From the NCBI GenBank assembly GCA_963663295.2, contig CAXXLA010000002.1, positions 150,843 to 214,842 on the forward strand: 64,000 nucleotides of DNA, given 5' to 3'. The position numbers and the translations under genes are program-made. This DNA comes from Smithellaceae bacterium. GTDB lineage: Bacteria > Desulfobacterota > Syntrophia > Syntrophales > Smithellaceae. Positions 1 through 64,000 of the stretch are shown here, in pieces. The notes below the pieces were generated by a model that was not told the DNA's origin, made no database searches, and was given only the letters and a program-made list of their open reading frames with translations. How positions within the stretch are numbered: position 1 is the first letter of the stretch; every line of letters begins with the position of its first letter.

Positions 1-146
1 TGATTGGTGCGGATGGCAGAGATCAGCTTTTTAGGTGATTTCTTGCCGCATTTTGGACATTTAAGATTTTCATAGCTTTCATCAAGTTTCAAAAAGGCGT
101 CAAATTCATGATGACATTTGTTGCATTCAAACTCGTATATAGGCAT
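1..146 (-). CDS. FmdB-family zinc-ribbon protein (5' part only; gene runs off the left edge)
   Basis: Reverse-strand ATG at 146..144 gives MPIYEFECNKCHHEFDAFLKLDESYENLKCPKCGKKSPKKLISAIRTN. The MPIYE(F/Y)xC start plus paired CxxC / CPxC motifs is the FmdB (CxxC_CxxC_SSSS) signature. Absent from the ORF track because the window edge truncates it. Confidence 0.6.
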   Translation of the reverse strand, partial: MPIYEFECNKCHHEFDAFLKLDESYENLKCPKCGKKSPKKLISAIRTN

Positions 147-241
147 ATAATTTTCTCCAACTTTATTTAAATTTTTATGTTCTTTTTTTAGCCGAAGTTT
201 TTCTTATTTTCAATAAATTTGTTAGAGAACAGCGAGCTTTC

Positions 242-1645
242 TTAGAAAGTAAAAGTCAGTTTGTTAATAAACATGTAATCGTTTTCAACTTCGGCATTGG
301 CGTTATTGGCTTTGAAATAGTCGCCGGTAAACAGATAACCAAAACCCACCATATAAGACAGGTTGTCGTTTATCTTGTAAGTTCCCGTTAAATCAATTTC
401 CGTTCCGTAATCCTTGGAAACATAACCGGAAAGGTTTTGAAGGCCGACTAATGGGCCGAAGTCTGTCTGAGTCTTATTAAGACCGTTGAGTTTATCCGCT
501 CGGGCATAAGCTCCGGATAAACAAATATCCAATTTCTCGGTAGGCTTCAGGCCGGCTTTAAGCTGATGGAAGAATGCGTTGGTCATCTCCGTACCAAACC
601 TTGCCGTACCGCTGGAAGTGCCGTTACTGTATCCATTGATATTTCCAATCCAATAACTCCGATCGGAATTCCACATGATCAATGTTGGACTCCAGTCCTT
701 ACCACCGCCTGTGTAAGCATTTATAGTGTCGCCCTTCGAACCTTGCCCCTGAGAGTAAGCGAAAGTGTAACCCACATAAACCGGCCCGAATGTCGCCACT
801 GCATCGAACCAGCCGGCGAGGCTGCTTAATTTCTGGTCAATATAAACAGCATTGTTCTCCAATTGGGCGAGCTTGCCGAAGTAATAGTCCAGTTCCGCCT
901 GAATTTTTACGGGGCCAATCGTGGCTTTGACATAAGGCTGGACGGAATGAAATTTGCTTTTTATACTCATCGAATCAGGGTTTGTTCTGTGAGCTGCGTC
1001 ATTGGCATAAAGCCAGATCACGCCGCCTTCAAACTTCTTGTCACTATATTTACAAAAAGCCTGCACTTTATCGGTGTCGTGGTCGGTTTGCGTTGCCGTG
1101 TTGTTTGTAGCGGTATAGCTTTTGTCGGCTACTTTTACCAATTGAATACCAAGAACTATATTGTCAAGAGGTAATGTGTAAGTTATTTTTGCGGCGGGCG
1201 TCTCGTTGTCATGGAAAATTGTTCCGCCGATGTAGTCGGGCATGTAGCCTACCCTGAATATACCTATCGGACTGGCGTAACTCACATATGCATGGTCAAA
1301 ACCGATATTTTCATTTTCCGCTCTCGTTGCAGCCGATGTTGTGTATATACCTACCGTGTCTGCGGTATTACTAGGTGCAGACCTGGTTGCACCCCATGCT
1401 CTTTCCATGATGTTAGCTGTGGTAACTACAGAAAGACCGGGAGCCACAATGAATTCTGTTTTAAGGCGCAATCTTTGATAATAAAAGGCGGTTGACTGTT
1501 CATTGGTTGTCTTCAAATATACTTTATCTAAATATACGCCGGCAGAATAGAAAGAGCCGCTTACTTTCAAATCGACCGCCAAGGCCGGTGCACTGAAGGC
1601 CATAATCAGCCCCATCGACAGCCAAACTAACCATAGTCTCTTCAT
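242..1645 (-). CDS. outer-membrane beta-barrel porin, paralog A
   Basis: ORF 242..1672. The internal ATG at 1645 yields a signal peptide MKRLWLVWLSMGLIMAFSAPALA/VD (AxA site). The sequence has an alternating amphipathic pattern rich in G/Y/T/N. The C-terminus ...NKLTFTF ends in Phe, as is typical for OM barrels. Clear paralog of 1945..3267. Confidence 0.65.
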   Translation of the reverse strand: MKRLWLVWLSMGLIMAFSAPALAVDLKVSGSFYSAGVYLDKVYLKTTNEQSTAFYYQRLRLKTEFIVAPGLSVVTTANIMERAWGATRSAPSNTADTVGIYTTSAATRAENENIGFDHAYVSYASPIGIFRVGYMPDYIGGTIFHDNETPAAKITYTLPLDNIVLGIQLVKVADKSYTATNNTATQTDHDTDKVQAFCKYSDKKFEGGVIWLYANDAAHRTNPDSMSIKSKFHSVQPYVKATIGPVKIQAELDYYFGKLAQLENNAVYIDQKLSSLAGWFDAVATFGPVYVGYTFAYSQGQGSKGDTINAYTGGGKDWSPTLIMWNSDRSYWIGNINGYSNGTSSGTARFGTEMTNAFFHQLKAGLKPTEKLDICLSGAYARADKLNGLNKTQTDFGPLVGLQNLSGYVSKDYGTEIDLTGTYKINDNLSYMVGFGYLFTGDYFKANNANAEVENDYMFINKLTFTF

Positions 1646-1873
1646 TTTAACCTCATATTTATCTTCGAACATATATTTATTATATATCTGAACGCAAAAA
1701 ACGCAGGAAAGCTAGCATTCAAAGAACAGTGTGTCAAGGTCGTTTTGGTTTTTTGTACAACTTAGGATATATGCTATGTTTGCCCATTGTGTGTTTTCGC
1801 AAGGCAGGTATTTTTATTGGCGGCGTTTGGTTTGCTTAAATAAACGATGAAATATGCAGATTTCGCTGGAGGC

Positions 1874-1917
1874 AGAAAAAAATCCCCGGGAGTGTTTTGC
1901 CCGTCCTCCCGGGGATT
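1874..1917 (-). terminator. Rho-independent terminator of porin paralog B
   Basis: On the minus strand, AATCCCCGGGAG (1917..1906) pairs perfectly with CTCCCGGGGATT (1892..1881). A T7-8 run follows, seen as A-run 1875..1882 on the plus strand. It lies about 30 nt after the stop of 1945..3267. Confidence 0.7.
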
Positions 1918-1944
1918 CAAGTTAACATCTAAACGGCTGTTCTC

Positions 1945-3267
1945 TTAGAAGGTCAAAGCCAGTTTGTTGATGATCATGTAGTTGTTTTCAACTCCTGTTG
2001 CCTGGTTTGCACCTTTGAAGTAATCACCGGTGATCAGGTAGCCAGCACCCAGCATATAAGACAGGTTGTTGGTTATCTTGTAGCTACCGGTTAAGTCAAA
2101 TTCCCAACCTAAATCTTTATCGTAGGTATCAGGTGCTTTGTCTCTCCTTGCATAAGAAACAGCAAAGCAAACATCCAGTTTCTCAACAGGTTTCACACCA
2201 ACTCTCAGCTGATACAGGAAAGCATTTCCAAAAGTGGCGTCAAAGGCATTGTTCGCGCCAACTGCTGTTGAAGTGATTGTGCCTACATATCTGGCGCGGT
2301 CTTCATTCCACATAATCAGGGTCGGGCTCCAGTCCATACCGCCATTTACGGTGTTGTGTACTTTGTCATCATTGGCATCTACGTCACCCTGTGCATACGC
2401 AAAGGTACCGCCAACATAAACCGGACCAAAAGTTGCCACTGCATCAATCCAGCCGGCAAAGCTGCTGATGTCTTTATCAGGAGTTGCATCATCGTAATCA
2501 TATGTGCCTACATCATAAAGAAGTTCAGCCTGCAGTTTGACCGGACCAAATACGCCTGTGAAGTAAGGATCGAATCTGTGTTTTTTGACTTTCAACTGAC
2601 TAATCTGTCTAAGTGAATTATCTACTGTGTAACCATACAGCAAACCGACAGCCCAGTTCTGTTTCTTATAATCGAAAGTCAGATAGTATGTATCCATATC
2701 CGCATCCGTAGTTGTTGATCCGGTGTTGACGGCACTGTAGCTATTGTCTTTGTTTTTCTCGATTGTTGCGGTCCATTTGAAGCCGCTGTAATCGTTAGAA
2801 ATGTACTTTACTCTGTAGCGTGGCTCTTCGGAGTTGCCGAAAACCGGTCCATATACTCCACCCGGCTGGGCACCAACCTGGAAGGTACCGATTGGACTAT
2901 CATATTTTAAATATGCATAGTCAAATGCGATATTTTCATTTTCTGCCTGGGTTCCAGCTGAATTGGTTTGCAGTGTGGTGCTGGGTGCAGTTCTGGTTTG
3001 ACCAAACACTCTTTCCAGAGCGTCAAAACGGGTGATCAAACTAAGTCCCGGAGCAACAACCAATTCCGTACCAACGCGCAGTCTGGTAAAATAAAAAGCT
3101 GTAGACTGACCTTCGTTGGCCGCTGTTTGTTCGTCCAACTTTATTTTATCCAGATAAACACCGGCTGCAAAATAAGAGCCGCTTACCTTTACATCGACCG
3201 CGAAGGCCGATGCACTGAAGGCCATGACTAGCCCCAGTGACAGCAAAACTAACCAAAATCTCTTCAT
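1945..3267 (-). CDS. outer-membrane beta-barrel porin, paralog B
   Basis: 440 aa. Signal peptide MKRFWLVLLSLGLVMAFSASAFA/VD, conserved N-terminal strand VKVSGSYFAAGVYLDK and C-terminal ...INKLALTF. Colinear with paralog A. Confidence 0.65.
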   Translation of the reverse strand: MKRFWLVLLSLGLVMAFSASAFAVDVKVSGSYFAAGVYLDKIKLDEQTAANEGQSTAFYFTRLRVGTELVVAPGLSLITRFDALERVFGQTRTAPSTTLQTNSAGTQAENENIAFDYAYLKYDSPIGTFQVGAQPGGVYGPVFGNSEEPRYRVKYISNDYSGFKWTATIEKNKDNSYSAVNTGSTTTDADMDTYYLTFDYKKQNWAVGLLYGYTVDNSLRQISQLKVKKHRFDPYFTGVFGPVKLQAELLYDVGTYDYDDATPDKDISSFAGWIDAVATFGPVYVGGTFAYAQGDVDANDDKVHNTVNGGMDWSPTLIMWNEDRARYVGTITSTAVGANNAFDATFGNAFLYQLRVGVKPVEKLDVCFAVSYARRDKAPDTYDKDLGWEFDLTGSYKITNNLSYMLGAGYLITGDYFKGANQATGVENNYMIINKLALTF

Positions 3268-4238
3268 TTTATCCTCCTAAAAATTTGGTTGCATTAAAGT
3301 TTCAGCCATTAAAAAACGGGCATTTTTTCACGGCCACCTCTACAACACATCCGCCTTCAAAAATTAATATATACATCATTAATGTATACATTCTGAAAGC
3401 AAAACGAACCGCCGAACAGTTAACATCTGCCGGAAAGTATGTCAAGATTATTTTGAACGATATTCCGGCTTGTCATGTTGAAATAATCAGCAATACATGT
3501 GCCATTTTTTATTATTGCTACACATTTATTAGTGATGCCTCCAGCGCTTCCGGTGGAATGCATCCGGATTTATCTCTAAGGCTATTCGTGTGATCGGCAA
3601 GTAAAAATAAATATATAGCGTATATTCAACGATGTTTTTTACGCTTGCTCCGTAAGTGGTCGGGTCTGTATCAGTCATGGCAGGGTAAAACTTAACTGTT
3701 TTCATTCTGGCAGGTTCCTTTTTTGTGTGTTACTGTGCACCACAAAATTGCCTGGTTTTTATTCTTCCGGCGTGTTGATGTCAACACACTGCTTATGCGT
3801 GATCATGCATTTTGTGGTAAATTCTTCCATTAGCTGATCAAAGACCATCCTTAGTTTATGGAAATATTTAACCTGTACCGTAGACGGTGTGGAAATTAGT
3901 TTAGAACAAAGATTGCTTTCGCTTTAATAAAGCTCTGATGAGATTGTTTTGAAAATGTCCATTATATTAAAAGGATTATTGATTATTTAAATAGTTCTTG
4001 ACAGCAAAAAGATATTAAGTTACGTACGGACGGGGAGTAGAGGGTGGCCTTAATTTTATAAGCTAAAGTTGCCTTCTTGTTGTATGTAAAAAACCGTTTC
4101 TCTCAAATTTTTAAGGTTTAAAAAAAGCAAAATAAGATATTTGTTCTTTGACTAAGGTGTTATCTGGCAGAAGCACTTTTGCAAGATCATTTATTTAAAA
4201 TACGAAATTAAAAATATTTAGGGAGGAAAAACAAAAAA

Positions 4239-6209
4239 ATGGCAGAAGAGACAATTTTGAAAGAGATTTATCCAATACCTGAAAAACTGGAAAAGAATGC
4301 CTATGTTAAAGGCAGAGCAGAGTACGACAAGTTGTATGCTGAATCCTTAGCTGATCCGGCAGCCTGGTGGGCGAAGCAAGCCGATGAGCTTTTGACCTTC
4401 TATAAGAAATGGGACAAAGTTGAAGACTTTAACTTCGATATTCGCAAAGGTCCCATTTATGTGAAGTATTTCGAAGGTGCAAAGATCAATGTGTCTTATA
4501 ACTGTCTCGACCGTCAGCTGGCAAAAAATGCCAACAAAGTAGCTCTTCAGTGGGTTGGCAATGAACCCGGCGAAGAAAAAGCCTGGACATATCAGGAACT
4601 TTATACCGAAGTATGCAAGTTTGCCAATGTCCTGAAAAAGAACGGTATCGGCAAGGGTGATCGGGTTTGCATTTATGCCCCAATGGTCGCGGAAGCCGCA
4701 GTCGCTATGTTGGCTTGTTCCCGTATTGGCGCCGTCCATGCCCTGGTATTTGGTGGTTTCAGCTCCGACGCTCTGGCCGTTCGTATTCAGGATTCCGAAG
4801 CTAAACTCCTAGTAGTTTGTGATGGTACATTCCGCGGCTCCAAGGCTGTTCCTCAGAAGAAAGATGCCGACGTTGCATTGCAAGATTGCCCGACTGTTAA
4901 AAAAGTTATCGTTATCAAACGCGTTGGCGATAAGATTAAATGTGACTGGGTACCGGGCAGAGATGTTTGGTATCATGAAGAAATGGCTTCGGTTGATGCC
5001 AATTGCGAACCCGAATGGATGGATGCGGAAGACACCCTTTTTGTTCTTTATACTTCCGGTTCTACAGGAAAGCCCAAGGGCGCTCTTCATACTACCGCCG
5101 GTTACCTGCTTTTTGCAGCTTACACGAGCAAGTTTGACTTCGATCTCCATGATGATGATGTTTTCTGGTGCACCGCCGACATCGGCTGGGTTACCGGTCA
5201 TACCTACGTCGTTTACGGTCCTCTCGCCATCGGCTCAACCTCCGTTATGTTCGAAGGCGTTCCCAATTATCCGACCTACAGCCGCTTCTGGCAGGTTTGT
5301 GAAAAATTTGGAGTTACCGTATTCTACACAGCCCCGACAGCTATTCGTTCAATCGCCAAAGAAGGCGACAAGTGGCTGGAGGGAATTGATTTGTCTAAAC
5401 TGAGAATTCTGGGTTCCGTGGGTGAACCTTTAAATCCGGAAGCGTGGCATTGGTACTTCAGCAAGATAGGCGGCGAAAGATGTCCCATCGTCGATACCTG
5501 GTGGCAGACCGAAACGGGTGGACATATGATTCTGCCTCTGCCCGGAGCTATTGCCGTTAAACCGGCTATGGCCGCCGCGCCTATTATGGGCGTTGTCCCC
5601 GCTCTGCTCGACGACCAGACCGGCGAAGAACTGACGGCTACGGAAGCGCGCGGCGCTCTCGTCATCAAGAGACCCTGGCCCGGCATTACCCGCACTATTT
5701 TTGGCGATCACAGCCGTTATCAGGAAACATATTTTGAATCCTATCCTGGTACCTACTTCTCCGGTGACGGTGCTCTCCGTGATAAAGACAGTTACTACCG
5801 GATTACAGGCCGTATCGACGACGTTATCAATGTTTCCGGTCACCGCATGGGTACCGCCGAAGTCGAAGCAACACTGAACTCTCACGAAAAAGTCGCGGAA
5901 TCCGCCGTTGTCGGTTATCCGCATGACATCAAAGGTCAGTCTATTTATGCTTATGTAACGTTGAATAGCGGAATTGAACCATCGGAAGATCTGAAGAAAG
6001 AACTAATCGCATTTGTCAGAAAAGAGATCGGTCCTATTGCTACTCCGGAAAAGATTCAGTGGGCACCCGGTCTTCCCAAGACAAGAAGCGGTAAGATCAT
6101 GCGTCGTATTCTGAAGAAAGTTGCGGCGAACGAGATCAACGATCTGGGCGATACCAGCACCCTGGCCGATCCGTCGGTAGTAGAAGATCTCGTAAAGAAT
6201 AGATTGTAG
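4239..6209 (+). CDS. acs: acetyl-CoA synthetase (AMP-forming)
   Basis: 656 aa, full-length and colinear with bacterial Acs. Contains the YTSGSTGKPKG AMP-binding motif, WWQTETGG and C-terminal PKTRSGKIMRRIL. RBS GGGAGGAAAA lies upstream of the ATG. Confidence 0.95.
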   Translation: MAEETILKEIYPIPEKLEKNAYVKGRAEYDKLYAESLADPAAWWAKQADELLTFYKKWDKVEDFNFDIRKGPIYVKYFEGAKINVSYNCLDRQLAKNANKVALQWVGNEPGEEKAWTYQELYTEVCKFANVLKKNGIGKGDRVCIYAPMVAEAAVAMLACSRIGAVHALVFGGFSSDALAVRIQDSEAKLLVVCDGTFRGSKAVPQKKDADVALQDCPTVKKVIVIKRVGDKIKCDWVPGRDVWYHEEMASVDANCEPEWMDAEDTLFVLYTSGSTGKPKGALHTTAGYLLFAAYTSKFDFDLHDDDVFWCTADIGWVTGHTYVVYGPLAIGSTSVMFEGVPNYPTYSRFWQVCEKFGVTVFYTAPTAIRSIAKEGDKWLEGIDLSKLRILGSVGEPLNPEAWHWYFSKIGGERCPIVDTWWQTETGGHMILPLPGAIAVKPAMAAAPIMGVVPALLDDQTGEELTATEARGALVIKRPWPGITRTIFGDHSRYQETYFESYPGTYFSGDGALRDKDSYYRITGRIDDVINVSGHRMGTAEVEATLNSHEKVAESAVVGYPHDIKGQSIYAYVTLNSGIEPSEDLKKELIAFVRKEIGPIATPEKIQWAPGLPKTRSGKIMRRILKKVAANEINDLGDTSTLADPSVVEDLVKNRL

Positions 6210-6216
6210 ATTATAA

Positions 6217-6256
6217 GTCTGATCCGCCTGAAAAAAAGCGGGTCAGACTTTTTTTA
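6217..6256 (+). terminator. Rho-independent terminator after acs
   Basis: GTCTGATCCGC (6217..6227) pairs with GCGGGTCAGAC (6238..6248), with one G-U pair. A T7 run follows. Confidence 0.7.
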
Positions 6257-6367
6257 TTGGTTTGTAGTTAGAAACATTACATTCAGATACCTGCTTTGGA
6301 TGAAAAGGCGGAAGGCATCAAGAGAGATAGTCTGAATGCAAAGATTAATCAAGGAGGGTTTGAGACT

Positions 6368-7138
6368 GTGAACATTATTGCATGCGTAAAGCAGGTCCCG
6401 GATACCGAAGCCCAGATTAAGGTAAAAGCCGATGGGTCAGGTATTGAAGAAGGCCAGATCAAATGGGTTATGAATCCTTATGATGAGTTTGGCGTGGAAG
6501 AAGCATTAAAAATGAAAGAAAAAAATGGTGGCGACGTAACGGTTGTCTGTGTCGGCCCAGCAAGAGCCATGGAGACCATTCGTACGGCTCTGGCCATGGG
6601 TGCGGATAAAGGCATACACATTTGTGATCCGGCCCTTGACAACGCCGATGCGTTTGTTATTGCCAATGCTCTGGCAGCGGCTATTAAAGCCTTGCCCCAC
6701 GACATTATTTTCTGCGGACAGCGCGCTATCGATGACGACTCTGGTCAGGTCGGCGCCATGCTGGCGGAAGCTCTGGGATTGCCGCAGTTGACCGTAATCA
6801 CCAAATTGGATTTTGCCGGTTCCTCAGTCAAGGTTGTTCGTCCGGTTGAAGGTGCACAGATGGTAATCGAGACAGCTCTGCCTTGTGTCGTCACAGCTCA
6901 GAAAGGTCTCAATGAACCACGTTATGCATCGTTACCCGGCATCATGAAAGCAAAGAAGAAACCGGTCGATGTGAAAAAAGCTGCTGACCTTGGTATTGCC
7001 ACTGAAGCAAAAGCCAAAGTAGCCAAAACCGTTCCACCTCCAGCCAGACCTCCCGGAAAGATTGTCGGCGGAGATGATCCCGCGCAGAAGGCGGCAGAAG
7101 TAGGCCGGTTACTCAGGGAAGAAGCGAAAGCTATTTAA
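6368..7138 (+). CDS. etfB: electron transfer flavoprotein, beta subunit
   Basis: The track ORF starts at 6296. GTG at 6368 is preceded by AAGGAGGG and gives (M)NIIACVKQVPDTEAQIKV, the canonical EtfB N-terminus. About 256 aa. Confidence 0.9.
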   Translation: MNIIACVKQVPDTEAQIKVKADGSGIEEGQIKWVMNPYDEFGVEEALKMKEKNGGDVTVVCVGPARAMETIRTALAMGADKGIHICDPALDNADAFVIANALAAAIKALPHDIIFCGQRAIDDDSGQVGAMLAEALGLPQLTVITKLDFAGSSVKVVRPVEGAQMVIETALPCVVTAQKGLNEPRYASLPGIMKAKKKPVDVKKAADLGIATEAKAKVAKTVPPPARPPGKIVGGDDPAQKAAEVGRLLREEAKAI

Positions 7139-7160
7139 TTAAGAAGCGGAGGAATTTAAA

Positions 7161-8138
7161 ATGGCAAAAGGAGTCATGATAGTAGCAGAACAGCGAGATG
7201 GCGCGCTGAGAAAAATCAGTCTGGAACTGGCATCGACAGCCCGCAAGCTGGCCGACCAGTCCGGTGATGAAGTTAGTGCCATTCTGCTTGGTTCAGGTAT
7301 AGAAGGTCTGGCTGCCGAGTTAGGTAAGTACGGTGTGGATAAAATTTTTGTAGGCGATAATGCTGCGATGGAGCCTTACATTACTGAAGCACATGCCGAA
7401 GTGGTCGCCAAAATTGTTAAAGAAAATGATCCGGCAATCCTGCTTTTAGGTGCATCGGCTCAGGGTAAAGATCTGTCTGCCCGCGTGGCTGCAAAATTGG
7501 CCACCGGTCTTGCCACGGATTGTACGGAAGTTAAAATTGCCGACGGTAAATTCGTTGCAATCAGACCATTGTACGCAGGAAAATGCATGGGCGAAATAGT
7601 TTATACCAGCACTCCGGCGATGGCTTCATTGCGTCCCAATGTGTTTCCGGCGGATGAAAATGCAAAAGCCGGTGCGGTTGTAAAAGTGGATGCGGCTGTT
7701 GATGCAGCATCGATCAAGAGCAAAGTTGCAGAAGTACAGAAAGACACCAGCGGCAAAGTCGATTTGACCGAAGCCAATGTAATTGTCTCCGGTGGCCGCG
7801 GCATGAAAGATGCCGATGGTTTTAAAATTCTCGAAGATTTGGCCGAAGTGCTCAAAGGCTGTGTCGGTGCATCCCGTGCAGCAGTGGACGCCGGTTGGCG
7901 TCTGCAGAAAGATCAGGTCGGGCAGACTGGTAAAGTCGTTTCTCCGAACCTTTACATTGCCTGCGGTATTTCCGGTGCAATTCAGCATCTGGCCGGTATG
8001 AGCTCATCTAAGTGTATTGTTGCGATTAATAAGGATCCGGAAGCCCCAATTTTTACAAAGGCGGATTACGGTGTGGTTGATGATCTGTTCAAGGTTGTTC
8101 CCGAGTTAACGGCTGTTTGTAAAAAAATTATTGGATAA
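7161..8138 (+). CDS. etfA: electron transfer flavoprotein, alpha subunit
   Basis: 325 aa. C-terminal FAD-binding region VSGGRGM...[28 protein letters not shown]. 22 nt after etfB. Confidence 0.9.
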
Positions 8139-8244
8139 TATAAATCAACTGAGATGTCTTTGCTCTTTTTAGAGCAAAGACATCTCGTCTTTGAATCGAT
8201 CATTGTTATAAAACGTATTTACCCCTCAAGATTTCGGAGGATCA

Positions 8245-10389
8245 ATGGAAAACGCAAGCCCAATAGGAATAGGAAACGAAGGTCGCGAAGTATTCTGGAA
8301 TGCTCAGCACTTTGAGCCGATTTTATTTCTGCTGACTGCCGTGGCATTGGCCATATTTGCTTATGGCGTTTACCGGCGCTGGCAAATGTGGAAGGCTATA
8401 GGTAAACCAGAAGTTCGCTGGGACGAAGTTCCGGTGAGAGTAAAAGCTCTTCTTATGAACGGACTTTTGCAAGTCAAGACGTGGAGAGATCTGTATCCGG
8501 GAATTATGCATGGCTTTATATTTTTTGGTTTCTTTGTACTAATTTTCGGAGCTGCTTTCGATGCCGGTGAATTTCACATAACGGAACCACTATTTAACTG
8601 GTCATTTTTACGTGGTGGTTTTTATCTTGGCTTTTCCTTCATAATGGAGGTATTCGGTTTGCTGGTGCTCATCGGAGCGATCATGGCAATTATACGCAGA
8701 TATGTGATTGTTCCGGATCGCCTTGGCTATAAGGGTAAACCGGATAATACTCCCGATGACGCTATAGTCCTTGCGCTGATTGCCGGTATCATCGTCACCG
8801 GATTCATCATTGAAGCTCTGCGTATTTATGCTACGAAGGATATTTCTCCCTGGGAAACATGGTCATTTGTCGGATGGGCTCTTTCCTCAGTATTTACAGG
8901 AATGGACGTTGGGACCGCCGAAGCATGGCACAAGGTATTTTGGTGGACACATACTTTTATCGCCCTCGGTTTTATTGCTTATATTCCGTATTCGAGGCTC
9001 CTGCACATAATCACAACTCCATCCAATTATTTTTTTGCAACTCTGAAACCGAAAGGCTACCAGGAACCGATTCGTGATTTTGAAAATGCGGAATCTTTCG
9101 GCGTAGGTACATTGGAAGAGTTCACCTGGAAACAGATTTTTGATTCTGATGCCTGTACGCGTTGCGGTCGTTGTCAGGATGGGTGCCCGGCTTATCTTTC
9201 CGGCAAGCCCTTGTCACCCAAAAAGGTGATCCAGGATATTAAGACACATTGGTTGGAAAAAGCACCCGCGGCAGTCAAGGCTAAAGCTCTCCCGGCACCG
9301 GCTGAAGGTGCGGAAGGTGCAGTGGAGTGTGAAGGCGAAGTTCAGGGTAAAGCCTTAGTCGGCGAAGTTATAGATCTGCATGAACTATGGGCATGTACAA
9401 ACTGCATGTACTGTATGGAGCATTGTTCAGCATCCATCGAACACGTACCAAAGATTATCAACATGCGTCAATACAAAGTGCTTATGGAAGCAGATTTCAG
9501 TCCGGAATTGCAGCTGACTTATCGTAACATGGAAAATAATTCCAATCCGTGGGGTATTGGAGCTCACTTACGCGCTGATTGGGCAAGTGAACTCGGCGTT
9601 AAAACCCTGGCGGAAGATCCGAACGTGGAATATCTGTTTTACGTAGGTTGTGCCGGTTCATTCGATGACAGAGGCAAAAAAATCTCTGTTGCCTTTGCTA
9701 AAATTTTGCAGGCTGCCGGTATTAGCTTTGGAATTTTGGGAACTGAAGAAGGTTGTTGCGGCGATTCAGCTATGCGCGGTGGCAATGAATATCTTTTCCA
9801 GGCTCAGGCACAAGCTAATATTGAAATAATGAACGGTTATGGCGTGAAAAAAATCATTGCCACATGTCCTCACGGATATAATTGCCTGAAAAAAGATTAT
9901 CCAAACTTCGGTGGAAATTATGAAGTTTACCACCACACCGAAATTATCGCTGATCTGATTGCTCAAGGTAAAATTAAACTGTCCAAAGCGGTGGATGGAA
10001 TGTTCACGTATCATGATTCCTGCTTCCTCGGTCGATACAACGACATATACACCGAGCCGCGTAGCATTTTGAATGCTATTCCCGGAATGAAACTTGCCGA
10101 AATGGATAGAAATTTAAGCAAGAGCTTCTGTTGCGGTGCCGGTGGAGCCAGGATGTGGATGGAAGAAGATATCGGAGATCGTATCAATAACATGCGAACT
10201 GATCAAGCAGTGGCAACAGGTGCTGAGACCATAGCCGTTGCATGTCCCTTCTGTTTGACAATGCTCTCCGACGGTGTAAAAGACAGAGAACTTACAGAAA
10301 AAGTAGTCGCGTTGGATATTTCCGAAATAATTGTCAAGGCAATGGGATTGGAAGAAAATAAACCTGCAGAAGAAGCTAGCACAACATAA
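8245..10389 (+). CDS. membrane-bound FeS oxidoreductase: N-terminal polytopic membrane domain, 2x[4Fe-4S] and two CCG domains (ETF:quinone-type partner)
   Basis: 714 aa. About 6 hydrophobic helices in the first 270 aa. Ferredoxin motifs CTRCGRCQDGCP and CTNCMYCMEHC. CCG-domain motifs YVGCAGSFD...CCGDS...TCPHGYNCL and HDSCFLGR...FCCGAGGARMW...ACPFCLTML. Sits immediately downstream of etfBA. Confidence 0.8.
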   Translation: MENASPIGIGNEGREVFWNAQHFEPILFLLTAVALAIFAYGVYRRWQMWKAIGKPEVRWDEVPVRVKALLMNGLLQVKTWRDLYPGIMHGFIFFGFFVLIFGAAFDAGEFHITEPLFNWSFLRGGFYLGFSFIMEVFGLLVLIGAIMAIIRRYVIVPDRLGYKGKPDNTPDDAIVLALIAGIIVTGFIIEALRIYATKDISPWETWSFVGWALSSVFTGMDVGTAEAWHKVFWWTHTFIALGFIAYIPYSRLLHIITTPSNYFFATLKPKGYQEPIRDFENAESFGVGTLEEFTWKQIFDSDACTRCGRCQDGCPAYLSGKPLSPKKVIQDIKTHWLEKAPAAVKAKALPAPAEGAEGAVECEGEVQGKALVGEVIDLHELWACTNCMYCMEHCSASIEHVPKIINMRQYKVLMEADFSPELQLTYRNMENNSNPWGIGAHLRADWASELGVKTLAEDPNVEYLFYVGCAGSFDDRGKKISVAFAKILQAAGISFGILGTEEGCCGDSAMRGGNEYLFQAQAQANIEIMNGYGVKKIIATCPHGYNCLKKDYPNFGGNYEVYHHTEIIADLIAQGKIKLSKAVDGMFTYHDSCFLGRYNDIYTEPRSILNAIPGMKLAEMDRNLSKSFCCGAGGARMWMEEDIGDRINNMRTDQAVATGAETIAVACPFCLTMLSDGVKDRELTEKVVALDISEIIVKAMGLEENKPAEEASTT

Positions 10390-10423
10390 TATTTTCATTA
10401 TCTGCAGAGAATTTTGTTTAAGT

Positions 10424-10460
10424 AAAAAAGCCCAATCTTCATGAAGAAAGGGCTTTTTTA
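10424..10460 (+). terminator. Rho-independent terminator after the etfBA-oxidoreductase unit
   Basis: AAAAAGCCC (10425..10433) pairs with GGGCTTTTT (10450..10458), with an inner CTTCATGAAG palindrome and a T-run. Confidence 0.65.
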
Positions 10461-10491
10461 TAAAAAACAAAGAGTAATTATCCGTTGTCAA

Positions 10492-10527
10492 GATATTACG
10501 CAAGGACGACAGTCCTTGCGTAATATC
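10492..10527. repeat. perfect 16-bp inverted repeat (hairpin or operator)
   Basis: GATATTACGCAAGGAC (10492..10507), gaca, GTCCTTGCGTAATATC (10512..10527). Lies about 95 nt upstream of the fadD start and has no T-run of 4 or more after it. Confidence 0.5.
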
Positions 10528-10621
10528 TTTAAAGATCCAACAAAAAAATTATTTATCTTGCTGATGCAGGTTCTTTATATTTTGAATCCTTTAACCTTAT
10601 GTTTATAGGGAAGGGAATAGT

Positions 10622-12331
10622 TTGGCAAATTCAATTAGTTACTTGGATAAACCGTGGCTGAAATCATATCAAGGAGGTGTCGCGGAACACATTAACTATG
10701 AAGAAATTTGCCTGCCGGATGTTCTTATTCGTACAGCATTCAGGTATCCGGATAAAACAGCATTAATATTTATGGGCAAAGAAATTAATTTTGCCCAGTT
10801 AAAAGAAATGGTTGACAGATTTGCCACCTGCCTTGATGATTTCGAGGTGACGAAAGGTGACGCCGTTGCAATATTACTGCCCAATGTAATTCCTTGTGTT
10901 GTTGCTTATTATGCTATTTTAAAAATTGGCGCAGTTGCGGTTATGAATAACCCGGTTTATTCAAACCCGGAACTGGAGCATCAGTTCAATGATTCTGATT
11001 CTAAGGTATTAATAACACTGGATATGCTTGGAAACAGGATGATTGATTTGCGCCCCAGGACAAAAATTAAACAAATTGTAGTTACTTCCATCGGCGACTA
11101 TTTGCCCTTTCCAAAGAATATATTCTTCTCTCTCGCAGCTAAAAGGAAGAAACTTGCTGCCGACGTGAAGGAAGCGCCGGATGTTTACCGGTGGATAGAT
11201 TGCATTACAAAATATTTGCCCAAACCGCCGCAAGTGGAAATATCACTTAATGATGTTGCAATGTATCAATATACCGGCGGGACGACGGGAACCGTCAAGG
11301 CTGTGGAATTAACTCATTCGAATTTGAGCAAGCAGACACAACAGTTGTCTAAATGGTTTCCCGATTTTAAAAGCGCGGAAGAAAGGATGCTGGGTGCGCT
11401 TCCTTATTTTCATGTCTTTGGCCTGACCTGTTCCATGAATTTTTCAGTTTATATGGCCTGGGCGCAAATACTTGTTCCTAAGCCTCAGTCGGAGCCATTA
11501 TTGGAAGCTATCCGCCGCTTTAAGCCGTCATTTGTGCCGCTGGTTCCAACAATGTATATTGGTTTACTCAAACATCCGGATTTCAAAAAAACGGATATGA
11601 GCTGTATTCGAGGCGCATTTTCCGGAAGTGCCCCATTACCGGTGGAAGTCACCCATGAGTTTGAAAAAATTACGGGAGCTGTAATCGTCGAAGGTTTCGG
11701 CATGACGGAAACAACACCGGTAACCCATATTAACCCTTTTGCCGGCGGAGCCCGAAAAGCCGGTTCAGTGGGGCTACCTATTTCCGATACTTTATGCCGG
11801 ATCGTTGATCTGAAAAGCGGCACTGAGGATGTGCCGGTTGGCAAAGCTGGTGAATTAATCGTCAAAGGCCCGCAAGTGATGAAAGGATACAAGGATAAAC
11901 CGGAGGAAACAGCCAATGCAATTAAGGATGGCTGGTTGTTTACCGGCGACATCGCGACAATGGACGAAGACGGCTATTTTTATATTGTCGATCGTAAAAA
12001 AGATATGATTATCACCAGCGGCTATAATGTTTATCCCCGCGATATTGACGAAGTCTTTTACATGCATCCTAAGGTTCAGGAAGCTTGTGCTATCGGTATT
12101 CCCGATTCTAAACGCGGTGAATGCATAAAGGTCTTTATAGTCTTAAAAGAAGGAGAGACGTCAACCACGGAGGAAATGATTGATTTTGCTAAAAAACGTC
12201 TCGCCGTCTACAAACTGCCTATGGAAGTGGAATTCCGCACAGAGCTGCCCAAAACCAGTGTTGGAAAAATTTTACGCAAAGAATTGCGGGCGGAGGAACT
12301 GGAAAAAAGAAAGCGATCTCTAGACAGTTAG
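10622..12331 (+). CDS. fadD: long-chain-fatty-acid--CoA ligase
   Basis: 569 aa, TTG start after GGGAAGGGAA. Contains YQYTGGTTGTVKAVELTHSNL (AMP motif I), GFGMTETT, TGDIATMDEDGYFYIVDRKKDMI and LPKTSVGKILRKEL. Confidence 0.85.
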   Translation: MANSISYLDKPWLKSYQGGVAEHINYEEICLPDVLIRTAFRYPDKTALIFMGKEINFAQLKEMVDRFATCLDDFEVTKGDAVAILLPNVIPCVVAYYAILKIGAVAVMNNPVYSNPELEHQFNDSDSKVLITLDMLGNRMIDLRPRTKIKQIVVTSIGDYLPFPKNIFFSLAAKRKKLAADVKEAPDVYRWIDCITKYLPKPPQVEISLNDVAMYQYTGGTTGTVKAVELTHSNLSKQTQQLSKWFPDFKSAEERMLGALPYFHVFGLTCSMNFSVYMAWAQILVPKPQSEPLLEAIRRFKPSFVPLVPTMYIGLLKHPDFKKTDMSCIRGAFSGSAPLPVEVTHEFEKITGAVIVEGFGMTETTPVTHINPFAGGARKAGSVGLPISDTLCRIVDLKSGTEDVPVGKAGELIVKGPQVMKGYKDKPEETANAIKDGWLFTGDIATMDEDGYFYIVDRKKDMIITSGYNVYPRDIDEVFYMHPKVQEACAIGIPDSKRGECIKVFIVLKEGETSTTEEMIDFAKKRLAVYKLPMEVEFRTELPKTSVGKILRKELRAEELEKRKRSLDS

Positions 12332-12657
12332 AGCAATCTCTGTTGGAACAAAAAGAATAATTTTAGAATAAAGTTCATTGTTATAAAGCCCGTTTACTTG
12401 TAATATTAAAAAATTAATGTTATCTAACAATGGATAAAAAAAATTAATGGACATCTGGGATTTTGCTTAACCAAGCCCGGAAATTATTATTAAAATATTT
12501 TTTTAAGCTATTGCAATAATTAAGGGAAAGGAGGGTAAAACAAAAAACAAAGCGGGGGGAACAAATAGTGCCTCAAAAGAGGTAAAGTTGATTGTATTTT
12601 AAGGCGTCGCGGCTATACCGCAGGCTTATTTCATTTTGAATAAGGAGGGAAAGCAAC

Positions 12658-13443
12658 GTGGAATTTAAAAATCTTTTGTTCGATGTCGAGGAAGGGGTAG
12701 CCACAATAACTTTTAACCGGCCTAAAGCAATGAATGCCATGAACACCGAAACAATGAACGAGCTCATGGACGCAATTCTCATTTGCAAAAAAGATGACAG
12801 CATTAAATCACTTCTTTTAACTGGAGCAGGCGGTAAGTCGTTCATTGCCGGCGGTGATATTGCCGAGATGTTAAACAAGACCGCTCCTGAGGCTCTTGAA
12901 TTTTTCGAACTGGGCCAGGAAACTTATCGTGCGTTAGAAGTTCTACCGAAGCCCTCGATAGCCGCCATTGACGGTTTTGCGCTGGGTGGTGGTGTCGAAT
13001 GCGCAATGGCCTGTGATGTTCGTTTTTGCTCGGCAAAAACTGTTTTCGGTCAGCCGGAAATAACGATCGGACTTATTCCCGGATGGGGAGGCTCGCAGCG
13101 CTTGGCACGTTTGGTGGGCTTTGGTATAGCCAAAGAAATTATCATGGGTGGTGGTCAAACGAAAGCCCAACGCGCCTATGAACTTGGTCTGGTGAACAGA
13201 GTTTATGAAACAAGTGAAGAGTTAATGGCGGAGAGCAAAAAATTTGCCAAAAAACTTGCTAATTTACCCGGCTTTGCTTTAAAGATGGCTAAACATTGCA
13301 TCAATTATGGTTATGACATATCTCTGGATCACGCCCAGAGGATCGAAGCGGAATGCTGTGCCCAGTGTTTCAGCACTCATGACCGCAGAGAAGGTATGAC
13401 GGCCTTTATGGAAAAGAGAAAACCAGTATATATTGGTAAATAA
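12658..13443 (+). CDS. enoyl-CoA hydratase/isomerase (crotonase family)
   Basis: 261 aa, GTG start after AAGGAGGGA. Contains FIAGGDIAEM, GFALGGGVECAMACDVRF and PEITIGLIPGWGGSQRL. Confidence 0.85.
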   Translation: MEFKNLLFDVEEGVATITFNRPKAMNAMNTETMNELMDAILICKKDDSIKSLLLTGAGGKSFIAGGDIAEMLNKTAPEALEFFELGQETYRALEVLPKPSIAAIDGFALGGGVECAMACDVRFCSAKTVFGQPEITIGLIPGWGGSQRLARLVGFGIAKEIIMGGGQTKAQRAYELGLVNRVYETSEELMAESKKFAKKLANLPGFALKMAKHCINYGYDISLDHAQRIEAECCAQCFSTHDRREGMTAFMEKRKPVYIGK

Positions 13444-13508
13444 GAAAAATGCATAATATTACGCAATAAATAAGTGTATAACAATAAAAATAGAGGAGGA
13501 AATAAACT

Positions 13509-14657
13509 GTGAATTTTGCACCGACAGATGAACAAAAAATGCTTAGAGATATGGTAAAGAAGTTCTGTGAAGCTGAACTTAAACCTATTGCAGCGCACTT
13601 GGACGAAACGCATACGCAACCGGAAGAAGTTTGCCGCAAGCTCGGCGCAATGGGCGTTATGGGTGTTTCTGTTGACCCGGAGTACGGTGGAGCAGGAATG
13701 GATAATGTGGGTTATGTCTGGGCGGTTATCGAAGTCGCTAAAGCCTGCGGCGGTACCGGTATTATCGTATCCGTCAACAATTCACTCTATGGCCATCCGG
13801 TAAAGACCTTTGGAACACATGAGCAGAAGTTGAAATATCTGACTCCCGTGGCGGGCGGGTCATACGAAGGCTGCTATGGTTTGACAGAAGCCGGTGCCGG
13901 TTGTGATGCGGCCTCCTTAAAATGCCGGGCAGTATTGAAGGGCGATAAATACATTGTTAACGGCGCTAAAATGTTCATCACTAACGGTCCTACTGCCCGT
14001 TATTGTGTTCTGGCCGCAACGACCGATCCGTCCAAAGGTTACAAGGGCGTCATCAATCTGGTCGTCGATTTACATAATACCCCCGGTTTTAAAGTTGGCA
14101 AGATTGAAGAAAAAATGGGTATTCGCGCTTCCGGTACTTGCGAACTGGTATTCGAGGATGCAGAAATTCCCGCAGAATGTCTGCTGGGCAAAGAGGGACA
14201 GGGATTCCAGCAGATGATGGCTGGATTGAATGCCGGACGTATCGGCGTTGGTTCGCAGGCTTGCGGTATCGGCCGCTCCGCTTTGGAAGATGCGCTGGCT
14301 TATGCTAAAGAGAGAGTGCAGTTCGGTCAGCCGATCACCTCTTTCCAGGCAATTCAGTTTAAATTGGCCGAAATGGCAACGGAACTCGATGCAGCAGAAT
14401 TGTTGCTTCTGAGAGCTGCCTGGTTGGAAGACAACCATTTGAATTTTGAAATGGAAGCAGCCATGGGCAAATATTACGCTTCCGACGTGGCCATGAGAGC
14501 CGCAATTGAAGGTGTCCAAATATTCGGCGGTTACGGTTATGTTAATGAATATCCGGCAGAACGTCATATGCGCGATGCTAAGATTTGCCAGATTTATGAA
14601 GGAACAAACGAAATTCAGAGAGTAGTTATTGCCCGTAAACTGATCGGTATGAGATAA
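13509..14657 (+). CDS. acyl-CoA dehydrogenase (short/medium-chain type)
   Basis: 382 aa, GTG start after GAGGAGGAAA. Contains GLTEAGAGCDAAS, the IFGGYGYVNEYPAERHMRDAKI region and YEGTNEIQRVVIAR. Confidence 0.9.
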   Translation: MNFAPTDEQKMLRDMVKKFCEAELKPIAAHLDETHTQPEEVCRKLGAMGVMGVSVDPEYGGAGMDNVGYVWAVIEVAKACGGTGIIVSVNNSLYGHPVKTFGTHEQKLKYLTPVAGGSYEGCYGLTEAGAGCDAASLKCRAVLKGDKYIVNGAKMFITNGPTARYCVLAATTDPSKGYKGVINLVVDLHNTPGFKVGKIEEKMGIRASGTCELVFEDAEIPAECLLGKEGQGFQQMMAGLNAGRIGVGSQACGIGRSALEDALAYAKERVQFGQPITSFQAIQFKLAEMATELDAAELLLLRAAWLEDNHLNFEMEAAMGKYYASDVAMRAAIEGVQIFGGYGYVNEYPAERHMRDAKICQIYEGTNEIQRVVIARKLIGMR

Positions 14658-14673
14658 TTATTGTGGGGTAAAG

Positions 14674-14710
14674 AAAGGCGAGGCGGCCCTGGGTTGTCTC
14701 GCCTTTTTAT
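14674..14710 (+). terminator. Rho-independent terminator after the acyl-CoA dehydrogenase
   Basis: AAAGGCGAG (14674..14682) pairs with CTCGCCTTT (14698..14706) within a T5 run. Confidence 0.65.
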
Positions 14711-14731
14711 TTTAATCTTAATGGGAGATTT

Positions 14732-15940
14732 ATGGATTCGGAATTTGTTGACCGACTGATTATTAAAAACGATAAAAAAATAATATTTCTTATTATGGAT
14801 GGTTTGGGTGGTTTGCCACAGACTTCCGGCGGACAGACGGAGCTCGAAGCTGCTAAGACACCCAATCTGGATCAACTGGCGGCATCAGGAACGTGCGGCC
14901 TGCTGGACCCCGTAGGCTACGGCATTACGCCGGGAAGCGGACCTGCTCACTTTGCTCTTTTTGGCTACGATCCTGTAAAGTACAATGTCGGCCGGGGCTT
15001 GCTTTCTGCGGCGGGGCTCGATTTCCCGATGACTGAAGGCGATCTTTATATGCGGGCGAACTTCGCCACCGTTGACGCCAAAGGTTTGATTACTGATAGA
15101 AGAGCGGGCAGGCTCGCCACAAAAAAAAACGAAGCAATCTGCCGCAAACTTCAGGAAAAGATTATTTTAAGTTCCGGTGTGCAGGCATTTTTCAGAACAG
15201 AAAAAGAACATCGTGCACTGGTGGCCTTACGCGGAGGTGACTTTTCTGAGGAAGTCGCAGAAACTGATCCGCAAAAAACAGGATTATCACCGCTGGAACC
15301 AAATGCCTTAACTCCCCAGGCAAAAAATACTGCAGCCGTCATGCGGGAACTGACGGAAAAAATAAAAGAGGCTCTGAAAAACGAAGAGACAGCCAACGCA
15401 ATTCTCCTGCGAGGCTATGCCCGTTATCGACGCTTCCCCTCCATGACTGAACGTTTTGGGCTCACGCCACTGGCTATCGCCAGCTATCCCATGTACAAAG
15501 GAATTGCCCGGCTTTTGGGAATGCAGCTTGCAGATACGACAAATACTATTGAAGAAGAGATCCAGTCGCTGAAAGCAAATTATCACAATTACAATTTCTT
15601 CTTTGTCCACATCAAATATACCGATTCACGCGGTGAAGACGGTCAGTTCGCCGAAAAAGTGAAAGTGATTGAACAGGTAGATGCTTTGCTCCCGGATATT
15701 TGCGCCCTGCAACCGGATGTTCTTGTGGTTACGGGTGATCATTCCACGCCAGCGGTTATGGCTGGTCATAGCTGGCACCCGGTTCCCGTTTTGCTGTCGG
15801 CGGCCAACTGCCGCCAGGATTTGGCGACTACCTTTGGCGAGTGCTCCTGCATTACCGGTGGATTGGGCAGAATGCCCATGAAATATATAATGAGTGTTGC
15901 CCTGGCTCACGCGGGAAAACTGCAAAAATTCGGTGCATGA
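14732..15940 (+). CDS. apgM: cofactor-independent phosphoglycerate mutase, archaeal (ApgM) type
   Basis: 402 aa. Contains MDGLGGLP, TPNLDQLA, GSGPAHFALFGYDP and VVTGDHSTP, the metalloenzyme-superfamily motifs in ApgM order. Confidence 0.8.
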   Translation: MDSEFVDRLIIKNDKKIIFLIMDGLGGLPQTSGGQTELEAAKTPNLDQLAASGTCGLLDPVGYGITPGSGPAHFALFGYDPVKYNVGRGLLSAAGLDFPMTEGDLYMRANFATVDAKGLITDRRAGRLATKKNEAICRKLQEKIILSSGVQAFFRTEKEHRALVALRGGDFSEEVAETDPQKTGLSPLEPNALTPQAKNTAAVMRELTEKIKEALKNEETANAILLRGYARYRRFPSMTERFGLTPLAIASYPMYKGIARLLGMQLADTTNTIEEEIQSLKANYHNYNFFFVHIKYTDSRGEDGQFAEKVKVIEQVDALLPDICALQPDVLVVTGDHSTPAVMAGHSWHPVPVLLSAANCRQDLATTFGECSCITGGLGRMPMKYIMSVALAHAGKLQKFGA

Positions 15941-15965
15941 TTAATTAAAGCTAATACGAATTTAC

Positions 15966-16008
15966 CCGGATTGCGCATCAGGAAAAAGTTTTTTATTGCG
16001 CAATCCGG
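15966..16008. terminator. hairpin between convergent apgM and carbamoyltransferase genes
   Basis: CCGGATTGCGCA (15966..15977) pairs perfectly with TGCGCAATCCGG (15997..16008). The 19-nt loop contains a T6 run. Confidence 0.5.
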
Positions 16009-16018
16009 AGTTATTGTC

Positions 16019-17878
16019 TTAATCCAGTTTAAACTTTTCTTTCCAATCGTCATCCTGTGTAAATTCAGGTTGGTCTTTTTTATCGAAAAGAAAATTCTCC
16101 ATGACCAGGAAATCCATTTCCATTCTCATAAAGCATCGGTAAGCATCTTCGGGGGTACAGACAATTGGTTCACCGCGAACATTGAAGCTGGTATTTACAA
16201 GAAGTCCGAAACCTGTTTTTTCCTTATAGGTACTGATCAGCGTCCAGAAGCGTTCATTGCTTTTTTTATTAACGCTCTGAATTCTGGCGGAAAAATCTAT
16301 ATGGGTTATTGCCGGCACATCCGATCTGAGCTGGTAGAGCCGTTCATACATTTTCATCTGATCATAATCGGCGGGCATTTGTTTGCGGCGCTTGTTTTGC
16401 ACCGGGGCGACCAGGAGCATATAGGGCGATGGACGATCAAGGTCAAAATATTCCTGAATGTCTTCCTCCAATACCGACGGGGCAAAAGGCCTGAATCCTT
16501 CCCGATATTTGATTTTCAAATTAAGTTTTTTCTGGGTGTCCGCCAGACAGGGATTGCCCAGGATGCTTCTATTGCCCAGTGCCCGGGGACCGTATTCCAT
16601 GCGTCCCTGAAACCAGCCGACCACCATGCCCTGCTCAAGGAGTCCCGCCACCTTGCGGCAGAGCTCGGTGTAATCGTCGTATTGTTTAAAAATAGCTTTG
16701 TACTGTCTGGCTGTGTTTTTTATGTCATCCTGCCCGAATTCGGGGCCAAAATATGATCCCTGCATAACATCCTGGCCGTGAGAGGTTTTTCTGTCTTTAT
16801 TTTGCCCTATATGCCAGGCGGCATAGGCTGCTCCCAATGCTCCGCCTGCATCTCCGGCTGCCGGCTGTATCCAGATGTTGTCAAAAATTTGCTTGCGCAA
16901 AAGCTTGCCGTTGGCGACGCAATTGAGCGCTACGCCTCCGGCCATTGCCAGATTGGAACTGCCGGTGAGTTTTTTGGCTGTTGCCGCCATCAGTAAAACG
17001 ATATCTTCAGTAACCTGCTGAATGGCAAAAGCCAGGTTCATATAAGCTTGATTAAGTTCACTTTCCGGTTCTCTTCTGGGGATGCCGAACAGTTGTTCCC
17101 ATTTGTTGTCCCGGCACATTGTCAAGCCCGTGGCAAAATCAAAATATTCCATGTTCAGCAGTATCGAACCATCTTCGCGTATATCCACCAGATTTTCCAT
17201 AATTTTCTTCTTATAGTTTCTGGTTTGCTCAGCGTCCGGAATTCCGTAGGGGGCCAGCCCCATCAGTTTATATTCGCCGCTGTTTACTTTAAACCCGCAG
17301 TAGTAGGTGAAAGCAGAATAAAGCAAACCCAGGGAATGCGGAAAATCAAGTTCGCGCAGGCAGGTAATTGCCTTTCCCTTGCCCAGACTGATGGTGGTTG
17401 TCGCCCATTCTCCTACTCCGTCAATAGTAATAATCGCCGCTTCTGCGAACGGAGACGGGTAAAAAGCACTGGCAGCGTGGGAGAGGTGATGTTCGGGAAA
17501 AACTATTTTTGCTTTGGTTGGCCCGATTGCGGTGAGTTCTTCATTAAGCATTTTTCGCATGAAAAGTTTTTCCTTGATCCAGACCGGCATAGCCGAAAGA
17601 AAACTTTTCAGTCCCTGCGGAGCGAAGCCGTGGTAGGTTTCCAGCAATCTTTCAAATTTTAAATAAGGTTTGTCGTAGAAGGCGATTATAGCAATTTCAT
17701 TTAAGTTGATGCCGGCCTGTTGCAAACAGTATTTTACTGCCTGGAATGGAAACGCACTGGTATGCTTTTCGCGGGTAAACCTCTCCTCCTGTGCTGCCGC
17801 AATAATCTCACCGTCGATCAGAAGCGCAGCAGCGCTGTCGTGATAGTAGGCGGATATTCCCAGTATTGCATCTTTCAT
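16019..17878 (-). CDS. carbamoyltransferase (NodU/CmcH family), copy 1
   Basis: 619 aa. Contains ILGISAYYHDSAAALLIDGEIIAAAQEERFTREKH, FPEHHLSHAASAF, GEYKLMGLAPYG, LAMAGGVALNC and C-terminal VNTSFNVRGEPIVCTPEDAYRCF. Confidence 0.9.
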   Translation of the reverse strand: MKDAILGISAYYHDSAAALLIDGEIIAAAQEERFTREKHTSAFPFQAVKYCLQQAGINLNEIAIIAFYDKPYLKFERLLETYHGFAPQGLKSFLSAMPVWIKEKLFMRKMLNEELTAIGPTKAKIVFPEHHLSHAASAFYPSPFAEAAIITIDGVGEWATTTISLGKGKAITCLRELDFPHSLGLLYSAFTYYCGFKVNSGEYKLMGLAPYGIPDAEQTRNYKKKIMENLVDIREDGSILLNMEYFDFATGLTMCRDNKWEQLFGIPRREPESELNQAYMNLAFAIQQVTEDIVLLMAATAKKLTGSSNLAMAGGVALNCVANGKLLRKQIFDNIWIQPAAGDAGGALGAAYAAWHIGQNKDRKTSHGQDVMQGSYFGPEFGQDDIKNTARQYKAIFKQYDDYTELCRKVAGLLEQGMVVGWFQGRMEYGPRALGNRSILGNPCLADTQKKLNLKIKYREGFRPFAPSVLEEDIQEYFDLDRPSPYMLLVAPVQNKRRKQMPADYDQMKMYERLYQLRSDVPAITHIDFSARIQSVNKKSNERFWTLISTYKEKTGFGLLVNTSFNVRGEPIVCTPEDAYRCFMRMEMDFLVMENFLFDKKDQPEFTQDDDWKEKFKLD

Positions 17879-17889
17879 GCTTTATCTTT

Positions 17890-18039
17890 CTAAAATAATG
17901 TGTAGATAAACGGCGCAATAGCGGTACCGCTCGTCAGTACTATCAACGCTCCAAAAAAAAGTAAGGTTAATATTATCGGCAGCAGCCAGAACTTTTTTCG
18001 AACTTTTAAAAAGCCCCATAAATCGCGTAAAAATTCCAC
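17890..18039 (-). CDS. DUF5989-type small membrane protein
   Basis: The track ORF 17890..18132 is over-extended. GTG at 18039 is preceded by AGGAGAAAACA and gives (M)EFLRDLWGFLKVRKKFWLLPIILTLLFFGALIVLTSGTAIAPFIYTLF, 49 aa. The F/LxxLWxFLKxRKK...APFIYTLF pattern matches the family. Confidence 0.65.
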   Translation of the reverse strand: MEFLRDLWGFLKVRKKFWLLPIILTLLFFGALIVLTSGTAIAPFIYTLF

Positions 18040-18053
18040 TGTTTTCTCCTGGA

Positions 18054-18470
18054 TTAATATGGATTTTGAATATCCTTTGACGTGAATTTGTATTCTCGAA
18101 TTCTGAATACGGATCGTTTTCCCTTTTTCCATGCCTTTAATTGCAGGGTGTCTTTACCCATTACTCTGCGCAAAAGGCCGACGGGCAGGACTAAAATAAA
18201 AAATATCACCGTTAAAATTATCTTGGACATGACGGTTCCCAGCAAGTGGGAAAATCCAAACCATATTTTGGCTACCGGTTTGTATAGCACCGGCTTTATC
18301 ATGTTCACCAGCAGAAGCAAAATGGCGATGATAACAAACTGCTGTTTACCACTGCCGATTGCGATTAACAAACTTATCAGGACAATCGCCATGCCCGTAT
18401 CTTTGGCCTGTTCCGGTGAAATTACCGAGGGCATCAACCCTTTTATTTGATCATAAATTTTATTTGCCAT
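18054..18470 (-). CDS. SxtJ-family membrane protein
   Basis: MANKIYDQIK...DTGMAIVLISLLIAI...ILTVIFFILVLPVGLLRRVMGKDTLQLK. Two to three TM segments and the conserved LxPVGxxLxRxxGxD tail. Start is uncertain: ATG 18470, ATG 18485 or TTG 18497. Confidence 0.6.
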   Translation of the reverse strand: MANKIYDQIKGLMPSVISPEQAKDTGMAIVLISLLIAIGSGKQQFVIIAILLLLVNMIKPVLYKPVAKIWFGFSHLLGTVMSKIILTVIFFILVLPVGLLRRVMGKDTLQLKAWKKGKRSVFRIREYKFTSKDIQNPY

Positions 18471-18667
18471 TTTTTTCAATATCATGAAAATATTCAAAAG
18501 TGTTAAATTGAATTAAAGTCTCCCGGTTTTTTCCTTGACAAAAAACTTTGTGCTGCTATCACTTGCCAAGTGTAAAAAGTTTTCTTCCTGAAATACGATT
18601 TTGGGCTCGAACAGTTAAGAATCTCTTTACCAGTAATAAAATAAAACTATTAGGTGGTTTGACATTA

Positions 18668-19852
18668 ATGCTGAAAATTTTCAAGAGGGAATACGTATAC
18701 GGTGCTGTTTTAATAGTTGTCGGTATTATTGTGGCCTTGGTGTTATGTGAATTTGGCCTGCGCGCCTATTTTTCCATTAAAAGTAAGAACGACAAGTATT
18801 ATGTTTGGCCTCCTAATTTACGCAAAGTTTTTAAGCCGACGCCGGGAACAATGTCCGGTGTTGACAGCATTGCACATTTTAATGTTAATTCCGACGGTAT
18901 GAGGGGAGACGAAATGTCTTCGGGTAAACAATTCAGGATATTGACCATTGGTGGAAGCACCACGGAGTGTCTTTTTCTTGACCAGGAAAAATCATGGCCC
19001 TACGCCTTGCAGAAAAAATTAAATAATCTTCCTATGTCGAAGTTCTGGGTCGGAAATGTGGGAAAAGCCGGCCTGAGTACAAGAGAACATTTCATGCATA
19101 TGAAATATCTTCTGCCTCAGTATTCTGAAATTGATGCGGTCATAATTTTGGTTGGGTGTAATGATCTGACGAGGAGGTTGATCGAAGATAAAAAATACGA
19201 TCCTAATTTTTTGGATCATTATGAATACTGGAAGCATCGGCTCATCAGAGGGGCATTTTCCGAGACCCCGTATTATAAAGGAAAGTATAGATTCCGGAGT
19301 GGTTACTATGATGAGTTGGCCATCGGCAGCGTCATTAAACAATCTATGGATATGTATTCCAGACGGAAAATGATTCAGGATGAAGCCGGTAACATGTTTA
19401 TTAATCTGCGCAATCTCCGCAAAGAAGCAGTGCAAATTGTTGAAGATTTGCCGGATTTAAATTCCGGTCTGGAAGAATATAAAAGAAATATTAATGCAAT
19501 AATCGATATTGCTCAGGCTCGATCTGTTCGGATTATCTTTATAACGCAACCTTCATTGTGGAAGAAGGATATGACTGCCGAAGAAAAGAATCTGCTCTGG
19601 TACGGATGGATAGAAAGTCAGAAATCCAGGAGATACTATTCAGTGGCGGCTCTGATGAAAGGTATGCAAGCGTACAACAATGCCTTGCTCCAGGTCTGCA
19701 GAATTCGGAGCACAGAATGCATTGATTTGGCAAAAGAGCTTCCCCGAAACAGTACGATATTTTATGATGATGTTCACTTCACCGACAAGGGATCATTGAT
19801 GACGGCTGATGTAGTAAGCGAATACCTCAAAAAACATACTGTTTCAAAATAA
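18668..19852 (+). CDS. SGNH/GDSL-like hydrolase with N-terminal membrane anchor
   Basis: The ATG at 18668 after AGGTGG gives MLKIFKREYVYGAVLIVVGIIVALVL (TM anchor). Block I is ILTIGGSTTE, with GGS in place of GDS. Contains VGCNDL (GxND-like) and C-terminal YDDVHFTDKG (DxxH). Confidence 0.6.
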   Translation: MLKIFKREYVYGAVLIVVGIIVALVLCEFGLRAYFSIKSKNDKYYVWPPNLRKVFKPTPGTMSGVDSIAHFNVNSDGMRGDEMSSGKQFRILTIGGSTTECLFLDQEKSWPYALQKKLNNLPMSKFWVGNVGKAGLSTREHFMHMKYLLPQYSEIDAVIILVGCNDLTRRLIEDKKYDPNFLDHYEYWKHRLIRGAFSETPYYKGKYRFRSGYYDELAIGSVIKQSMDMYSRRKMIQDEAGNMFINLRNLRKEAVQIVEDLPDLNSGLEEYKRNINAIIDIAQARSVRIIFITQPSLWKKDMTAEEKNLLWYGWIESQKSRRYYSVAALMKGMQAYNNALLQVCRIRSTECIDLAKELPRNSTIFYDDVHFTDKGSLMTADVVSEYLKKHTVSK

Positions 19853-19997
19853 CACCATTCCGCTTTCTTTAGCTAACTTTGTTGGCTTCCTCAACGTATG
19901 TATAATACGCCTCGTCGCCTCCTCCTAGCCGTCGCGTTATCCTTTGAAAGCGAAAAGGTATAAGTTCAGCTCTCAGAATAATAAAAAGAATAAAAAA

Positions 19998-20023
19998 AGA
20001 GCGGGAATGATCCCGCTCTTTTA
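19998..20023. terminator. bidirectional terminator between the SGNH hydrolase and thiolase genes
   Basis: AGAGCGGGA (19998..20006), atga, TCCCGCTCT (20011..20019). Flanked by an A-run upstream and TTTT downstream. Confidence 0.7.
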
Positions 20024-20080
20024 GTTTAATATGCAAAATAAATGTTGCTATGTGGTGCTCGTCATTTGCAACTGTAGTTC

Positions 20081-21367
20081 TTATGGTCTTTCCAGAACAA
20101 GCGACATACCCATACCGCCGCCGATGCAGAGAGAGGTCAAACCTAACTTCAGATTATTTCTCTTCATCTGCAAAGCCAGTGAATAAGTGATACGGGCGCC
20201 CGTGCAGCCGATAGGATGACCCAGAGAAACTCCTCCGCCAAAGAGATTGCATTTGTCACTGCTGACCCCGAGTTCTCTCATGGACGCCAATGCCTGAACG
20301 GAGAATGCCTCGTTCAATTCAACCAGATCGATGTCTTTGATGGTCAGGTTCAGTTTCTTGAAGAGTTTTCTGGTAGCCGGAATCGGTCCCAAGCCCATGT
20401 ACGCAGGATCAACACCACTGCTGGCATATCCCTTAATCTTCGCAATTGGTTCCAAACCGAGTTCTTTGGCTTTATCCGAGCTCATAACAATTACGGCACA
20501 GGCCGCATCGTTAATACCGGATGCGTTTGCCGCCGTTACCGTTCCGTCTTTCTTGAAAATAGTTGCCAGTTTGGCCATTTTTTCCATGCTGGTTTCCATC
20601 GGGCCTTCATCAGTATCAAAAGCAGTTGGGCCCTTCTTTCCGGGGATCATTACGGGGACTATTTCTTCTTTGAAACTTCCGTTTTTAATAGCGGCCAGAG
20701 CTCTGTTCTGACTCTGCAAAGAAAATGCATCCTGTTCTTCACGGGAAATCTTATAGAGGGCGGCCAGATTTTCAGCAGTCATACCCATATGATAGCCGTT
20801 GAAAATTTCAAAAAGACCGTCATGAACCATTACGTCGGTAATCTGGGCATAGGGCATAGCCATGCGGTAACCCCAGCGTGCGCCAGGTACTGCGAAAGGT
20901 GCGTTGCTCATATTTTCCATACCACCGGCGACAACAATTTCGGAATCTCCGGCGAGAATTGTCTGGGCGGCGATGGCGATTGCCTTCATACCCGAAGCAC
21001 AAACCTTGTTTACCGTATAAGCCGGGGTTTCTTCCGGAAGGCCGGCCATGATGCATGACTGTCTGGCGACGTTCTGGCCCTGTGCAGCCTGTAAAACATT
21101 GCCCATGATTACTTCATCAACAAAAACCGGTTTCAGAGATGAATCATAGTCGTGATATTTCTTGTTAATGGCTGTCATGTCAAAATCACCGAAGGCATCC
21201 GGACGGCAGCTCTTCTCTAAATCGGTAATTGCCGGTCTTAAGCCCGCGCGCTTTAAGGCTTCTTTAATCACCAGTGCTCCGAGATCAACAACCTTAATGC
21301 CTTTGAGTCCTCCGCCAAACTTACCTACCGCTGTTCTTGCTCCGCTTACTATTACTGCTTCTCTCAT
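20081..21367 (-). CDS. acetyl-CoA C-acyltransferase (thiolase)
   Basis: 428 aa. Contains MREAVIVSGARTAVGKFGG, the active-site VNKVCASGMKAI, NEAFSVQ, GHPIGCTGAR and CIGGGMGMSLVLE. Confidence 0.9.
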   Translation of the reverse strand: MREAVIVSGARTAVGKFGGGLKGIKVVDLGALVIKEALKRAGLRPAITDLEKSCRPDAFGDFDMTAINKKYHDYDSSLKPVFVDEVIMGNVLQAAQGQNVARQSCIMAGLPEETPAYTVNKVCASGMKAIAIAAQTILAGDSEIVVAGGMENMSNAPFAVPGARWGYRMAMPYAQITDVMVHDGLFEIFNGYHMGMTAENLAALYKISREEQDAFSLQSQNRALAAIKNGSFKEEIVPVMIPGKKGPTAFDTDEGPMETSMEKMAKLATIFKKDGTVTAANASGINDAACAVIVMSSDKAKELGLEPIAKIKGYASSGVDPAYMGLGPIPATRKLFKKLNLTIKDIDLVELNEAFSVQALASMRELGVSSDKCNLFGGGVSLGHPIGCTGARITYSLALQMKRNNLKLGLTSLCIGGGMGMSLVLERP

Positions 21368-21552
21368 GTTTTTTTCTCCTTAAAGTGAAGTGATTTATTT
21401 ATTCCACTACCGGTTATTCGCCAATTACTGGTATATAGAACAGGCGCTATTTTCCATATCATTCGCCGTATCTAATGACAAGTATATAAATCAATGATAC
21501 TTGCGGAAAATAAGCATATTTAAGATTATAGCGTCTGGGTTCGTTTCCCAGT

Positions 21553-23010
21553 CTAGTCCCGATCCTCTAGTTTTGTGACGAATTCCACTTTCCGCGGCAC
21601 TTTGTAGGCGGAAAGATAAATCCGGCAATGCTTCATGATTTCTCTGTCGCTAACTTCCATACCATCTTTTTTAACAATTTGAGCCGCAACGATTTCACCC
21701 CTTAGTAGATTCTCTTTACCAAATACCCTGGAAGCAAGTACTGCTGGATGCTGATTCAAAACATTTTCCACTTCTTTCGGGTAGACATTAAAACCACTGG
21801 TGATAAGCATCCTTTTTTTCCGGCCGGTCAGGAATATGTAATCATCTTCGTCCATCCTGCCTAAATCGCTGGTATAGAGCCAGCCGTCTTTAATAACGGC
21901 TGCCGTTGCCGCTTCATCTTTGTAGTATCCTTGCATAACACTTTTGCCCCGGACAATCAGTTCACCGATTTCACCCCGTGGCAACTCGTGGCCTGTTTCA
22001 TCGACAATTTTAATAAATGTGTCGGGATTGGCTATGCCGATAGAGCCTGGTTTGGGCGTCATTCCGACCCTGGTGAAAGAGCAAACAGGCCCTGCTTCCG
22101 TCAAGCCATAACCTTCCAGAATTTCCGCCCCTAATTGTTTTTTAAATTCCGGAAGTAAGTGGGGCGGCATTGCCGAACCCCCGGTAACACAAACCTTTAG
22201 TGAACTTACGTCATATTTTGCCGCATCGTCAAAATACAACATGCCCAGAAACAGGCGCGGTACGGCACATATGAATGTGATTTTTTCCTTTTCAAGCATA
22301 CCAAAAAGGTTGCTCATTGTTAGTCCTTCCATCATCACTACACTGCAGCCGCAACGTATGATGGCCAGCATATTGGCAGCAGCACCAAAAGCATGATATA
22401 GAGGAATAAGCGAGAGACCTTTATCTTCGGAAGTCCTTTTAACAATGGAAATTAAAAGCTCAGACTGTGAATATAAATTCCCGTGCGTAAGAACAGCGCC
22501 TAAAGGTTTACCAGTCAGACCAGCGGTGTATATCATAACAGCCGGATCTTCAGCATCTATCTCAGTTGCCGGATTGGAAAATAGGCCACTGGACAAAGCT
22601 TTTTTCAGGGGAGAATCATCGGAGTCAACAATAATCAAGTTTTTGCAGTAAGAAAGCTTGTCTTTGATACCTTCGTATCTCTTGCGTGCTGATTCAATAG
22701 TTATGAGAACTTTGGCATCGCTGTTTTCCAGAAGGTAGGAAAGTTCATAAGCTGTAGCAGAGTTATTCAAAGTTACGGCAACAGCACCCAATTTTACTGC
22801 GGCAAAATAGCAGTACACAAATTCCGGTATATTAGGAAGCATCAGGGCGACTTTGTCGCCTTTTTCTATGCCTGTCTGTTTTAATAAGTGGGCAACAGCG
22901 TTGACAGAGCAATTAAGCTGGTTATAGTTGATACGCTGATTATCACTGATAAAAGCCGGTTTATCCGCGTAATTTTGCGCGGCATCTTCGATCAACCGGG
23001 CTAAATTCAT
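21553..23010 (-). CDS. AMP-dependent synthetase/ligase (acyl-CoA ligase-like)
   Basis: The ATG at 23010 is preceded by GGAGGT; the track start at 23028 is TTG. Contains MIYTAGLTGKPLGAVLTHGNL, EGYGLTEAG, TSDLGRMDEDDYIFLTGRKKRMLI and YKVPRKVEF. Confidence 0.8.
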   Translation of the reverse strand: MNLARLIEDAAQNYADKPAFISDNQRINYNQLNCSVNAVAHLLKQTGIEKGDKVALMLPNIPEFVYCYFAAVKLGAVAVTLNNSATAYELSYLLENSDAKVLITIESARKRYEGIKDKLSYCKNLIIVDSDDSPLKKALSSGLFSNPATEIDAEDPAVMIYTAGLTGKPLGAVLTHGNLYSQSELLISIVKRTSEDKGLSLIPLYHAFGAAANMLAIIRCGCSVVMMEGLTMSNLFGMLEKEKITFICAVPRLFLGMLYFDDAAKYDVSSLKVCVTGGSAMPPHLLPEFKKQLGAEILEGYGLTEAGPVCSFTRVGMTPKPGSIGIANPDTFIKIVDETGHELPRGEIGELIVRGKSVMQGYYKDEAATAAVIKDGWLYTSDLGRMDEDDYIFLTGRKKRMLITSGFNVYPKEVENVLNQHPAVLASRVFGKENLLRGEIVAAQIVKKDGMEVSDREIMKHCRIYLSAYKVPRKVEFVTKLEDRD

Positions 23011-23121
23011 TATCTTACCTACCTCCAAAGAAATTAAACCTAACTCTCTTACATAATAAAGCAGATTTTTTCAACAGGATAAACAATTAATATAAAAATT
23101 AATGTTTTTGCCTGAATTCGA

Positions 23122-24279
23122 TTATTTCAATATTCCGATCAGGCGGAAAATCTTCTCAAAACGCATTTCCCAGGTGTGTTCGCGCAAGGAGCGTTCGTGA
23201 CCTTTTTCTCTTATTGATTCGGCTTCAGCGGGATGAGCCAGGTAATATGTAATTTTAGAGTAAAGATCATAGATGTCGGAATACGTTAAGATTTCTTCCC
23301 CCTGCAAAAAAACGTTATCCAACTCCGGGTGAGCTTCCGTTAGATAAAGGCCGCCGCTCATGGGGATTTCGAAATCGCGTCCTTTGAGGCAAAAGGTGTC
23401 CTTGTGACCGGATACCCCGCCGAATCCCAGATTTATTTTACTTTTGGAATACATTTTTACCATCTTTTCCGTCGCCAGCGGTCCGGACGGCCAGCCGCTT
23501 CCGTACGTTTCCACGGTGATTCCCCGCTTCTGCAGTTCGGTGATTACCGCCTGCCGGTTGCCGTAGCATTGTCCGACAAAGGAAACGTCGATCGTTTTTT
23601 TCAGGTCATAAGGTTTGTGCACTTGTGGATTGGCGCCTTCGGGAAGATAAACGGGCAAAGCTCCTTCGACGCAGTATTTAATCAGGGCATCTTCAGTGCT
23701 GGTCCAACAGAGATCAAAGTAGCGGCAAATGTCTCTGGCGCCGAACGCGCGTCCCGAGCGTATCTTGCCGACAAAATGTTCCTTATCGTTAAGAGCCAGA
23801 TTTACCAACGGAACACCATGGCTGCGGAGAGCCCCCAGCGTTGCCGGTTCCACGAGCTCGCCCGACAAGTAAGTAAAAATTACGTCGGCTTTTTCTTTGG
23901 CCATCCACACGTTTATCTGACGAATCAAATCTTTGTTCATTGCAGCCTTTAATGATTTGTGCCAGTCTTTACGTTGATGATTAAATTTATCAAACCAGTC
24001 ATAATGACGGAGGCAGCCGAATTTTTCCAAAGACGGTTTCAGAGCTTCATTTTCCCAATTATAATGGTGATAAAGGGCAATAATGCTCAACTCGCCTTTA
24101 GTTTTGGTTGCCGGGTGAGCGAATCTTTTTTTTAATTCCTCCTTGAGCGTTTGCTCGTCAGGAATACTTAAACCTCGTTGAGTAAATTTATGAGTGTAAT
24201 ATTCCTTCTCCCGCTGCAGCCTCCGGTTATTTCTCCAGATGCGGAATTGTCGGCGATATTTTTTCAGGGGATCATTCAT
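23122..24279 (-). CDS. CgeB-like glycosyltransferase (DUF3880 + GT1-like C-terminal domain)
   Basis: 385 aa. C-terminal NLGFGGVSGH...LKGRDFEIPMSGGLYLTEAHPELDNVF..GEEILTYSD...AESIREKGHERSL.EHTWEMRFEKIF matches the CgeB / Glyco_trans_1_2 pattern by eye. Confidence 0.55.
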   Translation of the reverse strand: MNDPLKKYRRQFRIWRNNRRLQREKEYYTHKFTQRGLSIPDEQTLKEELKKRFAHPATKTKGELSIIALYHHYNWENEALKPSLEKFGCLRHYDWFDKFNHQRKDWHKSLKAAMNKDLIRQINVWMAKEKADVIFTYLSGELVEPATLGALRSHGVPLVNLALNDKEHFVGKIRSGRAFGARDICRYFDLCWTSTEDALIKYCVEGALPVYLPEGANPQVHKPYDLKKTIDVSFVGQCYGNRQAVITELQKRGITVETYGSGWPSGPLATEKMVKMYSKSKINLGFGGVSGHKDTFCLKGRDFEIPMSGGLYLTEAHPELDNVFLQGEEILTYSDIYDLYSKITYYLAHPAEAESIREKGHERSLREHTWEMRFEKIFRLIGILK

Positions 24280-25211
24280 TGTTTTCTCAGTGTGTAGAGG
24301 CGCGCTCCATTGGATTTGTCCACACGGCTGTTCATCATATTCAAAACGTGACCGGCATCAATGATGGGCAGGGAACGAATCTTAGCGATATCGACGCAAA
24401 CAAGCAGCGCTCCTACGCCGGCACCGGCCAGACATAAGTCCGTATCCGGCGGAATTTTAGCCAATACTTCTTTTTTGCTTTCTTCCCAGCGGGTGGCGAC
24501 ATACTCAGCAGGAATATCGACAAATGTTAAAAGGGGATGGCTGCCCGATTGGGCAAACCAATTAATACAGCTTTTTTTATTATAGTCTGAATTAAGAATG
24601 CAGATATTTTTTCCGTTCACAGCTGCGGCGAATTCTTCCGAACTCAAATAAGCATAGATCACGTAAAAAGGAATATAATTTCCTCCGTTTAGATTTATAT
24701 TGTATGTATGTAAAAAATCCAGGAATTCAGCGCCGGTGGAATCCCGTTTTTGCTTTTTAAAAGAAAAAAAGTTTTGGGACGCAACATGCGAATTGTCGGG
24801 AAAAATGAGCGGTGCAAACAGTCCATGGTCGGCAAGATACTCCATTGCCGCCAGATGCAGCGGCATTACACGTTTTATCTCTTCAACGGATTCAGCCTGC
24901 TTATAAAGACCATTACAACCTAATGTGAAGCGATAAAATGCATACTCTCCGTCGGCAAAACGCACTACAGGCAGTGATTGCTTGTTGGCCAGAGCACGAA
25001 TAATCAGATCATGCAGCAACCGGAAATATTCATCGCCGTTGCTGATTGTATTAGAGAAGAGACAATATTCTTCAGAGAGGATTGCACTGGAAAAAATCTT
25101 TGTGACCGCTTCATTATCAATGCCTTCTATCACTAAACGATGAAATCTAAATAACCGTTGTTGAATTAAATATTCCAGATATCGTGTTTTTTGCACGCAA
25201 AAAAACCTCAT
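24276..25211 (-). CDS. hypothetical protein, possible GT-D fold (DUF1792-like) glycosyltransferase
   Basis: 311 aa with a 4-nt overlap onto the downstream gene. VVRFADGEYAFY resembles the RxGDGE motif. DLCLAGAGVGALLVCVDIAKIRSLPIIDAGHVL resembles the C-terminal GT-D nucleotide-binding segment. The assignment is weak. Confidence 0.4.
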   Translation of the reverse strand: MRFFCVQKTRYLEYLIQQRLFRFHRLVIEGIDNEAVTKIFSSAILSEEYCLFSNTISNGDEYFRLLHDLIIRALANKQSLPVVRFADGEYAFYRFTLGCNGLYKQAESVEEIKRVMPLHLAAMEYLADHGLFAPLIFPDNSHVASQNFFSFKKQKRDSTGAEFLDFLHTYNINLNGGNYIPFYVIYAYLSSEEFAAAVNGKNICILNSDYNKKSCINWFAQSGSHPLLTFVDIPAEYVATRWEESKKEVLAKIPPDTDLCLAGAGVGALLVCVDIAKIRSLPIIDAGHVLNMMNSRVDKSNGARLYTLRKQ

Positions 25212-25272
25212 TTTGACTAGAATTGTTACCGGGCACCATATTTTTTGAGTATGTGCCCACTATGCGCTTATG

Positions 25273-26130
25273 TTACGTTCGACTTATTTCTCGAACCATT
25301 TTATAGCATTCTATTTTGTTTTTCAGTGCTTCTTTATTTCGTGTGAAGGACAACTGCATCTTTAAGGTGCACAGCCTGTAAGATGCTTTTCTTGCCTGGG
25401 CCTTTTTAATGCGTTTAATAGTAGAGGGTGAATAATGTTTTTTATAAAATAAAAATTCAGCCTGCAGTTTTTTCCCAAAAAGTGCGACGGGAGGCGTACC
25501 GGTCTCACTTTGCCCGCCCCAGTGAAATACTTCAGCATTTTCAATATATCCAATGGAAAAGTCTTTTTCCCGTATCCGCCACGCCAGATCCTGGTCTTCT
25601 CCGTAGAGGAAGAAATCTTCATCAAAGCCGTGCAGTTCATCGATCAGTGATTTTCGGGCGATCATAAAAGCGCCAAGAACACAGGCTATATTTCCCGTTA
25701 AATGGGCTGTTTCTCCTGATGTGAATTTTTCACCCGGATAACGGTAGGATACTGATTCCTGCAGCGTTCCATCCGGATTGAGAATTTTAGCGCCGGCCAA
25801 TCCCACGGACTGATTGGCGTCCATGAAAACCAAAGAGTTTTGCAAAGTATCCGGCTTGAGTGTTGTGTCCGGGTTGAGAAAAATAACATAGCGTCCCCGG
25901 CATGCTTTTAATGCCTGATTGTTGGCTGTGCCAAAACCCCGATTATTCTTATTAGCGATCAGGTTGATTTCCGGAAATTGTGTGCGGATTGCTCCTGCAC
26001 TTTGATCGGTCGAAGCGTTATCGACCACAAAGATTTCTTTTTCCAATTCATCCGCCGTTTGCAACGAAGCCAGGCATTTCAGCGTTAAATCAACCGTGTT
26101 ATAGGAAACAATTATTATCGAAATATCCAT
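25273..26130 (-). CDS. family 2 glycosyltransferase
   Basis: MDISIIIVSYNTVDLTLKCLASL...VVDNASTDQS...NRGFGTANN...LNPDT... and the FDEDFFLYGEDQDLAWR motif. Confidence 0.85.
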   Translation of the reverse strand: MDISIIIVSYNTVDLTLKCLASLQTADELEKEIFVVDNASTDQSAGAIRTQFPEINLIANKNNRGFGTANNQALKACRGRYVIFLNPDTTLKPDTLQNSLVFMDANQSVGLAGAKILNPDGTLQESVSYRYPGEKFTSGETAHLTGNIACVLGAFMIARKSLIDELHGFDEDFFLYGEDQDLAWRIREKDFSIGYIENAEVFHWGGQSETGTPPVALFGKKLQAEFLFYKKHYSPSTIKRIKKAQARKASYRLCTLKMQLSFTRNKEALKNKIECYKMVREISRT

Positions 26131-26137
26131 AAATTTC

Positions 26138-27280
26138 CTAGGAAGCGGGATTTTTTTTGTGACCCGCTAAAATACTCATATATATTTCCTGATATTTCGC
26201 CGCCACTTGATCCCAGGTATTTTGAGTTGCCGTTTGGTAGGCCCTTTCAGCCAGCGGCCTGCGCATGTTTTCATCGCAAAGCAGAGCAATTTTCGCGGCG
26301 ATGTAGTCGCTGTCGGTCGTGTCATTGATGATAAAGCCATTCTCACCTTCGTGAACCAGATCTTTGGCTCCAACATTATTGCTGATAATTACCGGCAGTC
26401 CCGCTGCCATCGCTTCCAAGACAACCATGCCGAAGGTGTCAAATTTAGAAAGCATAATATAGCAATCACCGGCCAGATACATTTTGACAAGCTTTTCTTT
26501 ATTGACGGGACCGGTAAAAATGACATCTTCGATGATTTTGGCTTCTTGGGCCAATCGCGTGTATTTTTTTATATTCCCTTTGCCCGCGACAATGAGTTTG
26601 AATTTACGGTTTTGCGCCTTCAATTTAGTCAGGGAAAACATGATGTTATCGAGCCCTTTAATCTCAAAATTCATTGAAGCAAATAAAATTACCGGATCAA
26701 CACTGTTTATTCCTAATTCACGGCGTATGCTGAGGCGAACGGAAGCTTTGTCCTGCCTTACATAATCATTTAAGTTCACACCGGGATGGATAATATCAAC
26801 GAGGCCGGGATCGATTTTATACTCTTCAAGGAAAATATCTTTGGTCTGACTGGAGACGGCAATAAACTTTTTACAGTTGCCTTCATAGACCAGCTTTTTT
26901 TCTACCCAGGCCGTAGCCAGATCGTAGAGGCTCATTTTCTTGCGGCGGATGTGGCGAACCCAGTATCTATGCGGAATTCCATGCAAGGTGAAAATATCGG
27001 CGCCAAAAATTCGTTCATGGCTGTGAACGAGAGAAAAATTATTGCGCTTAATCCGGCAGCCCGTAAAGTAAGCAAAACTCGGTGTTGTCAGAAATTTTGG
27101 AAAGGAAATAATCGGAACCTTTTCGAAGGTGATCGGATTTGCCGACTGTTCCCAGCGGTTTGCATACACGTGAAAATCAAAGCCGGTTGCGGCAATAAGC
27201 CTGCCGGTCAGCTCGGCCGCAAATTGCTCCGCTCCGCCCAGCAGTCCGTATTTTGGTATAACCACGGCAATTTTTTGCAT
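26138..27280 (-). CDS. family 4 (GT-B) glycosyltransferase
   Basis: 380 aa. Contains MQKIAVVIPKYGLLGGAEQF, FKLIVAGKG and the E-x7-E region FGMVVLEAMAAGLPVIISNNVGAKDLV. Confidence 0.85.
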   Translation of the reverse strand: MQKIAVVIPKYGLLGGAEQFAAELTGRLIAATGFDFHVYANRWEQSANPITFEKVPIISFPKFLTTPSFAYFTGCRIKRNNFSLVHSHERIFGADIFTLHGIPHRYWVRHIRRKKMSLYDLATAWVEKKLVYEGNCKKFIAVSSQTKDIFLEEYKIDPGLVDIIHPGVNLNDYVRQDKASVRLSIRRELGINSVDPVILFASMNFEIKGLDNIMFSLTKLKAQNRKFKLIVAGKGNIKKYTRLAQEAKIIEDVIFTGPVNKEKLVKMYLAGDCYIMLSKFDTFGMVVLEAMAAGLPVIISNNVGAKDLVHEGENGFIINDTTDSDYIAAKIALLCDENMRRPLAERAYQTATQNTWDQVAAKYQEIYMSILAGHKKNPAS

Positions 27281-27452
27281 AAAATAAATTTTGCATAAGA
27301 GATTTTTAGAAAAACAGCTTTAACATAGAAAATGGGAAAAATCATGTTTTAAAAATGGAGATGGTATGTTATCAAGTCCACTAAAATAAAGGGTAACATA
27401 ACTTACTGCTAAAAAAATGTCGAGGATGTAAGTACGAAAATCGTTGATTACT

Positions 27453-28379
27453 ATGATGCCTGATGTTTCATATCTGATATTAAATTTTAATCCCGAAGGT
27501 GAAAGGAATGCCGCAGATATTCTGGATGCTACTATCGAAACATTCTATGAAAGAAAAAGCAAGCATCTGAAATGTGAAGTTTTTCTGTTGGATCAGGGAT
27601 CTGTGCAGAGTCACCGGGAATGGCTTTTGGAAAAACAGGCAAAATATCAATTTTCAACCATTTTACTCAATCACAATATTGGCATTAGTGGTGCGATAAA
27701 CATGATGGCCAGGACATGCAAGTCACCTGTTCTTGGATTGATTACATCAGATGTTTTAATAACTACCGGAATGGACGAGGATTTGTTTAATAAAGTTCAG
27801 ATTGAAGAGATTTATCAGGCCACCCCCTTTACCGATAAAAGCGATCTTGATTATCAGTGCTGGTCGCCCGAGGAGAGCTTCGGCGCAGATCACGTCAACT
27901 TAACTGATCTCCAGAGCCAAAAAGCTTCGCTAATGGAAAGGCTTTTAGGCAGGCAAAAAAAAACCTATATTAGAGTTATTGGCTCCGAGCTCAATGTGAT
28001 GTTCTGGCGCCGGGAGGTTTTTGATAGAGTCGGTTACTTTGATGAACGGTGGAAGGCCTGTTATGAAAACAATGATTTTTCGCTCCGCTGCTTTATGGCC
28101 GGTGGTTGTACTGCAGTCAGTCTGGATTCTTTTGTATGGCATTATCATAAGGTAACGGAAAAAAGCAGGGCACGCGAAAAGACATATGCCGGCTATATTG
28201 ATAATTGCTGGCCTCAGGAGATCAGGCGTCTCTGGGACGAAAAATGGCCTGATCTCGATTCCTATGTTAAAATTTATGACCCCTTAAAAAATAAAACAAT
28301 AGCCGATTATCCTAAATTATTAAAACAATTTGCCCATAATATTCGTTTGCCGTTCGAAGAGAATAAGATGTATTATTAA
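27453..28379 (+). CDS. GT2-like glycosyltransferase
   Basis: SYLILNFNPEG...FLLDQGS...NIGISGAIN...SDVLITTGMDEDL...FDERWKACYENNDFSLRC. The track start is TTG 27444 and the first ATG is 27453. No clear RBS. Confidence 0.6.
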   Translation: MMPDVSYLILNFNPEGERNAADILDATIETFYERKSKHLKCEVFLLDQGSVQSHREWLLEKQAKYQFSTILLNHNIGISGAINMMARTCKSPVLGLITSDVLITTGMDEDLFNKVQIEEIYQATPFTDKSDLDYQCWSPEESFGADHVNLTDLQSQKASLMERLLGRQKKTYIRVIGSELNVMFWRREVFDRVGYFDERWKACYENNDFSLRCFMAGGCTAVSLDSFVWHYHKVTEKSRAREKTYAGYIDNCWPQEIRRLWDEKWPDLDSYVKIYDPLKNKTIADYPKLLKQFAHNIRLPFEENKMYY

Positions 28380-28447
28380 AAATAAGTCTGATTTTAATAA
28401 ATATGCCTTGTTTTTAATGAGTTTCTAAAAAGAATTTTTATATTGTT

Positions 28448-29710
28448 ATGAACCAACTCAATTTTTTGGAATTCCAAAATAAACATAAATGTGTTTTTAC
28501 AATCCTGAATTACAGCGTTTGCATACTGCTGGGCATATTCATCCTTTTTACGCCTTTTCCGCATACAACGGCCATCACTAATATCAGTTTTTATCTGGCG
28601 ATTTTGATTGCTCTATTTTTAATGATCTTTAACCCCGGCGCTTTTAAATTCAAAACACCACTTGCCTATCCTTTAATTATATTTTCTCTCTGGGCGGTGG
28701 GGAGTATTTTCTGGGCACTGAATGTTGAAAACACGATCAATGATTTGCGTAAACATTTGCTGAATTATATTATCTTTTATTTTTTGCTGATCAATTTTTT
28801 CCATACTAGAAAACGGTTGGAGATTCTGCTGTGGGTTGTTGTGCTTTCTTCAGTAATTTTTTCAGTACTCGGGATGGTCTATTATTATGTTATCATGGGT
28901 AACACGGTTCAATCAGTCCGGTTTGGGTTTTTGATGAGTAATTTGGACAACGTCTCTACGGAGCTTCCCGTCAATTTCATCGGTATTTTAAACATTACAG
29001 CTATTTTGTTTTGTATGTACTTTTTCTCCCGGGAATCATTCTGGTATCGACGTATAGCGATTATTTTATGTACGCTGCCACTTTTTATTGCTACAATTTT
29101 AACTCAGAGCAGAGGGAGTCTTGTGGCTTTGGTCATTGCGTGCGTTACTGTATTGCTGATAAAGAAAAGGAAACTTTTGCCAGTCTTTTTGGTAGCTATT
29201 GCTATTATCATTTTTTTTACACCTTTCAAGGATCGGCTGGATACATCTAGTCTGTCAGAACGGTTAAAAATCAATTATGTGACCTGTAAGGTCTGGAAAG
29301 ATTATCCCCTGAAGGGCATTGGTTTCGGTATGATGACCTTTAACAATATTGCCCATAAGGGGGGCTATGTTGCCAGTTTGCCAGAAAAATATAAACCATT
29401 TGAGGTTAATACTACCCACAATTGGTTGTTGGACATTACCGTACGGCTCGGGATAATTGGTTTGGTATTATTCCTTGCGATTCTCTTTGTTTTTGTGAAA
29501 ATGTGTTGGAAAACTGTTCGATACGCAAGGGACAAAGATATAAAGCTTTTGGGGTTACATATAGCGATTGCTTTTTTTGTTTATTTTATAATGGGTTTAG
29601 CAGAGCCTTTGTTTCTTTTTACTGCGTCGGCGCTGATTTTTTATATCCTGCTGGCGCTGATCACCATCTTGATGCGCTTGAATAACGAAGCACAAACTGC
29701 CGAAATTTGA
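28448..29710 (+). CDS. O-antigen ligase/polymerase family membrane protein (Wzy_C domain)
   Basis: 420 aa with about 10-12 TM helices. The ILTQSRGSLVALVIA motif is followed by a periplasmic loop containing HNWLLD. Confidence 0.75.
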   Translation: MNQLNFLEFQNKHKCVFTILNYSVCILLGIFILFTPFPHTTAITNISFYLAILIALFLMIFNPGAFKFKTPLAYPLIIFSLWAVGSIFWALNVENTINDLRKHLLNYIIFYFLLINFFHTRKRLEILLWVVVLSSVIFSVLGMVYYYVIMGNTVQSVRFGFLMSNLDNVSTELPVNFIGILNITAILFCMYFFSRESFWYRRIAIILCTLPLFIATILTQSRGSLVALVIACVTVLLIKKRKLLPVFLVAIAIIIFFTPFKDRLDTSSLSERLKINYVTCKVWKDYPLKGIGFGMMTFNNIAHKGGYVASLPEKYKPFEVNTTHNWLLDITVRLGIIGLVLFLAILFVFVKMCWKTVRYARDKDIKLLGLHIAIAFFVYFIMGLAEPLFLFTASALIFYILLALITILMRLNNEAQTAEI

Positions 29711-29815
29711 TCCGTTGAAAAAAAATAAACCGCAAGTGGTGGTGGATGTAAAATTCCAGATTTGTCGGGTGTGGCAATAAAATACGGTTACCCGTTCAGG
29801 AGTGGGAAATATTTG

Positions 29816-30586
29816 ATGGAGAAAATTCCGCTTTCCGTCGCCATCATTACCAAAAATGAAGAAGAAAATTTGCGGCCATGTTTGCAGAGCGTCATGTTTG
29901 CCCGTCAGATCGTTGTCGTTGATTCCGGCAGCACTGACGCAACATTGGAGATTGCCGCTGAATTTGGCTGCGAAATTTATAAAGAAGGCTGGCTGGGATT
30001 CGGTCCGCAAAAACAATTGGCGATTGATAAATGCAGTGAACCGTGGATTCTGGTGCTGGATGCCGATGAGCGCATTCCCCGGGAAACAGCGGAAGCAATA
30101 AAAACAATTATAACAAATTCTGCCGTCCGGGAAGCCGGATTCAGCTTTCCCCGTAAGAACTATTTCCAGGGCCGCTGGATCAAACATGCCGGTTGGTGGC
30201 CTGACCGGATCATTCGGTTATTTCGCAAGGAAGCAGGCCGCATGACTGAGGCCTCGGTTCATGAAGCGGTGGAAGTAAAAGGTCTGGTCAGCCCTTTAGA
30301 TACTCCGATAGAACATTTTACGGAAAGCCGTTTGAGCAGGATTCTGCAAAAGATTGACAAATACTCCACACTGGGGGCCGAGGAAGCATTTAAAGAAGGA
30401 AAAAGATCTTCAACAGGTGGAGCTTTTCTGAGAGCATTTTTTACTTTTTTCCTGGATTACTTTCTGCGCGGAGGCATCCTCGACGGTATGCCCGGGCTTA
30501 CCCTGGCGGTTACGGATTCCGTTAATAAATTTTTTAAGTATGCAAAATTAAGGGAACTTGCCAGAATAAACCGCGGCGGTAAATAA
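29816..30586 (+). CDS. family 2 glycosyltransferase (LPS-core WaaE/KdtX-like)
   Basis: The ATG at 29816 gives MEKIPLSVAIITKNEEENLRPCLQSV..VVVDSGSTDATLEIA...LVLDADERI. The track start at 29762 is probably over-extended. Confidence 0.8.
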   Translation: MEKIPLSVAIITKNEEENLRPCLQSVMFARQIVVVDSGSTDATLEIAAEFGCEIYKEGWLGFGPQKQLAIDKCSEPWILVLDADERIPRETAEAIKTIITNSAVREAGFSFPRKNYFQGRWIKHAGWWPDRIIRLFRKEAGRMTEASVHEAVEVKGLVSPLDTPIEHFTESRLSRILQKIDKYSTLGAEEAFKEGKRSSTGGAFLRAFFTFFLDYFLRGGILDGMPGLTLAVTDSVNKFFKYAKLRELARINRGGK

Positions 30587-30589
30587 TTC

Positions 30590-31549
30590 ATGAAAGAATC
30601 GTTAAGAGATCGACAAGCCGGAGAAATTGATGTTTCCGTGATTATTGTCAACTGGAATACGAAAGACCTTTTAAAGAACTGCCTCAACTCTGTTTATCAA
30701 ACTATTCATGATCTGACATTTGAGATTATTGTTGTTGATAATGCTTCCTCTGACGGCTCCCTGGAAATGCTCCAGCAGAATTTTCCGGAAGTAATACTAA
30801 TAGGCAATCAGGAAAATAGAGGGTTTGGAGCGGCCAATAATCAGGCCTTCGCCGTTATGAAAGGTAAATATGCTCTGCTTTTAAACACCGATGCCTTATT
30901 GACGCCGGATGCTGTCAAGCGTCTGTGGGCTTTTGGTGAGGCGAATAACGAAGCAGCGATTGTCTGCGGGCAGCTTTTAAATGCCGACGGCAGCAAACAG
31001 AACTCGATTGCCTCTTTTCCGTCTCTGCTGACATTAGCCGCCAATACTTCGCTGTTGGAGTATTTATTTCCCCAAAAATTTCCCAGTAAAAGATATGAGC
31101 ATGCGGGGCCTGTTGAAGTTGATTCAGCTATCGGCGCCTGCATGATGATTAGAAAAAAAGCATTGGATGAAGTCGGTGTTTTTGACGAGCGCTATTTTTT
31201 CTTTTTTGAAGAAACCGATTTAGCTTATGCAATGCATAAATCCGGTTGGAAAACTTATCATATTCCCGATGCATACATTTATCATTTGCAGGGGCAAAGC
31301 ATCGGCGGCAATGTGCGATCAAGAATTGAATTTTACCGTTCGCGTTATAAATTCTTCAGCAAATGGTACAGCCGCAGTTATTATCTTTTAGCGAGATCGT
31401 TGATTTTTGGAAGGTTGCTGATTAACTGGCTATCCGGTTTTGTGATTAACGTTTTTACATTGGGGCTGGCCGGAAGACTTCGCCAGAAATTCATAGTTTA
31501 TTCGAAATTGATTCTCTGGCATCTGAATTATTATGGTCAACAAAATTAA
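30590..31549 (+). CDS. family 2 glycosyltransferase
   Basis: DVSVIIVNWNTKDLLKNCLNSV...VVDNASSDGS...NRGFGAANNQ...LLNTDA...FDERYFFFFEETDLAYAM. 3 nt after the previous stop. Confidence 0.85.
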   Translation: MKESLRDRQAGEIDVSVIIVNWNTKDLLKNCLNSVYQTIHDLTFEIIVVDNASSDGSLEMLQQNFPEVILIGNQENRGFGAANNQAFAVMKGKYALLLNTDALLTPDAVKRLWAFGEANNEAAIVCGQLLNADGSKQNSIASFPSLLTLAANTSLLEYLFPQKFPSKRYEHAGPVEVDSAIGACMMIRKKALDEVGVFDERYFFFFEETDLAYAMHKSGWKTYHIPDAYIYHLQGQSIGGNVRSRIEFYRSRYKFFSKWYSRSYYLLARSLIFGRLLINWLSGFVINVFTLGLAGRLRQKFIVYSKLILWHLNYYGQQN

Positions 31550-31630
31550 TTTAAATACGAGAAAATCTTGACGGTTTGAAGAAATAAGTAATAGAAATAA
31601 ATATTGGCCTCCAAGGAGATATATAATTTT

Positions 31631-32386
31631 ATGGACAGTTTTTATGCCCTTTGTAAGGGATTTACCGATCCTGTTTTCATAATCTTTATTTTGCTTATAG
31701 CTGCTTTTATTTCCTGCTTTAAAAGCAACAAAAAAAAGAATGGTATTCTAATTTTAGGCTTGGCAATTCTTGTACTGTACGGATTCAGTATTGCACCTGT
31801 TGCGAATTATCTGGCTTACTCACTGGAAAAAAATTACTTCCATCCACCGGTGGTAAAAAAACCCATCGAGGTTATTATCGTCTTAGGCGGAGGTGTTCAT
31901 GACATTAATGTATTAAATAATTCTTTTGTTTCTGAGACATCTGCGGCGCGGTTACTGTGTGGAATAGAAATGCTCAATAAATATGGGGCAAGATATTTGA
32001 TATGCGCAGGTAAAGGAAGTGCTAAGATGGCGGAAGGTGAAGTAATGGCCCGACAGGCATTAAAAATGGGAGTGCCAAAAGAAAAAGTCAGAATTGATGC
32101 CAAATCGAACAATACACGGGAGCATGCAGTAGAACTCAACAAAATGTTTGCTGACAAAAATATTGGTATCGGCATTGTAACATCCGGTTACCACATGAAA
32201 AGAAGCGAGAAGGAATTTAAAAAATATTTCAACAATGTGGTGCCTCTCCCGGCGTCTTATTCGTACTCGTCATCGTCGCAGAAGGGTATAGTGAAATATA
32301 TACCCCAAACAGCAAGATTATATACAACGGCAATAATGTTAAGAGAATTTATCGGATCATTGTGGTACAAAATAAACAGTCTATAA
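31631..32386 (+). CDS. YdcF/ElyC-family (DUF218) protein
   Basis: Two N-terminal TM segments, then IEVIIVLGGGV...SAARLLCGIE..., the NTREHA motif and GIVTSGYHMKRS. ATG 31631 lies 12 nt after AAGGAG; the track start is TTG 31604. Confidence 0.7.
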   Translation: MDSFYALCKGFTDPVFIIFILLIAAFISCFKSNKKKNGILILGLAILVLYGFSIAPVANYLAYSLEKNYFHPPVVKKPIEVIIVLGGGVHDINVLNNSFVSETSAARLLCGIEMLNKYGARYLICAGKGSAKMAEGEVMARQALKMGVPKEKVRIDAKSNNTREHAVELNKMFADKNIGIGIVTSGYHMKRSEKEFKKYFNNVVPLPASYSYSSSSQKGIVKYIPQTARLYTTAIMLREFIGSLWYKINSL

Positions 32387-32461
32387 AAAGTTTTTGATCA
32401 CTTTTTCCCTTCTTGTAAACTAAATATTTATATCATCTAAACTAATTATATATATTTTCTG

Positions 32462-32490
32462 TTGACATTATATTAGCGTTTTATTATATA
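32462..32490 (+). promoter_or_regulatory. sigma70-type promoter of the MarR-EPS regulator gene
   Basis: TTGACA (32462..32467), a 17-nt spacer, then TATATA (32485..32490). It lies 38 nt upstream of the ATG at 32528. Confidence 0.55.
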
Positions 32491-32497
32491 TTCTGCA

Positions 32498-32516
32498 ATG
32501 TTCACATCGTGAACAT
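32498..32516. promoter_or_regulatory. perfect 8-bp palindrome overlapping the predicted transcription start (candidate operator)
   Basis: ATGTTCAC (32498..32505), atc, GTGAACAT (32509..32516). It begins 8 nt after the -10 hexamer. Confidence 0.45.
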
Positions 32517-32527
32517 ATGGGATTGCT

Positions 32528-32908
32528 ATGTCAATGCGGAAAAAAAAGAATTATGAAACTGAAGAGTCTCTTATGATTCTTCGGGAAATTGGCACGAATC
32601 CTCAGTTAAGCCAACGGGAATTATCCTCGCGCTTGGGTTTGAGTTTAGGCAAAATCAATTTTCTGTTGAAGGCGCTGATTGCACGGGGGCTTGTTAAAGC
32701 AGAAAACTTCAAAAATTCCAGCAATAAAAGAGCCTATTTGTATTTGCTCACACCGATGGGCATCGAAGCAAGAGCTAAGACAACTTATCGTTTCCTGAAA
32801 AGGAAAATAGAGGAATACGAAAAGTTGGAAATAGAAATTAAGCAATTGAAAAAAGAAGTAGGTTATCCCGACCCTCCTCCGCCCGATGGTCGGGATAAAA
32901 GTTTATAG
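32528..32908 (+). CDS. MarR-family, EPS-associated transcriptional regulator
   Basis: 126 aa. ILREIGTNPQLSQRELSSRLGLSLGKINFLLKALIARGLVKAENFKNSSNKRAYLYLLTPMGIEARA, then a coiled-coil tail. This matches the EPS-locus MarR subfamily pattern. Confidence 0.8.
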   Translation: MSMRKKKNYETEESLMILREIGTNPQLSQRELSSRLGLSLGKINFLLKALIARGLVKAENFKNSSNKRAYLYLLTPMGIEARAKTTYRFLKRKIEEYEKLEIEIKQLKKEVGYPDPPPPDGRDKSL

Positions 32909-33213
32909 AACGGTATAGAAAATCGCAACTGTTTGTAATTATATTACTTATTATTTGTGGGTGCATTATAATGTAAACCAAGGAGCGGAGCTGTATCAAA
33001 CACGCAGGGAATTAATTTAGGCTTACCTTGATATCATTACATGGCGAGAGCTTTGAACAACGAGAAATATACAATAGTTTGATCAAAGAAGCGGACAATG
33101 CAAGCTGGTAGTCAGGCGAGTTGTGCCAGGTCTCAAAGAACAAGATAAAATCATCGAACTTTTATGAAGTCCATGCTGCTAACGATTGTTTTCACAAAGA
33201 TATAGGAGAGGCT

Positions 33214-34032
33214 ATGGATACAAAGAAAGAGATAACATCAGATAATGAAATCAATCTTTACGACTATTGGAGAATCCTGGTAAAAAGGAAAAAGATTTTC
33301 TTTGGCATATTTCTTGTTCCATTAATCATAACAATTATTGTGAGCTTAGTCATTCCTCGCTATTATAGAGGGGAATGCGAAATAAGCCTTTATACCTTGC
33401 CGGTTTTTGATAAACATTCTGCAATAACTGCTTCCTCTATACTTACACTTGTTGGGAATATTGATGATAGTAAGAAAGTTAAAATATTTGCCAATAATTC
33501 TGGTTTGATTAAAAGTGCAATGATATCAGCGCCTCAAAAATCAGCCGATAAATTGACTATAGTTATTAATGCCACAACAGCGGATGTAGTACCCCGGGCA
33601 TTCAAAAACATGTTCGATTATATAAACAGCCTTCCCGAAATTATAAGTGAGATTAACAAAATAAATGCAGAGACTGATTTGAAAATCCAGAAACTTAAGG
33701 AAGCTAAAAAAGCAAACCTTATTTTTTTAAGCCAGGTGACGGATATGATGAAGAAAAAACAATTATCGTTTGTCAATATTATCAATCCCGCTGACTTAAT
33801 TAAGAAAGACGCTGAATTATCTTTAGAAATCATGAATCTTCAACTGGCTAAAACAGATATGGTGAAGAAACAGAAGTTAAATACAATGATTGGCACATTG
33901 GGTTCACCTTCGCTTACCAGGCAACCTTCCAATGCAGAGATAAAAAAAGTAATTCTTCTTACCGGCTTTCTGACTTTTTTTGTCGGTTTAGTTACCGTTT
34001 TCTTTTTTGAATATATAAGTGCCAGAAAATAG
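33214..34032 (+). CDS. Wzz-like chain-length determinant protein (short form)
   Basis: The ATG at 33214 follows AGGAGAG. EINLYDYWRILVKRKKIFFGIFLVPLIITIIVSLVIPRYY is a Wzz N-terminal motif plus TM1. There is a coiled-coil middle and a C-terminal TM segment, LLTGFLTFFVGLVTVFFF. Confidence 0.6.
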   Translation: MDTKKEITSDNEINLYDYWRILVKRKKIFFGIFLVPLIITIIVSLVIPRYYRGECEISLYTLPVFDKHSAITASSILTLVGNIDDSKKVKIFANNSGLIKSAMISAPQKSADKLTIVINATTADVVPRAFKNMFDYINSLPEIISEINKINAETDLKIQKLKEAKKANLIFLSQVTDMMKKKQLSFVNIINPADLIKKDAELSLEIMNLQLAKTDMVKKQKLNTMIGTLGSPSLTRQPSNAEIKKVILLTGFLTFFVGLVTVFFFEYISARK

Positions 34033-34121
34033 AAGATAAATAAGTTTTGGAAAACCTTGATCATGGTAAGATAACTATAATAGTTTTGTGGTGGTATTAT
34101 TAAATATTTTAAGGAGTTAGC

Positions 34122-35159
34122 ATGTTTAACGGGAAAACAATATTAGTGACAGGCGGAACCGGTTCTTTTGGCAAAAAGTTTGTACAAATAGTTCTGGAAA
34201 AATATAAGCCCGAAAAACTCATTATTTTTAGCCGCGATGAACTGAAACAGTTTGAAATGTCGCAGGTATATAATATTAAAAAATATCCCTGCATCCGTTA
34301 TTTTTTAGGTGATGTCCGCGATAAAGACAGATTGATTCGCGCCTTTCATGATGTTGATTACGTTGTTCATGCCGCAGCCTTAAAACAGGTTCCCGCCGCT
34401 GAATATAATCCCGCCGAATTCATCAAAACAAACATCATGGGAGCGATGAATATAATTGATGCCGCTCTCACGACCAATGTGAAGAAAGTGATAGCGTTGT
34501 CTACGGACAAAGCCTGCAATCCGATCAATTTATATGGAGCAACAAAGCTTTGTTCCGATAAATTATTTGTTGCGGCCAATGTTTATCGCAGCTTGCCCCT
34601 GGATAAGCTCTTTTCTGTTGTACGCTACGGTAACGTCGTGGGCAGCCGTGGTTCCGTCGTGCCTTTCTTTAAGGAAAGAGTTAAAACTGGTGTGCTTCCG
34701 ATAACTGACGTGCGAATGACACGGTTTTGGATTACTCTTGATCAGGCGGTACACTTTGTTCTAAAGGTTTTTGAGCTGGCCAAAGGCGGAGAAATTTTCG
34801 TTCCTAAAATTCCTTCCATGAAAATTACCGATCTGGCCACAGCCATAGGACCGGACTGTAAGCAGGACGTCATCGGTATCAGGCCGGGCGAAAAAATTCA
34901 TGAAACTTTGATTGGTGAAGACGAAGGCCGTTATACAATTGAATATAATGAATGCTATGTAATCAGGCAGAATTATTCGGTAAAAGAAGATGATATGCTT
35001 GCGGGAAACGGTGGCATTCCCTGCCCGGAAGGTTTTACCTATGATTCCAAGAATAATCACGAATTAATAAGTATTGAAGCTTTGCGAGAGTTAATAGATA
35101 AAATAGCTGATGACTATGCGATAGAAACAACGCGCTGGTCAATGGATGATATCCCTTGA
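34122..35159 (+). CDS. pseB: UDP-N-acetylglucosamine 4,6-dehydratase (inverting), PseB
   Basis: MFNGKTILVTGGTGSFGKKFVQIVLEKYKPEKLIIFSRDELKQFEM...YFLGDVRDKDRL...STDKACNPINLYGATKL. Near-colinear with Campylobacter/Helicobacter PseB (FlaA1). Confidence 0.9.
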   Translation: MFNGKTILVTGGTGSFGKKFVQIVLEKYKPEKLIIFSRDELKQFEMSQVYNIKKYPCIRYFLGDVRDKDRLIRAFHDVDYVVHAAALKQVPAAEYNPAEFIKTNIMGAMNIIDAALTTNVKKVIALSTDKACNPINLYGATKLCSDKLFVAANVYRSLPLDKLFSVVRYGNVVGSRGSVVPFFKERVKTGVLPITDVRMTRFWITLDQAVHFVLKVFELAKGGEIFVPKIPSMKITDLATAIGPDCKQDVIGIRPGEKIHETLIGEDEGRYTIEYNECYVIRQNYSVKEDDMLAGNGGIPCPEGFTYDSKNNHELISIEALRELIDKIADDYAIETTRWSMDDIP

Positions 35160-35175
35160 TCAAAGTTTGTGAAAG

Positions 35176-37350
35176 ATGAACGCAACTGCAGGTTCTCCGA
35201 AAATGAAAAAAAATAAGAAAAAAATGTTAATCACTGGCTTCAGTGGTCTTCTGGGAAGTAATTTAGCCTATTATTTCCGTGATAAATATGAAGTCACCGG
35301 TTGCTACAATAGTCATCCCGCATATATCAATGGTGTTGATAGCCGGCAGATCGATTTGACTGATAAATCAGAAGTTGTCGAATTAGTTATGATGCATGAT
35401 CCGGATGTAATTATTCATTGTGCTTCGCTTACTAATGTTGACCAATGCGAAGAAGATAGTGAACTTGCTAATACCGTTAATGTTTTATCCACACGTTATC
35501 TTGTTGAAGCAGCGGCTTCAAAAACAAGATTCGTTTACATATCTACTGACGCCGTTTATAACGGTGAAAAAGGGAATTTTACTGAAGATGATTCCATTGA
35601 GCCGCAGAATTACTACGGACGATCAAAATATGAGGGCGAAACTGCAGTCCGGCAAAAAGAAAATACGTTGATTTTAAGGACAAATTTGTTTGGATGGAAC
35701 ATTCAGGAGAAACTGAGTCTTGGTGAATGGATAATTGATGAGTTAATCTCGGCTCGGCAGATTAAGGGGTTTCAAGATGCCGTGTTTTCTACCATTTACA
35801 CTTTTCAGCTGGCAAAGGTAATTGATATTGCACTGACAGCCGGGATATACGGTGTTTTTAATTGTGGCGGCAGCGACCATTGCTCCAAGTATGAATTTGC
35901 TCTAAAAATTGCCGACAAATTTGGTTTTGATAAAAAATTAATTATTCCTTCATTATTGGGTGAATATAGATTTAAAGCACAAAGAGGCAAAAATCTTTCC
36001 CTCAACGTATCCAAAGTGGAAAAAGCTTTAAACTACAGACTGCCAACCATTGATCAGTCAATCGACGAATTTTATCGTGATTACAAAAGTGGTTTGCCAC
36101 AATTGATTAAAACGCAATTGCCGGAAGAACAAAAAAAATGGTCTCTTATTCCTTACGGGCGACAATGGATAGATGCAGACGACATTGAAGCCGTAACTAA
36201 AGTTTTAACGGAAGAGCGTATTACTCAAGGTCCGCAAGTGGATGCATTCGAGAAGGAACTGGCAAAATACTGCGGCGTGAGGTATGCCGTTGCCGTGAAT
36301 TCCGGAACGGCGGCGTTGCATCTAGCTTGTTTGGCGGCAGGTGTCGGGCCGGAAGATGAAATAATAACTTCACCCATTACCTTCGTTGCTTCCGCCAATT
36401 GTGCGTTTTACTGTAATGCTAAACCTGTCTTTGCCGATATTGATCCCCGAACTTATAATATCAATCCGGCGGAAATTGAAAAAAGAATTACTACCCAAAC
36501 AAGGGCGGTTCTTCCAGTGCACTTTGCCGGACAGAGTTGCGATATAGAGACTATTAAACAGATTGCAGCAAATGCGGAGAAAAAGCATGGTCATAAAATT
36601 TATGTTATCGAAGATGCATGCCATGCAATGGGTTCACTGTATAAAAATACGAAAGTCGGCTCATGCTCCTTTTCCGATATGACTGTAACCAGCTTTCATC
36701 CGGTAAAGCATATTACTACGGGTGAAGGCGGAGCAATTTTAACTAACGACGAGAAATTATATAAAACCCTGAAAATATTGCGCTCCCATGGAATTACCGG
36801 TGAGGCAGGCGATTTCGTGAACACTGATTTAGCTTTTTCCGGGAAATTTCTTAATAATCAACGGCAATTAAACCCCTGGTATTACGAACAGGTAATGCTT
36901 GGCTATAACTATCGCATAACCGATATACAGTGTGCTCTGGGAATCTCACAATTGGCGAAATTGGAAAAGTATATTCAGCGAAGAAAGCAGATTGTAAATT
37001 GCTACAATGTTGCTTTCGGAAAAATTGATTCCCTGGTCATTCCCTACGAAGACAAAAACTGCTCTACAAATTTCCATCTTTACGTCCTTTTACTAAATTT
37101 TAATAAAATCGGCATGGAAAGAGCTCAATTCATAACGGAGTTACGCAAACAGAAAATACAGACGCAGGTACATTATATTCCAGTGCATCTGCAACCTTAC
37201 TATCAAAAAATGTTGAAGACTAAGTGGGGTGATTATCCTCAAGCAGAAGCATATTATCAGAAATGTCTTTCCATTCCACTGTATCCAGCTATGAGCGATT
37301 CGGAAGTTACTTATGTTATCGAAAAAATAAAATCCATCGTCGATAAATAA
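35176..37350 (+). CDS. pseC: fusion protein: RmlD-like NAD(P)-dependent sugar reductase domain + PseC aminotransferase
   Basis: The N-terminal ~300 aa carry MLITGFSGLLGSNL...YISTDAVYNG...NYYGRSKYEGE (an SDR YxxxK) and are RmlD/dTDP-4-dehydrorhamnose-reductase-like. The C-terminal ~390 aa carry IPYGRQWIDADDIEAVTKVL...ITQGPQVDAFEKELAKYCGV.YAVAVNSGTAALHLA and the PLP lysine in SFHPVKHITTGEGG, which marks PseC/DegT. Start is ambiguous (35176, 35203 or 35224). Confidence 0.85.
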   Translation: MNATAGSPKMKKNKKKMLITGFSGLLGSNLAYYFRDKYEVTGCYNSHPAYINGVDSRQIDLTDKSEVVELVMMHDPDVIIHCASLTNVDQCEEDSELANTVNVLSTRYLVEAAASKTRFVYISTDAVYNGEKGNFTEDDSIEPQNYYGRSKYEGETAVRQKENTLILRTNLFGWNIQEKLSLGEWIIDELISARQIKGFQDAVFSTIYTFQLAKVIDIALTAGIYGVFNCGGSDHCSKYEFALKIADKFGFDKKLIIPSLLGEYRFKAQRGKNLSLNVSKVEKALNYRLPTIDQSIDEFYRDYKSGLPQLIKTQLPEEQKKWSLIPYGRQWIDADDIEAVTKVLTEERITQGPQVDAFEKELAKYCGVRYAVAVNSGTAALHLACLAAGVGPEDEIITSPITFVASANCAFYCNAKPVFADIDPRTYNINPAEIEKRITTQTRAVLPVHFAGQSCDIETIKQIAANAEKKHGHKIYVIEDACHAMGSLYKNTKVGSCSFSDMTVTSFHPVKHITTGEGGAILTNDEKLYKTLKILRSHGITGEAGDFVNTDLAFSGKFLNNQRQLNPWYYEQVMLGYNYRITDIQCALGISQLAKLEKYIQRRKQIVNCYNVAFGKIDSLVIPYEDKNCSTNFHLYVLLLNFNKIGMERAQFITELRKQKIQTQVHYIPVHLQPYYQKMLKTKWGDYPQAEAYYQKCLSIPLYPAMSDSEVTYVIEKIKSIVDK

Positions 37351-37395
37351 ATTACGGGCTGTGTCCATATAGTTAGTATGTGAGAGATAAAACTG

Positions 37396-38472
37396 TTGTT
37401 AACTGATCAAATTTCCAAAGAAATTGATGCATTGCGAGGATTTGCCGTTTTGAGTGTCCTTTGGGGACACTCAATGTATTCCCTGAACATGCCGGTTGAA
37501 TTAAACGGGGCTTTCGGGGTATGGATTTTTTTCTCTTTAAGCGGCTTTTTTATTGGAGAAGCATTTTTTTGCGGACGTTACGGTTTATCTACTGAAGGTT
37601 GTTTTTCCTTTCTTCGGAATAGAGCAGTAAGAATACTGCCTCTTTATTATACAGCGTTATGTGCAGGTTTAATATTTGAACTTATAATGATGCCTGATAA
37701 AATTATTGTATCCGCTGTGATACGGCAGTTTTTATTCATCAGTCCTTTGAATTCCATAACTCTTTCCGGCCCTTTATGGGCGCTTGCTGTCAGTGCAAAA
37801 TTTTATATAATTTCTATTTTCTTCATCTGGATTATTGCAAAGGTGAGCCAGCAAAAAAGGATTGCTCTTCTTTTATTCTTGTTGGTTTTATCCGGTATAA
37901 TATCCTGGTTGTATATAAAAGCTTGCAGAGATATTTATATACAACCGAGAACTCTTTTTGGTAATTTACATTTTTTTATGTGGGGAATTTTATTGTCTGT
38001 CATCAATTGGGAGCGATTGCCTGCTGTTTCATCTGTTAATAAATTCAGTGCCATTTTTATTTTGATCGTAATTGCCTGGTATTTAAACAACTGGAAGCCG
38101 GCATATTTTTGGGGTTTAAGCAGTTACCTGAGCGGACGTTTAGCTTTAGGCTGTGGTGCTTTGTGTGCACTATTAATCACATTTGTTGTTATGTTAAGGG
38201 AAGCCTGCAGCGATAATGACGTTGATTTTAAAAAAGGAAGCTTATTGCTGAAATTATTTGGGTGGTGCGGGTTTTATTCGTATGCCATATACGTATGCCA
38301 TTCGATATTAGGTAAGGCCAATCAAATTTTCTTTCATATCAATCCAGGTCCCATTTATTTATTTTATCTGTTTTTATCCATACCATTGGCCTATTTAAGT
38401 TATAAATTTATTGAAGCTCCCCTGCATCAATTACGTGCCGGTAAGATTGCCTCTCACTTTTTTAAAAAATAA
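37396..38472 (+). CDS. acyltransferase family 3 membrane O-acyltransferase
   Basis: 358 aa, TTG start, about 10 TM helices. EIDALRGFAVLSVLWGHS is the family N-terminal R/H motif. Confidence 0.75.
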   Translation: MLTDQISKEIDALRGFAVLSVLWGHSMYSLNMPVELNGAFGVWIFFSLSGFFIGEAFFCGRYGLSTEGCFSFLRNRAVRILPLYYTALCAGLIFELIMMPDKIIVSAVIRQFLFISPLNSITLSGPLWALAVSAKFYIISIFFIWIIAKVSQQKRIALLLFLLVLSGIISWLYIKACRDIYIQPRTLFGNLHFFMWGILLSVINWERLPAVSSVNKFSAIFILIVIAWYLNNWKPAYFWGLSSYLSGRLALGCGALCALLITFVVMLREACSDNDVDFKKGSLLLKLFGWCGFYSYAIYVCHSILGKANQIFFHINPGPIYLFYLFLSIPLAYLSYKFIEAPLHQLRAGKIASHFFKK

Positions 38473-38558
38473 ACTTGTTAAAAACTCGTATAAACGAGTA
38501 GCAGGGCTTTTTAAATTTCATTATAGAATAATGCATTTGCAGGTGGTTTCTGAAAAAA

Positions 38559-39554
38559 ATGTCCGATGATAAAAAAAAGATAAATCTCCGTGCGGGTGAT
38601 GCGGTTTTTTATCAATATGACCCGAATATAGGTTTTTGGGGAATCCCCAACATGGAAAGAGATGTTTGTTTTACAAACCTGGACAAGACTTCAATAAAGG
38701 TTAGACATAACAGTGAAGGCAACAGAGACAAAGATGTTCTGGAAGAAGAAAAGCATGGATCCATTCTATGTCTGGGCGGCTCTCATACCTGGGGTGCAGG
38801 CGTCGATCAGGATAGCCGATATTCCGAACATCTAAGGAGATTAACTGGAAAACCGGTATTTAATCTTGGTCATTGCAGCTTCGGCCTGGACCAGATTTGT
38901 CTTGTGATTCTTAACAAGATAGATGCTTATAAGCCCGGAATAATAATAGTTGAGCAGTATCCATGGTCAATTCACCGCATCCTGAATACTTATGTTATAG
39001 GTTATACCAGACCATATTTTTATCTTGATGCAAATGGTAATCTGAAACTGCAGAAAATGTCATCGTTATCACGGTTCAAATTTTTTCGTCAGCTTATCGG
39101 TTCCTTCTATTCTTATCGTAAGGAATATTTGGAGTTCAAGGCAGGTATTAATCTTAAAGACTACAATCCCTGGGCTGACCCCATCTTCCTCTCGTGGAAG
39201 ATGCCCTACTATGAGTATATGTATCGACTGGTTGACCAGATCGTTGCTGTAATGCAGAATTATTGCAGCCAGAAGGGAATTCATCTTCTCTTCGGGTTGG
39301 GAGCTATAATGCAGCAATTCGGGCAAAAAAGTTCTTCCTCCCTTGTTGATTATACTCTTCCACGAAACAGGTTAATTAATATTTTCCAGAAAAATAACAT
39401 AAACTACATAGATATGACGGAGGCAATGCTGGCCGAGCATTCAGCTGATGATCCCGTAATCTTTCATGATGGTCATATGAATAAAAAAGGGCATAATATT
39501 TTTGCCGGAGAAATTGTAAAAGTTTTAAAAACAAAAAAATGGATTCCAGTATGA
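38559..39554 (+). CDS. SGNH-like hydrolase (divergent)
   Basis: ILCLGGSHTWGAGV is block I-like, with GGS as in 18668..19852. Contains NLGHCSFGLDQ. C-terminal HDGHMNKKGHNIFA is a DxxH-like region with one residue fewer. The assignment is weak. Confidence 0.45.
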   Translation: MSDDKKKINLRAGDAVFYQYDPNIGFWGIPNMERDVCFTNLDKTSIKVRHNSEGNRDKDVLEEEKHGSILCLGGSHTWGAGVDQDSRYSEHLRRLTGKPVFNLGHCSFGLDQICLVILNKIDAYKPGIIIVEQYPWSIHRILNTYVIGYTRPYFYLDANGNLKLQKMSSLSRFKFFRQLIGSFYSYRKEYLEFKAGINLKDYNPWADPIFLSWKMPYYEYMYRLVDQIVAVMQNYCSQKGIHLLFGLGAIMQQFGQKSSSSLVDYTLPRNRLINIFQKNNINYIDMTEAMLAEHSADDPVIFHDGHMNKKGHNIFAGEIVKVLKTKKWIPV

Positions 39555-39742
39555 AAAGCATCGTTATAAACAACATTATACAAATCTCTATGAATCAGAA
39601 AAAGGCGTCGCAGAAACTAATTTATTTATTGAAAGGATTGCTTTTTGTTTTTTTTATTGAAAAAAAATCTAAGAGATCAAACGAGGAAGAAGCGGTATCC
39701 TCATCAAGTCAAGCGGGCGACGATATTTATCCTATATTCTAA
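39551..39742 (+). CDS. small hypothetical protein (63 aa), translationally coupled at both ends
   Basis: Its ATG overlaps the upstream TGA (ATGA at 39551..39554). Its TAA overlaps the downstream ATG (TAATG at 39740..39744). MKSIVINNIIQISMNQKKASQKLIYLLKGLLFVFFIEKKSKRSNEEEAVSSSSQAGDDIYPIF has one hydrophobic segment and an acidic tail ending IYPIF. Confidence 0.4.
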   Translation: MKSIVINNIIQISMNQKKASQKLIYLLKGLLFVFFIEKKSKRSNEEEAVSSSSQAGDDIYPIF

Positions 39743-41730
39743 TGGCTGATCAAACGATATTTATTCTTGGTGATTCCACCAGCATGTCCATCGGCTGCGA
39801 GCGGCATATGTATCCATTTATTATGGCTGACAGCAGCTGTTGGCCGGAAGGAATAGAAATTATCAATTGTTCCCAACCCGGTTTTACATCCGCCGACGCC
39901 TGTGCGTTCTTCTTCCGCCACTGGAAGAATTACCCCGGCCTCAAAGCAGTGGTGATATATTTGGGTACATGTGACGCAGCTTCCTGGGAGCTGCGTAAAG
40001 GTAAATATACATTCTTCCGGGAAAATGTGATTCGGTTCAGGGAGCTTTGCGGGTTGAAGAAAGAACGCACCCGGTTGAAAAATCGTCTTCTCCCTTTGGA
40101 ATGGAATAATACTTTTAATCCTTTGATCGAATTACCGGAAACGCCGGAAGATTATGAGTTCAATGTTTCCAGGATTGTCAAGGCCTGTCTGAAATCATCT
40201 ATTCCTGTTGCCGTGATTCGTCCCAAAGCAAATCGTCTGTTTTACCCGGGTTTGGGGAAAGGAAATTTTGTATTTTACAGTTATCTGGGATTGCATGAAA
40301 AACTGTCACATAAGCTTGCAATTTCCGATAAACGATTTGTGGAGGCAATGAGCCTTCAAGAAGCAGGCGATTTCGGGAAAGCAGCTGAAAAATATCGTGA
40401 AATACTGCTGAACTCGGGACCGTTGTCACTGCATTATGAATACCCTCTGCTCATAGTCAATAACTATGCGGTCTGTGTTGCTCAAAAAGGAGAATTAGAT
40501 GAAGCGGAATCTTTGCTTCTTCTTCTTTTAAAGGAAAGAAATGTCAGACGGGAAATAGTTATTTTTAACCTGGCTGAAATTTACCGGATGCGCGGGGATA
40601 ATGAGAAATATCAGAAATACCTTGCTGAATCTTATGAGGCCGATTGCTCAATGTACCGTATTCGGGCACCTTATCTTAAAGCTCTTGACAACATATCAAC
40701 GATGCACGGGAAAAATGTCGATGTTATCGATATTTCGCAATTTATAGATGATGATCTTTACGTGGATCATACCCATCCTTTAAAAGAAGGTCAGCAGCAG
40801 ATAGCGAACAGAATTATTGAATATTTTAGGAGCAAAGGACTATCCGGAGCGCATAAGGCGGAGATAAAAAACATATTATACAATCCGGAATTATCTCTCG
40901 GAAATAATACGGAATTTTTTAATTATTTCAGAACGTATTCTCCTTTTTCAGAAAAAGAGATTAAGGTACACCTGGATTGTATACGATCTGCGAATAATAC
41001 ATCTGAGTATGGAACAAATCTGCTTCAGTCATTGCCGAAAGAACTGAAGACGGCGATAAATTATCATTTACAGCATCCCTGTTTTCCCGAGCTTAAATTT
41101 CTTGTTCATTATGGTCCCAAGTATCCAAGTGATGTCGGAAGATTTCCGGAATATTTTTTAGTCCGGCATCTTATCCCCTATATCAGGTTTTATGAACGGG
41201 AGCAGGAACTTAACAAAATGTTTCCGATAAAAGAAGGTATCCTTCGAACATCGAAGGAACTTTCTGCTGTTTTACCGGAGGACATTGTGCCTCTTGTATC
41301 AGGTGAAGATCCTCTCATCGAATCGTCCCTGGAATCACAAAGGCTTCCGGCAATTCTGTCTGCCTGCAAAAAGAAATTGTTGAGCCATCTTCTTGACGGT
41401 AACCAGGTATATCCACGTATTAAAACCACTATCTTCTGGTATTTCAGAGAAACTCTTCGTTATGGTTCTCATTCACGCATTTCTATGAGATATGATAGAA
41501 CTCTCCTGGAATATATCGCGGAAGCTTTAGCTGTAGCTGCACTTTTGAATTGGAGGCTGCAGTCTGATCGCGGACAGGAGATAAAGGAACTTATTCAGCG
41601 GCTGGAAGAAACGGTCCTTATACACGAGCAGTATTGTCGTAAGTTCAAATTAAGTAATGAATCGGAATCTCTGCTGGAAGAATATAACGGGCGGTTGCAG
41701 AAAATAGCAAACAAATTGGAACATTATTAA
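39742..41730 (+). CDS. multidomain protein: SGNH hydrolase with inserted TPR-like repeats + ~290-aa C-terminal domain of unknown function
   Basis: IFILGDSTSMSIG (GDS block I), VIYLGTCDA, TPR-like AMSLQEAGDFGKAAEKYREIL...NLAEIYRMRGDNEKYQKYLAESYEAD, then YVDHTHPLKEGQQQIANRI (DxxH block V). I recognise nothing in the C-terminal half. Confidence 0.55.
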   Translation: MADQTIFILGDSTSMSIGCERHMYPFIMADSSCWPEGIEIINCSQPGFTSADACAFFFRHWKNYPGLKAVVIYLGTCDAASWELRKGKYTFFRENVIRFRELCGLKKERTRLKNRLLPLEWNNTFNPLIELPETPEDYEFNVSRIVKACLKSSIPVAVIRPKANRLFYPGLGKGNFVFYSYLGLHEKLSHKLAISDKRFVEAMSLQEAGDFGKAAEKYREILLNSGPLSLHYEYPLLIVNNYAVCVAQKGELDEAESLLLLLLKERNVRREIVIFNLAEIYRMRGDNEKYQKYLAESYEADCSMYRIRAPYLKALDNISTMHGKNVDVIDISQFIDDDLYVDHTHPLKEGQQQIANRIIEYFRSKGLSGAHKAEIKNILYNPELSLGNNTEFFNYFRTYSPFSEKEIKVHLDCIRSANNTSEYGTNLLQSLPKELKTAINYHLQHPCFPELKFLVHYGPKYPSDVGRFPEYFLVRHLIPYIRFYEREQELNKMFPIKEGILRTSKELSAVLPEDIVPLVSGEDPLIESSLESQRLPAILSACKKKLLSHLLDGNQVYPRIKTTIFWYFRETLRYGSHSRISMRYDRTLLEYIAEALAVAALLNWRLQSDRGQEIKELIQRLEETVLIHEQYCRKFKLSNESESLLEEYNGRLQKIANKLEHY

Positions 41731-41744
41731 AGCGGGAATAATAT

Positions 41745-43586
41745 ATGTACATTTTGGGGATATCAGCTTTTTACCACGATAGCGCGGCGTGTCTTATTAA
41801 AGACGGAGAAATTATTGCTGCGGCCCAGGAAGAACGCTTTTCAAGAATAAAACATGATTATCGTTTTCCTGAAAAGGCCATCCGGTTTTGTCTTGAGTAT
41901 GCAGGTATTTCTTCCAAAGACTTGGCAGCCGTTGCCTTTTACGAAAAATCGTCCATTAAGTTCGACCGGTTGATTAAAACATATCTCATGTATGCGCCTG
42001 ACGGCCTGAAGTCGTTTCTTGCCTCCATGCCGCTCTGGGTCAGTCAAAAACTCTGGATAAAATCGGAGTTGAAAAAATTACTGGGTTATGCGGGGAAGAT
42101 ATATTTTCCCGAACATCATGAATCACATGCCGCCAGTGCTTTTTTCCCTTCACCGTTTGAGCATGCTGCGTTTCTGACAATGGACGGAGTCGGTGAATGG
42201 ACGACTACAAGCTTTGGAAATGGCGATGGCAATAATATACAAATCCTCAAAGAAATTCATTTTCCTCATTCGTTGGGACTGCTTTATTCCGCCTTTACTT
42301 ATTACACCGGCTTTAAGGTTAATTCGGGGGAATACAAACTCATGGGGCTTGCACCATATGGGGATCCTGTTTATGTCGATGTTATTTATAATAAGCTCAT
42401 TGATGTCAAAGAAGACGGATCATTCCGCTTAAATATGGATTATTTTAATTACTGTACCGGTTTTACGATGACAAACGACAAATTTGACGCCCTCTTCGGA
42501 AGAGGGCCAAGGAAACCGGAAAGTGATATAACCCAACTGGATATGGACCTGGCCAGATCAATACAGCTGGTGACGGAAGACATTGTTCTCAAGATCGGTC
42601 GTTATGTTCACAAAGTAACGGGTAAAAAGAATTTGTGTCTGGCCGGAGGAGTAACCTTGAATTGCGTATCCAATGGTCGCCTCTTCCGGGAAGGTCCGTT
42701 TGAAAATATATGGATTCAGCCTGCTGCTGGAGATGCAGGTGGTGCAGTGGGTGCTGCCCTTTATACATGGTACCAGATTCTTGCTAATCCCAGAAAAATA
42801 AACCGGGAAATGGATGCGCAGCAGGGAACGTATCTGGGACCGGCTTACTCTGATGAAGATATACTCAGTTTTATCGATAGTCGAGGAATTCCCGCTAACC
42901 GGCTTATAAAAGAAGAATTGCCGGGGAAAATCGCCGATATCATTGCCGACGAGGCGGTTGTCGGATGGTTTCAAGGGCGGATGGAATTTGGCCCCCGCGC
43001 ACTGGGTTCACGAAGTATCCTGGGAGATGCACGTTCACCGAAAATGCAGACGGTGATGAATCTCAAAATTAAATTTCGGGAGAGTTTCAGGCCGTTTGCT
43101 CCATCAGTTCTTTGTGAAGAAGTGGCCCACTGGTTCGATATGGATGGTAACCGTCCCATGGGGCAACAGTTCAAATCACCGTATATGTTGATGGTGGGAC
43201 ATGTCAGGAATGATAAATGTATAGAGGAAGGAAAAGTTCCGGAACAGCTAAAAGGTATAGACCGGCTTAAAGTGGTGCGTTCGGAAATACCTGCCGTAAC
43301 GCATGTTGATTGTTCAGCCAGAATTCAGACTGTTCATCGGGAAACAAACGAAACTTTTTATAAAATGATAGAATCTTTTTATAAAAAGACAGGTTGTCCG
43401 GTTGTAATTAACACATCTTTTAATGTTCGGGGAGAACCTATAGTGGAGAGTCCGGAAGATGCCTATCGTTGCTTCATGCGGACGGAAATGGATTATCTGG
43501 TAATGGGCTCTTTTCTTCTTAAGAAGAAGGACCAACCGCCCTATGTTGAAACCAAAGATTGGCGAAAAGAATTTCAACTTGATTAA
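41745..43586 (+). CDS. carbamoyltransferase (NodU/CmcH family), copy 2
   Basis: 613 aa. Contains ILGISAFYHDSAACLIKDGEIIAAAQEERFSRIKHD, FPEHHESHAASAF, GEYKLMGLAPYG, LCLAGGVTLNC and INTSFNVRGEPIVESPEDAYRCF. Paralog of 16019..17878. Confidence 0.9.
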   Translation: MYILGISAFYHDSAACLIKDGEIIAAAQEERFSRIKHDYRFPEKAIRFCLEYAGISSKDLAAVAFYEKSSIKFDRLIKTYLMYAPDGLKSFLASMPLWVSQKLWIKSELKKLLGYAGKIYFPEHHESHAASAFFPSPFEHAAFLTMDGVGEWTTTSFGNGDGNNIQILKEIHFPHSLGLLYSAFTYYTGFKVNSGEYKLMGLAPYGDPVYVDVIYNKLIDVKEDGSFRLNMDYFNYCTGFTMTNDKFDALFGRGPRKPESDITQLDMDLARSIQLVTEDIVLKIGRYVHKVTGKKNLCLAGGVTLNCVSNGRLFREGPFENIWIQPAAGDAGGAVGAALYTWYQILANPRKINREMDAQQGTYLGPAYSDEDILSFIDSRGIPANRLIKEELPGKIADIIADEAVVGWFQGRMEFGPRALGSRSILGDARSPKMQTVMNLKIKFRESFRPFAPSVLCEEVAHWFDMDGNRPMGQQFKSPYMLMVGHVRNDKCIEEGKVPEQLKGIDRLKVVRSEIPAVTHVDCSARIQTVHRETNETFYKMIESFYKKTGCPVVINTSFNVRGEPIVESPEDAYRCFMRTEMDYLVMGSFLLKKKDQPPYVETKDWRKEFQLD

Positions 43587-43598
43587 GGAATATTTGTC

Positions 43599-43763
43599 AT
43601 GCTGAATAAAATTACTGCTTTTATACTCCAATTCTGCCTTACTTTGCTTTTTTTTGTTTTTTTAACACCGGTGGGATGGATTTTACGTAAGCTGGGCGTT
43701 GACTATATGTCACGGGATTTTGATAGGGCAAGTACTTCATATTGGACGGATAGAAAAAAATAA
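43599..43763 (+). CDS. small membrane protein resembling the C-terminal half of SxtJ (54 aa; below ORF-track cutoff)
   Basis: The ATG at 43599 lies 8 nt after AAGGAA. MLNKITAFILQFCLTLLFFVFLTPVGWILRKLGVDYMSRDFDRASTSYWTDRKK. The segment LLFFVFLTPVGWILRKLGVD aligns by eye with ILTVIFFILVLPVGLLRRVMGKD of the SxtJ-like protein at 18054..18470. Confidence 0.45.
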   Translation: MLNKITAFILQFCLTLLFFVFLTPVGWILRKLGVDYMSRDFDRASTSYWTDRKK

Positions 43764-43813
43764 AAACATAAAATAAATTCTGTTTTCGGTTTCTTAAAGA
43801 TAGAGAGGGATTG

Positions 43814-45610
43814 ATGAAGAATATTTACAACATAATAGAAGTTGCCAATACACATGGAGGAGACGCCTCCTATGTAGAAAATCTTGTGGATGAATTTAGT
43901 GACTTAAAAGGCGTCTTTGGTATCAAGTTTCAGCCATTTCATTATGACCGGACTGCATTACCGGACTTTCGGGCATATAATCTTTATAAAAAACTTTACT
44001 TTCCTCCTGACCAGTGGGCGGATTTAATAAAAAAAGCACACAAGACGAAGGATGTCTGGATTGATGTATTTGACGAGTACAGCTGTGAAATAATCAAGGC
44101 AAATTTGGATTCAATTACCGGCCTTAAATTTCAGGCATCCATCTTGTATAACAGTGGCGTCATTCGTAACCTTTCCGGTCTTGACTTAAGATCTAAAAAA
44201 ATTATTTTGAACATTTCCGGAATTGAGCTCTCCAGAATTGCTCCTTTGATCGAGGTGTTCAAGTCAAGGTTGAACCCGCAATCTATTATTCTGCAGGTCG
44301 GTTTTCAGGCTTATCCAACCGAACCGGAAGACGGCGGATTGCAGAAAATTAAAACACTTAAAGAACATTTCGGGACCCATGCGCTTAGTTTTGCCGATCA
44401 CACATCACCTGACAAAGAAGAATCACGTTTGCTCCCGATTATGGCGACAGTTCTTGGTGTCACTTATCTGGAAAAACATGTAAGGCTGTCGGGACCAAAA
44501 CCGGAGTACGATTTTCAGTCGGCGATGGACAAGCAGCAGTACTTGTCTTATCTGGAGGTTATGGAAACCTGCCGGAATTGCTTAGAGTCACCATTCATTA
44601 ATGACAAGGAAAAAACTTATCTTAAAAAATCTATTCAAGTCCCTGTCTTAAAGCGGAACATCCGTGCGGGCAGGCTTATAGACATGGAAAACGATCTTGA
44701 TTTCCGCAGGACTAATCAAGCGGGGCTTTCTGCTGACGAAATTACGGAGCTTGTTAATAATTATTATATCCTTGGGCAGAGTAAAAAAATTGGTGAAACC
44801 CTGCGCAAGGAAGATTTTAAAAAAGCAAATATTGCCGTCGTTATCGGCTGCCGGATGAAATCAACAAGGCTTCCCCGAAAAGCAGTTTTGAAAATCGGGG
44901 AGTTAAGTTCTGTCGAACTCTGCCTGAAAACCGCTCTTCGTTTCAAGAATGTCAATCATGTAATTTTGGCGACTTCATGGCTTGAAGAAGATGCCGAACT
45001 GGAAAAATACACCTACTCAGAGCAGGTTATTTTAGAGAAAGGCCATCCCGACGACGTACTGGATCGATATGTTCAGGTTGTAGATAAATATAAGATTGAC
45101 GTAGTGGTAAGAGCTACAGCCGATATGCCTTACTTGTCCGCAGAAATTTTCGATTTTCTGCTTGATTCTCATTTTCGCAGTGGAGCTGATTATACAAAAG
45201 CGAAAAAGATGGCAGTGGGAACGAGTATATCCATTACCAATGGAGAAGCCTTCCGGCGGGCGAAGTACTATTTTCCTGATGCCGAATACTCTGAATACCT
45301 GACATACTATTTTCTTAATAACCCGAATCATTTCAAACTTAATATGGTGGATTTGCCGCCGGAATTTATTCGCGATTACCGGCTGACGGTTGATTATCAG
45401 GAAGATCTTGATGTGTTTAACTTGATAGAAGCTCACCTGAAGGCCGACAATCTGGAACCTACCATATACAACATATTTGATTTTCTTGATCATAATCCAA
45501 ATGTTGTAGCCATGAACAAAAACATGATCATGACATATGAAGTTGATCAGGCCCTGATAAAAAAAATCAAAGAGCATTCAACAATCAACGTGCCTCCTCT
45601 TGCCGACTGA
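43814..45610 (+). CDS. fusion protein: NeuB-like sugar-acid synthase domain + SAF domain + SpsF/PseF-type cytidylyltransferase
   Basis: N-terminal IIEVANTHGGDASYVENLVDEFSDLKGVFGIKFQ is the NeuB-family IAEIGxNHxG...KxQ pattern. The middle segment VLKRNIRAGRLIDMENDLDFRRT is SAF-like. C-terminal NIAVVIGCRMKSTRLPRKAVLKIG...VILATS...VVRATADMPY is COG1861/CTP_transf_3-like. Confidence 0.65.
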   Translation: MKNIYNIIEVANTHGGDASYVENLVDEFSDLKGVFGIKFQPFHYDRTALPDFRAYNLYKKLYFPPDQWADLIKKAHKTKDVWIDVFDEYSCEIIKANLDSITGLKFQASILYNSGVIRNLSGLDLRSKKIILNISGIELSRIAPLIEVFKSRLNPQSIILQVGFQAYPTEPEDGGLQKIKTLKEHFGTHALSFADHTSPDKEESRLLPIMATVLGVTYLEKHVRLSGPKPEYDFQSAMDKQQYLSYLEVMETCRNCLESPFINDKEKTYLKKSIQVPVLKRNIRAGRLIDMENDLDFRRTNQAGLSADEITELVNNYYILGQSKKIGETLRKEDFKKANIAVVIGCRMKSTRLPRKAVLKIGELSSVELCLKTALRFKNVNHVILATSWLEEDAELEKYTYSEQVILEKGHPDDVLDRYVQVVDKYKIDVVVRATADMPYLSAEIFDFLLDSHFRSGADYTKAKKMAVGTSISITNGEAFRRAKYYFPDAEYSEYLTYYFLNNPNHFKLNMVDLPPEFIRDYRLTVDYQEDLDVFNLIEAHLKADNLEPTIYNIFDFLDHNPNVVAMNKNMIMTYEVDQALIKKIKEHSTINVPPLAD

Positions 45611-45615
45611 AAGTA

Positions 45616-46671
45616 ATGGCGGAATCCCAATTTCTTTTTCGAGTTGACGCTAATAAGCAAATCGGTACAGGACATTTTTACCGCTGCCTGTATATAGCCC
45701 GTTTGCTGAAAGCAAAGGGGGCAATATCGGTTTTTTTTATGGCCGATGCAGATAAAACTATTTTTGATATCTTGAAAACAGAAGGTCTGGGATTGGTAGA
45801 TGTTCCGAATGATCAAAAATTTACAGCACATTTCCTTTACGAATATTCTCTGATAAGTAATATAAAGGAGTCGCTGCTTGTTGTCGACTGTCCATATCCC
45901 GATTTTTATCGGCAATCTTTTCAAGATGCGATATGCAGCCGGGCAGGCAGGGTCATGATGATTACGTTTCGTAACGAGAGCCACTTCAAAGCAGATGTTG
46001 TTCATAATCAGAACCTTTTTGCCTTGACCGAGGAATATTCCGCAGAACCTCATGCACGTCTTCTTTTAGGACCGGAATATATCATTCTTGATGAAAGATA
46101 TTTAACGCTCCGACATAACAACAGGGATGTCCGCAACAGGGTCGAAACTTTGTTTGTTTTCTTTGGTGGAGTGGACAGCAGCGGTCTGACTCTAAAAGTA
46201 CTAAGTGCTCTGACTATGCTGGAAGAAAGACCCGGGAAAATTGTTACCGTTGTCGGCGCTTTATACGGGCAGGAGAGAGAACTGAGAAAGTTTCTTCATA
46301 ATCATCCTGAACTCCCTGTAGAACTTCATGTTAACACTTCCGATATGCCCTTACTGATGGCCAAAGCCGATCTGGCAATAACCTCGGGGGGGATGAGTAT
46401 CTGGGAGTTAGCCTGTCTGGGAATTCCCGATATAATTATTTCGACTTCGGAAAGAGAAAAAGTACACACGCCGCTTTTGGATCAACGGGGTGCCTGTTTA
46501 TATATTGGGCATTATGATGAAGTTTTGGAAAAACAGATAACGGATTCTGTTAGAAAAATTGCCGGGGACAGACAACAAAGAGAAGCAATGTCTAAAGCCG
46601 CTATGAATGTCGTTGACGGCAAAGGCACACAGAAAGTCGTCCAGCATATGATGGAATTGCTGGTGCAATAA
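45616..46671 (+). CDS. pseG: UDP-2,4-diacetamido-2,4,6-trideoxy-beta-L-altropyranose hydrolase, PseG
   Basis: FLFRVDANKQIGTGHFYRCLYIARLL is the PseG N-terminal motif. FVFFGGVDSSGLT and ADLAITSGGMSIWELACLGIP are the GT-B/MurG-like C-terminal features. Confidence 0.8.
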   Translation: MAESQFLFRVDANKQIGTGHFYRCLYIARLLKAKGAISVFFMADADKTIFDILKTEGLGLVDVPNDQKFTAHFLYEYSLISNIKESLLVVDCPYPDFYRQSFQDAICSRAGRVMMITFRNESHFKADVVHNQNLFALTEEYSAEPHARLLLGPEYIILDERYLTLRHNNRDVRNRVETLFVFFGGVDSSGLTLKVLSALTMLEERPGKIVTVVGALYGQERELRKFLHNHPELPVELHVNTSDMPLLMAKADLAITSGGMSIWELACLGIPDIIISTSEREKVHTPLLDQRGACLYIGHYDEVLEKQITDSVRKIAGDRQQREAMSKAAMNVVDGKGTQKVVQHMMELLVQ

Positions 46672-46721
46672 CGTTCATTATCTTTTCAGAAGTTTTAATC
46701 AAAAAGGAGGAGTATTAATAG

Positions 46722-47711
46722 GTGACAGCTAAGATTATCTCTTGGGATGATGCCAATGTCGAAGAACTCAGAGATCTTTATTTAAAATATCCTTATCCAC
46801 CATACTGGGGCTCTCCCATCGTTAATGAAAACCTTCAAGAGTATCGTTTTAAAAAAGTCTGCCGTACCGCTGCTGAAAATCGGGAAAGCATGATCGTCGT
46901 CTGTATAGATGGTAAAATTTATGCTGCAGCTTTACTGGCACGGGTTAACCATCTTTCCGACAAATTCCAGGTTGAGGTTGCAAGTATTGAAAATGAAGCA
47001 TTTATCATCGATGGCTCTGACAAGGCCTGCAAGGCTAAATACGAACTCATCCGAACATTGCGAGAGCTGGCCGTAAAGCGAGGATTTATTTTTCTGTCGG
47101 CCTCAATAGCTTCTCCTGCTTTTCAATGGTTGCGAGCACTTGAAGAAAACGGGTTCCGTTACGCAGACGGATTTCTGCATGTTGTATCATCGGCGGCTGA
47201 TAATTACGATGATGTGCTGTTGAAGGATATTGTGGTTCGAGATCCTATTGATTCGGATTTCGAGGAAATCGCTTATAGTTACGAGCAAGTTCCGTTTCCC
47301 AGTCATTGGTTATACGAACCTGAATTTGATAAAGCAAAGATGGTCGAACTTTATGTTAAACGTTATCGTGAAGTTTATAAACAAAAGGAAGGACGGCTCT
47401 TGATAGGAGAATTAGACGGTAAGTTTGCCAGCGCTCTAATCAGCCTTATTGATAAAGATATTCAGAAGGAAACAGGAATAATAGTGAATCCGCTCTCCAT
47501 GGGAATCATTGTACACCCAAGAGCTGCCAGAAAAGGTGTCTCTCTTAGTCTGGTTGCCTATAGACACAACTGGTATCGTACAATGGGGCTGAAGTACGGA
47601 TATTTTGGAGCAAACATCAATAATTATCAGATGATTCGTGGCTTGGAAAAAATGGGTATGAAATACGCCGGAATAAACATGAGTCTTATGCTCAGGCTCA
47701 GGAAAAGTTGA
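46722..47711 (+). CDS. tandem GNAT-like N-acetyltransferase (PseH candidate)
   Basis: 329 aa, GTG start after AAAGGAGGAG. Two GNAT-like halves. The second has motif A-like VHPRAARKGVSLSLV and ...MIRGLEKMGMKYAG. Weak family-level call. Confidence 0.45.
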   Translation: MTAKIISWDDANVEELRDLYLKYPYPPYWGSPIVNENLQEYRFKKVCRTAAENRESMIVVCIDGKIYAAALLARVNHLSDKFQVEVASIENEAFIIDGSDKACKAKYELIRTLRELAVKRGFIFLSASIASPAFQWLRALEENGFRYADGFLHVVSSAADNYDDVLLKDIVVRDPIDSDFEEIAYSYEQVPFPSHWLYEPEFDKAKMVELYVKRYREVYKQKEGRLLIGELDGKFASALISLIDKDIQKETGIIVNPLSMGIIVHPRAARKGVSLSLVAYRHNWYRTMGLKYGYFGANINNYQMIRGLEKMGMKYAGINMSLMLRLRKS

Positions 47712-47723
47712 ACTCAGAACATA

Positions 47724-48665
47724 ATGGAACCTTTAGCGCATAATTGCCAAAAAATGAACAAACAGGATATTCATCCTTCAACGGATTGTTTATCAAATCA
47801 AGAATTTCTTAATCTATACTATAGGCTACGTGATGAGGCCCGGATTATACCGGAAGGATCTTTCTACCCTAATATTCAATTGCTCTGCGCCACTCCTTTT
47901 GAAAGAGAAAAGGACAGGAGAGAACAGCATCAATGGCAGCAGGATAATAATCCCTGGACGGACGTGACTGAATGGTATCATCAGGCTAAAGATCAGTCTT
48001 GTGTCTGGTGGCTGGAAAATCATGTCATAGCTAAGCATGCCATAACAAGTTGTATGAGTTGCGGAGCATGTACGGCGCTTTGCCCGGCTGCCGAGTTTTA
48101 CGAATTCAGCCCACGGGAAATTATGACAATGGTACAGGAAAAGCAGGAAGATGCTTTAGTTGAACTGCTGAAATCGGATTTTTTGTGGTATTGCCACCAA
48201 TGTGGTTCCTGCAAAACAAAATGTCCCCGTCAAAATAGCCCCTTTGGTATGATTTCTTCTTTGCGGCAGTTAAGTCAGCTTAAAGGTTATCATGTGGAGA
48301 GCATTCGCGGCAGACAACAATACTTTGCGCGTCACTTGTGGGGTGGTAACCTCTGGAACAGAGCCTGCACACTTTATTTCAGGAATGCTCATCCTGACAA
48401 ACATCTGGATTTCGGTCCTCGCTTTGCCACGTATTTCAAAAGACAGGAAGAATACATGAAAAAAGTAGGCGCGCACCCTGATATGGAAGGTCCTTATTCC
48501 GGACGTAAAGTTCATCCTGAAACATTGGATGAGTTAAGAAAATTATGGATGGCTGGCGGCGCATTGTTTTTCTGGTCGCTGATCGATCAGGCTGCCGAGA
48601 AACAGGCCGCGGAAATGGGGCTTTCCGTCGAAGAATATCATGAAAAAGTTAAAACAGAAGGTTAA
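47724..48665 (+). CDS. HdrC-like 2x[4Fe-4S] ferredoxin-domain protein with N- and C-terminal extensions
   Basis: CMSCGACTALCP (aa 110-121) and CHQCGSCKTKCP with HdrC-type spacing (..FSPREIM...LWYC..). 313 aa, against about 190 for typical HdrC. Confidence 0.7.
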   Translation: MEPLAHNCQKMNKQDIHPSTDCLSNQEFLNLYYRLRDEARIIPEGSFYPNIQLLCATPFEREKDRREQHQWQQDNNPWTDVTEWYHQAKDQSCVWWLENHVIAKHAITSCMSCGACTALCPAAEFYEFSPREIMTMVQEKQEDALVELLKSDFLWYCHQCGSCKTKCPRQNSPFGMISSLRQLSQLKGYHVESIRGRQQYFARHLWGGNLWNRACTLYFRNAHPDKHLDFGPRFATYFKRQEEYMKKVGAHPDMEGPYSGRKVHPETLDELRKLWMAGGALFFWSLIDQAAEKQAAEMGLSVEEYHEKVKTEG

Positions 48666-48671
48666 TAGTTA

Positions 48672-49709
48672 ATGGTTAATTACAATAAAAAGGGACGTCA
48701 ACTTGCATGGCAGAAATATTCCAAGGATATCCCCTCGGATAATTATTTTCTGACCTTCAGTTGTATTTTGGGAAGCTTTTATCCTGCTTCCGAAACTATG
48801 GTTCCCAGAATTTACGATCTGCTTAATATAAATTGGAAGACTTCATATGAGTCCAAATCCGGTTGGTCCTGTTGTACGGCAATCGGCTACCATGGCGACA
48901 TTATGCCGATTGAATCTACTCTATTGACGGTGGCCAGACTCTGGTCTATTGCGCAGGAAGCCGGAGCTAAAGTCATTACACCAACCTGTGTAACATCCTT
49001 CGGCACTTATTGTGAGTGCAAGGATATTCTGGAACATGAACCGGAACTGAGAAGAAAAATAAAACGATTATTAAAGGACACCTGTGGCAGGGAGTTTGAA
49101 CTACCGGAATATTTGGTCCATGTAAGCGACATTTATTACCATCATCGCGAACGTATTAAAAAACATTTTAAATATAGTCTGACCGAAGCAAAAACCGGTC
49201 GTCCTCTGCAGGTAGTCGATCATATTGGTTGTCATTACAGCAAATTGTTTCCGGAAAAACATGTTGTCGGCGGTTCTGAATATTGTGAAGTGCTGGCAGG
49301 CATGGTGAGCTCATGGGGCGGGGAAAACATTGATTATCCGGAACGCCGCCACTGCTGCGGCATGGGGTTTCGTCAATGCATGATTCCGCCCAATCGCGGG
49401 GCGACACTTTCCAATGTTTACAAAAAAATAAAAAGCATGGCACCCTTTAATCCTGATCTGATCGTGACAAATTGCCCGGGCTGCGAAGTGTTTTTGGACA
49501 AGGAACAATGGGCGATCTATGAATTAACCGGTGAGAAATATTTTATTCCTGTTTTGACTTATCAGGAATTAGCGGGGCTCCTTCTGGGATGGGATCCGTA
49601 TGATGTGGTTGGCATTGATTCTCATACAGTTCCCGTCGAGCCTTTGCTGGACAAAATAGGCATCGCCTACGAAAAAGAAAAATCCATGCATAACGAAAAT
49701 ATCGGATAG
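48672..49709 (+). CDS. HdrB-like protein with two CCG-type cysteine-rich domains
   Basis: Domain 1 is FSCILGSFYP...GWSCCTAIGYHG...ITPTCVTSFG, with CCT rather than CCG. Domain 2 is DHIGCHYSK...RRHCCGMGFRQ...VTNCPGCEVFL. Confidence 0.7.
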   Translation: MVNYNKKGRQLAWQKYSKDIPSDNYFLTFSCILGSFYPASETMVPRIYDLLNINWKTSYESKSGWSCCTAIGYHGDIMPIESTLLTVARLWSIAQEAGAKVITPTCVTSFGTYCECKDILEHEPELRRKIKRLLKDTCGREFELPEYLVHVSDIYYHHRERIKKHFKYSLTEAKTGRPLQVVDHIGCHYSKLFPEKHVVGGSEYCEVLAGMVSSWGGENIDYPERRHCCGMGFRQCMIPPNRGATLSNVYKKIKSMAPFNPDLIVTNCPGCEVFLDKEQWAIYELTGEKYFIPVLTYQELAGLLLGWDPYDVVGIDSHTVPVEPLLDKIGIAYEKEKSMHNENIG

Positions 49710-49714
49710 AAAGT

Positions 49715-50773
49715 ATGATTAAAAAAACAATCAACAGTAAAGTAATGATAATTGGTGGCGGTGTAACCGGGCTCGCAGCAGCTATTTCTCTGGACGCGCT
49801 GGGAATTGATTCCATAATTATTGAAAAAAATTCCGCACTGGGCGGAAAGGTAAAAGACTATTCCAAAATATTTCCCGATTTTCGCAGCGGGAAAACTCTT
49901 GTCCGGGAGCTTATTGATAAAGTTGAACAATCTTCACGCATCAGAACGATTGTTTCCGCTTCCGTTACCTCGACAGAAAGAATTGACGGAACTTATTCTG
50001 TTTTGGTTTCGGATAACAATAGATATAATGTCAAGGCTATAATTCTTACCTGCGGTTTTGAAGTCTTTGATGCGCGGCTGCAGGATGAATATGGTTATGG
50101 TGTTTATCCGAATGTTGTCAATTCACTGGACTTGGAAGCATTGCTGGAGACCCAGGAAAAGAAGGGCGGCATGTTGCTGCGGCCATCCGATGGAAAACCA
50201 GTGAACAGGATGGCAATTATTTTTTGTGTCGGTTCGCGCAGCAAGCGTCTGGGTAATCCTTATTGCTCGAGGATTTGCTGTTCGTATAGCACAAAGCAGG
50301 CCATCGAAATAATGGAGAAGAATCCCGATGCCAGCGTGACTTGCTTCTATATGGATATCAGAACCTACGACCGCGGTTTTGAGGAAATGTATCAGTATGC
50401 TCAGGAACTGGGTGTAAAGTATATTCGGGGGAGAGTATCTGAGTGCAGTGCTCTGCCCGATGGTGACATTCAAGTGCGCGCCGAAAATACTCTGCTGGGC
50501 AGGCCTGTACAGGGTATTTTTGATTTGATTTCATTGTCTGTAGGTATGATGCCGTGCGCCGATGCCGAAGATCTTGCCGGGCTTCTCGGTATTGAACGCA
50601 GCGATGACGGTTTCTTTACAAAGAAAGATAAATATTTTTCTCAACATGATACTGTTCAAGAGGGTATTTTCCTTGCCGGCAGTTTGACCGGGCTGAAACC
50701 GATTAAGGATTGTCTGTTGGAAGGGAATTCAGTAAGCGGCAGGGTTGCCGCTTATCTCAATGAATGCAAGTAA
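49715..50773 (+). CDS. short HdrA-like FAD/FeS flavoprotein
   Basis: VMIIGGGVTGLAAAISL...IIEKNSALGGK (dinucleotide fold), FCVGSRSKRLGNPYCSRICCSYSTKQAIE (HdrA-type Cys cluster) and C-terminal GIFLAGSLTG. 352 aa, with no ferredoxin-type domains. Confidence 0.7.
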   Translation: MIKKTINSKVMIIGGGVTGLAAAISLDALGIDSIIIEKNSALGGKVKDYSKIFPDFRSGKTLVRELIDKVEQSSRIRTIVSASVTSTERIDGTYSVLVSDNNRYNVKAIILTCGFEVFDARLQDEYGYGVYPNVVNSLDLEALLETQEKKGGMLLRPSDGKPVNRMAIIFCVGSRSKRLGNPYCSRICCSYSTKQAIEIMEKNPDASVTCFYMDIRTYDRGFEEMYQYAQELGVKYIRGRVSECSALPDGDIQVRAENTLLGRPVQGIFDLISLSVGMMPCADAEDLAGLLGIERSDDGFFTKKDKYFSQHDTVQEGIFLAGSLTGLKPIKDCLLEGNSVSGRVAAYLNECK

Positions 50774-50774
50774 T

Positions 50775-52043
50775 ATGAATCATAGAGAAGTGAAAAACAT
50801 TGATTATGGTTGGAGGCTCAACGGCAGGCCCATCCTTTTTTATAAAGACCGGTCGCTTGCAGCCGATGAATCAACACACCAAATGGAAAAAGCGCTGCGA
50901 CAGATGAGCATGGAATACTATGCCCTGGACCGGTGTCTGCAATGTGGAATTTGTTCCAGCTTCTGTCCGAATAACTTGATTAAGACAACGGAGTCCTTTT
51001 CGCCGCGTGACTTTATTCAGAAAACCCGTTTGGGGCTGCTGGATCTGAACGGAGATGAATTATGGATGTGCACTAACTGCGGCCACTGCCAGATGGTATG
51101 TCCTTTCGAAATTCCGCTTCTGGAAGTAATGGCCGGTCTGCGGCATCTTGTTGTCGAACAGGGTGCGGGGCATGTACCGGTTTCTATCAAGAGTTCAATT
51201 GCATCCATATCTTTCTATGGCAATCCCTGGAAAGAAGAAACGTCCAGCCGAATAAAGTGGATTCAAGGGATGGAAACGGCACAGGCTGTCGCGACTGCAG
51301 AAGAAACGGTTCACATCTTTTTGGGTTGTTTTCCGGGATATGATCGACGAGCTCGCAAAACAGCGGAAGCAGCGATGTACATCCTGCAGATCGCGAAAAT
51401 ACCATTTAAAATATTGTCTGATGAGGAAGTATGTTGCGGAGATACCGTCCGCAGAATCGGAGATTTTGCAACCTCGGAGAAGGTAAAAAATATTAACAAG
51501 AAAAATTTTCTTAAAAACAGTGTAAGAAAACTTTATGTTCTTTCTCCCCATTGCCTCAATGCATTTCAGGACCTGTATGTAAAAGAAAACTATCATCAGA
51601 TCAGGATAGCCCCGTTGCTTGAACTTGTTTATGATTTGATCGGTAAAGGAATTATCAAACTGAATAAATATCAGGATAAAAGAGTTACCTTTCATGATCC
51701 CTGTTTTTTCAGCAAGCATCTCAACATCATTGCCCAGCCCAGGGAAATCCTCGACAGGATGCAGGGTATTGAAAGAATGGAAATGGAACACAGTGGCAAA
51801 AAAAGTTTATGCTGCGGCGGTGGTGGCGGAGGCATATGGCGCGATGCGAAAAAAGGCGAGCGTTTATCCGAAATTCGCCTGGATGAAGCATTAGGTATAG
51901 GCGCCGACATTATTGTTACCAGTTGCCCATACTGTCTGTCGATGCTGGAGGACGCCAGGCAAGCGGATGAGAAATACAGGCAAATCGAAATAATGGATAT
52001 TTGTGAATTAGTAGTGAAAGGAATGTGTGATGAAAATAATTGA
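50775..52043 (+). CDS. HdrD/GlcF/LutA-like FeS oxidoreductase (2x[4Fe-4S] + two CCG domains)
   Basis: The ATG at 50775 lies 1 nt after the upstream stop. Contains CLQCGICSSFCP and CTNCGHCQMVCP. CCG domains are FLGCFPGYD...VCCGDTVRR...SPHCLNAF and HDPCFFSKH...LCCGGGGGGIW...TSCPYCLSML. Confidence 0.75.
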   Translation: MNHREVKNIDYGWRLNGRPILFYKDRSLAADESTHQMEKALRQMSMEYYALDRCLQCGICSSFCPNNLIKTTESFSPRDFIQKTRLGLLDLNGDELWMCTNCGHCQMVCPFEIPLLEVMAGLRHLVVEQGAGHVPVSIKSSIASISFYGNPWKEETSSRIKWIQGMETAQAVATAEETVHIFLGCFPGYDRRARKTAEAAMYILQIAKIPFKILSDEEVCCGDTVRRIGDFATSEKVKNINKKNFLKNSVRKLYVLSPHCLNAFQDLYVKENYHQIRIAPLLELVYDLIGKGIIKLNKYQDKRVTFHDPCFFSKHLNIIAQPREILDRMQGIERMEMEHSGKKSLCCGGGGGGIWRDAKKGERLSEIRLDEALGIGADIIVTSCPYCLSMLEDARQADEKYRQIEIMDICELVVKGMCDENN

Positions 52044-52854
52044 TTCCAGAGTTCGACTGCGCACCGAACAACTTTTGAAAATATGGACATCCGAACAAAA
52101 AAGTTGTTACAGTGATTATATCCAGTTATATAAGATGAAATCACGTCTGAGCCCAATGCCGGTAAAGGAATTGATAGATTGTGCTGCTGCCAGCGGCATC
52201 GAGCAAATGATGGCTTATGGTATTACCGCCGAAGATAATGCGCAGATTATTGGTTTGTCACAACAGTTTAAGGAAATAATTCCGGTTGCAGGCATTAGTA
52301 TTGAAAGAGGCATCCGTTATGCTTTACGTGACACAAAAAAATATTTTGCCGAGGGCTGTGCCGCGATTTGTTTATCACCTTTTACTTTTAATTACAGTGT
52401 CAATGACAAACTGCTTTATCCTCTATACGGGCTTTGTGAACTTTTAGGGAAAACAGTTATTGTTCATGGTTCCATTCACTTTTGGCGAGGCGCCTATATG
52501 TGGCATGGTCAGCCGCAAAACATCGACGAGATAGCAGTTGATTTCCCGGAACTTAAACTCATTGTTTCTCATGGCGGCAATGGTTTTGGACCATCAATTC
52601 TTGCTGTCGCCCAGCGTCATCCTAACGTCTATCTGGAATTCAGTGCGCTTAATCCTGCATATATGGCTCCTGAGTTTCTTTATGCCGCCAACACATATTT
52701 AAAAAATAAATGTATCTTTGGCACCGATTATCCTCTAGTAGATTTCGGTGTTGCAGTTTCACGATGGGAAAAAGTATTGAAAGAAGATGCCCAGGAGTTA
52801 TTTTTCAGCACTAATTTATTGAATGTTCTAAACGGAAAGCCTCAGCCGTTTTAA
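52030..52854 (+). CDS. amidohydrolase-2 family TIM-barrel protein (atypical N-terminal metal motif)
   Basis: 14-nt overlap with the upstream gene. Contains IIDSRVRL where the family usually has DxHxH. Also has VIVHGS, LIVSHGG and CIFGTDYPLVD. Confidence 0.6.
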   Translation: MKIIDSRVRLRTEQLLKIWTSEQKSCYSDYIQLYKMKSRLSPMPVKELIDCAAASGIEQMMAYGITAEDNAQIIGLSQQFKEIIPVAGISIERGIRYALRDTKKYFAEGCAAICLSPFTFNYSVNDKLLYPLYGLCELLGKTVIVHGSIHFWRGAYMWHGQPQNIDEIAVDFPELKLIVSHGGNGFGPSILAVAQRHPNVYLEFSALNPAYMAPEFLYAANTYLKNKCIFGTDYPLVDFGVAVSRWEKVLKEDAQELFFSTNLLNVLNGKPQPF

Positions 52855-52941
52855 CGGTCGGTAATCATCACTAAGATAGTTGGATGATTTGCATATTTCA
52901 ATAAAAATTATTTCAACAAAAAAAGCTGAAAGGTAGAAGTG

Positions 52942-53526
52942 ATGGCGAATCTTGATATTGACAGAAATGGAAACCGTATAGCGGATGACTTTAAACATGG
53001 AGAAGATTACAGTATCGGTTGCTTCTGCTATATTGACGCTGATGTTGTCATTGGCAATAATGTTACAATTGGCGACTATACAAAGATTATGAAGGGCTCA
53101 AGAATTGGTGACAATGTGATTATCATGGACTATGTAAAACTTATGCCCGGGACAATAATAGGGAACAATTGTAAAATAGATGATTACGTTAATACATCCG
53201 GCTACTGCAAAATCGGTAACAATGTTAGAATAAAAAGATGCACCATGATTGGTCAAGCTGTGGAAGCGGAAGATAATGTGTGGATTGGATCCGGCGTAAC
53301 TACAACGAGAATTAAATATCCCAAGCCCGTAGGGAGTGAAGAAATGAAAGAAGAGTGGATTATCTTCAAGAAAGATTCCATTATCAGTTCAAGGGCGTTA
53401 GTTTTGGCTGGCACCAAAGTGGGGGAAGGAGCGGTTGTAGGAGCTGGTGCGGTTGTTACAAAAGATTGCCTGCCATATGGAGTGTATGTGGGAAATCCGG
53501 CAAAATTGGTACGTTATCGTAAATAA
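52942..53526 (+). CDS. left-handed beta-helix (hexapeptide-repeat) acetyltransferase
   Basis: Repeated [LIV]-G-x4 hexapeptides: [46 protein letters not shown]...IGNNVRIK...VWIGSGV. C-terminal [11 protein letters not shown]. Confidence 0.75.
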
Positions 53527-53632
53527 ACACAAGAATAATTACACTATATGGTACATAATTGTTTCACTGTTAAATTGTTTTATTATTTTGTGAGAGAAAA
53601 TCAATTTGTGCTTATACATAAAGCTGGTCTAA

Positions 53633-54658
53633 ATGTCTTTGTTTAAATCAAAACCTTTCATTATTGCCGAGATGTCCGGCAACCATAATCAATCGCTGGA
53701 ACGTGCTCTTGCTATAGTAGAAGCTGCAGCCAAATCTGGTGCACATGCGATAAAGTTGCAGACTTACACGGCGGATACCATGACGCTGGATATTGCTGAA
53801 GGGGAATTTTTTATCAATGATGCAAGAAGCCTTTGGAAAGGACAATCTCTGTATAAGCTTTATCAAAAGGCCTATACCCCTTGGGAATGGCATGCGCCAA
53901 TATTCAACTATGCCCGTAAATTAGGGCTGATTGCGTTTAGTTCACCCTTTGATGAGACTGCGGTTGATTTTCTGGAGTCGCTGCATGTGCCCTGCTACAA
54001 GATTGCTTCGTTTGAAAATACGGATATCCCATTGATTAAAAAAGTTGCGGCTACAGGTAAACCCATGATTATTTCCACTGGAATGGCTACAATAGATGAG
54101 TTGGATGAAACAGTACGTGCAGCAAGAGCATCCGGATGCAATAATCTTGTTTTGTTGAAATGCACAAGTACATATCCGGCGACACCGGAAAATTCGAATC
54201 TATTGACAATTCCACATATGAAAGAGTTGTTCAATTGTGAAGTAGGATTGTCAGATCATACAATGGGTATTGGCACGGCTGTTGCAGCTGTCGCTGTGGG
54301 AGCTGTAGTCATCGAAAAGCATTTTACGTTAAACCGTTCTGATGGCGGAGTTGATTCTTCATTTTCTTTGGAACCATTAGAATTGGCTCAGCTCGTTACA
54401 GAAACTGAACGGGCATGGCAATCTCTGGGTAAGGTATTCTATGGACCAACCAAAGATGAAGAGTTTGCCGTTACTCGACGCCGTTCGATATATATTGTTA
54501 AGGATATGAAAGCCGGCGATGTGTTGACCAAAGATAATCTCCGCTGTATCAGGCCGGGCCATGGTCTTGCCCCCAGGTATTATGAGAATCTGCTGGGAAA
54601 GACGATTAAAAGCGATGTTAAAAAAGGCACTCCAATGCACTGGGATTTACTGTCGTAG
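53633..54658 (+). CDS. pseI: pseudaminic acid synthase, PseI
   Basis: KPFIIAEMSGNHNQSLERALAIVEAAAKSGAHAIKLQTYTADTMTL...YKIASFENTDIPLI...ISTGMAT...LLKCTSTYPA...VGLSDHT..., followed by a C-terminal SAF domain. Colinear with C. jejuni PseI. Confidence 0.9.
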   Translation: MSLFKSKPFIIAEMSGNHNQSLERALAIVEAAAKSGAHAIKLQTYTADTMTLDIAEGEFFINDARSLWKGQSLYKLYQKAYTPWEWHAPIFNYARKLGLIAFSSPFDETAVDFLESLHVPCYKIASFENTDIPLIKKVAATGKPMIISTGMATIDELDETVRAARASGCNNLVLLKCTSTYPATPENSNLLTIPHMKELFNCEVGLSDHTMGIGTAVAAVAVGAVVIEKHFTLNRSDGGVDSSFSLEPLELAQLVTETERAWQSLGKVFYGPTKDEEFAVTRRRSIYIVKDMKAGDVLTKDNLRCIRPGHGLAPRYYENLLGKTIKSDVKKGTPMHWDLLS

Positions 54659-54711
54659 TTTTTCGATTCATTGCCTCGTCAAATGCATAAAAAACACTAG
54701 GGGTATTAAAA

Positions 54712-56646
54712 ATGAAACTGTGTATTCTTGTATCTAAAACAAAAACGGACACAGCTGCACAAGGTTTAAAAGTATTGTATCAGTCACCTGGTCTGACTGT
54801 ACAAGGAGACGAAGATGTTCAATCATTTGATCTTGGTGATGGACGAAAGGCTTTTATAGCGGGAGATGTTCTGGGATATAGGACCAATCAGGGAGATATT
54901 GTTCCATTATCGCAGAATTTCTACGATCTAAAAAATATTCTTGTTCATTATTCCATTGAAGAAAGTCGTAATATTCTGGAAGGCAGGTATGTTTTGGTAA
55001 TCGCCGGACCTGATGATCAGTGCATCGTGAGTGCGGACCACTATGGACAGCGTGATATATATTATAATACATCCGGTGACGTCAGATGTTTTGTATCCGA
55101 TCTTTCTTTGATGCCTGATTCGCCGGCTGCAAATGGCTATGACCAAGCGGCATTGGTGCATGCACTCTGCATGTATGGCTACCGGCCGCCTAAGCGCCAT
55201 ACGCCATATAAGGGAATTCGAAGGCTGGGTGTTCTCGATACAGTGTATATAAAAAATGGAACCGTTCAAATTAAGACTGAAGACTTCCATCCCGTTCGTA
55301 TAGAAAATTTTAGCGAGAGAGAGCTGGAAGAATATGCAGATATTTTTCTGGAAGCTATAAAAATCAGAGGATCAAAGTATGGCAACGTTGTTTATCTTTC
55401 ATCCGGCTGGGATTCATCTTCAATCCTGGCAAGTTTAGTTCATATCTTTGGCCGGCGAAAAGTACGTGCTGTTATAGGACGTATGAAATATGCAGAGCGA
55501 AGTGGTATAGGCAATCCATTTGAGATGTCCCGGGCGAAGGCAGTTGCTGAATATTTCAATGTTCCTCTTGATGTTGTAGACTTTGACTATCAAGGGAAAA
55601 AAGCCCTGGAATGGCACGATCGTTTGCATACGGCAATTCAACTGCCGCACCATACTTCCGGAGGAGCCGGATTCAATCACGCCGTGCTGGCAGATTATGT
55701 CGCCCGGACCACGAATGGTGAAGAAGCGGTCTTTGCCGGTGAGATAAGTGATGGCGCTCATAACTTCGGGTTCAGTCAGTTTATGACGATTTTTCATCCC
55801 GTCCCGGAATTTCGTGAGTATAGCGACAAAATGGGCAGTTATTTACTTGGGCCCACGTTTTTTAATTTATTTCAGAAGAATAAATATCAGGAAGACCTTA
55901 TTTATAATCTTTTTCTTTCCCGTTCCGGAAAGTCAATATTTGATGCCCGTGATAAAAATAGCGTTCATAAACGTACTATTCAATTCCTTTCCGCTTTTTT
56001 TCTCCGTCCTGTCCGGCTGCCCCTTTGGTCAATGAAAAATATTACTTTTCTGACAGAGACAGGAGCAAAACTATACACCAGAGATATGGAGAATACTTAT
56101 TTCAAGAAGGCTGTCCAGGGAATAACGAGTGATACCTTGTATTCCTGGTACCTCCACTTTTATAATTCTTTCCATTGGCAATGCTCAACCATCATACCAC
56201 TGAGCTTAACTGCTGAATTGAGCGGCCTCAAGATGGCCATACCATTCTGGGATACCAGATTGCAGGAATATCTGTCCGCCATGCCGGAAAACTGGGGACG
56301 AGGCCTGGATTTGAACCCTACGAAATATCCGCTTAAGTGGATGTTGAAGAACCGCATCAATTATCCATTACACCTCGCCACAGGGCCGCACTCATATTTA
56401 TATGATGTCGATCCTAATTTTAATCTTGGTGCGGAAATGATTTATGGTTCCGGATTTGTTCCACGCTTCAAAGAAGCGCTCAAAACTGGGGGTTACAGGG
56501 AAGTATTATCGCCGGATGTTTTTAATATGCCCCATATTGAAGCAATAGTAGGTCGTTACTTAAAAGGTACGGAAGTTCGAGGATCAGAGCTCAGGGAACT
56601 ATTATCTCTTTGCTGGCTTTCTCTGGCTGGCTGGTATAAAAACTGA
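54712..56646 (+). CDS. asparagine-synthase-like amidoligase (PP-loop domain; degenerate glutaminase domain)
   Basis: 644 aa. Has the AsnB-like LEGRYVLVIAG....IVSADHYGQRDIYY segment and the PP-loop variant VVYLSSGWDSSSILA. The N-terminus is MKLCILV rather than MCG(I/F). Confidence 0.7.
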   Translation: MKLCILVSKTKTDTAAQGLKVLYQSPGLTVQGDEDVQSFDLGDGRKAFIAGDVLGYRTNQGDIVPLSQNFYDLKNILVHYSIEESRNILEGRYVLVIAGPDDQCIVSADHYGQRDIYYNTSGDVRCFVSDLSLMPDSPAANGYDQAALVHALCMYGYRPPKRHTPYKGIRRLGVLDTVYIKNGTVQIKTEDFHPVRIENFSERELEEYADIFLEAIKIRGSKYGNVVYLSSGWDSSSILASLVHIFGRRKVRAVIGRMKYAERSGIGNPFEMSRAKAVAEYFNVPLDVVDFDYQGKKALEWHDRLHTAIQLPHHTSGGAGFNHAVLADYVARTTNGEEAVFAGEISDGAHNFGFSQFMTIFHPVPEFREYSDKMGSYLLGPTFFNLFQKNKYQEDLIYNLFLSRSGKSIFDARDKNSVHKRTIQFLSAFFLRPVRLPLWSMKNITFLTETGAKLYTRDMENTYFKKAVQGITSDTLYSWYLHFYNSFHWQCSTIIPLSLTAELSGLKMAIPFWDTRLQEYLSAMPENWGRGLDLNPTKYPLKWMLKNRINYPLHLATGPHSYLYDVDPNFNLGAEMIYGSGFVPRFKEALKTGGYREVLSPDVFNMPHIEAIVGRYLKGTEVRGSELRELLSLCWLSLAGWYKN

Positions 56647-56663
56647 TCATGTGGATTTAATAA

Positions 56664-58634
56664 GTGATCTTTTATTGCGACAAATTGACATGGGCCGCCT
56701 GCCGTAAGGCAGAAAATCTCCGGCGAAGTCTTTGCTTGAACAACAAACTCATCGATCTGCGAGTTCTTGATCCTCTGCCCTCTAAAATAAAGAATACGCT
56801 GATGCTCCATTGTCTGGGCAGGCACTTCAGAATTCAGGAAGAACAATTTATAGCGGGCAGACTCCGGTCGGTTGATGATCAACCCGTTTATATTGCAGCA
56901 AGAAGACTGGCTCATGATGCCGCATTTAAAGCCGCACAATTATTTATAGACAAGTCATCCAAAATTAATAATTTTAACCAATTTTGGAAACGGAATACAA
57001 TACTCCTTAACTTGGCTGAATTTTTTTGGACTGCCGTTAACGAAATCATTGTTCGAATATTTGTGGCCGAGGCATTAATGCGTGAATCCGGGCGGGACGA
57101 TGCTTTGTTACTTATTGCTTTACCCGAATATATTGACCCGACGGTATTTGAAAATTGTTCTGCAATATTAAAAATTGAGTTTTATAAAGAAAGAGGCGTT
57201 CAGCAATTTTATGGTATGCTATGGTTGCTGAGGGAAAATTTAAGAAAATTGAAGTGGATGGTTCAGAAGGGCGGCAAGGACAAACTCAGAATGATCCTGC
57301 CGAATGATAATGAACCCTCTCTTCTCTTGTTACAGGAGGATGAAATATCTTCTGATCGATCATACAGGACACAGCCACATTGGTTTGATCCGGCAAAACC
57401 ATTACAATATCGTACATTAATCCTTAAAACATTTGATGATAATCAAGAAATCAAAGGAAGTCCTGAAAAGTCAGACGAAAAAATATTTTCCATTCATCCG
57501 TCTTCATGGCATTTTTTACCGTCAAACAATAAAAATCAGCATCCGATCGAAAAAAAACTGACAAAGGATTTACGACGCTGCATCCGGACATTAAGAAAAA
57601 GTGAACGGATGGCAATGTTTACGCTCATCCGTCTTTTTTATATGGCAAGAAATCTTGCCGTTTTTTGCCGTGAGAAAAATGTCAGAGCGTTTATGACCTG
57701 TGAGAATTATATGCCCTCTGCGGATGCGATGCAGCTTATTGCGGATCCACTTAATATTCGAACCATATCTTATCAATATTCAAACATGAGTCACGTTGGT
57801 CCCCATATGCTGACAACGGCGGAGCTTATGTTTACTTTTTCTTCTATGTATCATGAAAGGTGGAGTTATCATGATATCAGGCCGGGGAAATTTATTGATG
57901 TCGGATATGTTTTTGACGGCTCGTTTAAATATATACAGGAAAGAGCAAAAATTCTCCGAAAAAAGATGATGGAAAAAGGCTGCCGGTTTATTATTTGTTT
58001 TTTTGATGAAAATGCTTTTGACGGTAAATATGAACTGGTTACCAAAAAAGACTTAGTACAGGAAATTCAATGTCTGTTGACGCGGCTTATTGAAGATTCA
58101 TCATTGGGGCTTGTTATAAAAAATCAGTTTCAATGGAATGCCGTGCAACAGTTTCCGGAAATTGCCGAATTGAGAAAAAAAGCTTTATTAACCGGACGCT
58201 ATGTTGAACTTTCGGTTGGAACAAAGCGAAATATAGTTTTTCCTGCTGAAGCTGCACTTGTTGCAGATATTGTTATCGGGCATGCAGTAGGAGCTACTGC
58301 TCCCCTGGAAGCAGCTTTGGCCGGAGTTCGAACCATTCTTCTTAATCCCTATGAAATGGACAGCAGGAATGATTTCATTTATCGACAGGCGGATATAGTT
58401 TATCACTCGCTCGAAGAAATATTTGATGCTATTGCCGACTTCAGAGCCGGGAAAACAGAACGACTTGCTTTGGGTGATTGGAATCATATAATTGACCGCT
58501 TCGACTCTTTTCGCGATGGAAATGCCGGACAACGCATGAGGGATGTCCTGGATAAGATCATGATTAAACAAGTGATTCCCGAGGCTATTGTGGATAATTT
58601 ACCGGGAGGCAGAGCGGCTGCAGATTACTGCTGA
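56664..58634 (+). CDS. large hypothetical protein (possible GT-B-like sugar transferase)
   Basis: Long ORF, GTG at 56664 and first in-frame ATG at 56802. A CTGCC-GTAA-GGCAG hairpin at 56699..56712 lies in the putative 5' end, so the real start may be downstream. The C-terminal half (FIICFFDENAF...LVIKNQF...IVIGHAVGATAPLEAALAGVRTILLN) looks Rossmann-like. I recognise no family. Confidence 0.5.
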   Translation: MIFYCDKLTWAACRKAENLRRSLCLNNKLIDLRVLDPLPSKIKNTLMLHCLGRHFRIQEEQFIAGRLRSVDDQPVYIAARRLAHDAAFKAAQLFIDKSSKINNFNQFWKRNTILLNLAEFFWTAVNEIIVRIFVAEALMRESGRDDALLLIALPEYIDPTVFENCSAILKIEFYKERGVQQFYGMLWLLRENLRKLKWMVQKGGKDKLRMILPNDNEPSLLLLQEDEISSDRSYRTQPHWFDPAKPLQYRTLILKTFDDNQEIKGSPEKSDEKIFSIHPSSWHFLPSNNKNQHPIEKKLTKDLRRCIRTLRKSERMAMFTLIRLFYMARNLAVFCREKNVRAFMTCENYMPSADAMQLIADPLNIRTISYQYSNMSHVGPHMLTTAELMFTFSSMYHERWSYHDIRPGKFIDVGYVFDGSFKYIQERAKILRKKMMEKGCRFIICFFDENAFDGKYELVTKKDLVQEIQCLLTRLIEDSSLGLVIKNQFQWNAVQQFPEIAELRKKALLTGRYVELSVGTKRNIVFPAEAALVADIVIGHAVGATAPLEAALAGVRTILLNPYEMDSRNDFIYRQADIVYHSLEEIFDAIADFRAGKTERLALGDWNHIIDRFDSFRDGNAGQRMRDVLDKIMIKQVIPEAIVDNLPGGRAAADYC

Positions 58635-60153
58635 AGTCACAGATTCAGGGAACCATCACCGGCTTGGCGAAACGAATAATGGTGCGAAGGGTCAGAGGCA
58701 AATTCGCGATTCGTTTCTGTATATGTTGCCGTTGATTTTTAATAATATTATTCCCTTCCTGACGCTCCCGATATTTACAAGGATTTTAACAACACAAGAT
58801 TACGGTGTTTTATCTCTCGCTCAGGTTTATGCTGTTTTTGTCAGCGGCATTGCCAATTTGGGGATGACTATTTCGTATGAGCGCAATTATTTCCAATATC
58901 AGGGCAACAAACGCGACTCGGCGGCTTTGATCTTTTCTTCTCTGGCTTTTGTAATAATAAATATTTTTATACTTGGAATTTTTACTTATTGCTTCCGGGA
59001 AAGACTGGCCGGCTGGATTATCGGATCACCTAAGTGGGGTGGGGTACTTTTTTGGGCGTTCATTAATAACTGTGTGATGATTTTGGTGGTGTTCTACCAA
59101 TTATCTCTGAGAAATGCCGAAAAAGTTTTCCACTATGTTGGCTATACAGCGGCTATAAGCCTGTTGAATGTAGTTTTTTCTCTTTTTTTAGTAGCCTTCC
59201 TTAAAATTGGAGTTATCGGGCTGGTTTACGCTCAGTTGGTTGCTAATCTTGTGGTCTTTGTAATATTAACGTTTTCGTTCATTTCCCAATTATCATTATC
59301 CTTTAGTTGGCCGATCTTTTTTGATTCTTTCAAAATAAGTTATCCTTTAACACCGAGGATTTTCCTTGGTGCCGTCAATCAACAGTTTGACAAATATATG
59401 ATTGGTTTGATGTCCACTTTGGGAGGAGTTGGCATATATCGCATCGGGCAGCAAATCGCATCGCTTGTATTTTCGTACATGACTCAATTGGAACACGTCT
59501 TTACTCCTCAGACATACCAAAAGATGTTCGAGGGAAAGGACGGGATTGATGAAGCTATTGGGTGTTATCTTACACCTTTTCTTTTTGCTTCCATAGTAAT
59601 AGCTTTGATAGTCTGTCTCTTCTCAGAAGAGATTATTTTTGTACTTACACCCCCGGCTTTTCATGATGCGATCAATATTGTGACTATTCTTTCGATGTTC
59701 TACGGTTTTCTTTTTTTTGGCAAGATCACCGGGATACAACTTATCTTTATGAAAAAAACCTATATTACGTCGCTGTTGTCATTCTCTACGTTGGCATTGA
59801 ATGTAGTTGTAAATATTCCTTTTATAATGAAATGGGGTGCAATAGGAGCGGCCTGGGGAACTATGATCTCCGGAATTATTTCCTGCTCAGTATCATTTAT
59901 AATTGCCCAGCGCTTTTACAAAATCCGGTGGGAGTACAGGGAGATAGGTTCTATTTTTTTAATATTTTTCGGTTCTGCAATAGCGATGATTCTTCTTAGA
60001 TATTTCGATATCTCTTATTTGGTCAGACTTGCAGTCAAGTCAATTTCTTTGGCAGGCTATGCTTATTTAGGAATAAAGTTAAATATTCTAACCAGAGAGA
60101 ATTACCTTCTTGCGAAAAATATATTTTCCGTAAACAGGGGAGGCAGTTATTGA
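58588..60153 (+). CDS. Wzx-type polysaccharide flippase (MOP superfamily)
   Basis: About 12-14 TM helices. N-terminal ...IRDSFLYMLPLIFNNIIPFLTLPIFTRILTTQDYGVLSLAQVY is typical of Wzx / polysacc_synt proteins. Start is uncertain: TTG 58588 overlaps the upstream gene by 47 nt and ATG 58723 would remove conserved residues. Confidence 0.75.
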   Translation: MWIIYREAERLQITAEVTDSGNHHRLGETNNGAKGQRQIRDSFLYMLPLIFNNIIPFLTLPIFTRILTTQDYGVLSLAQVYAVFVSGIANLGMTISYERNYFQYQGNKRDSAALIFSSLAFVIINIFILGIFTYCFRERLAGWIIGSPKWGGVLFWAFINNCVMILVVFYQLSLRNAEKVFHYVGYTAAISLLNVVFSLFLVAFLKIGVIGLVYAQLVANLVVFVILTFSFISQLSLSFSWPIFFDSFKISYPLTPRIFLGAVNQQFDKYMIGLMSTLGGVGIYRIGQQIASLVFSYMTQLEHVFTPQTYQKMFEGKDGIDEAIGCYLTPFLFASIVIALIVCLFSEEIIFVLTPPAFHDAINIVTILSMFYGFLFFGKITGIQLIFMKKTYITSLLSFSTLALNVVVNIPFIMKWGAIGAAWGTMISGIISCSVSFIIAQRFYKIRWEYREIGSIFLIFFGSAIAMILLRYFDISYLVRLAVKSISLAGYAYLGIKLNILTRENYLLAKNIFSVNRGGSY

Positions 60154-61007
60154 TTTCTGATCTTGAAAACTTATGCCTGGTGATACATTGCATTCAGGAT
60201 GGAAAACAGCAAGAGCCGAGGACGCACAGGGAGCTGTTTATTCAACGTGATGATATAGAAGAGCTTATCTCATCACTCAAAATGGAGGGTTATAACTTTG
60301 CTCTCCCCTGCGATGCGGAGAAGTCGGATGCACCGGTGTGCTCACTGACCTTTGATGACGGCTACTTCAACAACAGCTATTTTCTGGAATTGGCTGAAAA
60401 GCACAGTGTTCCCTTTGTTCTCTTTCTGACATCCTATAATATTATTCATCAGATTCCTTTTATATGGGATATTTGGGAAGCTACCAGGACAACAAGCTGG
60501 CGTATTTCATCTTCCAATTATCTCAAACTCTATGAGAGCCTGAGCTCAGATGAAAGAAATCTTTTGAAGACCGACAGCCATCGTCCATTTACTTTGGAGG
60601 AACTGAAAGCTTTCGCAGCCCATCCCATGGTTTGCCTAGCTTTGCATGGCCATACACACCAGCCCACTGTCGGTAAATATCTCAAATGCATGGATGCAGA
60701 AATAGAAAACAACGTCTCCTTCCTTGCGAAGTTTAAAAACGTATCAATTGAAGATTTTTCTCTGCCGTGTGGTCTTTATACGAGAAATATTAAAAGAAAA
60801 ATGCTCAAACGGGTTAAAAGGATTTATACAATAGATGGAGGTGGTTTCTCACCAGGTGAACGTGTTATTCATCGTATTTCCCTGATTAATCCCTATGTTG
60901 GCGGTCCTCTCAGAGATCAAATCCGCAGGTCGTTTAGTATAAAGTCAAGGCTTCTCAGAAAAGCCGTGAATATCCGATATGCCAACAGTCTATTCTATCG
61001 CTTCTGA
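60150..61007 (+). CDS. polysaccharide deacetylase (NodB homology domain)
   Basis: TTG start with a 4-nt overlap (TTGA). Contains SLTFDDGYFNNSY (TFDDG motif), ALHGHTH and a later LPCG segment. Confidence 0.75.
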   Translation: MISDLENLCLVIHCIQDGKQQEPRTHRELFIQRDDIEELISSLKMEGYNFALPCDAEKSDAPVCSLTFDDGYFNNSYFLELAEKHSVPFVLFLTSYNIIHQIPFIWDIWEATRTTSWRISSSNYLKLYESLSSDERNLLKTDSHRPFTLEELKAFAAHPMVCLALHGHTHQPTVGKYLKCMDAEIENNVSFLAKFKNVSIEDFSLPCGLYTRNIKRKMLKRVKRIYTIDGGGFSPGERVIHRISLINPYVGGPLRDQIRRSFSIKSRLLRKAVNIRYANSLFYRF

Positions 61008-62869
61008 TGAAAAGGAAGTTCCTCAATATGTCTTCATTGAAACAAATTGTAATTATATCTAAAGACAGGATTTTACAAGGGCTGCCTGATGATAGCTTTC
61101 GGGGTGATGAATGCTATTATCTCAGTGACGATTATGCGGTTTACTTGAAAATCAGACAAAGGTTTGCTGGTGAACTGAATATTCATTTGCTTGGCCGGAA
61201 ATTTCATGAGGTCATTGACGAGATTTCCACGAAGTTCCTCTCCTTCAGCCACCGTATCAATCAGAAAAATCAATCGTACGCTTTCTGGGGAACGCACCTG
61301 GCATCCAGAAGTTCCGGAACAATACCTTTGCTCAAATATCTGGTTTATTTCTGCTGTGTCAGGAAAATTCTTGAACATACCGAATCTTCCCGGATAGTTT
61401 TTATCAGCGATTCATTCGCTCTTGCAAAGTTAATACAAAAAGAGGCCGCAAAGAGAGGGATAGATTGTCGACTCCATTTGAAATTTTTAGAAAACATAAA
61501 GCCTCTGTGGAATCAGTTTCGTCTTGTTGCCAAAGTTCTATATTCTCTTTTTTTTATGACCTCGCTATGGAGTTATTCCCGGCTTCTGACAAATAAAAGG
61601 ATAGCAGAGGCTGGAGCAGAGGGTAGAAAAAAATATGTTTTCCGAAGCTGGATTACTGCCGGGTCACTGGATACAAAAGGTAATTACCGGGATCGCAATT
61701 TTGGAGTACTGCCGGATCACCTGTTGCGGCAAGGGAACGACGTCTGGATACTGCCTCTTTATTTCAATCTGGACAGAAATATCTTTGCACAGATGCAACT
61801 CATGTCTCGAAGCGGATATCAGTTTTTGTTTCCCGAGCAATATCTTTCTCTTTGGGATATTTTAAGAACGTTGCGCGATAGTGTGCAAAGTCTTTTTCTT
61901 GATCTTGAAGGGTGCGAATTTGAAGGAGACAACGTCCGCAGCCTTATCCGGGAAATGCACTGGTCTGTTTCCCTGCAGCCGTTCCTGCTCTCTTTTAACA
62001 GCATTAAATACCTCATGGAGAAATTGGCAAAAAGAAAAATCAATATAGATCAATTTTTTTATCCGATTGAAAATAATCCTCCGGAAAAACCTTTTATCCT
62101 GGGAGTTAGAAGATATTATCCTCAATCCAGGATCATAGGGTTTCAGCACACGGTCTGGTTTAAGGAACAATTGGGGGTTTTTCTCCTGCCCGAAGAATTG
62201 AATTATCATCCTTTGCCGGATAAGATCATCTGCAGCGGAAAGCGCTATCCTGATATACTGAAAAAAACAGGATTTCCTCCAAGCCTTGTTGTACCCGGTC
62301 CCAACCTGCGTTATACGGCCGTCAATCAGAATCTCAAAATGAATCAACCTGAGGAGACAAGCCTTGGCAGGAAGATCCTGATTATTCTCAATTATGAAAC
62401 GAATCATAACCTCGAGCTTCTGGAGAAAACAAGCACTGCATTGAGGCAACTGGATAAAATTAAAATTTACATTAAAGCTCACCCGACGACTGCCGTCAAA
62501 CGGATGGATGGTTTCCTGGAAAATATTAATTTCCCGGCTTATGAATGGGCTGCGGGCACCGTACAGGACTGGGTTGTCCAGGTTCATGCGGTGATTATGA
62601 CGGGAGGTTCCGTTTCCAATCTGGAAACAATGGCAACAGGCGTACCGCTGATCAGGGTGTCGTTGGAGAATAATTTTGATTTTGATTGCTTGTGGGATGA
62701 ATATCCTTTCGCACCCTTCACTCCTTCCTCCGCGGAAATTTATAATTATTTGGAAAAAGCCCTTCAGATGAATTCTGAGGAAAGGAAAGGGTTGGCCGAA
62801 TTTGGGAGAAGCATTATAAAATATTACTTTGAACCTGTCACATCAGATAATCTAAAAGCATTTTCATGA
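61007..62869 (+). CDS. large hypothetical protein (possible GT-B-like sugar transferase)
   Basis: 620 aa with a 1-nt TGATG overlap onto the deacetylase gene. The C-terminal half (ILIILNYETNHN...IYIKAHPTT...VIMTGGSVSNLETMATGVPLIRV) has a Rossmann/GT-B-like layout. I recognise no family. Confidence 0.5.
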   Translation: MKRKFLNMSSLKQIVIISKDRILQGLPDDSFRGDECYYLSDDYAVYLKIRQRFAGELNIHLLGRKFHEVIDEISTKFLSFSHRINQKNQSYAFWGTHLASRSSGTIPLLKYLVYFCCVRKILEHTESSRIVFISDSFALAKLIQKEAAKRGIDCRLHLKFLENIKPLWNQFRLVAKVLYSLFFMTSLWSYSRLLTNKRIAEAGAEGRKKYVFRSWITAGSLDTKGNYRDRNFGVLPDHLLRQGNDVWILPLYFNLDRNIFAQMQLMSRSGYQFLFPEQYLSLWDILRTLRDSVQSLFLDLEGCEFEGDNVRSLIREMHWSVSLQPFLLSFNSIKYLMEKLAKRKINIDQFFYPIENNPPEKPFILGVRRYYPQSRIIGFQHTVWFKEQLGVFLLPEELNYHPLPDKIICSGKRYPDILKKTGFPPSLVVPGPNLRYTAVNQNLKMNQPEETSLGRKILIILNYETNHNLELLEKTSTALRQLDKIKIYIKAHPTTAVKRMDGFLENINFPAYEWAAGTVQDWVVQVHAVIMTGGSVSNLETMATGVPLIRVSLENNFDFDCLWDEYPFAPFTPSSAEIYNYLEKALQMNSEERKGLAEFGRSIIKYYFEPVTSDNLKAFS

Positions 62870-62884
62870 AACGGAGACAAAATA

Positions 62885-63970
62885 TTGAGCAACAGAAACA
62901 GGAAAAATTGGAAAGTAATTTCGTTCGAAAACAAAGACCTTCCGTCATTGGGACTTTTTTTTAAGAAGCATTTTCGTAGTGCCAGCCAATATGGTTCCAT
63001 GGCGCTGTTTCAATGGAGGGCGGTGGACAATTACATTATGAGGGGAATAATCAATCTGATTAAAGACGGAGACAAAATCGTATCGACATTGAGCAACACA
63101 CCCAAGAGACTTTACGTGAAAGGAGAGGGGTGCCTTGTAGCTGAAATAGGCGACGCAAACACAGATCCTCAATATCAAAGGCAGGGGATGTTAGCACTGC
63201 TGATAAATCAGTCCACCCACGATGCACTGGAACTTGGTATCCAGGGAGTTTACTCGACGCCGGACACCAAAACGCCGTCTCTGCCGGCCTTTATAAATAA
63301 AGCTAATTACCTTCCACAAGAGGGGCTTGATATTGAATCCCTTATTTTCCCATTGAATATTGCTCCTTTAGTTCAAACGCGAGTGCACTGGTTGATCAGT
63401 CAATATGCCGGTTCATTCTTCTTAACGGTCGTTTATTTATATTATCTTATAAAGAAGGGATTAAGGGGGTTACACCAGGGATTGACCGTTGAAGCATTGC
63501 AGAGTTTACCCAATGACTGGGATGATTTTTGGAATGATGCCAGTCGCTCCTATGATTTCATTTTTGAAAGAAGCAGGGAAGCTCTTAACTGGAGGTTTTT
63601 TAAAAATCCCAACAAATTTAAATTTTATGTTTTGAAAGACAAGAATAAAATTGTCGGTTATATGGTCTGTCGGATCATCAACGATGAAGATATTAAAAGA
63701 TTTATTATAGCTGATTATCTATTTCTTCCAGGTTACGAGGATCATTTTAAGGTGCTCTTGCTGAAAGCTTTTGAAGATGCGCTCCACGTCGGAGCCAACT
63801 TAATTTCATCCTGGTGTGTCATCGGAAGCAGGTACTCAGAAATTTTAAAGAAATCCGGTTTTGTTAAACGCAAGAAAATTTTACTCGTGTGGTTTCAGAA
63901 TGAATTTGCACGGATCCTTAAGGGTGAGGGAAAATGGCATTTCACCATCAGTGATTCCGATAATGTATGA
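62885..63970 (+). CDS. GNAT-superfamily acetyltransferase, two-domain (FemAB-like architecture possible)
   Basis: TTG start 7 nt after GGAGA. Has GNAT motif A-like DPQYQRQGMLALLINQS and a second half ...ALNWRFFKNPN.FKFYVLKDKNKIVGYMV. Confidence 0.55.
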   Translation: MSNRNRKNWKVISFENKDLPSLGLFFKKHFRSASQYGSMALFQWRAVDNYIMRGIINLIKDGDKIVSTLSNTPKRLYVKGEGCLVAEIGDANTDPQYQRQGMLALLINQSTHDALELGIQGVYSTPDTKTPSLPAFINKANYLPQEGLDIESLIFPLNIAPLVQTRVHWLISQYAGSFFLTVVYLYYLIKKGLRGLHQGLTVEALQSLPNDWDDFWNDASRSYDFIFERSREALNWRFFKNPNKFKFYVLKDKNKIVGYMVCRIINDEDIKRFIIADYLFLPGYEDHFKVLLLKAFEDALHVGANLISSWCVIGSRYSEILKKSGFVKRKKILLVWFQNEFARILKGEGKWHFTISDSDNV

Positions 63971-64000
63971 TGTGAAAAGCTATGGCCGGATTTTATAAAT

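Follow-up and report, generated by a model that had tools for sequence, protein, structure and literature searches.

A compact block of five genes, encoding four proteins related to heterodisulfide reductase (Hdr) subunits and one Amidohydro_2 enzyme, lies within the pseudaminic acid operon of the window (the whole 64,000-nt stretch of DNA analysed) and recurs in glycan clusters of other genomes. Across its family the amidohydrolase is mostly joined either by the Hdr-like genes or by an assimilatory APS/PAPS reductase (CysH), and never by both. By analogy with sHdr, we tentatively propose that the Hdr-like proteins form a dedicated source of sulfite, which would feed the amidohydrolase and adjacent N-acyltransferases that decorate amino sugars.

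Gene arrangement and cofactor motifs of the cassette

The five co-directional genes are packed between pseG/tandem-GNAT and the LbH N-acyltransferase and pseI (Table 1), exactly as the first-pass annotation had described. With ATG starts, the spacings from the end of the tandem-GNAT gene through the amidohydrolase are 12, 6, 5, 1, and -14 nt, the last being an overlap of the amidohydrolase ATG with the fusion gene. A promoter and terminator of the cassette's own, which that annotation had named as evidence that would speak against its reading, gave no signal above chance, and the genes lie 1-12 nt apart or overlap. The arrangement is not due to chance; the identical gene order was seen again in no fewer than 22 other distinct loci.

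Table 1. Genes of the cassette and its flanks, with positions in the window
Feature	Position	Strand	Remarks
PseG (context)	45616..46671	+	TIGR03590, 160.6 bits vs cutoff 153.55
Tandem-GNAT acyltransferase, 329 aa	46722..47711	+	directly upstream of cassette; weak Acetyltransf_1 and Acetyltransf_3 matches
HdrC-like ferredoxin subunit, 313 aa	47724..48665	+	two [4Fe-4S] motifs; N- and C-terminal extensions
HdrB-like CCG subunit, 345 aa	48672..49709	+	C-terminal five-Cys noncubane motif complete, N-terminal incomplete
Short HdrA-like FAD/[4Fe-4S] flavoprotein, 352 aa	49715..50773	+	sHdrA architecture
HdrC/HdrB fusion, HdrD/TfrB/sHdrB3-like, 432 aa	50745..52043 (likely ATG 50775)	+	Fer4 and two CCG domains
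Amidohydro_2 TIM-barrel enzyme, 274-275 aa	52027..52854 (likely ATG 52030)	+	PF04909
LbH (hexapeptide) NDP-amino-sugar N-acyltransferase, 195 aa	52939..53526	+	Hexapep 88 bits; NeuD/PglB/VioB subfamily 79 bits
Pseudaminic acid synthase PseI (context)	53633..54658	+	TIGR03586, 506 bits vs cutoff 340
Asn-synthase-like (PP-loop) protein, 644 aa (context)	54712..56646	+	weak TIGR01536 match, 31 bits, residues 83-292

The motifs pointed out earlier (the CxxCxxCxxxCP pairs, CCT/CCG, GGGVTG, and CSRICC) were all found, and every one of them, with the cysteines listed here, was kept in 19/19 orthologues. The HdrC-like protein (Fer4_8, 43 bits; HdrC NF041779, 81 bits vs cutoff 350) carries two CX2CX2CX3CP motifs, CMSCGACTALCP starting at residue 110 and CHQCGSCKTKCP at residue 157. 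In the HdrB-like protein, which has a CCG domain match and scored 168 bits with HdrB NF041780 (cutoff 450) and about 108 bits with methanogen HdrB chains, the C-terminal motif is complete (C187, C228-C229 as CCG, C268, C271), and the N-terminal motif is a CxxS variant (C31, C67-C68 as CCT, C106) accompanied by C116 and C138. The HdrA-like protein (HdrA2 NF040770, 273 bits) has no inserted ferredoxin domains and is co-linear with sHdrA 6TJR (residues 10-341 vs 4-333, 204 bits); its C-terminal half matched methanogen HdrA 5ODC at 209 bits, and its conserved features are GGGVTG, CSRICC, and the residues C171, C184, C188, and C189. The fusion protein (TfrB, 151 bits vs cutoff 385; best PDB match 9OJN, an 'iron-sulfur-binding reductase') joins two CX2CX2CX3CP motifs to a first CCG domain with four cysteines (C195, C230, C231, C270) and a second with five (C320, C356, C357, C394, C397).

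Scores of all four proteins thus fell far under the Hdr-type equivalog cutoffs, and a methanogen-type Hdr was rejected on that basis. An ordinary LutABC, GlcF, or GlpC set was likewise rejected: the cutoffs were missed by wide margins and LutB and LutC are absent. The first-pass annotation had named LutABC or glycolate-oxidase orthologues as a finding that would undo its reading. The likeness to sHdr noted earlier proved to be specifically to type II sHdr, in which the genes follow a C1-B1-A-...-B3 (fusion) logic and the sHdrB3 fusion binds one noncubane cluster only (PMC11094781). The cassette shares the C-B-A-fusion order, a fusion with exactly one complete five-Cys motif, and an HdrA-like protein built like sHdrA. 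The sHdr-LbpA system reportedly converts sulfane sulfur to sulfite by oxidation (PMC11094781). Without LbpA, TusA/DsrE, and sHdrH, the complex does not qualify as a canonical sHdr; as the annotation had observed for lipoate-binding protein, TusA, and DsrE, none of LbpA, TusA, DsrE, rhodanese, or sHdrH occurs in the window, and none recurs among the 137 flanking ORFs of 15 cassettes.

Recurrence of the block and the two partners of the amidohydrolase

The C-B-A-fusion-Amidohydro_2 block recurs at 46-91% identity in Syntrophaceae, Smithella, Syntrophus buswellii DM-2, other Deltaproteobacteria MAGs, and one spirochaete, within differing glycan clusters, and is thus a portable unit of glycan clusters in Syntrophia, other Deltaproteobacteria, and one spirochaete. 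The view of the cassette as a module of a pseudaminic acid operon held in part: blocks again adjoin nonulosonic-acid genes in loci L020, L094, and L105, but the association is not specific to pseudaminic acid, as blocks also occur in WbpA/B/E/D-like (2,3-diamino-uronic acid), FnlABC-like (FucNAc-type), and other glycan clusters.

Acyltransferases accompany the block in many of these settings. The tandem-GNAT has an orthologue with 72% identity at the equivalent position in L020, in L107-type loci a GNAT of about 330 aa immediately precedes the amidohydrolase, and tandem GNATs of about 380 aa were found repeatedly in Hdr-type and CysH-type loci alike. In 18/22 Hdr-type and 8/22 CysH-type loci an LbH gene is found no more than 1.5 kb from the amidohydrolase; the nearest solved structures to the LbH protein of the window are the N-acetyltransferases 7S43/7S3U, a WxcM-like protein, QdtC, and WlbB. 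The Asn-synthase-like protein, a possible amidotransferase or amide ligase, has orthologues after PseI in L020, L094, L110, and L146, and the spirochaete cassette (L004) likewise has an Asn_synthase gene at its flank.

Several neighbours provide independent links to sulfite. The L004 cassette is convergent with genes for cysteate synthase (374 bits vs cutoff 325), the alpha and beta subunits of sulfopyruvate decarboxylase (185 bits vs cutoff 148, and 215 vs 221.5, the latter under its cutoff), and an aminotransferase. In L020 the hdrB and hdrA genes are separated by one of the YeiH family, a 'putative sulfate export transporter', and sulfotransferase matches occur near a partner-less amidohydrolase in L093 and L152, faintly so in L152.

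The amidohydrolase (Amidohydro_2, 87 bits vs cutoff 26) belongs to a tight family, its 161 indexed matches amounting essentially to one 50%-identity representative. Its HxH metal motif is substituted by D6-x-R8-x-R10-x-R12, an Arg-rich stretch that lies at the mouth of the barrel and would be a suitable site for an anionic ligand, while H147, H151, H182, H198, and D234 are kept. The AF2 model (pLDDT 90.8) has 3IRS (function unknown) as nearest neighbour, then LigY, LigW, ACMSD, and LigJ, a set whose reactions are hydration, decarboxylation, and C-C hydrolysis of activated alkenes.

Among the 61 distinct amidohydrolase members of our census, HdrC-B-A-D lies directly upstream in 22 and CysH directly downstream in another 22 (median gap 67 nt); no locus has both adjacent (0/61). 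One or the other is present in 44 of the 51 informative loci and neither is adjacent in seven. The CysH partners are genuine as judged from their sequences, with 237 and 215 bits for the two scored against the NF002537 equivalog cutoff of 154, the catalytic ECG[LIV]H in all 28 near-full copies, and a CC...CxxC motif in both copies inspected. The constant element is the amidohydrolase and not the Hdr genes; with an N-acyltransferase it makes up the conserved core, and the Hdr genes are one of two alternative partners. In the amidohydrolase tree the Hdr-linked members form one nested clade and the CysH-linked members are basal, a topology that fits a single replacement event.

Proposed sulfite supply and competing explanations

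Since the amidohydrolase is paired elsewhere with a sulfite-forming APS reductase, our best, still tentative reading is that the Hdr-like complex supplies sulfite, which the gene association suggests as the product common to both partners. The first-pass annotation was right to set the cassette apart from an ordinary Lut/Glc set, but CysH as the alternative partner points to sulfite supply and not to the roles first suggested, generic hydroxyacyl/ketoacyl tailoring or electron supply. Counting against sulfite are the missing canonical sHdr partners, the seven partner-less loci, a cassette without amidohydrolase that adjoins sugar-catabolism genes (L003), and the absence of any electron acceptor or donor encoded within the block; we also know of no Amidohydro_2 enzyme that uses sulfite and of no sulfonated pseudaminic acid.

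Some of these points would suit a sulfur-free tailoring, rather unlikely in our estimation, in which the complex dehydrogenates or reduces the sugar or its N-acyl group (e.g. hydroxyacyl, ketoacyl, or enoyl) and the amidohydrolase is a hydratase, decarboxylase, or deacylase. The partner-less loci and the hydratases and decarboxylases among the fold neighbours agree with it, CCG-domain proteins are also known from the oxidation of lactate, glycolate, glycerol-3-phosphate, and succinate, and a hotdog/MaoC-like pair in place of LbH after the amidohydrolase (L019, L108, L111) suggests enoyl- or hydroxyacyl-thioester chemistry. It leaves unexplained, however, why an assimilatory APS reductase, with sulfite as its only known product, should be the sole alternative partner (22/61 loci), as well as the cysteate-synthase/sulfopyruvate-decarboxylase and YeiH-family neighbours, and a substrate-binding dehydrogenase subunit (LutB/C, GlcD, GlpA, TfrA) is absent.

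The only reaction established for noncubane CCG clusters is the cleavage of S-S bonds, as in the HdrB structures matched here, and each CCG protein of the cassette retains one complete five-Cys motif. The complex might reduce disulfides, persulfides, or thiosulfonates, either to restore a thiol reductant or in handling a substituent that bears a thiol (e.g. a cysteinyl amino sugar), with thioredoxin-dependent CysH chemistry instead in CysH-type loci. The CysH reaction itself passes through an enzyme thiosulfonate, which a dithiol then resolves, Qmo is an HdrA/HdrC-like complex feeding dissimilatory APS reductase, and a lone HdrB paralogue (79% identity) in related MAGs, which we also count in favour of sulfite supply, neighbours an enzyme of the CoA-persulfide/polysulfide-reductase type that has a rhodanese domain. 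We nevertheless consider such a service improbable: Hdr-type blocks lack thioredoxin, glutaredoxin, cysteine ligase, and APS reductase, and a complex merely feeding electrons to CysH should co-occur with it, which was never seen. An ordinary energy-metabolism operon (canonical sHdr, methanogen-type Hdr, or Lut/Glc/Glp-type oxidase) placed by chance in a glycan cluster is largely refuted by gene context, and we give it almost no credence. The subunits do resemble Hdr and sHdr, and group B, a set of more distant relatives (50-60% identity), occupies non-glycan contexts beside DsrC and cysteine desulfurase. The etfB/etfA genes and membrane Fer4 and two-CCG, EMO-like oxidoreductase remarked on earlier are indeed present at 6296-10389, but they lie in a beta-oxidation block about 37 kb upstream and no link to the cassette was found. 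Recurrence within differing glycan clusters, the tight spacing without promoter or terminator signal above chance, the missed cutoffs, and the absence of LbpA, TusA, DsrE, sHdrH, Mvh, and LutB/C all argue against such an operon.

For sulfite supply, the four Hdr-like proteins would probably assemble as one cytoplasmic FeS/FAD complex, with the short HdrA flavoprotein at the centre and an HdrC/HdrB arm opposite the HdrC-HdrB fusion arm, on the model put forward for type II sHdr. Its role at a glycan locus would be biosynthetic rather than energetic, and its chemistry may be either to oxidise sulfane sulfur or to cleave thiosulfate or S-sulfonates reductively. Sulfite, or another S(IV) species equivalent to it, would pass to the translationally coupled amidohydrolase, perhaps for addition to an activated C=C, like LigJ-type hydration. 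This enzyme and the two neighbouring N-acyltransferases (LbH and tandem-GNAT) would then attach a group derived from a sulfur oxyanion, a sulfonate being the likeliest, to an amino sugar or to the N-acyl group it carries; in the window the acceptor would be a precursor of pseudaminic acid.

Other lineages would feed sulfite to the amidohydrolase/acyltransferase core from the adjacent, dedicated assimilatory APS/PAPS reductase. That reductase appears to have given way to the Hdr-like complex in syntrophic anaerobes that live in sulfidic, sulfate-poor habitats. The literature searched held no description of the Hdr-like/amidohydrolase system or of sulfonated pseudaminic acid. If the sulfite reading is true, this sugar decoration would be of an undescribed kind.

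Cassette structure and its pseudaminic acid surroundings

The five co-directional, tightly packed ORFs described in the first-pass annotation were all recovered, with spacings of 12, 6, 5, 1 and -14 nt if the internal ATG codons of the fusion and amidohydrolase genes are used as starts. The cysteine motifs described there were likewise all found, and they are kept in 19 of 19 orthologues; in the HdrB-like protein and in the fusion alike, one noncubane motif is complete, with five cysteines, and the other is incomplete, with four. The flanking genes were also as claimed, with PseG (160.6 against a cutoff of 153.55) and PseI (506 against 340) both at equivalog level, together with a tandem GNAT protein and LbH, a hexapeptide N-acyltransferase. 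It had been considered that the block might possess its own promoter and terminator, but in a scan of 43-57 kb the promoter- and terminator-like matches did not exceed shuffled expectation and none lay at the cassette borders.

Coordinates in the window of the cassette genes and of the beta-oxidation block
Feature	Position (nt)	Strand	Content or basis
HdrC-like, 2 x [4Fe-4S]	47724-48665	+	ORF listing, Pfam and NCBIfam
HdrB-like, CCG domain	48672-49709	+	ORF listing, Pfam and NCBIfam
HdrA-like flavoprotein, 352 aa	49715-50773	+	ORF listing, Pfam and NCBIfam
Fer4 + 2 x CCG fusion, best family match TfrB	50745-52043 (internal ATG 50775)	+	ORF listing, Pfam and NCBIfam
Amidohydro_2 protein	52027-52854 (internal ATG 52030)	+	ORF listing, Pfam and NCBIfam
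Beta-oxidation/syntrophy block	4239-15940		acyl-CoA ligase, EtfB, EtfA, EMO-like oxidoreductase, second AMP-ligase, enoyl-CoA hydratase, acyl-CoA dehydrogenase, phosphoglycerate-mutase-like protein

The window from 27 to 64 kb forms a single large glycan cluster with genes for GT2 glycosyltransferases, Wzy, PseB, an RmlD-like/PseC fusion, an Acyl_transf_3 protein, a carbamoyltransferase, a NeuB-like/CMP-transferase fusion, a flippase and a polysaccharide deacetylase. Like the canonical PseB, C, H, G, I, F pathway for pseudaminic acid (Pse), the window has a PseB-like protein (Polysacc_synt_2, 334 bits), a PseC-like protein fused to an RmlD-like domain (DegT, 412 bits), PseG, PseI and a PseF-like CTP-transferase fusion (CTP_transf_3, 62 bits); unlike that pathway, it has six extra genes that split PseG and the GNAT from PseI. 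The first of the two fusions (35176-37350, 724 aa) joins the RmlD-like reductase domain to the DegT/PseC aminotransferase, and the second (43811-45610, 599 aa) joins a divergent NeuB-like domain to a CMP-sugar cytidylyltransferase, both within the Pse pathway. A 644-aa ORF located 3' of pseI is weakly Asn-synthase-like, and this protein, the carbamoyltransferase, the Acyl_transf_3 protein and several further proteins point to a heavily modified nonulosonic acid.

The window holds two NodU/CmcH-type carbamoyltransferases (16019-19852 and 41745-43586), one of them within the Pse cluster; the second, on the minus strand, adjoins an SxtJ-like small protein and a GDSL-family protein. Four ORFs of the glycan cluster gave no Pfam match: 39742-41730 (662 aa), 56664-58634 (656 aa), 61007-62869 (620 aa) and 33121-34032 (303 aa). 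The 662- and 656-aa proteins had no NCBIfam match either, and are present at 60% and 43% identity in L020, a locus from another genome that shows synteny with the whole Pse segment of the window.

Comparison with known Hdr-type systems

The best-scoring solved relatives of the A, B and C subunits were those of methanogen HdrABC, the CoM-S-S-CoB heterodisulfide reductase (5ODC, 8RVU), and the CCG noncubane motif, an HdrC with 2 x [4Fe-4S] and the HdrA CX12CX3CC [4Fe-4S] motif with FAD are common to both. The window proteins nevertheless reached only 17-37% of the methanogen-type equivalog cutoffs, with scores of 273 against 1100 for HdrA2, 168 against 450 for HdrB and 81 against 350 for HdrC. 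The long bifurcating HdrA (about 650 aa) carries ferredoxin domains both at its N-terminus and as insertions, whereas only the thioredoxin-reductase-fold halves of the 352-aa window protein align, to 5ODC residues 138-264 and 321-563. Of the two CX(n)CCGX(m)CXXC motifs expected in HdrB, the C-terminal one is complete but the N-terminal one is degenerate, reading C31...C67-C68-T...C106-x-x-S, with CCT in place of CCG and CxxS at its end. Also unlike the methanogen system, the window has an extra C/B fusion and no Mvh, Fdh or CoM/CoB genes. Because of the short HdrA, the degenerate first CCG motif and the sub-threshold scores, we concluded that this is not a methanogen-type Hdr. Nor are the proteins ordinary LutABC or glycolate-oxidase orthologues, an alternative that the first-pass annotation had left standing: scores were very low for GlcF (18-30 bits against 333), GlpC (at most 72 against 278) and LutB (15-35 against 445), and none of the partner genes (LutB/LutC DUF162, GlcD/E, GlpA/B) occurs in the window, so that a Lut, Glc or Glp system can be set aside.

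Two types of the sulfur-oxidising Hdr-like system, sHdr, have been described: type I with the order shdrC1-B1-A-H-C2-B2, and type II with the order shdrC1B1AHB3-etfAB-emo, in which etfAB(-emo) belongs to one syntenic cluster and C2 and B2 give way to sHdrB3, a fusion with a single noncubane cluster (PMC11094781). For the sHdr-LbpA system, oxidation of sulfane sulfur to sulfite has been reported, and sHdr is "always accompanied" by the lipoate-binding protein LbpA and sulfur transferases (TusA, DsrE, rhodanese) (PMC11094781). The likeness to sHdr-type operons proposed on first reading of the window held for the order C, B, short A, C/B fusion, for the HdrA of about 350 aa, which lacks ferredoxin domains and is co-linear with sHdrA (6TJR), and for the one-cluster fusion with its complete five-cysteine and its four-cysteine motif. 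Sulfite, the proposed product, would match the APS-reductase partner found in sister loci. The likeness did not extend to the rest of the system, since the 1-nt gap between hdrA and the fusion gene leaves no room for sHdrH, and etfBA and the EMO-like gene lie 37 kb off. As already observed for the lipoate-binding protein, TusA and DsrE, the window's annotated ORFs include no LbpA, TusA, DsrE or rhodanese; these were also absent from the recurrent families among 137 ORFs flanking 15 cassettes (flanks of about 5-10 kb), while LbpA and the sulfur transferases were absent from the Pfam lists of five compared loci (L001, L003, L004, L008 and L010). Lipoate-maturation genes are likewise missing nearby. 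Again unlike type II sHdr, the block is translationally coupled to an Amidohydro_2 gene inside glycan clusters, and its hosts are syntrophic anaerobes rather than known sulfur oxidisers. The window sequences are about equally close to methanogen Hdr and to sHdrA. On balance, the complex may work like sHdr, and type II especially, yet it lacks the full gene order and the accessory proteins that define sHdr.

The etfBA genes and the membrane CCG oxidoreductase noted earlier are indeed present (6296-10389), the latter an EMO-like protein with NarI-like membrane, Fer4 and 2 x CCG domains (8245-10389), but they belong to the beta-oxidation block and nothing ties them to the cassette. Such an arrangement of etfBA and EMO with acyl-CoA genes has been described for syntrophic beta-oxidation (for example PMC3582634), and the block looks like housekeeping reverse-electron-transport machinery. 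By analogy with type II sHdr, etfBA/EMO might in principle accept electrons from the Hdr-like complex.

Distribution of the cassette and the partners of the amidohydrolase

The survey combined sampled neighbourhoods, GTDB species representatives and tblastn of the window proteins against all loci. The HdrB-like protein, which has thousands of relatives (the best 120 being at least 55% identical), was used as a marker and defined three groups, although this grouping by itself gave no function. Group A (HdrB at least 62% identical) has C-B-A-fusion-Amidohydro_2 exactly as in the window, usually with the LbH gene next, and occurs in Syntrophaceae, Smithella, Syntrophus buswellii DM-2, further deltaproteobacterial MAGs and one spirochaete. 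Group B (50-60% identical) has a TcuB-like Fer4 protein followed by C-B-A, with neither fusion nor amidohydrolase, in Acidobacteriota, Planctomycetota, Acidimicrobiia and Dehalococcoidia; its loci L025-L078, with a TcuB/CitB-like Fer4 gene leading into HdrC-B-A, are widespread in peat and soil Acidobacteriota, Planctomycetota and Acidimicrobiia, and in one further group B locus (L006:7909-16533) the cassette relative is divergent from genes for a cysteine desulfurase, an HdrD-like protein and DsrC. Group C (about 43% identical) shows the type I sHdr order C-B-A-C2-B2 in cyanobacteria and an Altiarchaeales genome.

The first-pass annotation had placed the module within pseudaminic acid biosynthesis. 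This held for L020 and for L094, which shares the window segment from the cassette through PseI to the Asn-synthase-like gene; no identical record of the window HdrA-like protein was found, and the window's nearest relatives are in Syntrophaceae and Smithella, with L094 93-98% identical. It did not hold for other group A blocks, which lie beside WbpA/B/E/D-like genes for 2,3-diamino uronic acids (L001, L017 and L019) or FnlABC-like genes (L008). A Pfam census of 137 ORFs around 15 cassettes was led by 14 hexapeptide transferases, 5 DegT aminotransferases, 5 flippases and 5 tandem GNATs, with GFO/IDH/MocA (4) and NeuB (3) somewhat rarer. Because group A blocks sit in chemically differing glycan clusters, and from the census of their flanks, the module is glycan-associated rather than specific to pseudaminic acid, and we consider it very probable that the cassette is a conserved glycan-tailoring module and not an energy-metabolism operon. 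The exception is L003, in which a cassette without amidohydrolase adjoins MFS, GH2 and UxaC genes.

A conserved pair of genes adjoins the cassette in four loci (L003:13771-16685, L011:5121-8047, L098:6-2606 and L099), encoding a 535-aa protein with no Pfam or NCBIfam match and a PLP enzyme of the Orn/DAP/Arg-decarboxylase fold. In L011 the pair stands with BAHD-type 'Transferase' family genes. One idea suggested by this pair is an amine decoration.

The amidohydrolase belongs to Amidohydro_2 (PF04909; 87.2 bits against a gathering threshold of 26.4) and to a small, tight family of 161 indexed matches, almost all of 274 aa and at least 51% identical; an exhaustive profile search reduced it essentially to one 50%-identity representative and found just 36 representatives at E <= 1e-30. 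Its AF2 model (pLDDT 90.8) is an eight-strand barrel whose nearest Foldseek neighbour is the uncharacterised BB4693 (3IRS; E = 2e-16, TM-score 0.81), followed by LigY, LigW, ACMSD and LigJ, enzymes that hydrate or decarboxylate activated alkenes. Fold and profile searches returned no characterised close relative, and we know of no characterised member of the subfamily. With the BB4693-like branch (3IRS/3K4W) it shares the TIM-barrel fold, the beta-5 and beta-6 His and the beta-8 Asp. Unlike that branch, this narrow subfamily has its own SHGGNGFG loop and, in place of the beta-1 HxH metal-binding motif of ACMSD and LigW, D6-x-R8 at the end of beta-1, part of a D-x-R-x-R-x-R motif nearly invariant in 30 sequences. 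Such an Arg-rich site would be a good fit for an anion, for instance sulfite or a sulfonate.

LbH belongs to the QdtC/WlbB class of NDP-amino-sugar N-acyltransferases. The idea that it is a gamma-carbonic anhydrase serving a decarboxylase was dropped, as its best score was to a sugar N-acyltransferase and it matched the QdtC and WlbB structures. The tandem GNAT had no solved relative detectable from sequence. In three loci LbH is replaced by two hotdog/MaoC-like ORFs (149 and 145 aa) located 3' of the amidohydrolase and before the tandem GNAT (L019:14945-15842, L108:8138-9039 and L111:6590-7491), and in L019 a 522-aa ORF intervenes. The substitution offers a hint of enoyl- or hydroxyacyl-thioester intermediates.

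More distant amidohydrolases (48-60% identical) still lie in a glycan or LbH context, but Hdr genes are missing there; their place is taken by a PAPS_reduct gene (CysH, an assimilatory APS/PAPS reductase) immediately 3', as in an Asgard archaeon (L091) and in Marinimicrobia (L092). Both of these partner reductases pass the phosphoadenylyl-sulfate reductase equivalog cutoff (NF002537; 237 and 215 bits against 154), the catalytic motif ECG[LIV]H is present in 28 of 28 near-full CysH copies, and CC...CxxC was found in both sequences inspected. To our knowledge, sulfite is the sole product of APS/PAPS reductases. A metagenome scan with the amidohydrolase alignment, followed by tblastn, yielded 61 distinct amidohydrolase sequences. 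HdrC-B-A-fusion lay directly upstream in 22 of the 61, CysH lay directly downstream in another 22 (median gap 67 nt), and none had both. Neither partner was adjacent in seven informative loci, although in one of them (L146) the Hdr fusion gene lies some 5 kb upstream, and the remaining 10 contigs were too short to be scored. By neighbour joining, the amidohydrolases linked to Hdr genes formed one nested clade of the tree, with the CysH-linked sequences basal and paraphyletic. From the partner counts and the gene contexts, the portable core is the amidohydrolase with one partner, CysH or the Hdr-like complex.

CysH-type loci occur in two layouts, a glycan layout (flippase, methyltransferase, LbH, amidohydrolase, CysH, tandem GNAT, epimerase) and a polyprenyl-type layout (amidohydrolase, CysH, UbiA, UbiA, FAD oxidoreductase, UbiA). 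The latter, seen in L114:7225-13443 and also in L116, L119, L126 and L129, has two or three UbiA-family prenyltransferases after the amidohydrolase-CysH pair, and an amine-oxidase/phytoene-desaturase-like FAD enzyme and a protein of 840-1070 aa follow; this gene set is suggestive of a polyprenyl- or lipid-linked product, not of a classical glycan cluster.

Several further genes link these loci to sulfur oxyanions. In L004, the spirochaete locus, a minus-strand gene group (L004:14377-18288) runs convergently towards the cassette and amidohydrolase and encodes cysteate synthase (374 bits against 325), a class III aminotransferase and a split sulfopyruvate decarboxylase (alpha, 185 against 148; beta, 215 against 221.5). 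It looks like a bacterial biosynthetic operon that consumes sulfite on the way to sulfoacetaldehyde or taurine; the other side of the cassette is flanked by an Asn-synthase-like gene. In L020, a 521-aa YeiH-family gene (PF03601, 'putative sulfate export transporter') stands between hdrB and hdrA (L020:11071-12636), and sulfotransferase matches were found near two partner-less amidohydrolase loci, the match in L152 being faint. The YeiH-family protein has an N-terminal extension of about 180 aa, and the Pse/Hdr cluster around it is otherwise syntenic. Lone HdrB paralogues, about 79% identical to the window HdrB and without A, C or D subunits, occur at L014:7067-11562 and L015:7317-13781, in the same MAGs as L012 and L011, respectively. 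Their neighbours are genes judged by eye to be IscU-, Mrp/ApbC- and NifX-like, then a matched MBL-fold gene, HdrB and a hotdog-fold gene (by eye). The next gene in L015 gave a full-length match to CoA-disulfide, CoA-persulfide and polysulfide reductases with a rhodanese domain (327 bits to 3ICR), and after it comes a possible DsrE-like ORF of 115 aa.

A candidate sulfite source for glycan decoration

The type II sHdr parts list and the mutually exclusive partnering with APS reductase are accounted for most economically if the Hdr-like complex is a dedicated cytoplasmic sulfite source. From the same partnering we infer a putative oxidation of sulfane sulfur to sulfite. That the complex supplies sulfite to the amidohydrolase is suggested by gene context, and we put it forward tentatively, as a real possibility short of a probable one, because of this basis, the seven partner-less loci and the one cassette without an amidohydrolase. 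The complex would consist of a short sHdrA-type flavoprotein, a C/B arm and a C-B fusion with one complete motif. Working oxidatively, it would form sulfite from persulfide or polysulfide, as in sHdr; working reductively, it would cleave the S-SO3 bond of thiosulfate or S-sulfonates, a reaction nearer to what HdrB is proven to do. The amidohydrolase could plausibly add sulfite to an activated C=C, by analogy with hydration by LigJ, and the amino sugar or its N-acyl group would in the end carry a sulfur-bearing substituent, probably a sulfonate.

There may be a parallel in Bacillus subtilis, where yitB is presumably a CysH paralogue that stands with the sulfolactate genes yitCD as a dedicated sulfite supply for sulfonate biosynthesis. 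As in the CysH-type amidohydrolase loci, a sulfite-forming enzyme would thus lie inside a biosynthetic cluster, apart from housekeeping sulfate assimilation; unlike them, the acceptor there would be ComA and not an uncharacterised Amidohydro_2 protein, and in the window lineage the Hdr-like complex replaces CysH. At its fullest, the sulfite-supply reading would make the complex a biosynthetic, anaerobic sulfite maker that draws on sulfide, persulfide or thiosulfate in the cytoplasm of sulfate-starved syntrophs and replaces APS reductase, the co-translated Amidohydro_2 a new sulfite-dependent C-S bond former, and the product a sulfonated Pse, other amino sugar or N-acyl group on the cell surface, with amidohydrolase-CysH pairs acting likewise in Marinimicrobia glycans and in Asgard and other polyprenyl-linked pathways; in this extended form we consider it rather unlikely.

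Nothing in our literature search, incomplete as its coverage was, described amidohydrolase-CysH pairs, sulfonated pseudaminic acids, or Hdr-like genes accompanied by an amidohydrolase within glycan clusters. All Hdr and sHdr complexes known to us serve energy metabolism, in methanogenesis, sulfate reduction or sulfur oxidation, and we classify the present finding as an Hdr/sHdr-like complex in a new, biosynthetic setting. Since Syntrophus buswellii DM-2 (L017), which carries the block, is cultivated and has a complete genome, the hypothesis is directly testable. If the complex is hard-wired into surface-glycan biosynthesis, Hdr-type complexes would have a biosynthetic role, and strict anaerobes living on sulfide would have an S(IV) route for sulfonate synthesis without sulfate activation. 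For the small uncharacterised Amidohydro_2 subfamily, a concrete substrate hypothesis follows, namely sulfite and an activated sugar or acyl acceptor, with the Hdr cassette and CysH as two natural 'supply modules' for one amidohydrolase core. The prediction for Syntrophia, Marinimicrobia and Asgard archaea is an undescribed sulfur-bearing decoration of nonulosonic and diamino sugars, with possible effects on contact between syntrophic cells, on phage recognition and on how much sulfur the cell envelope contains.
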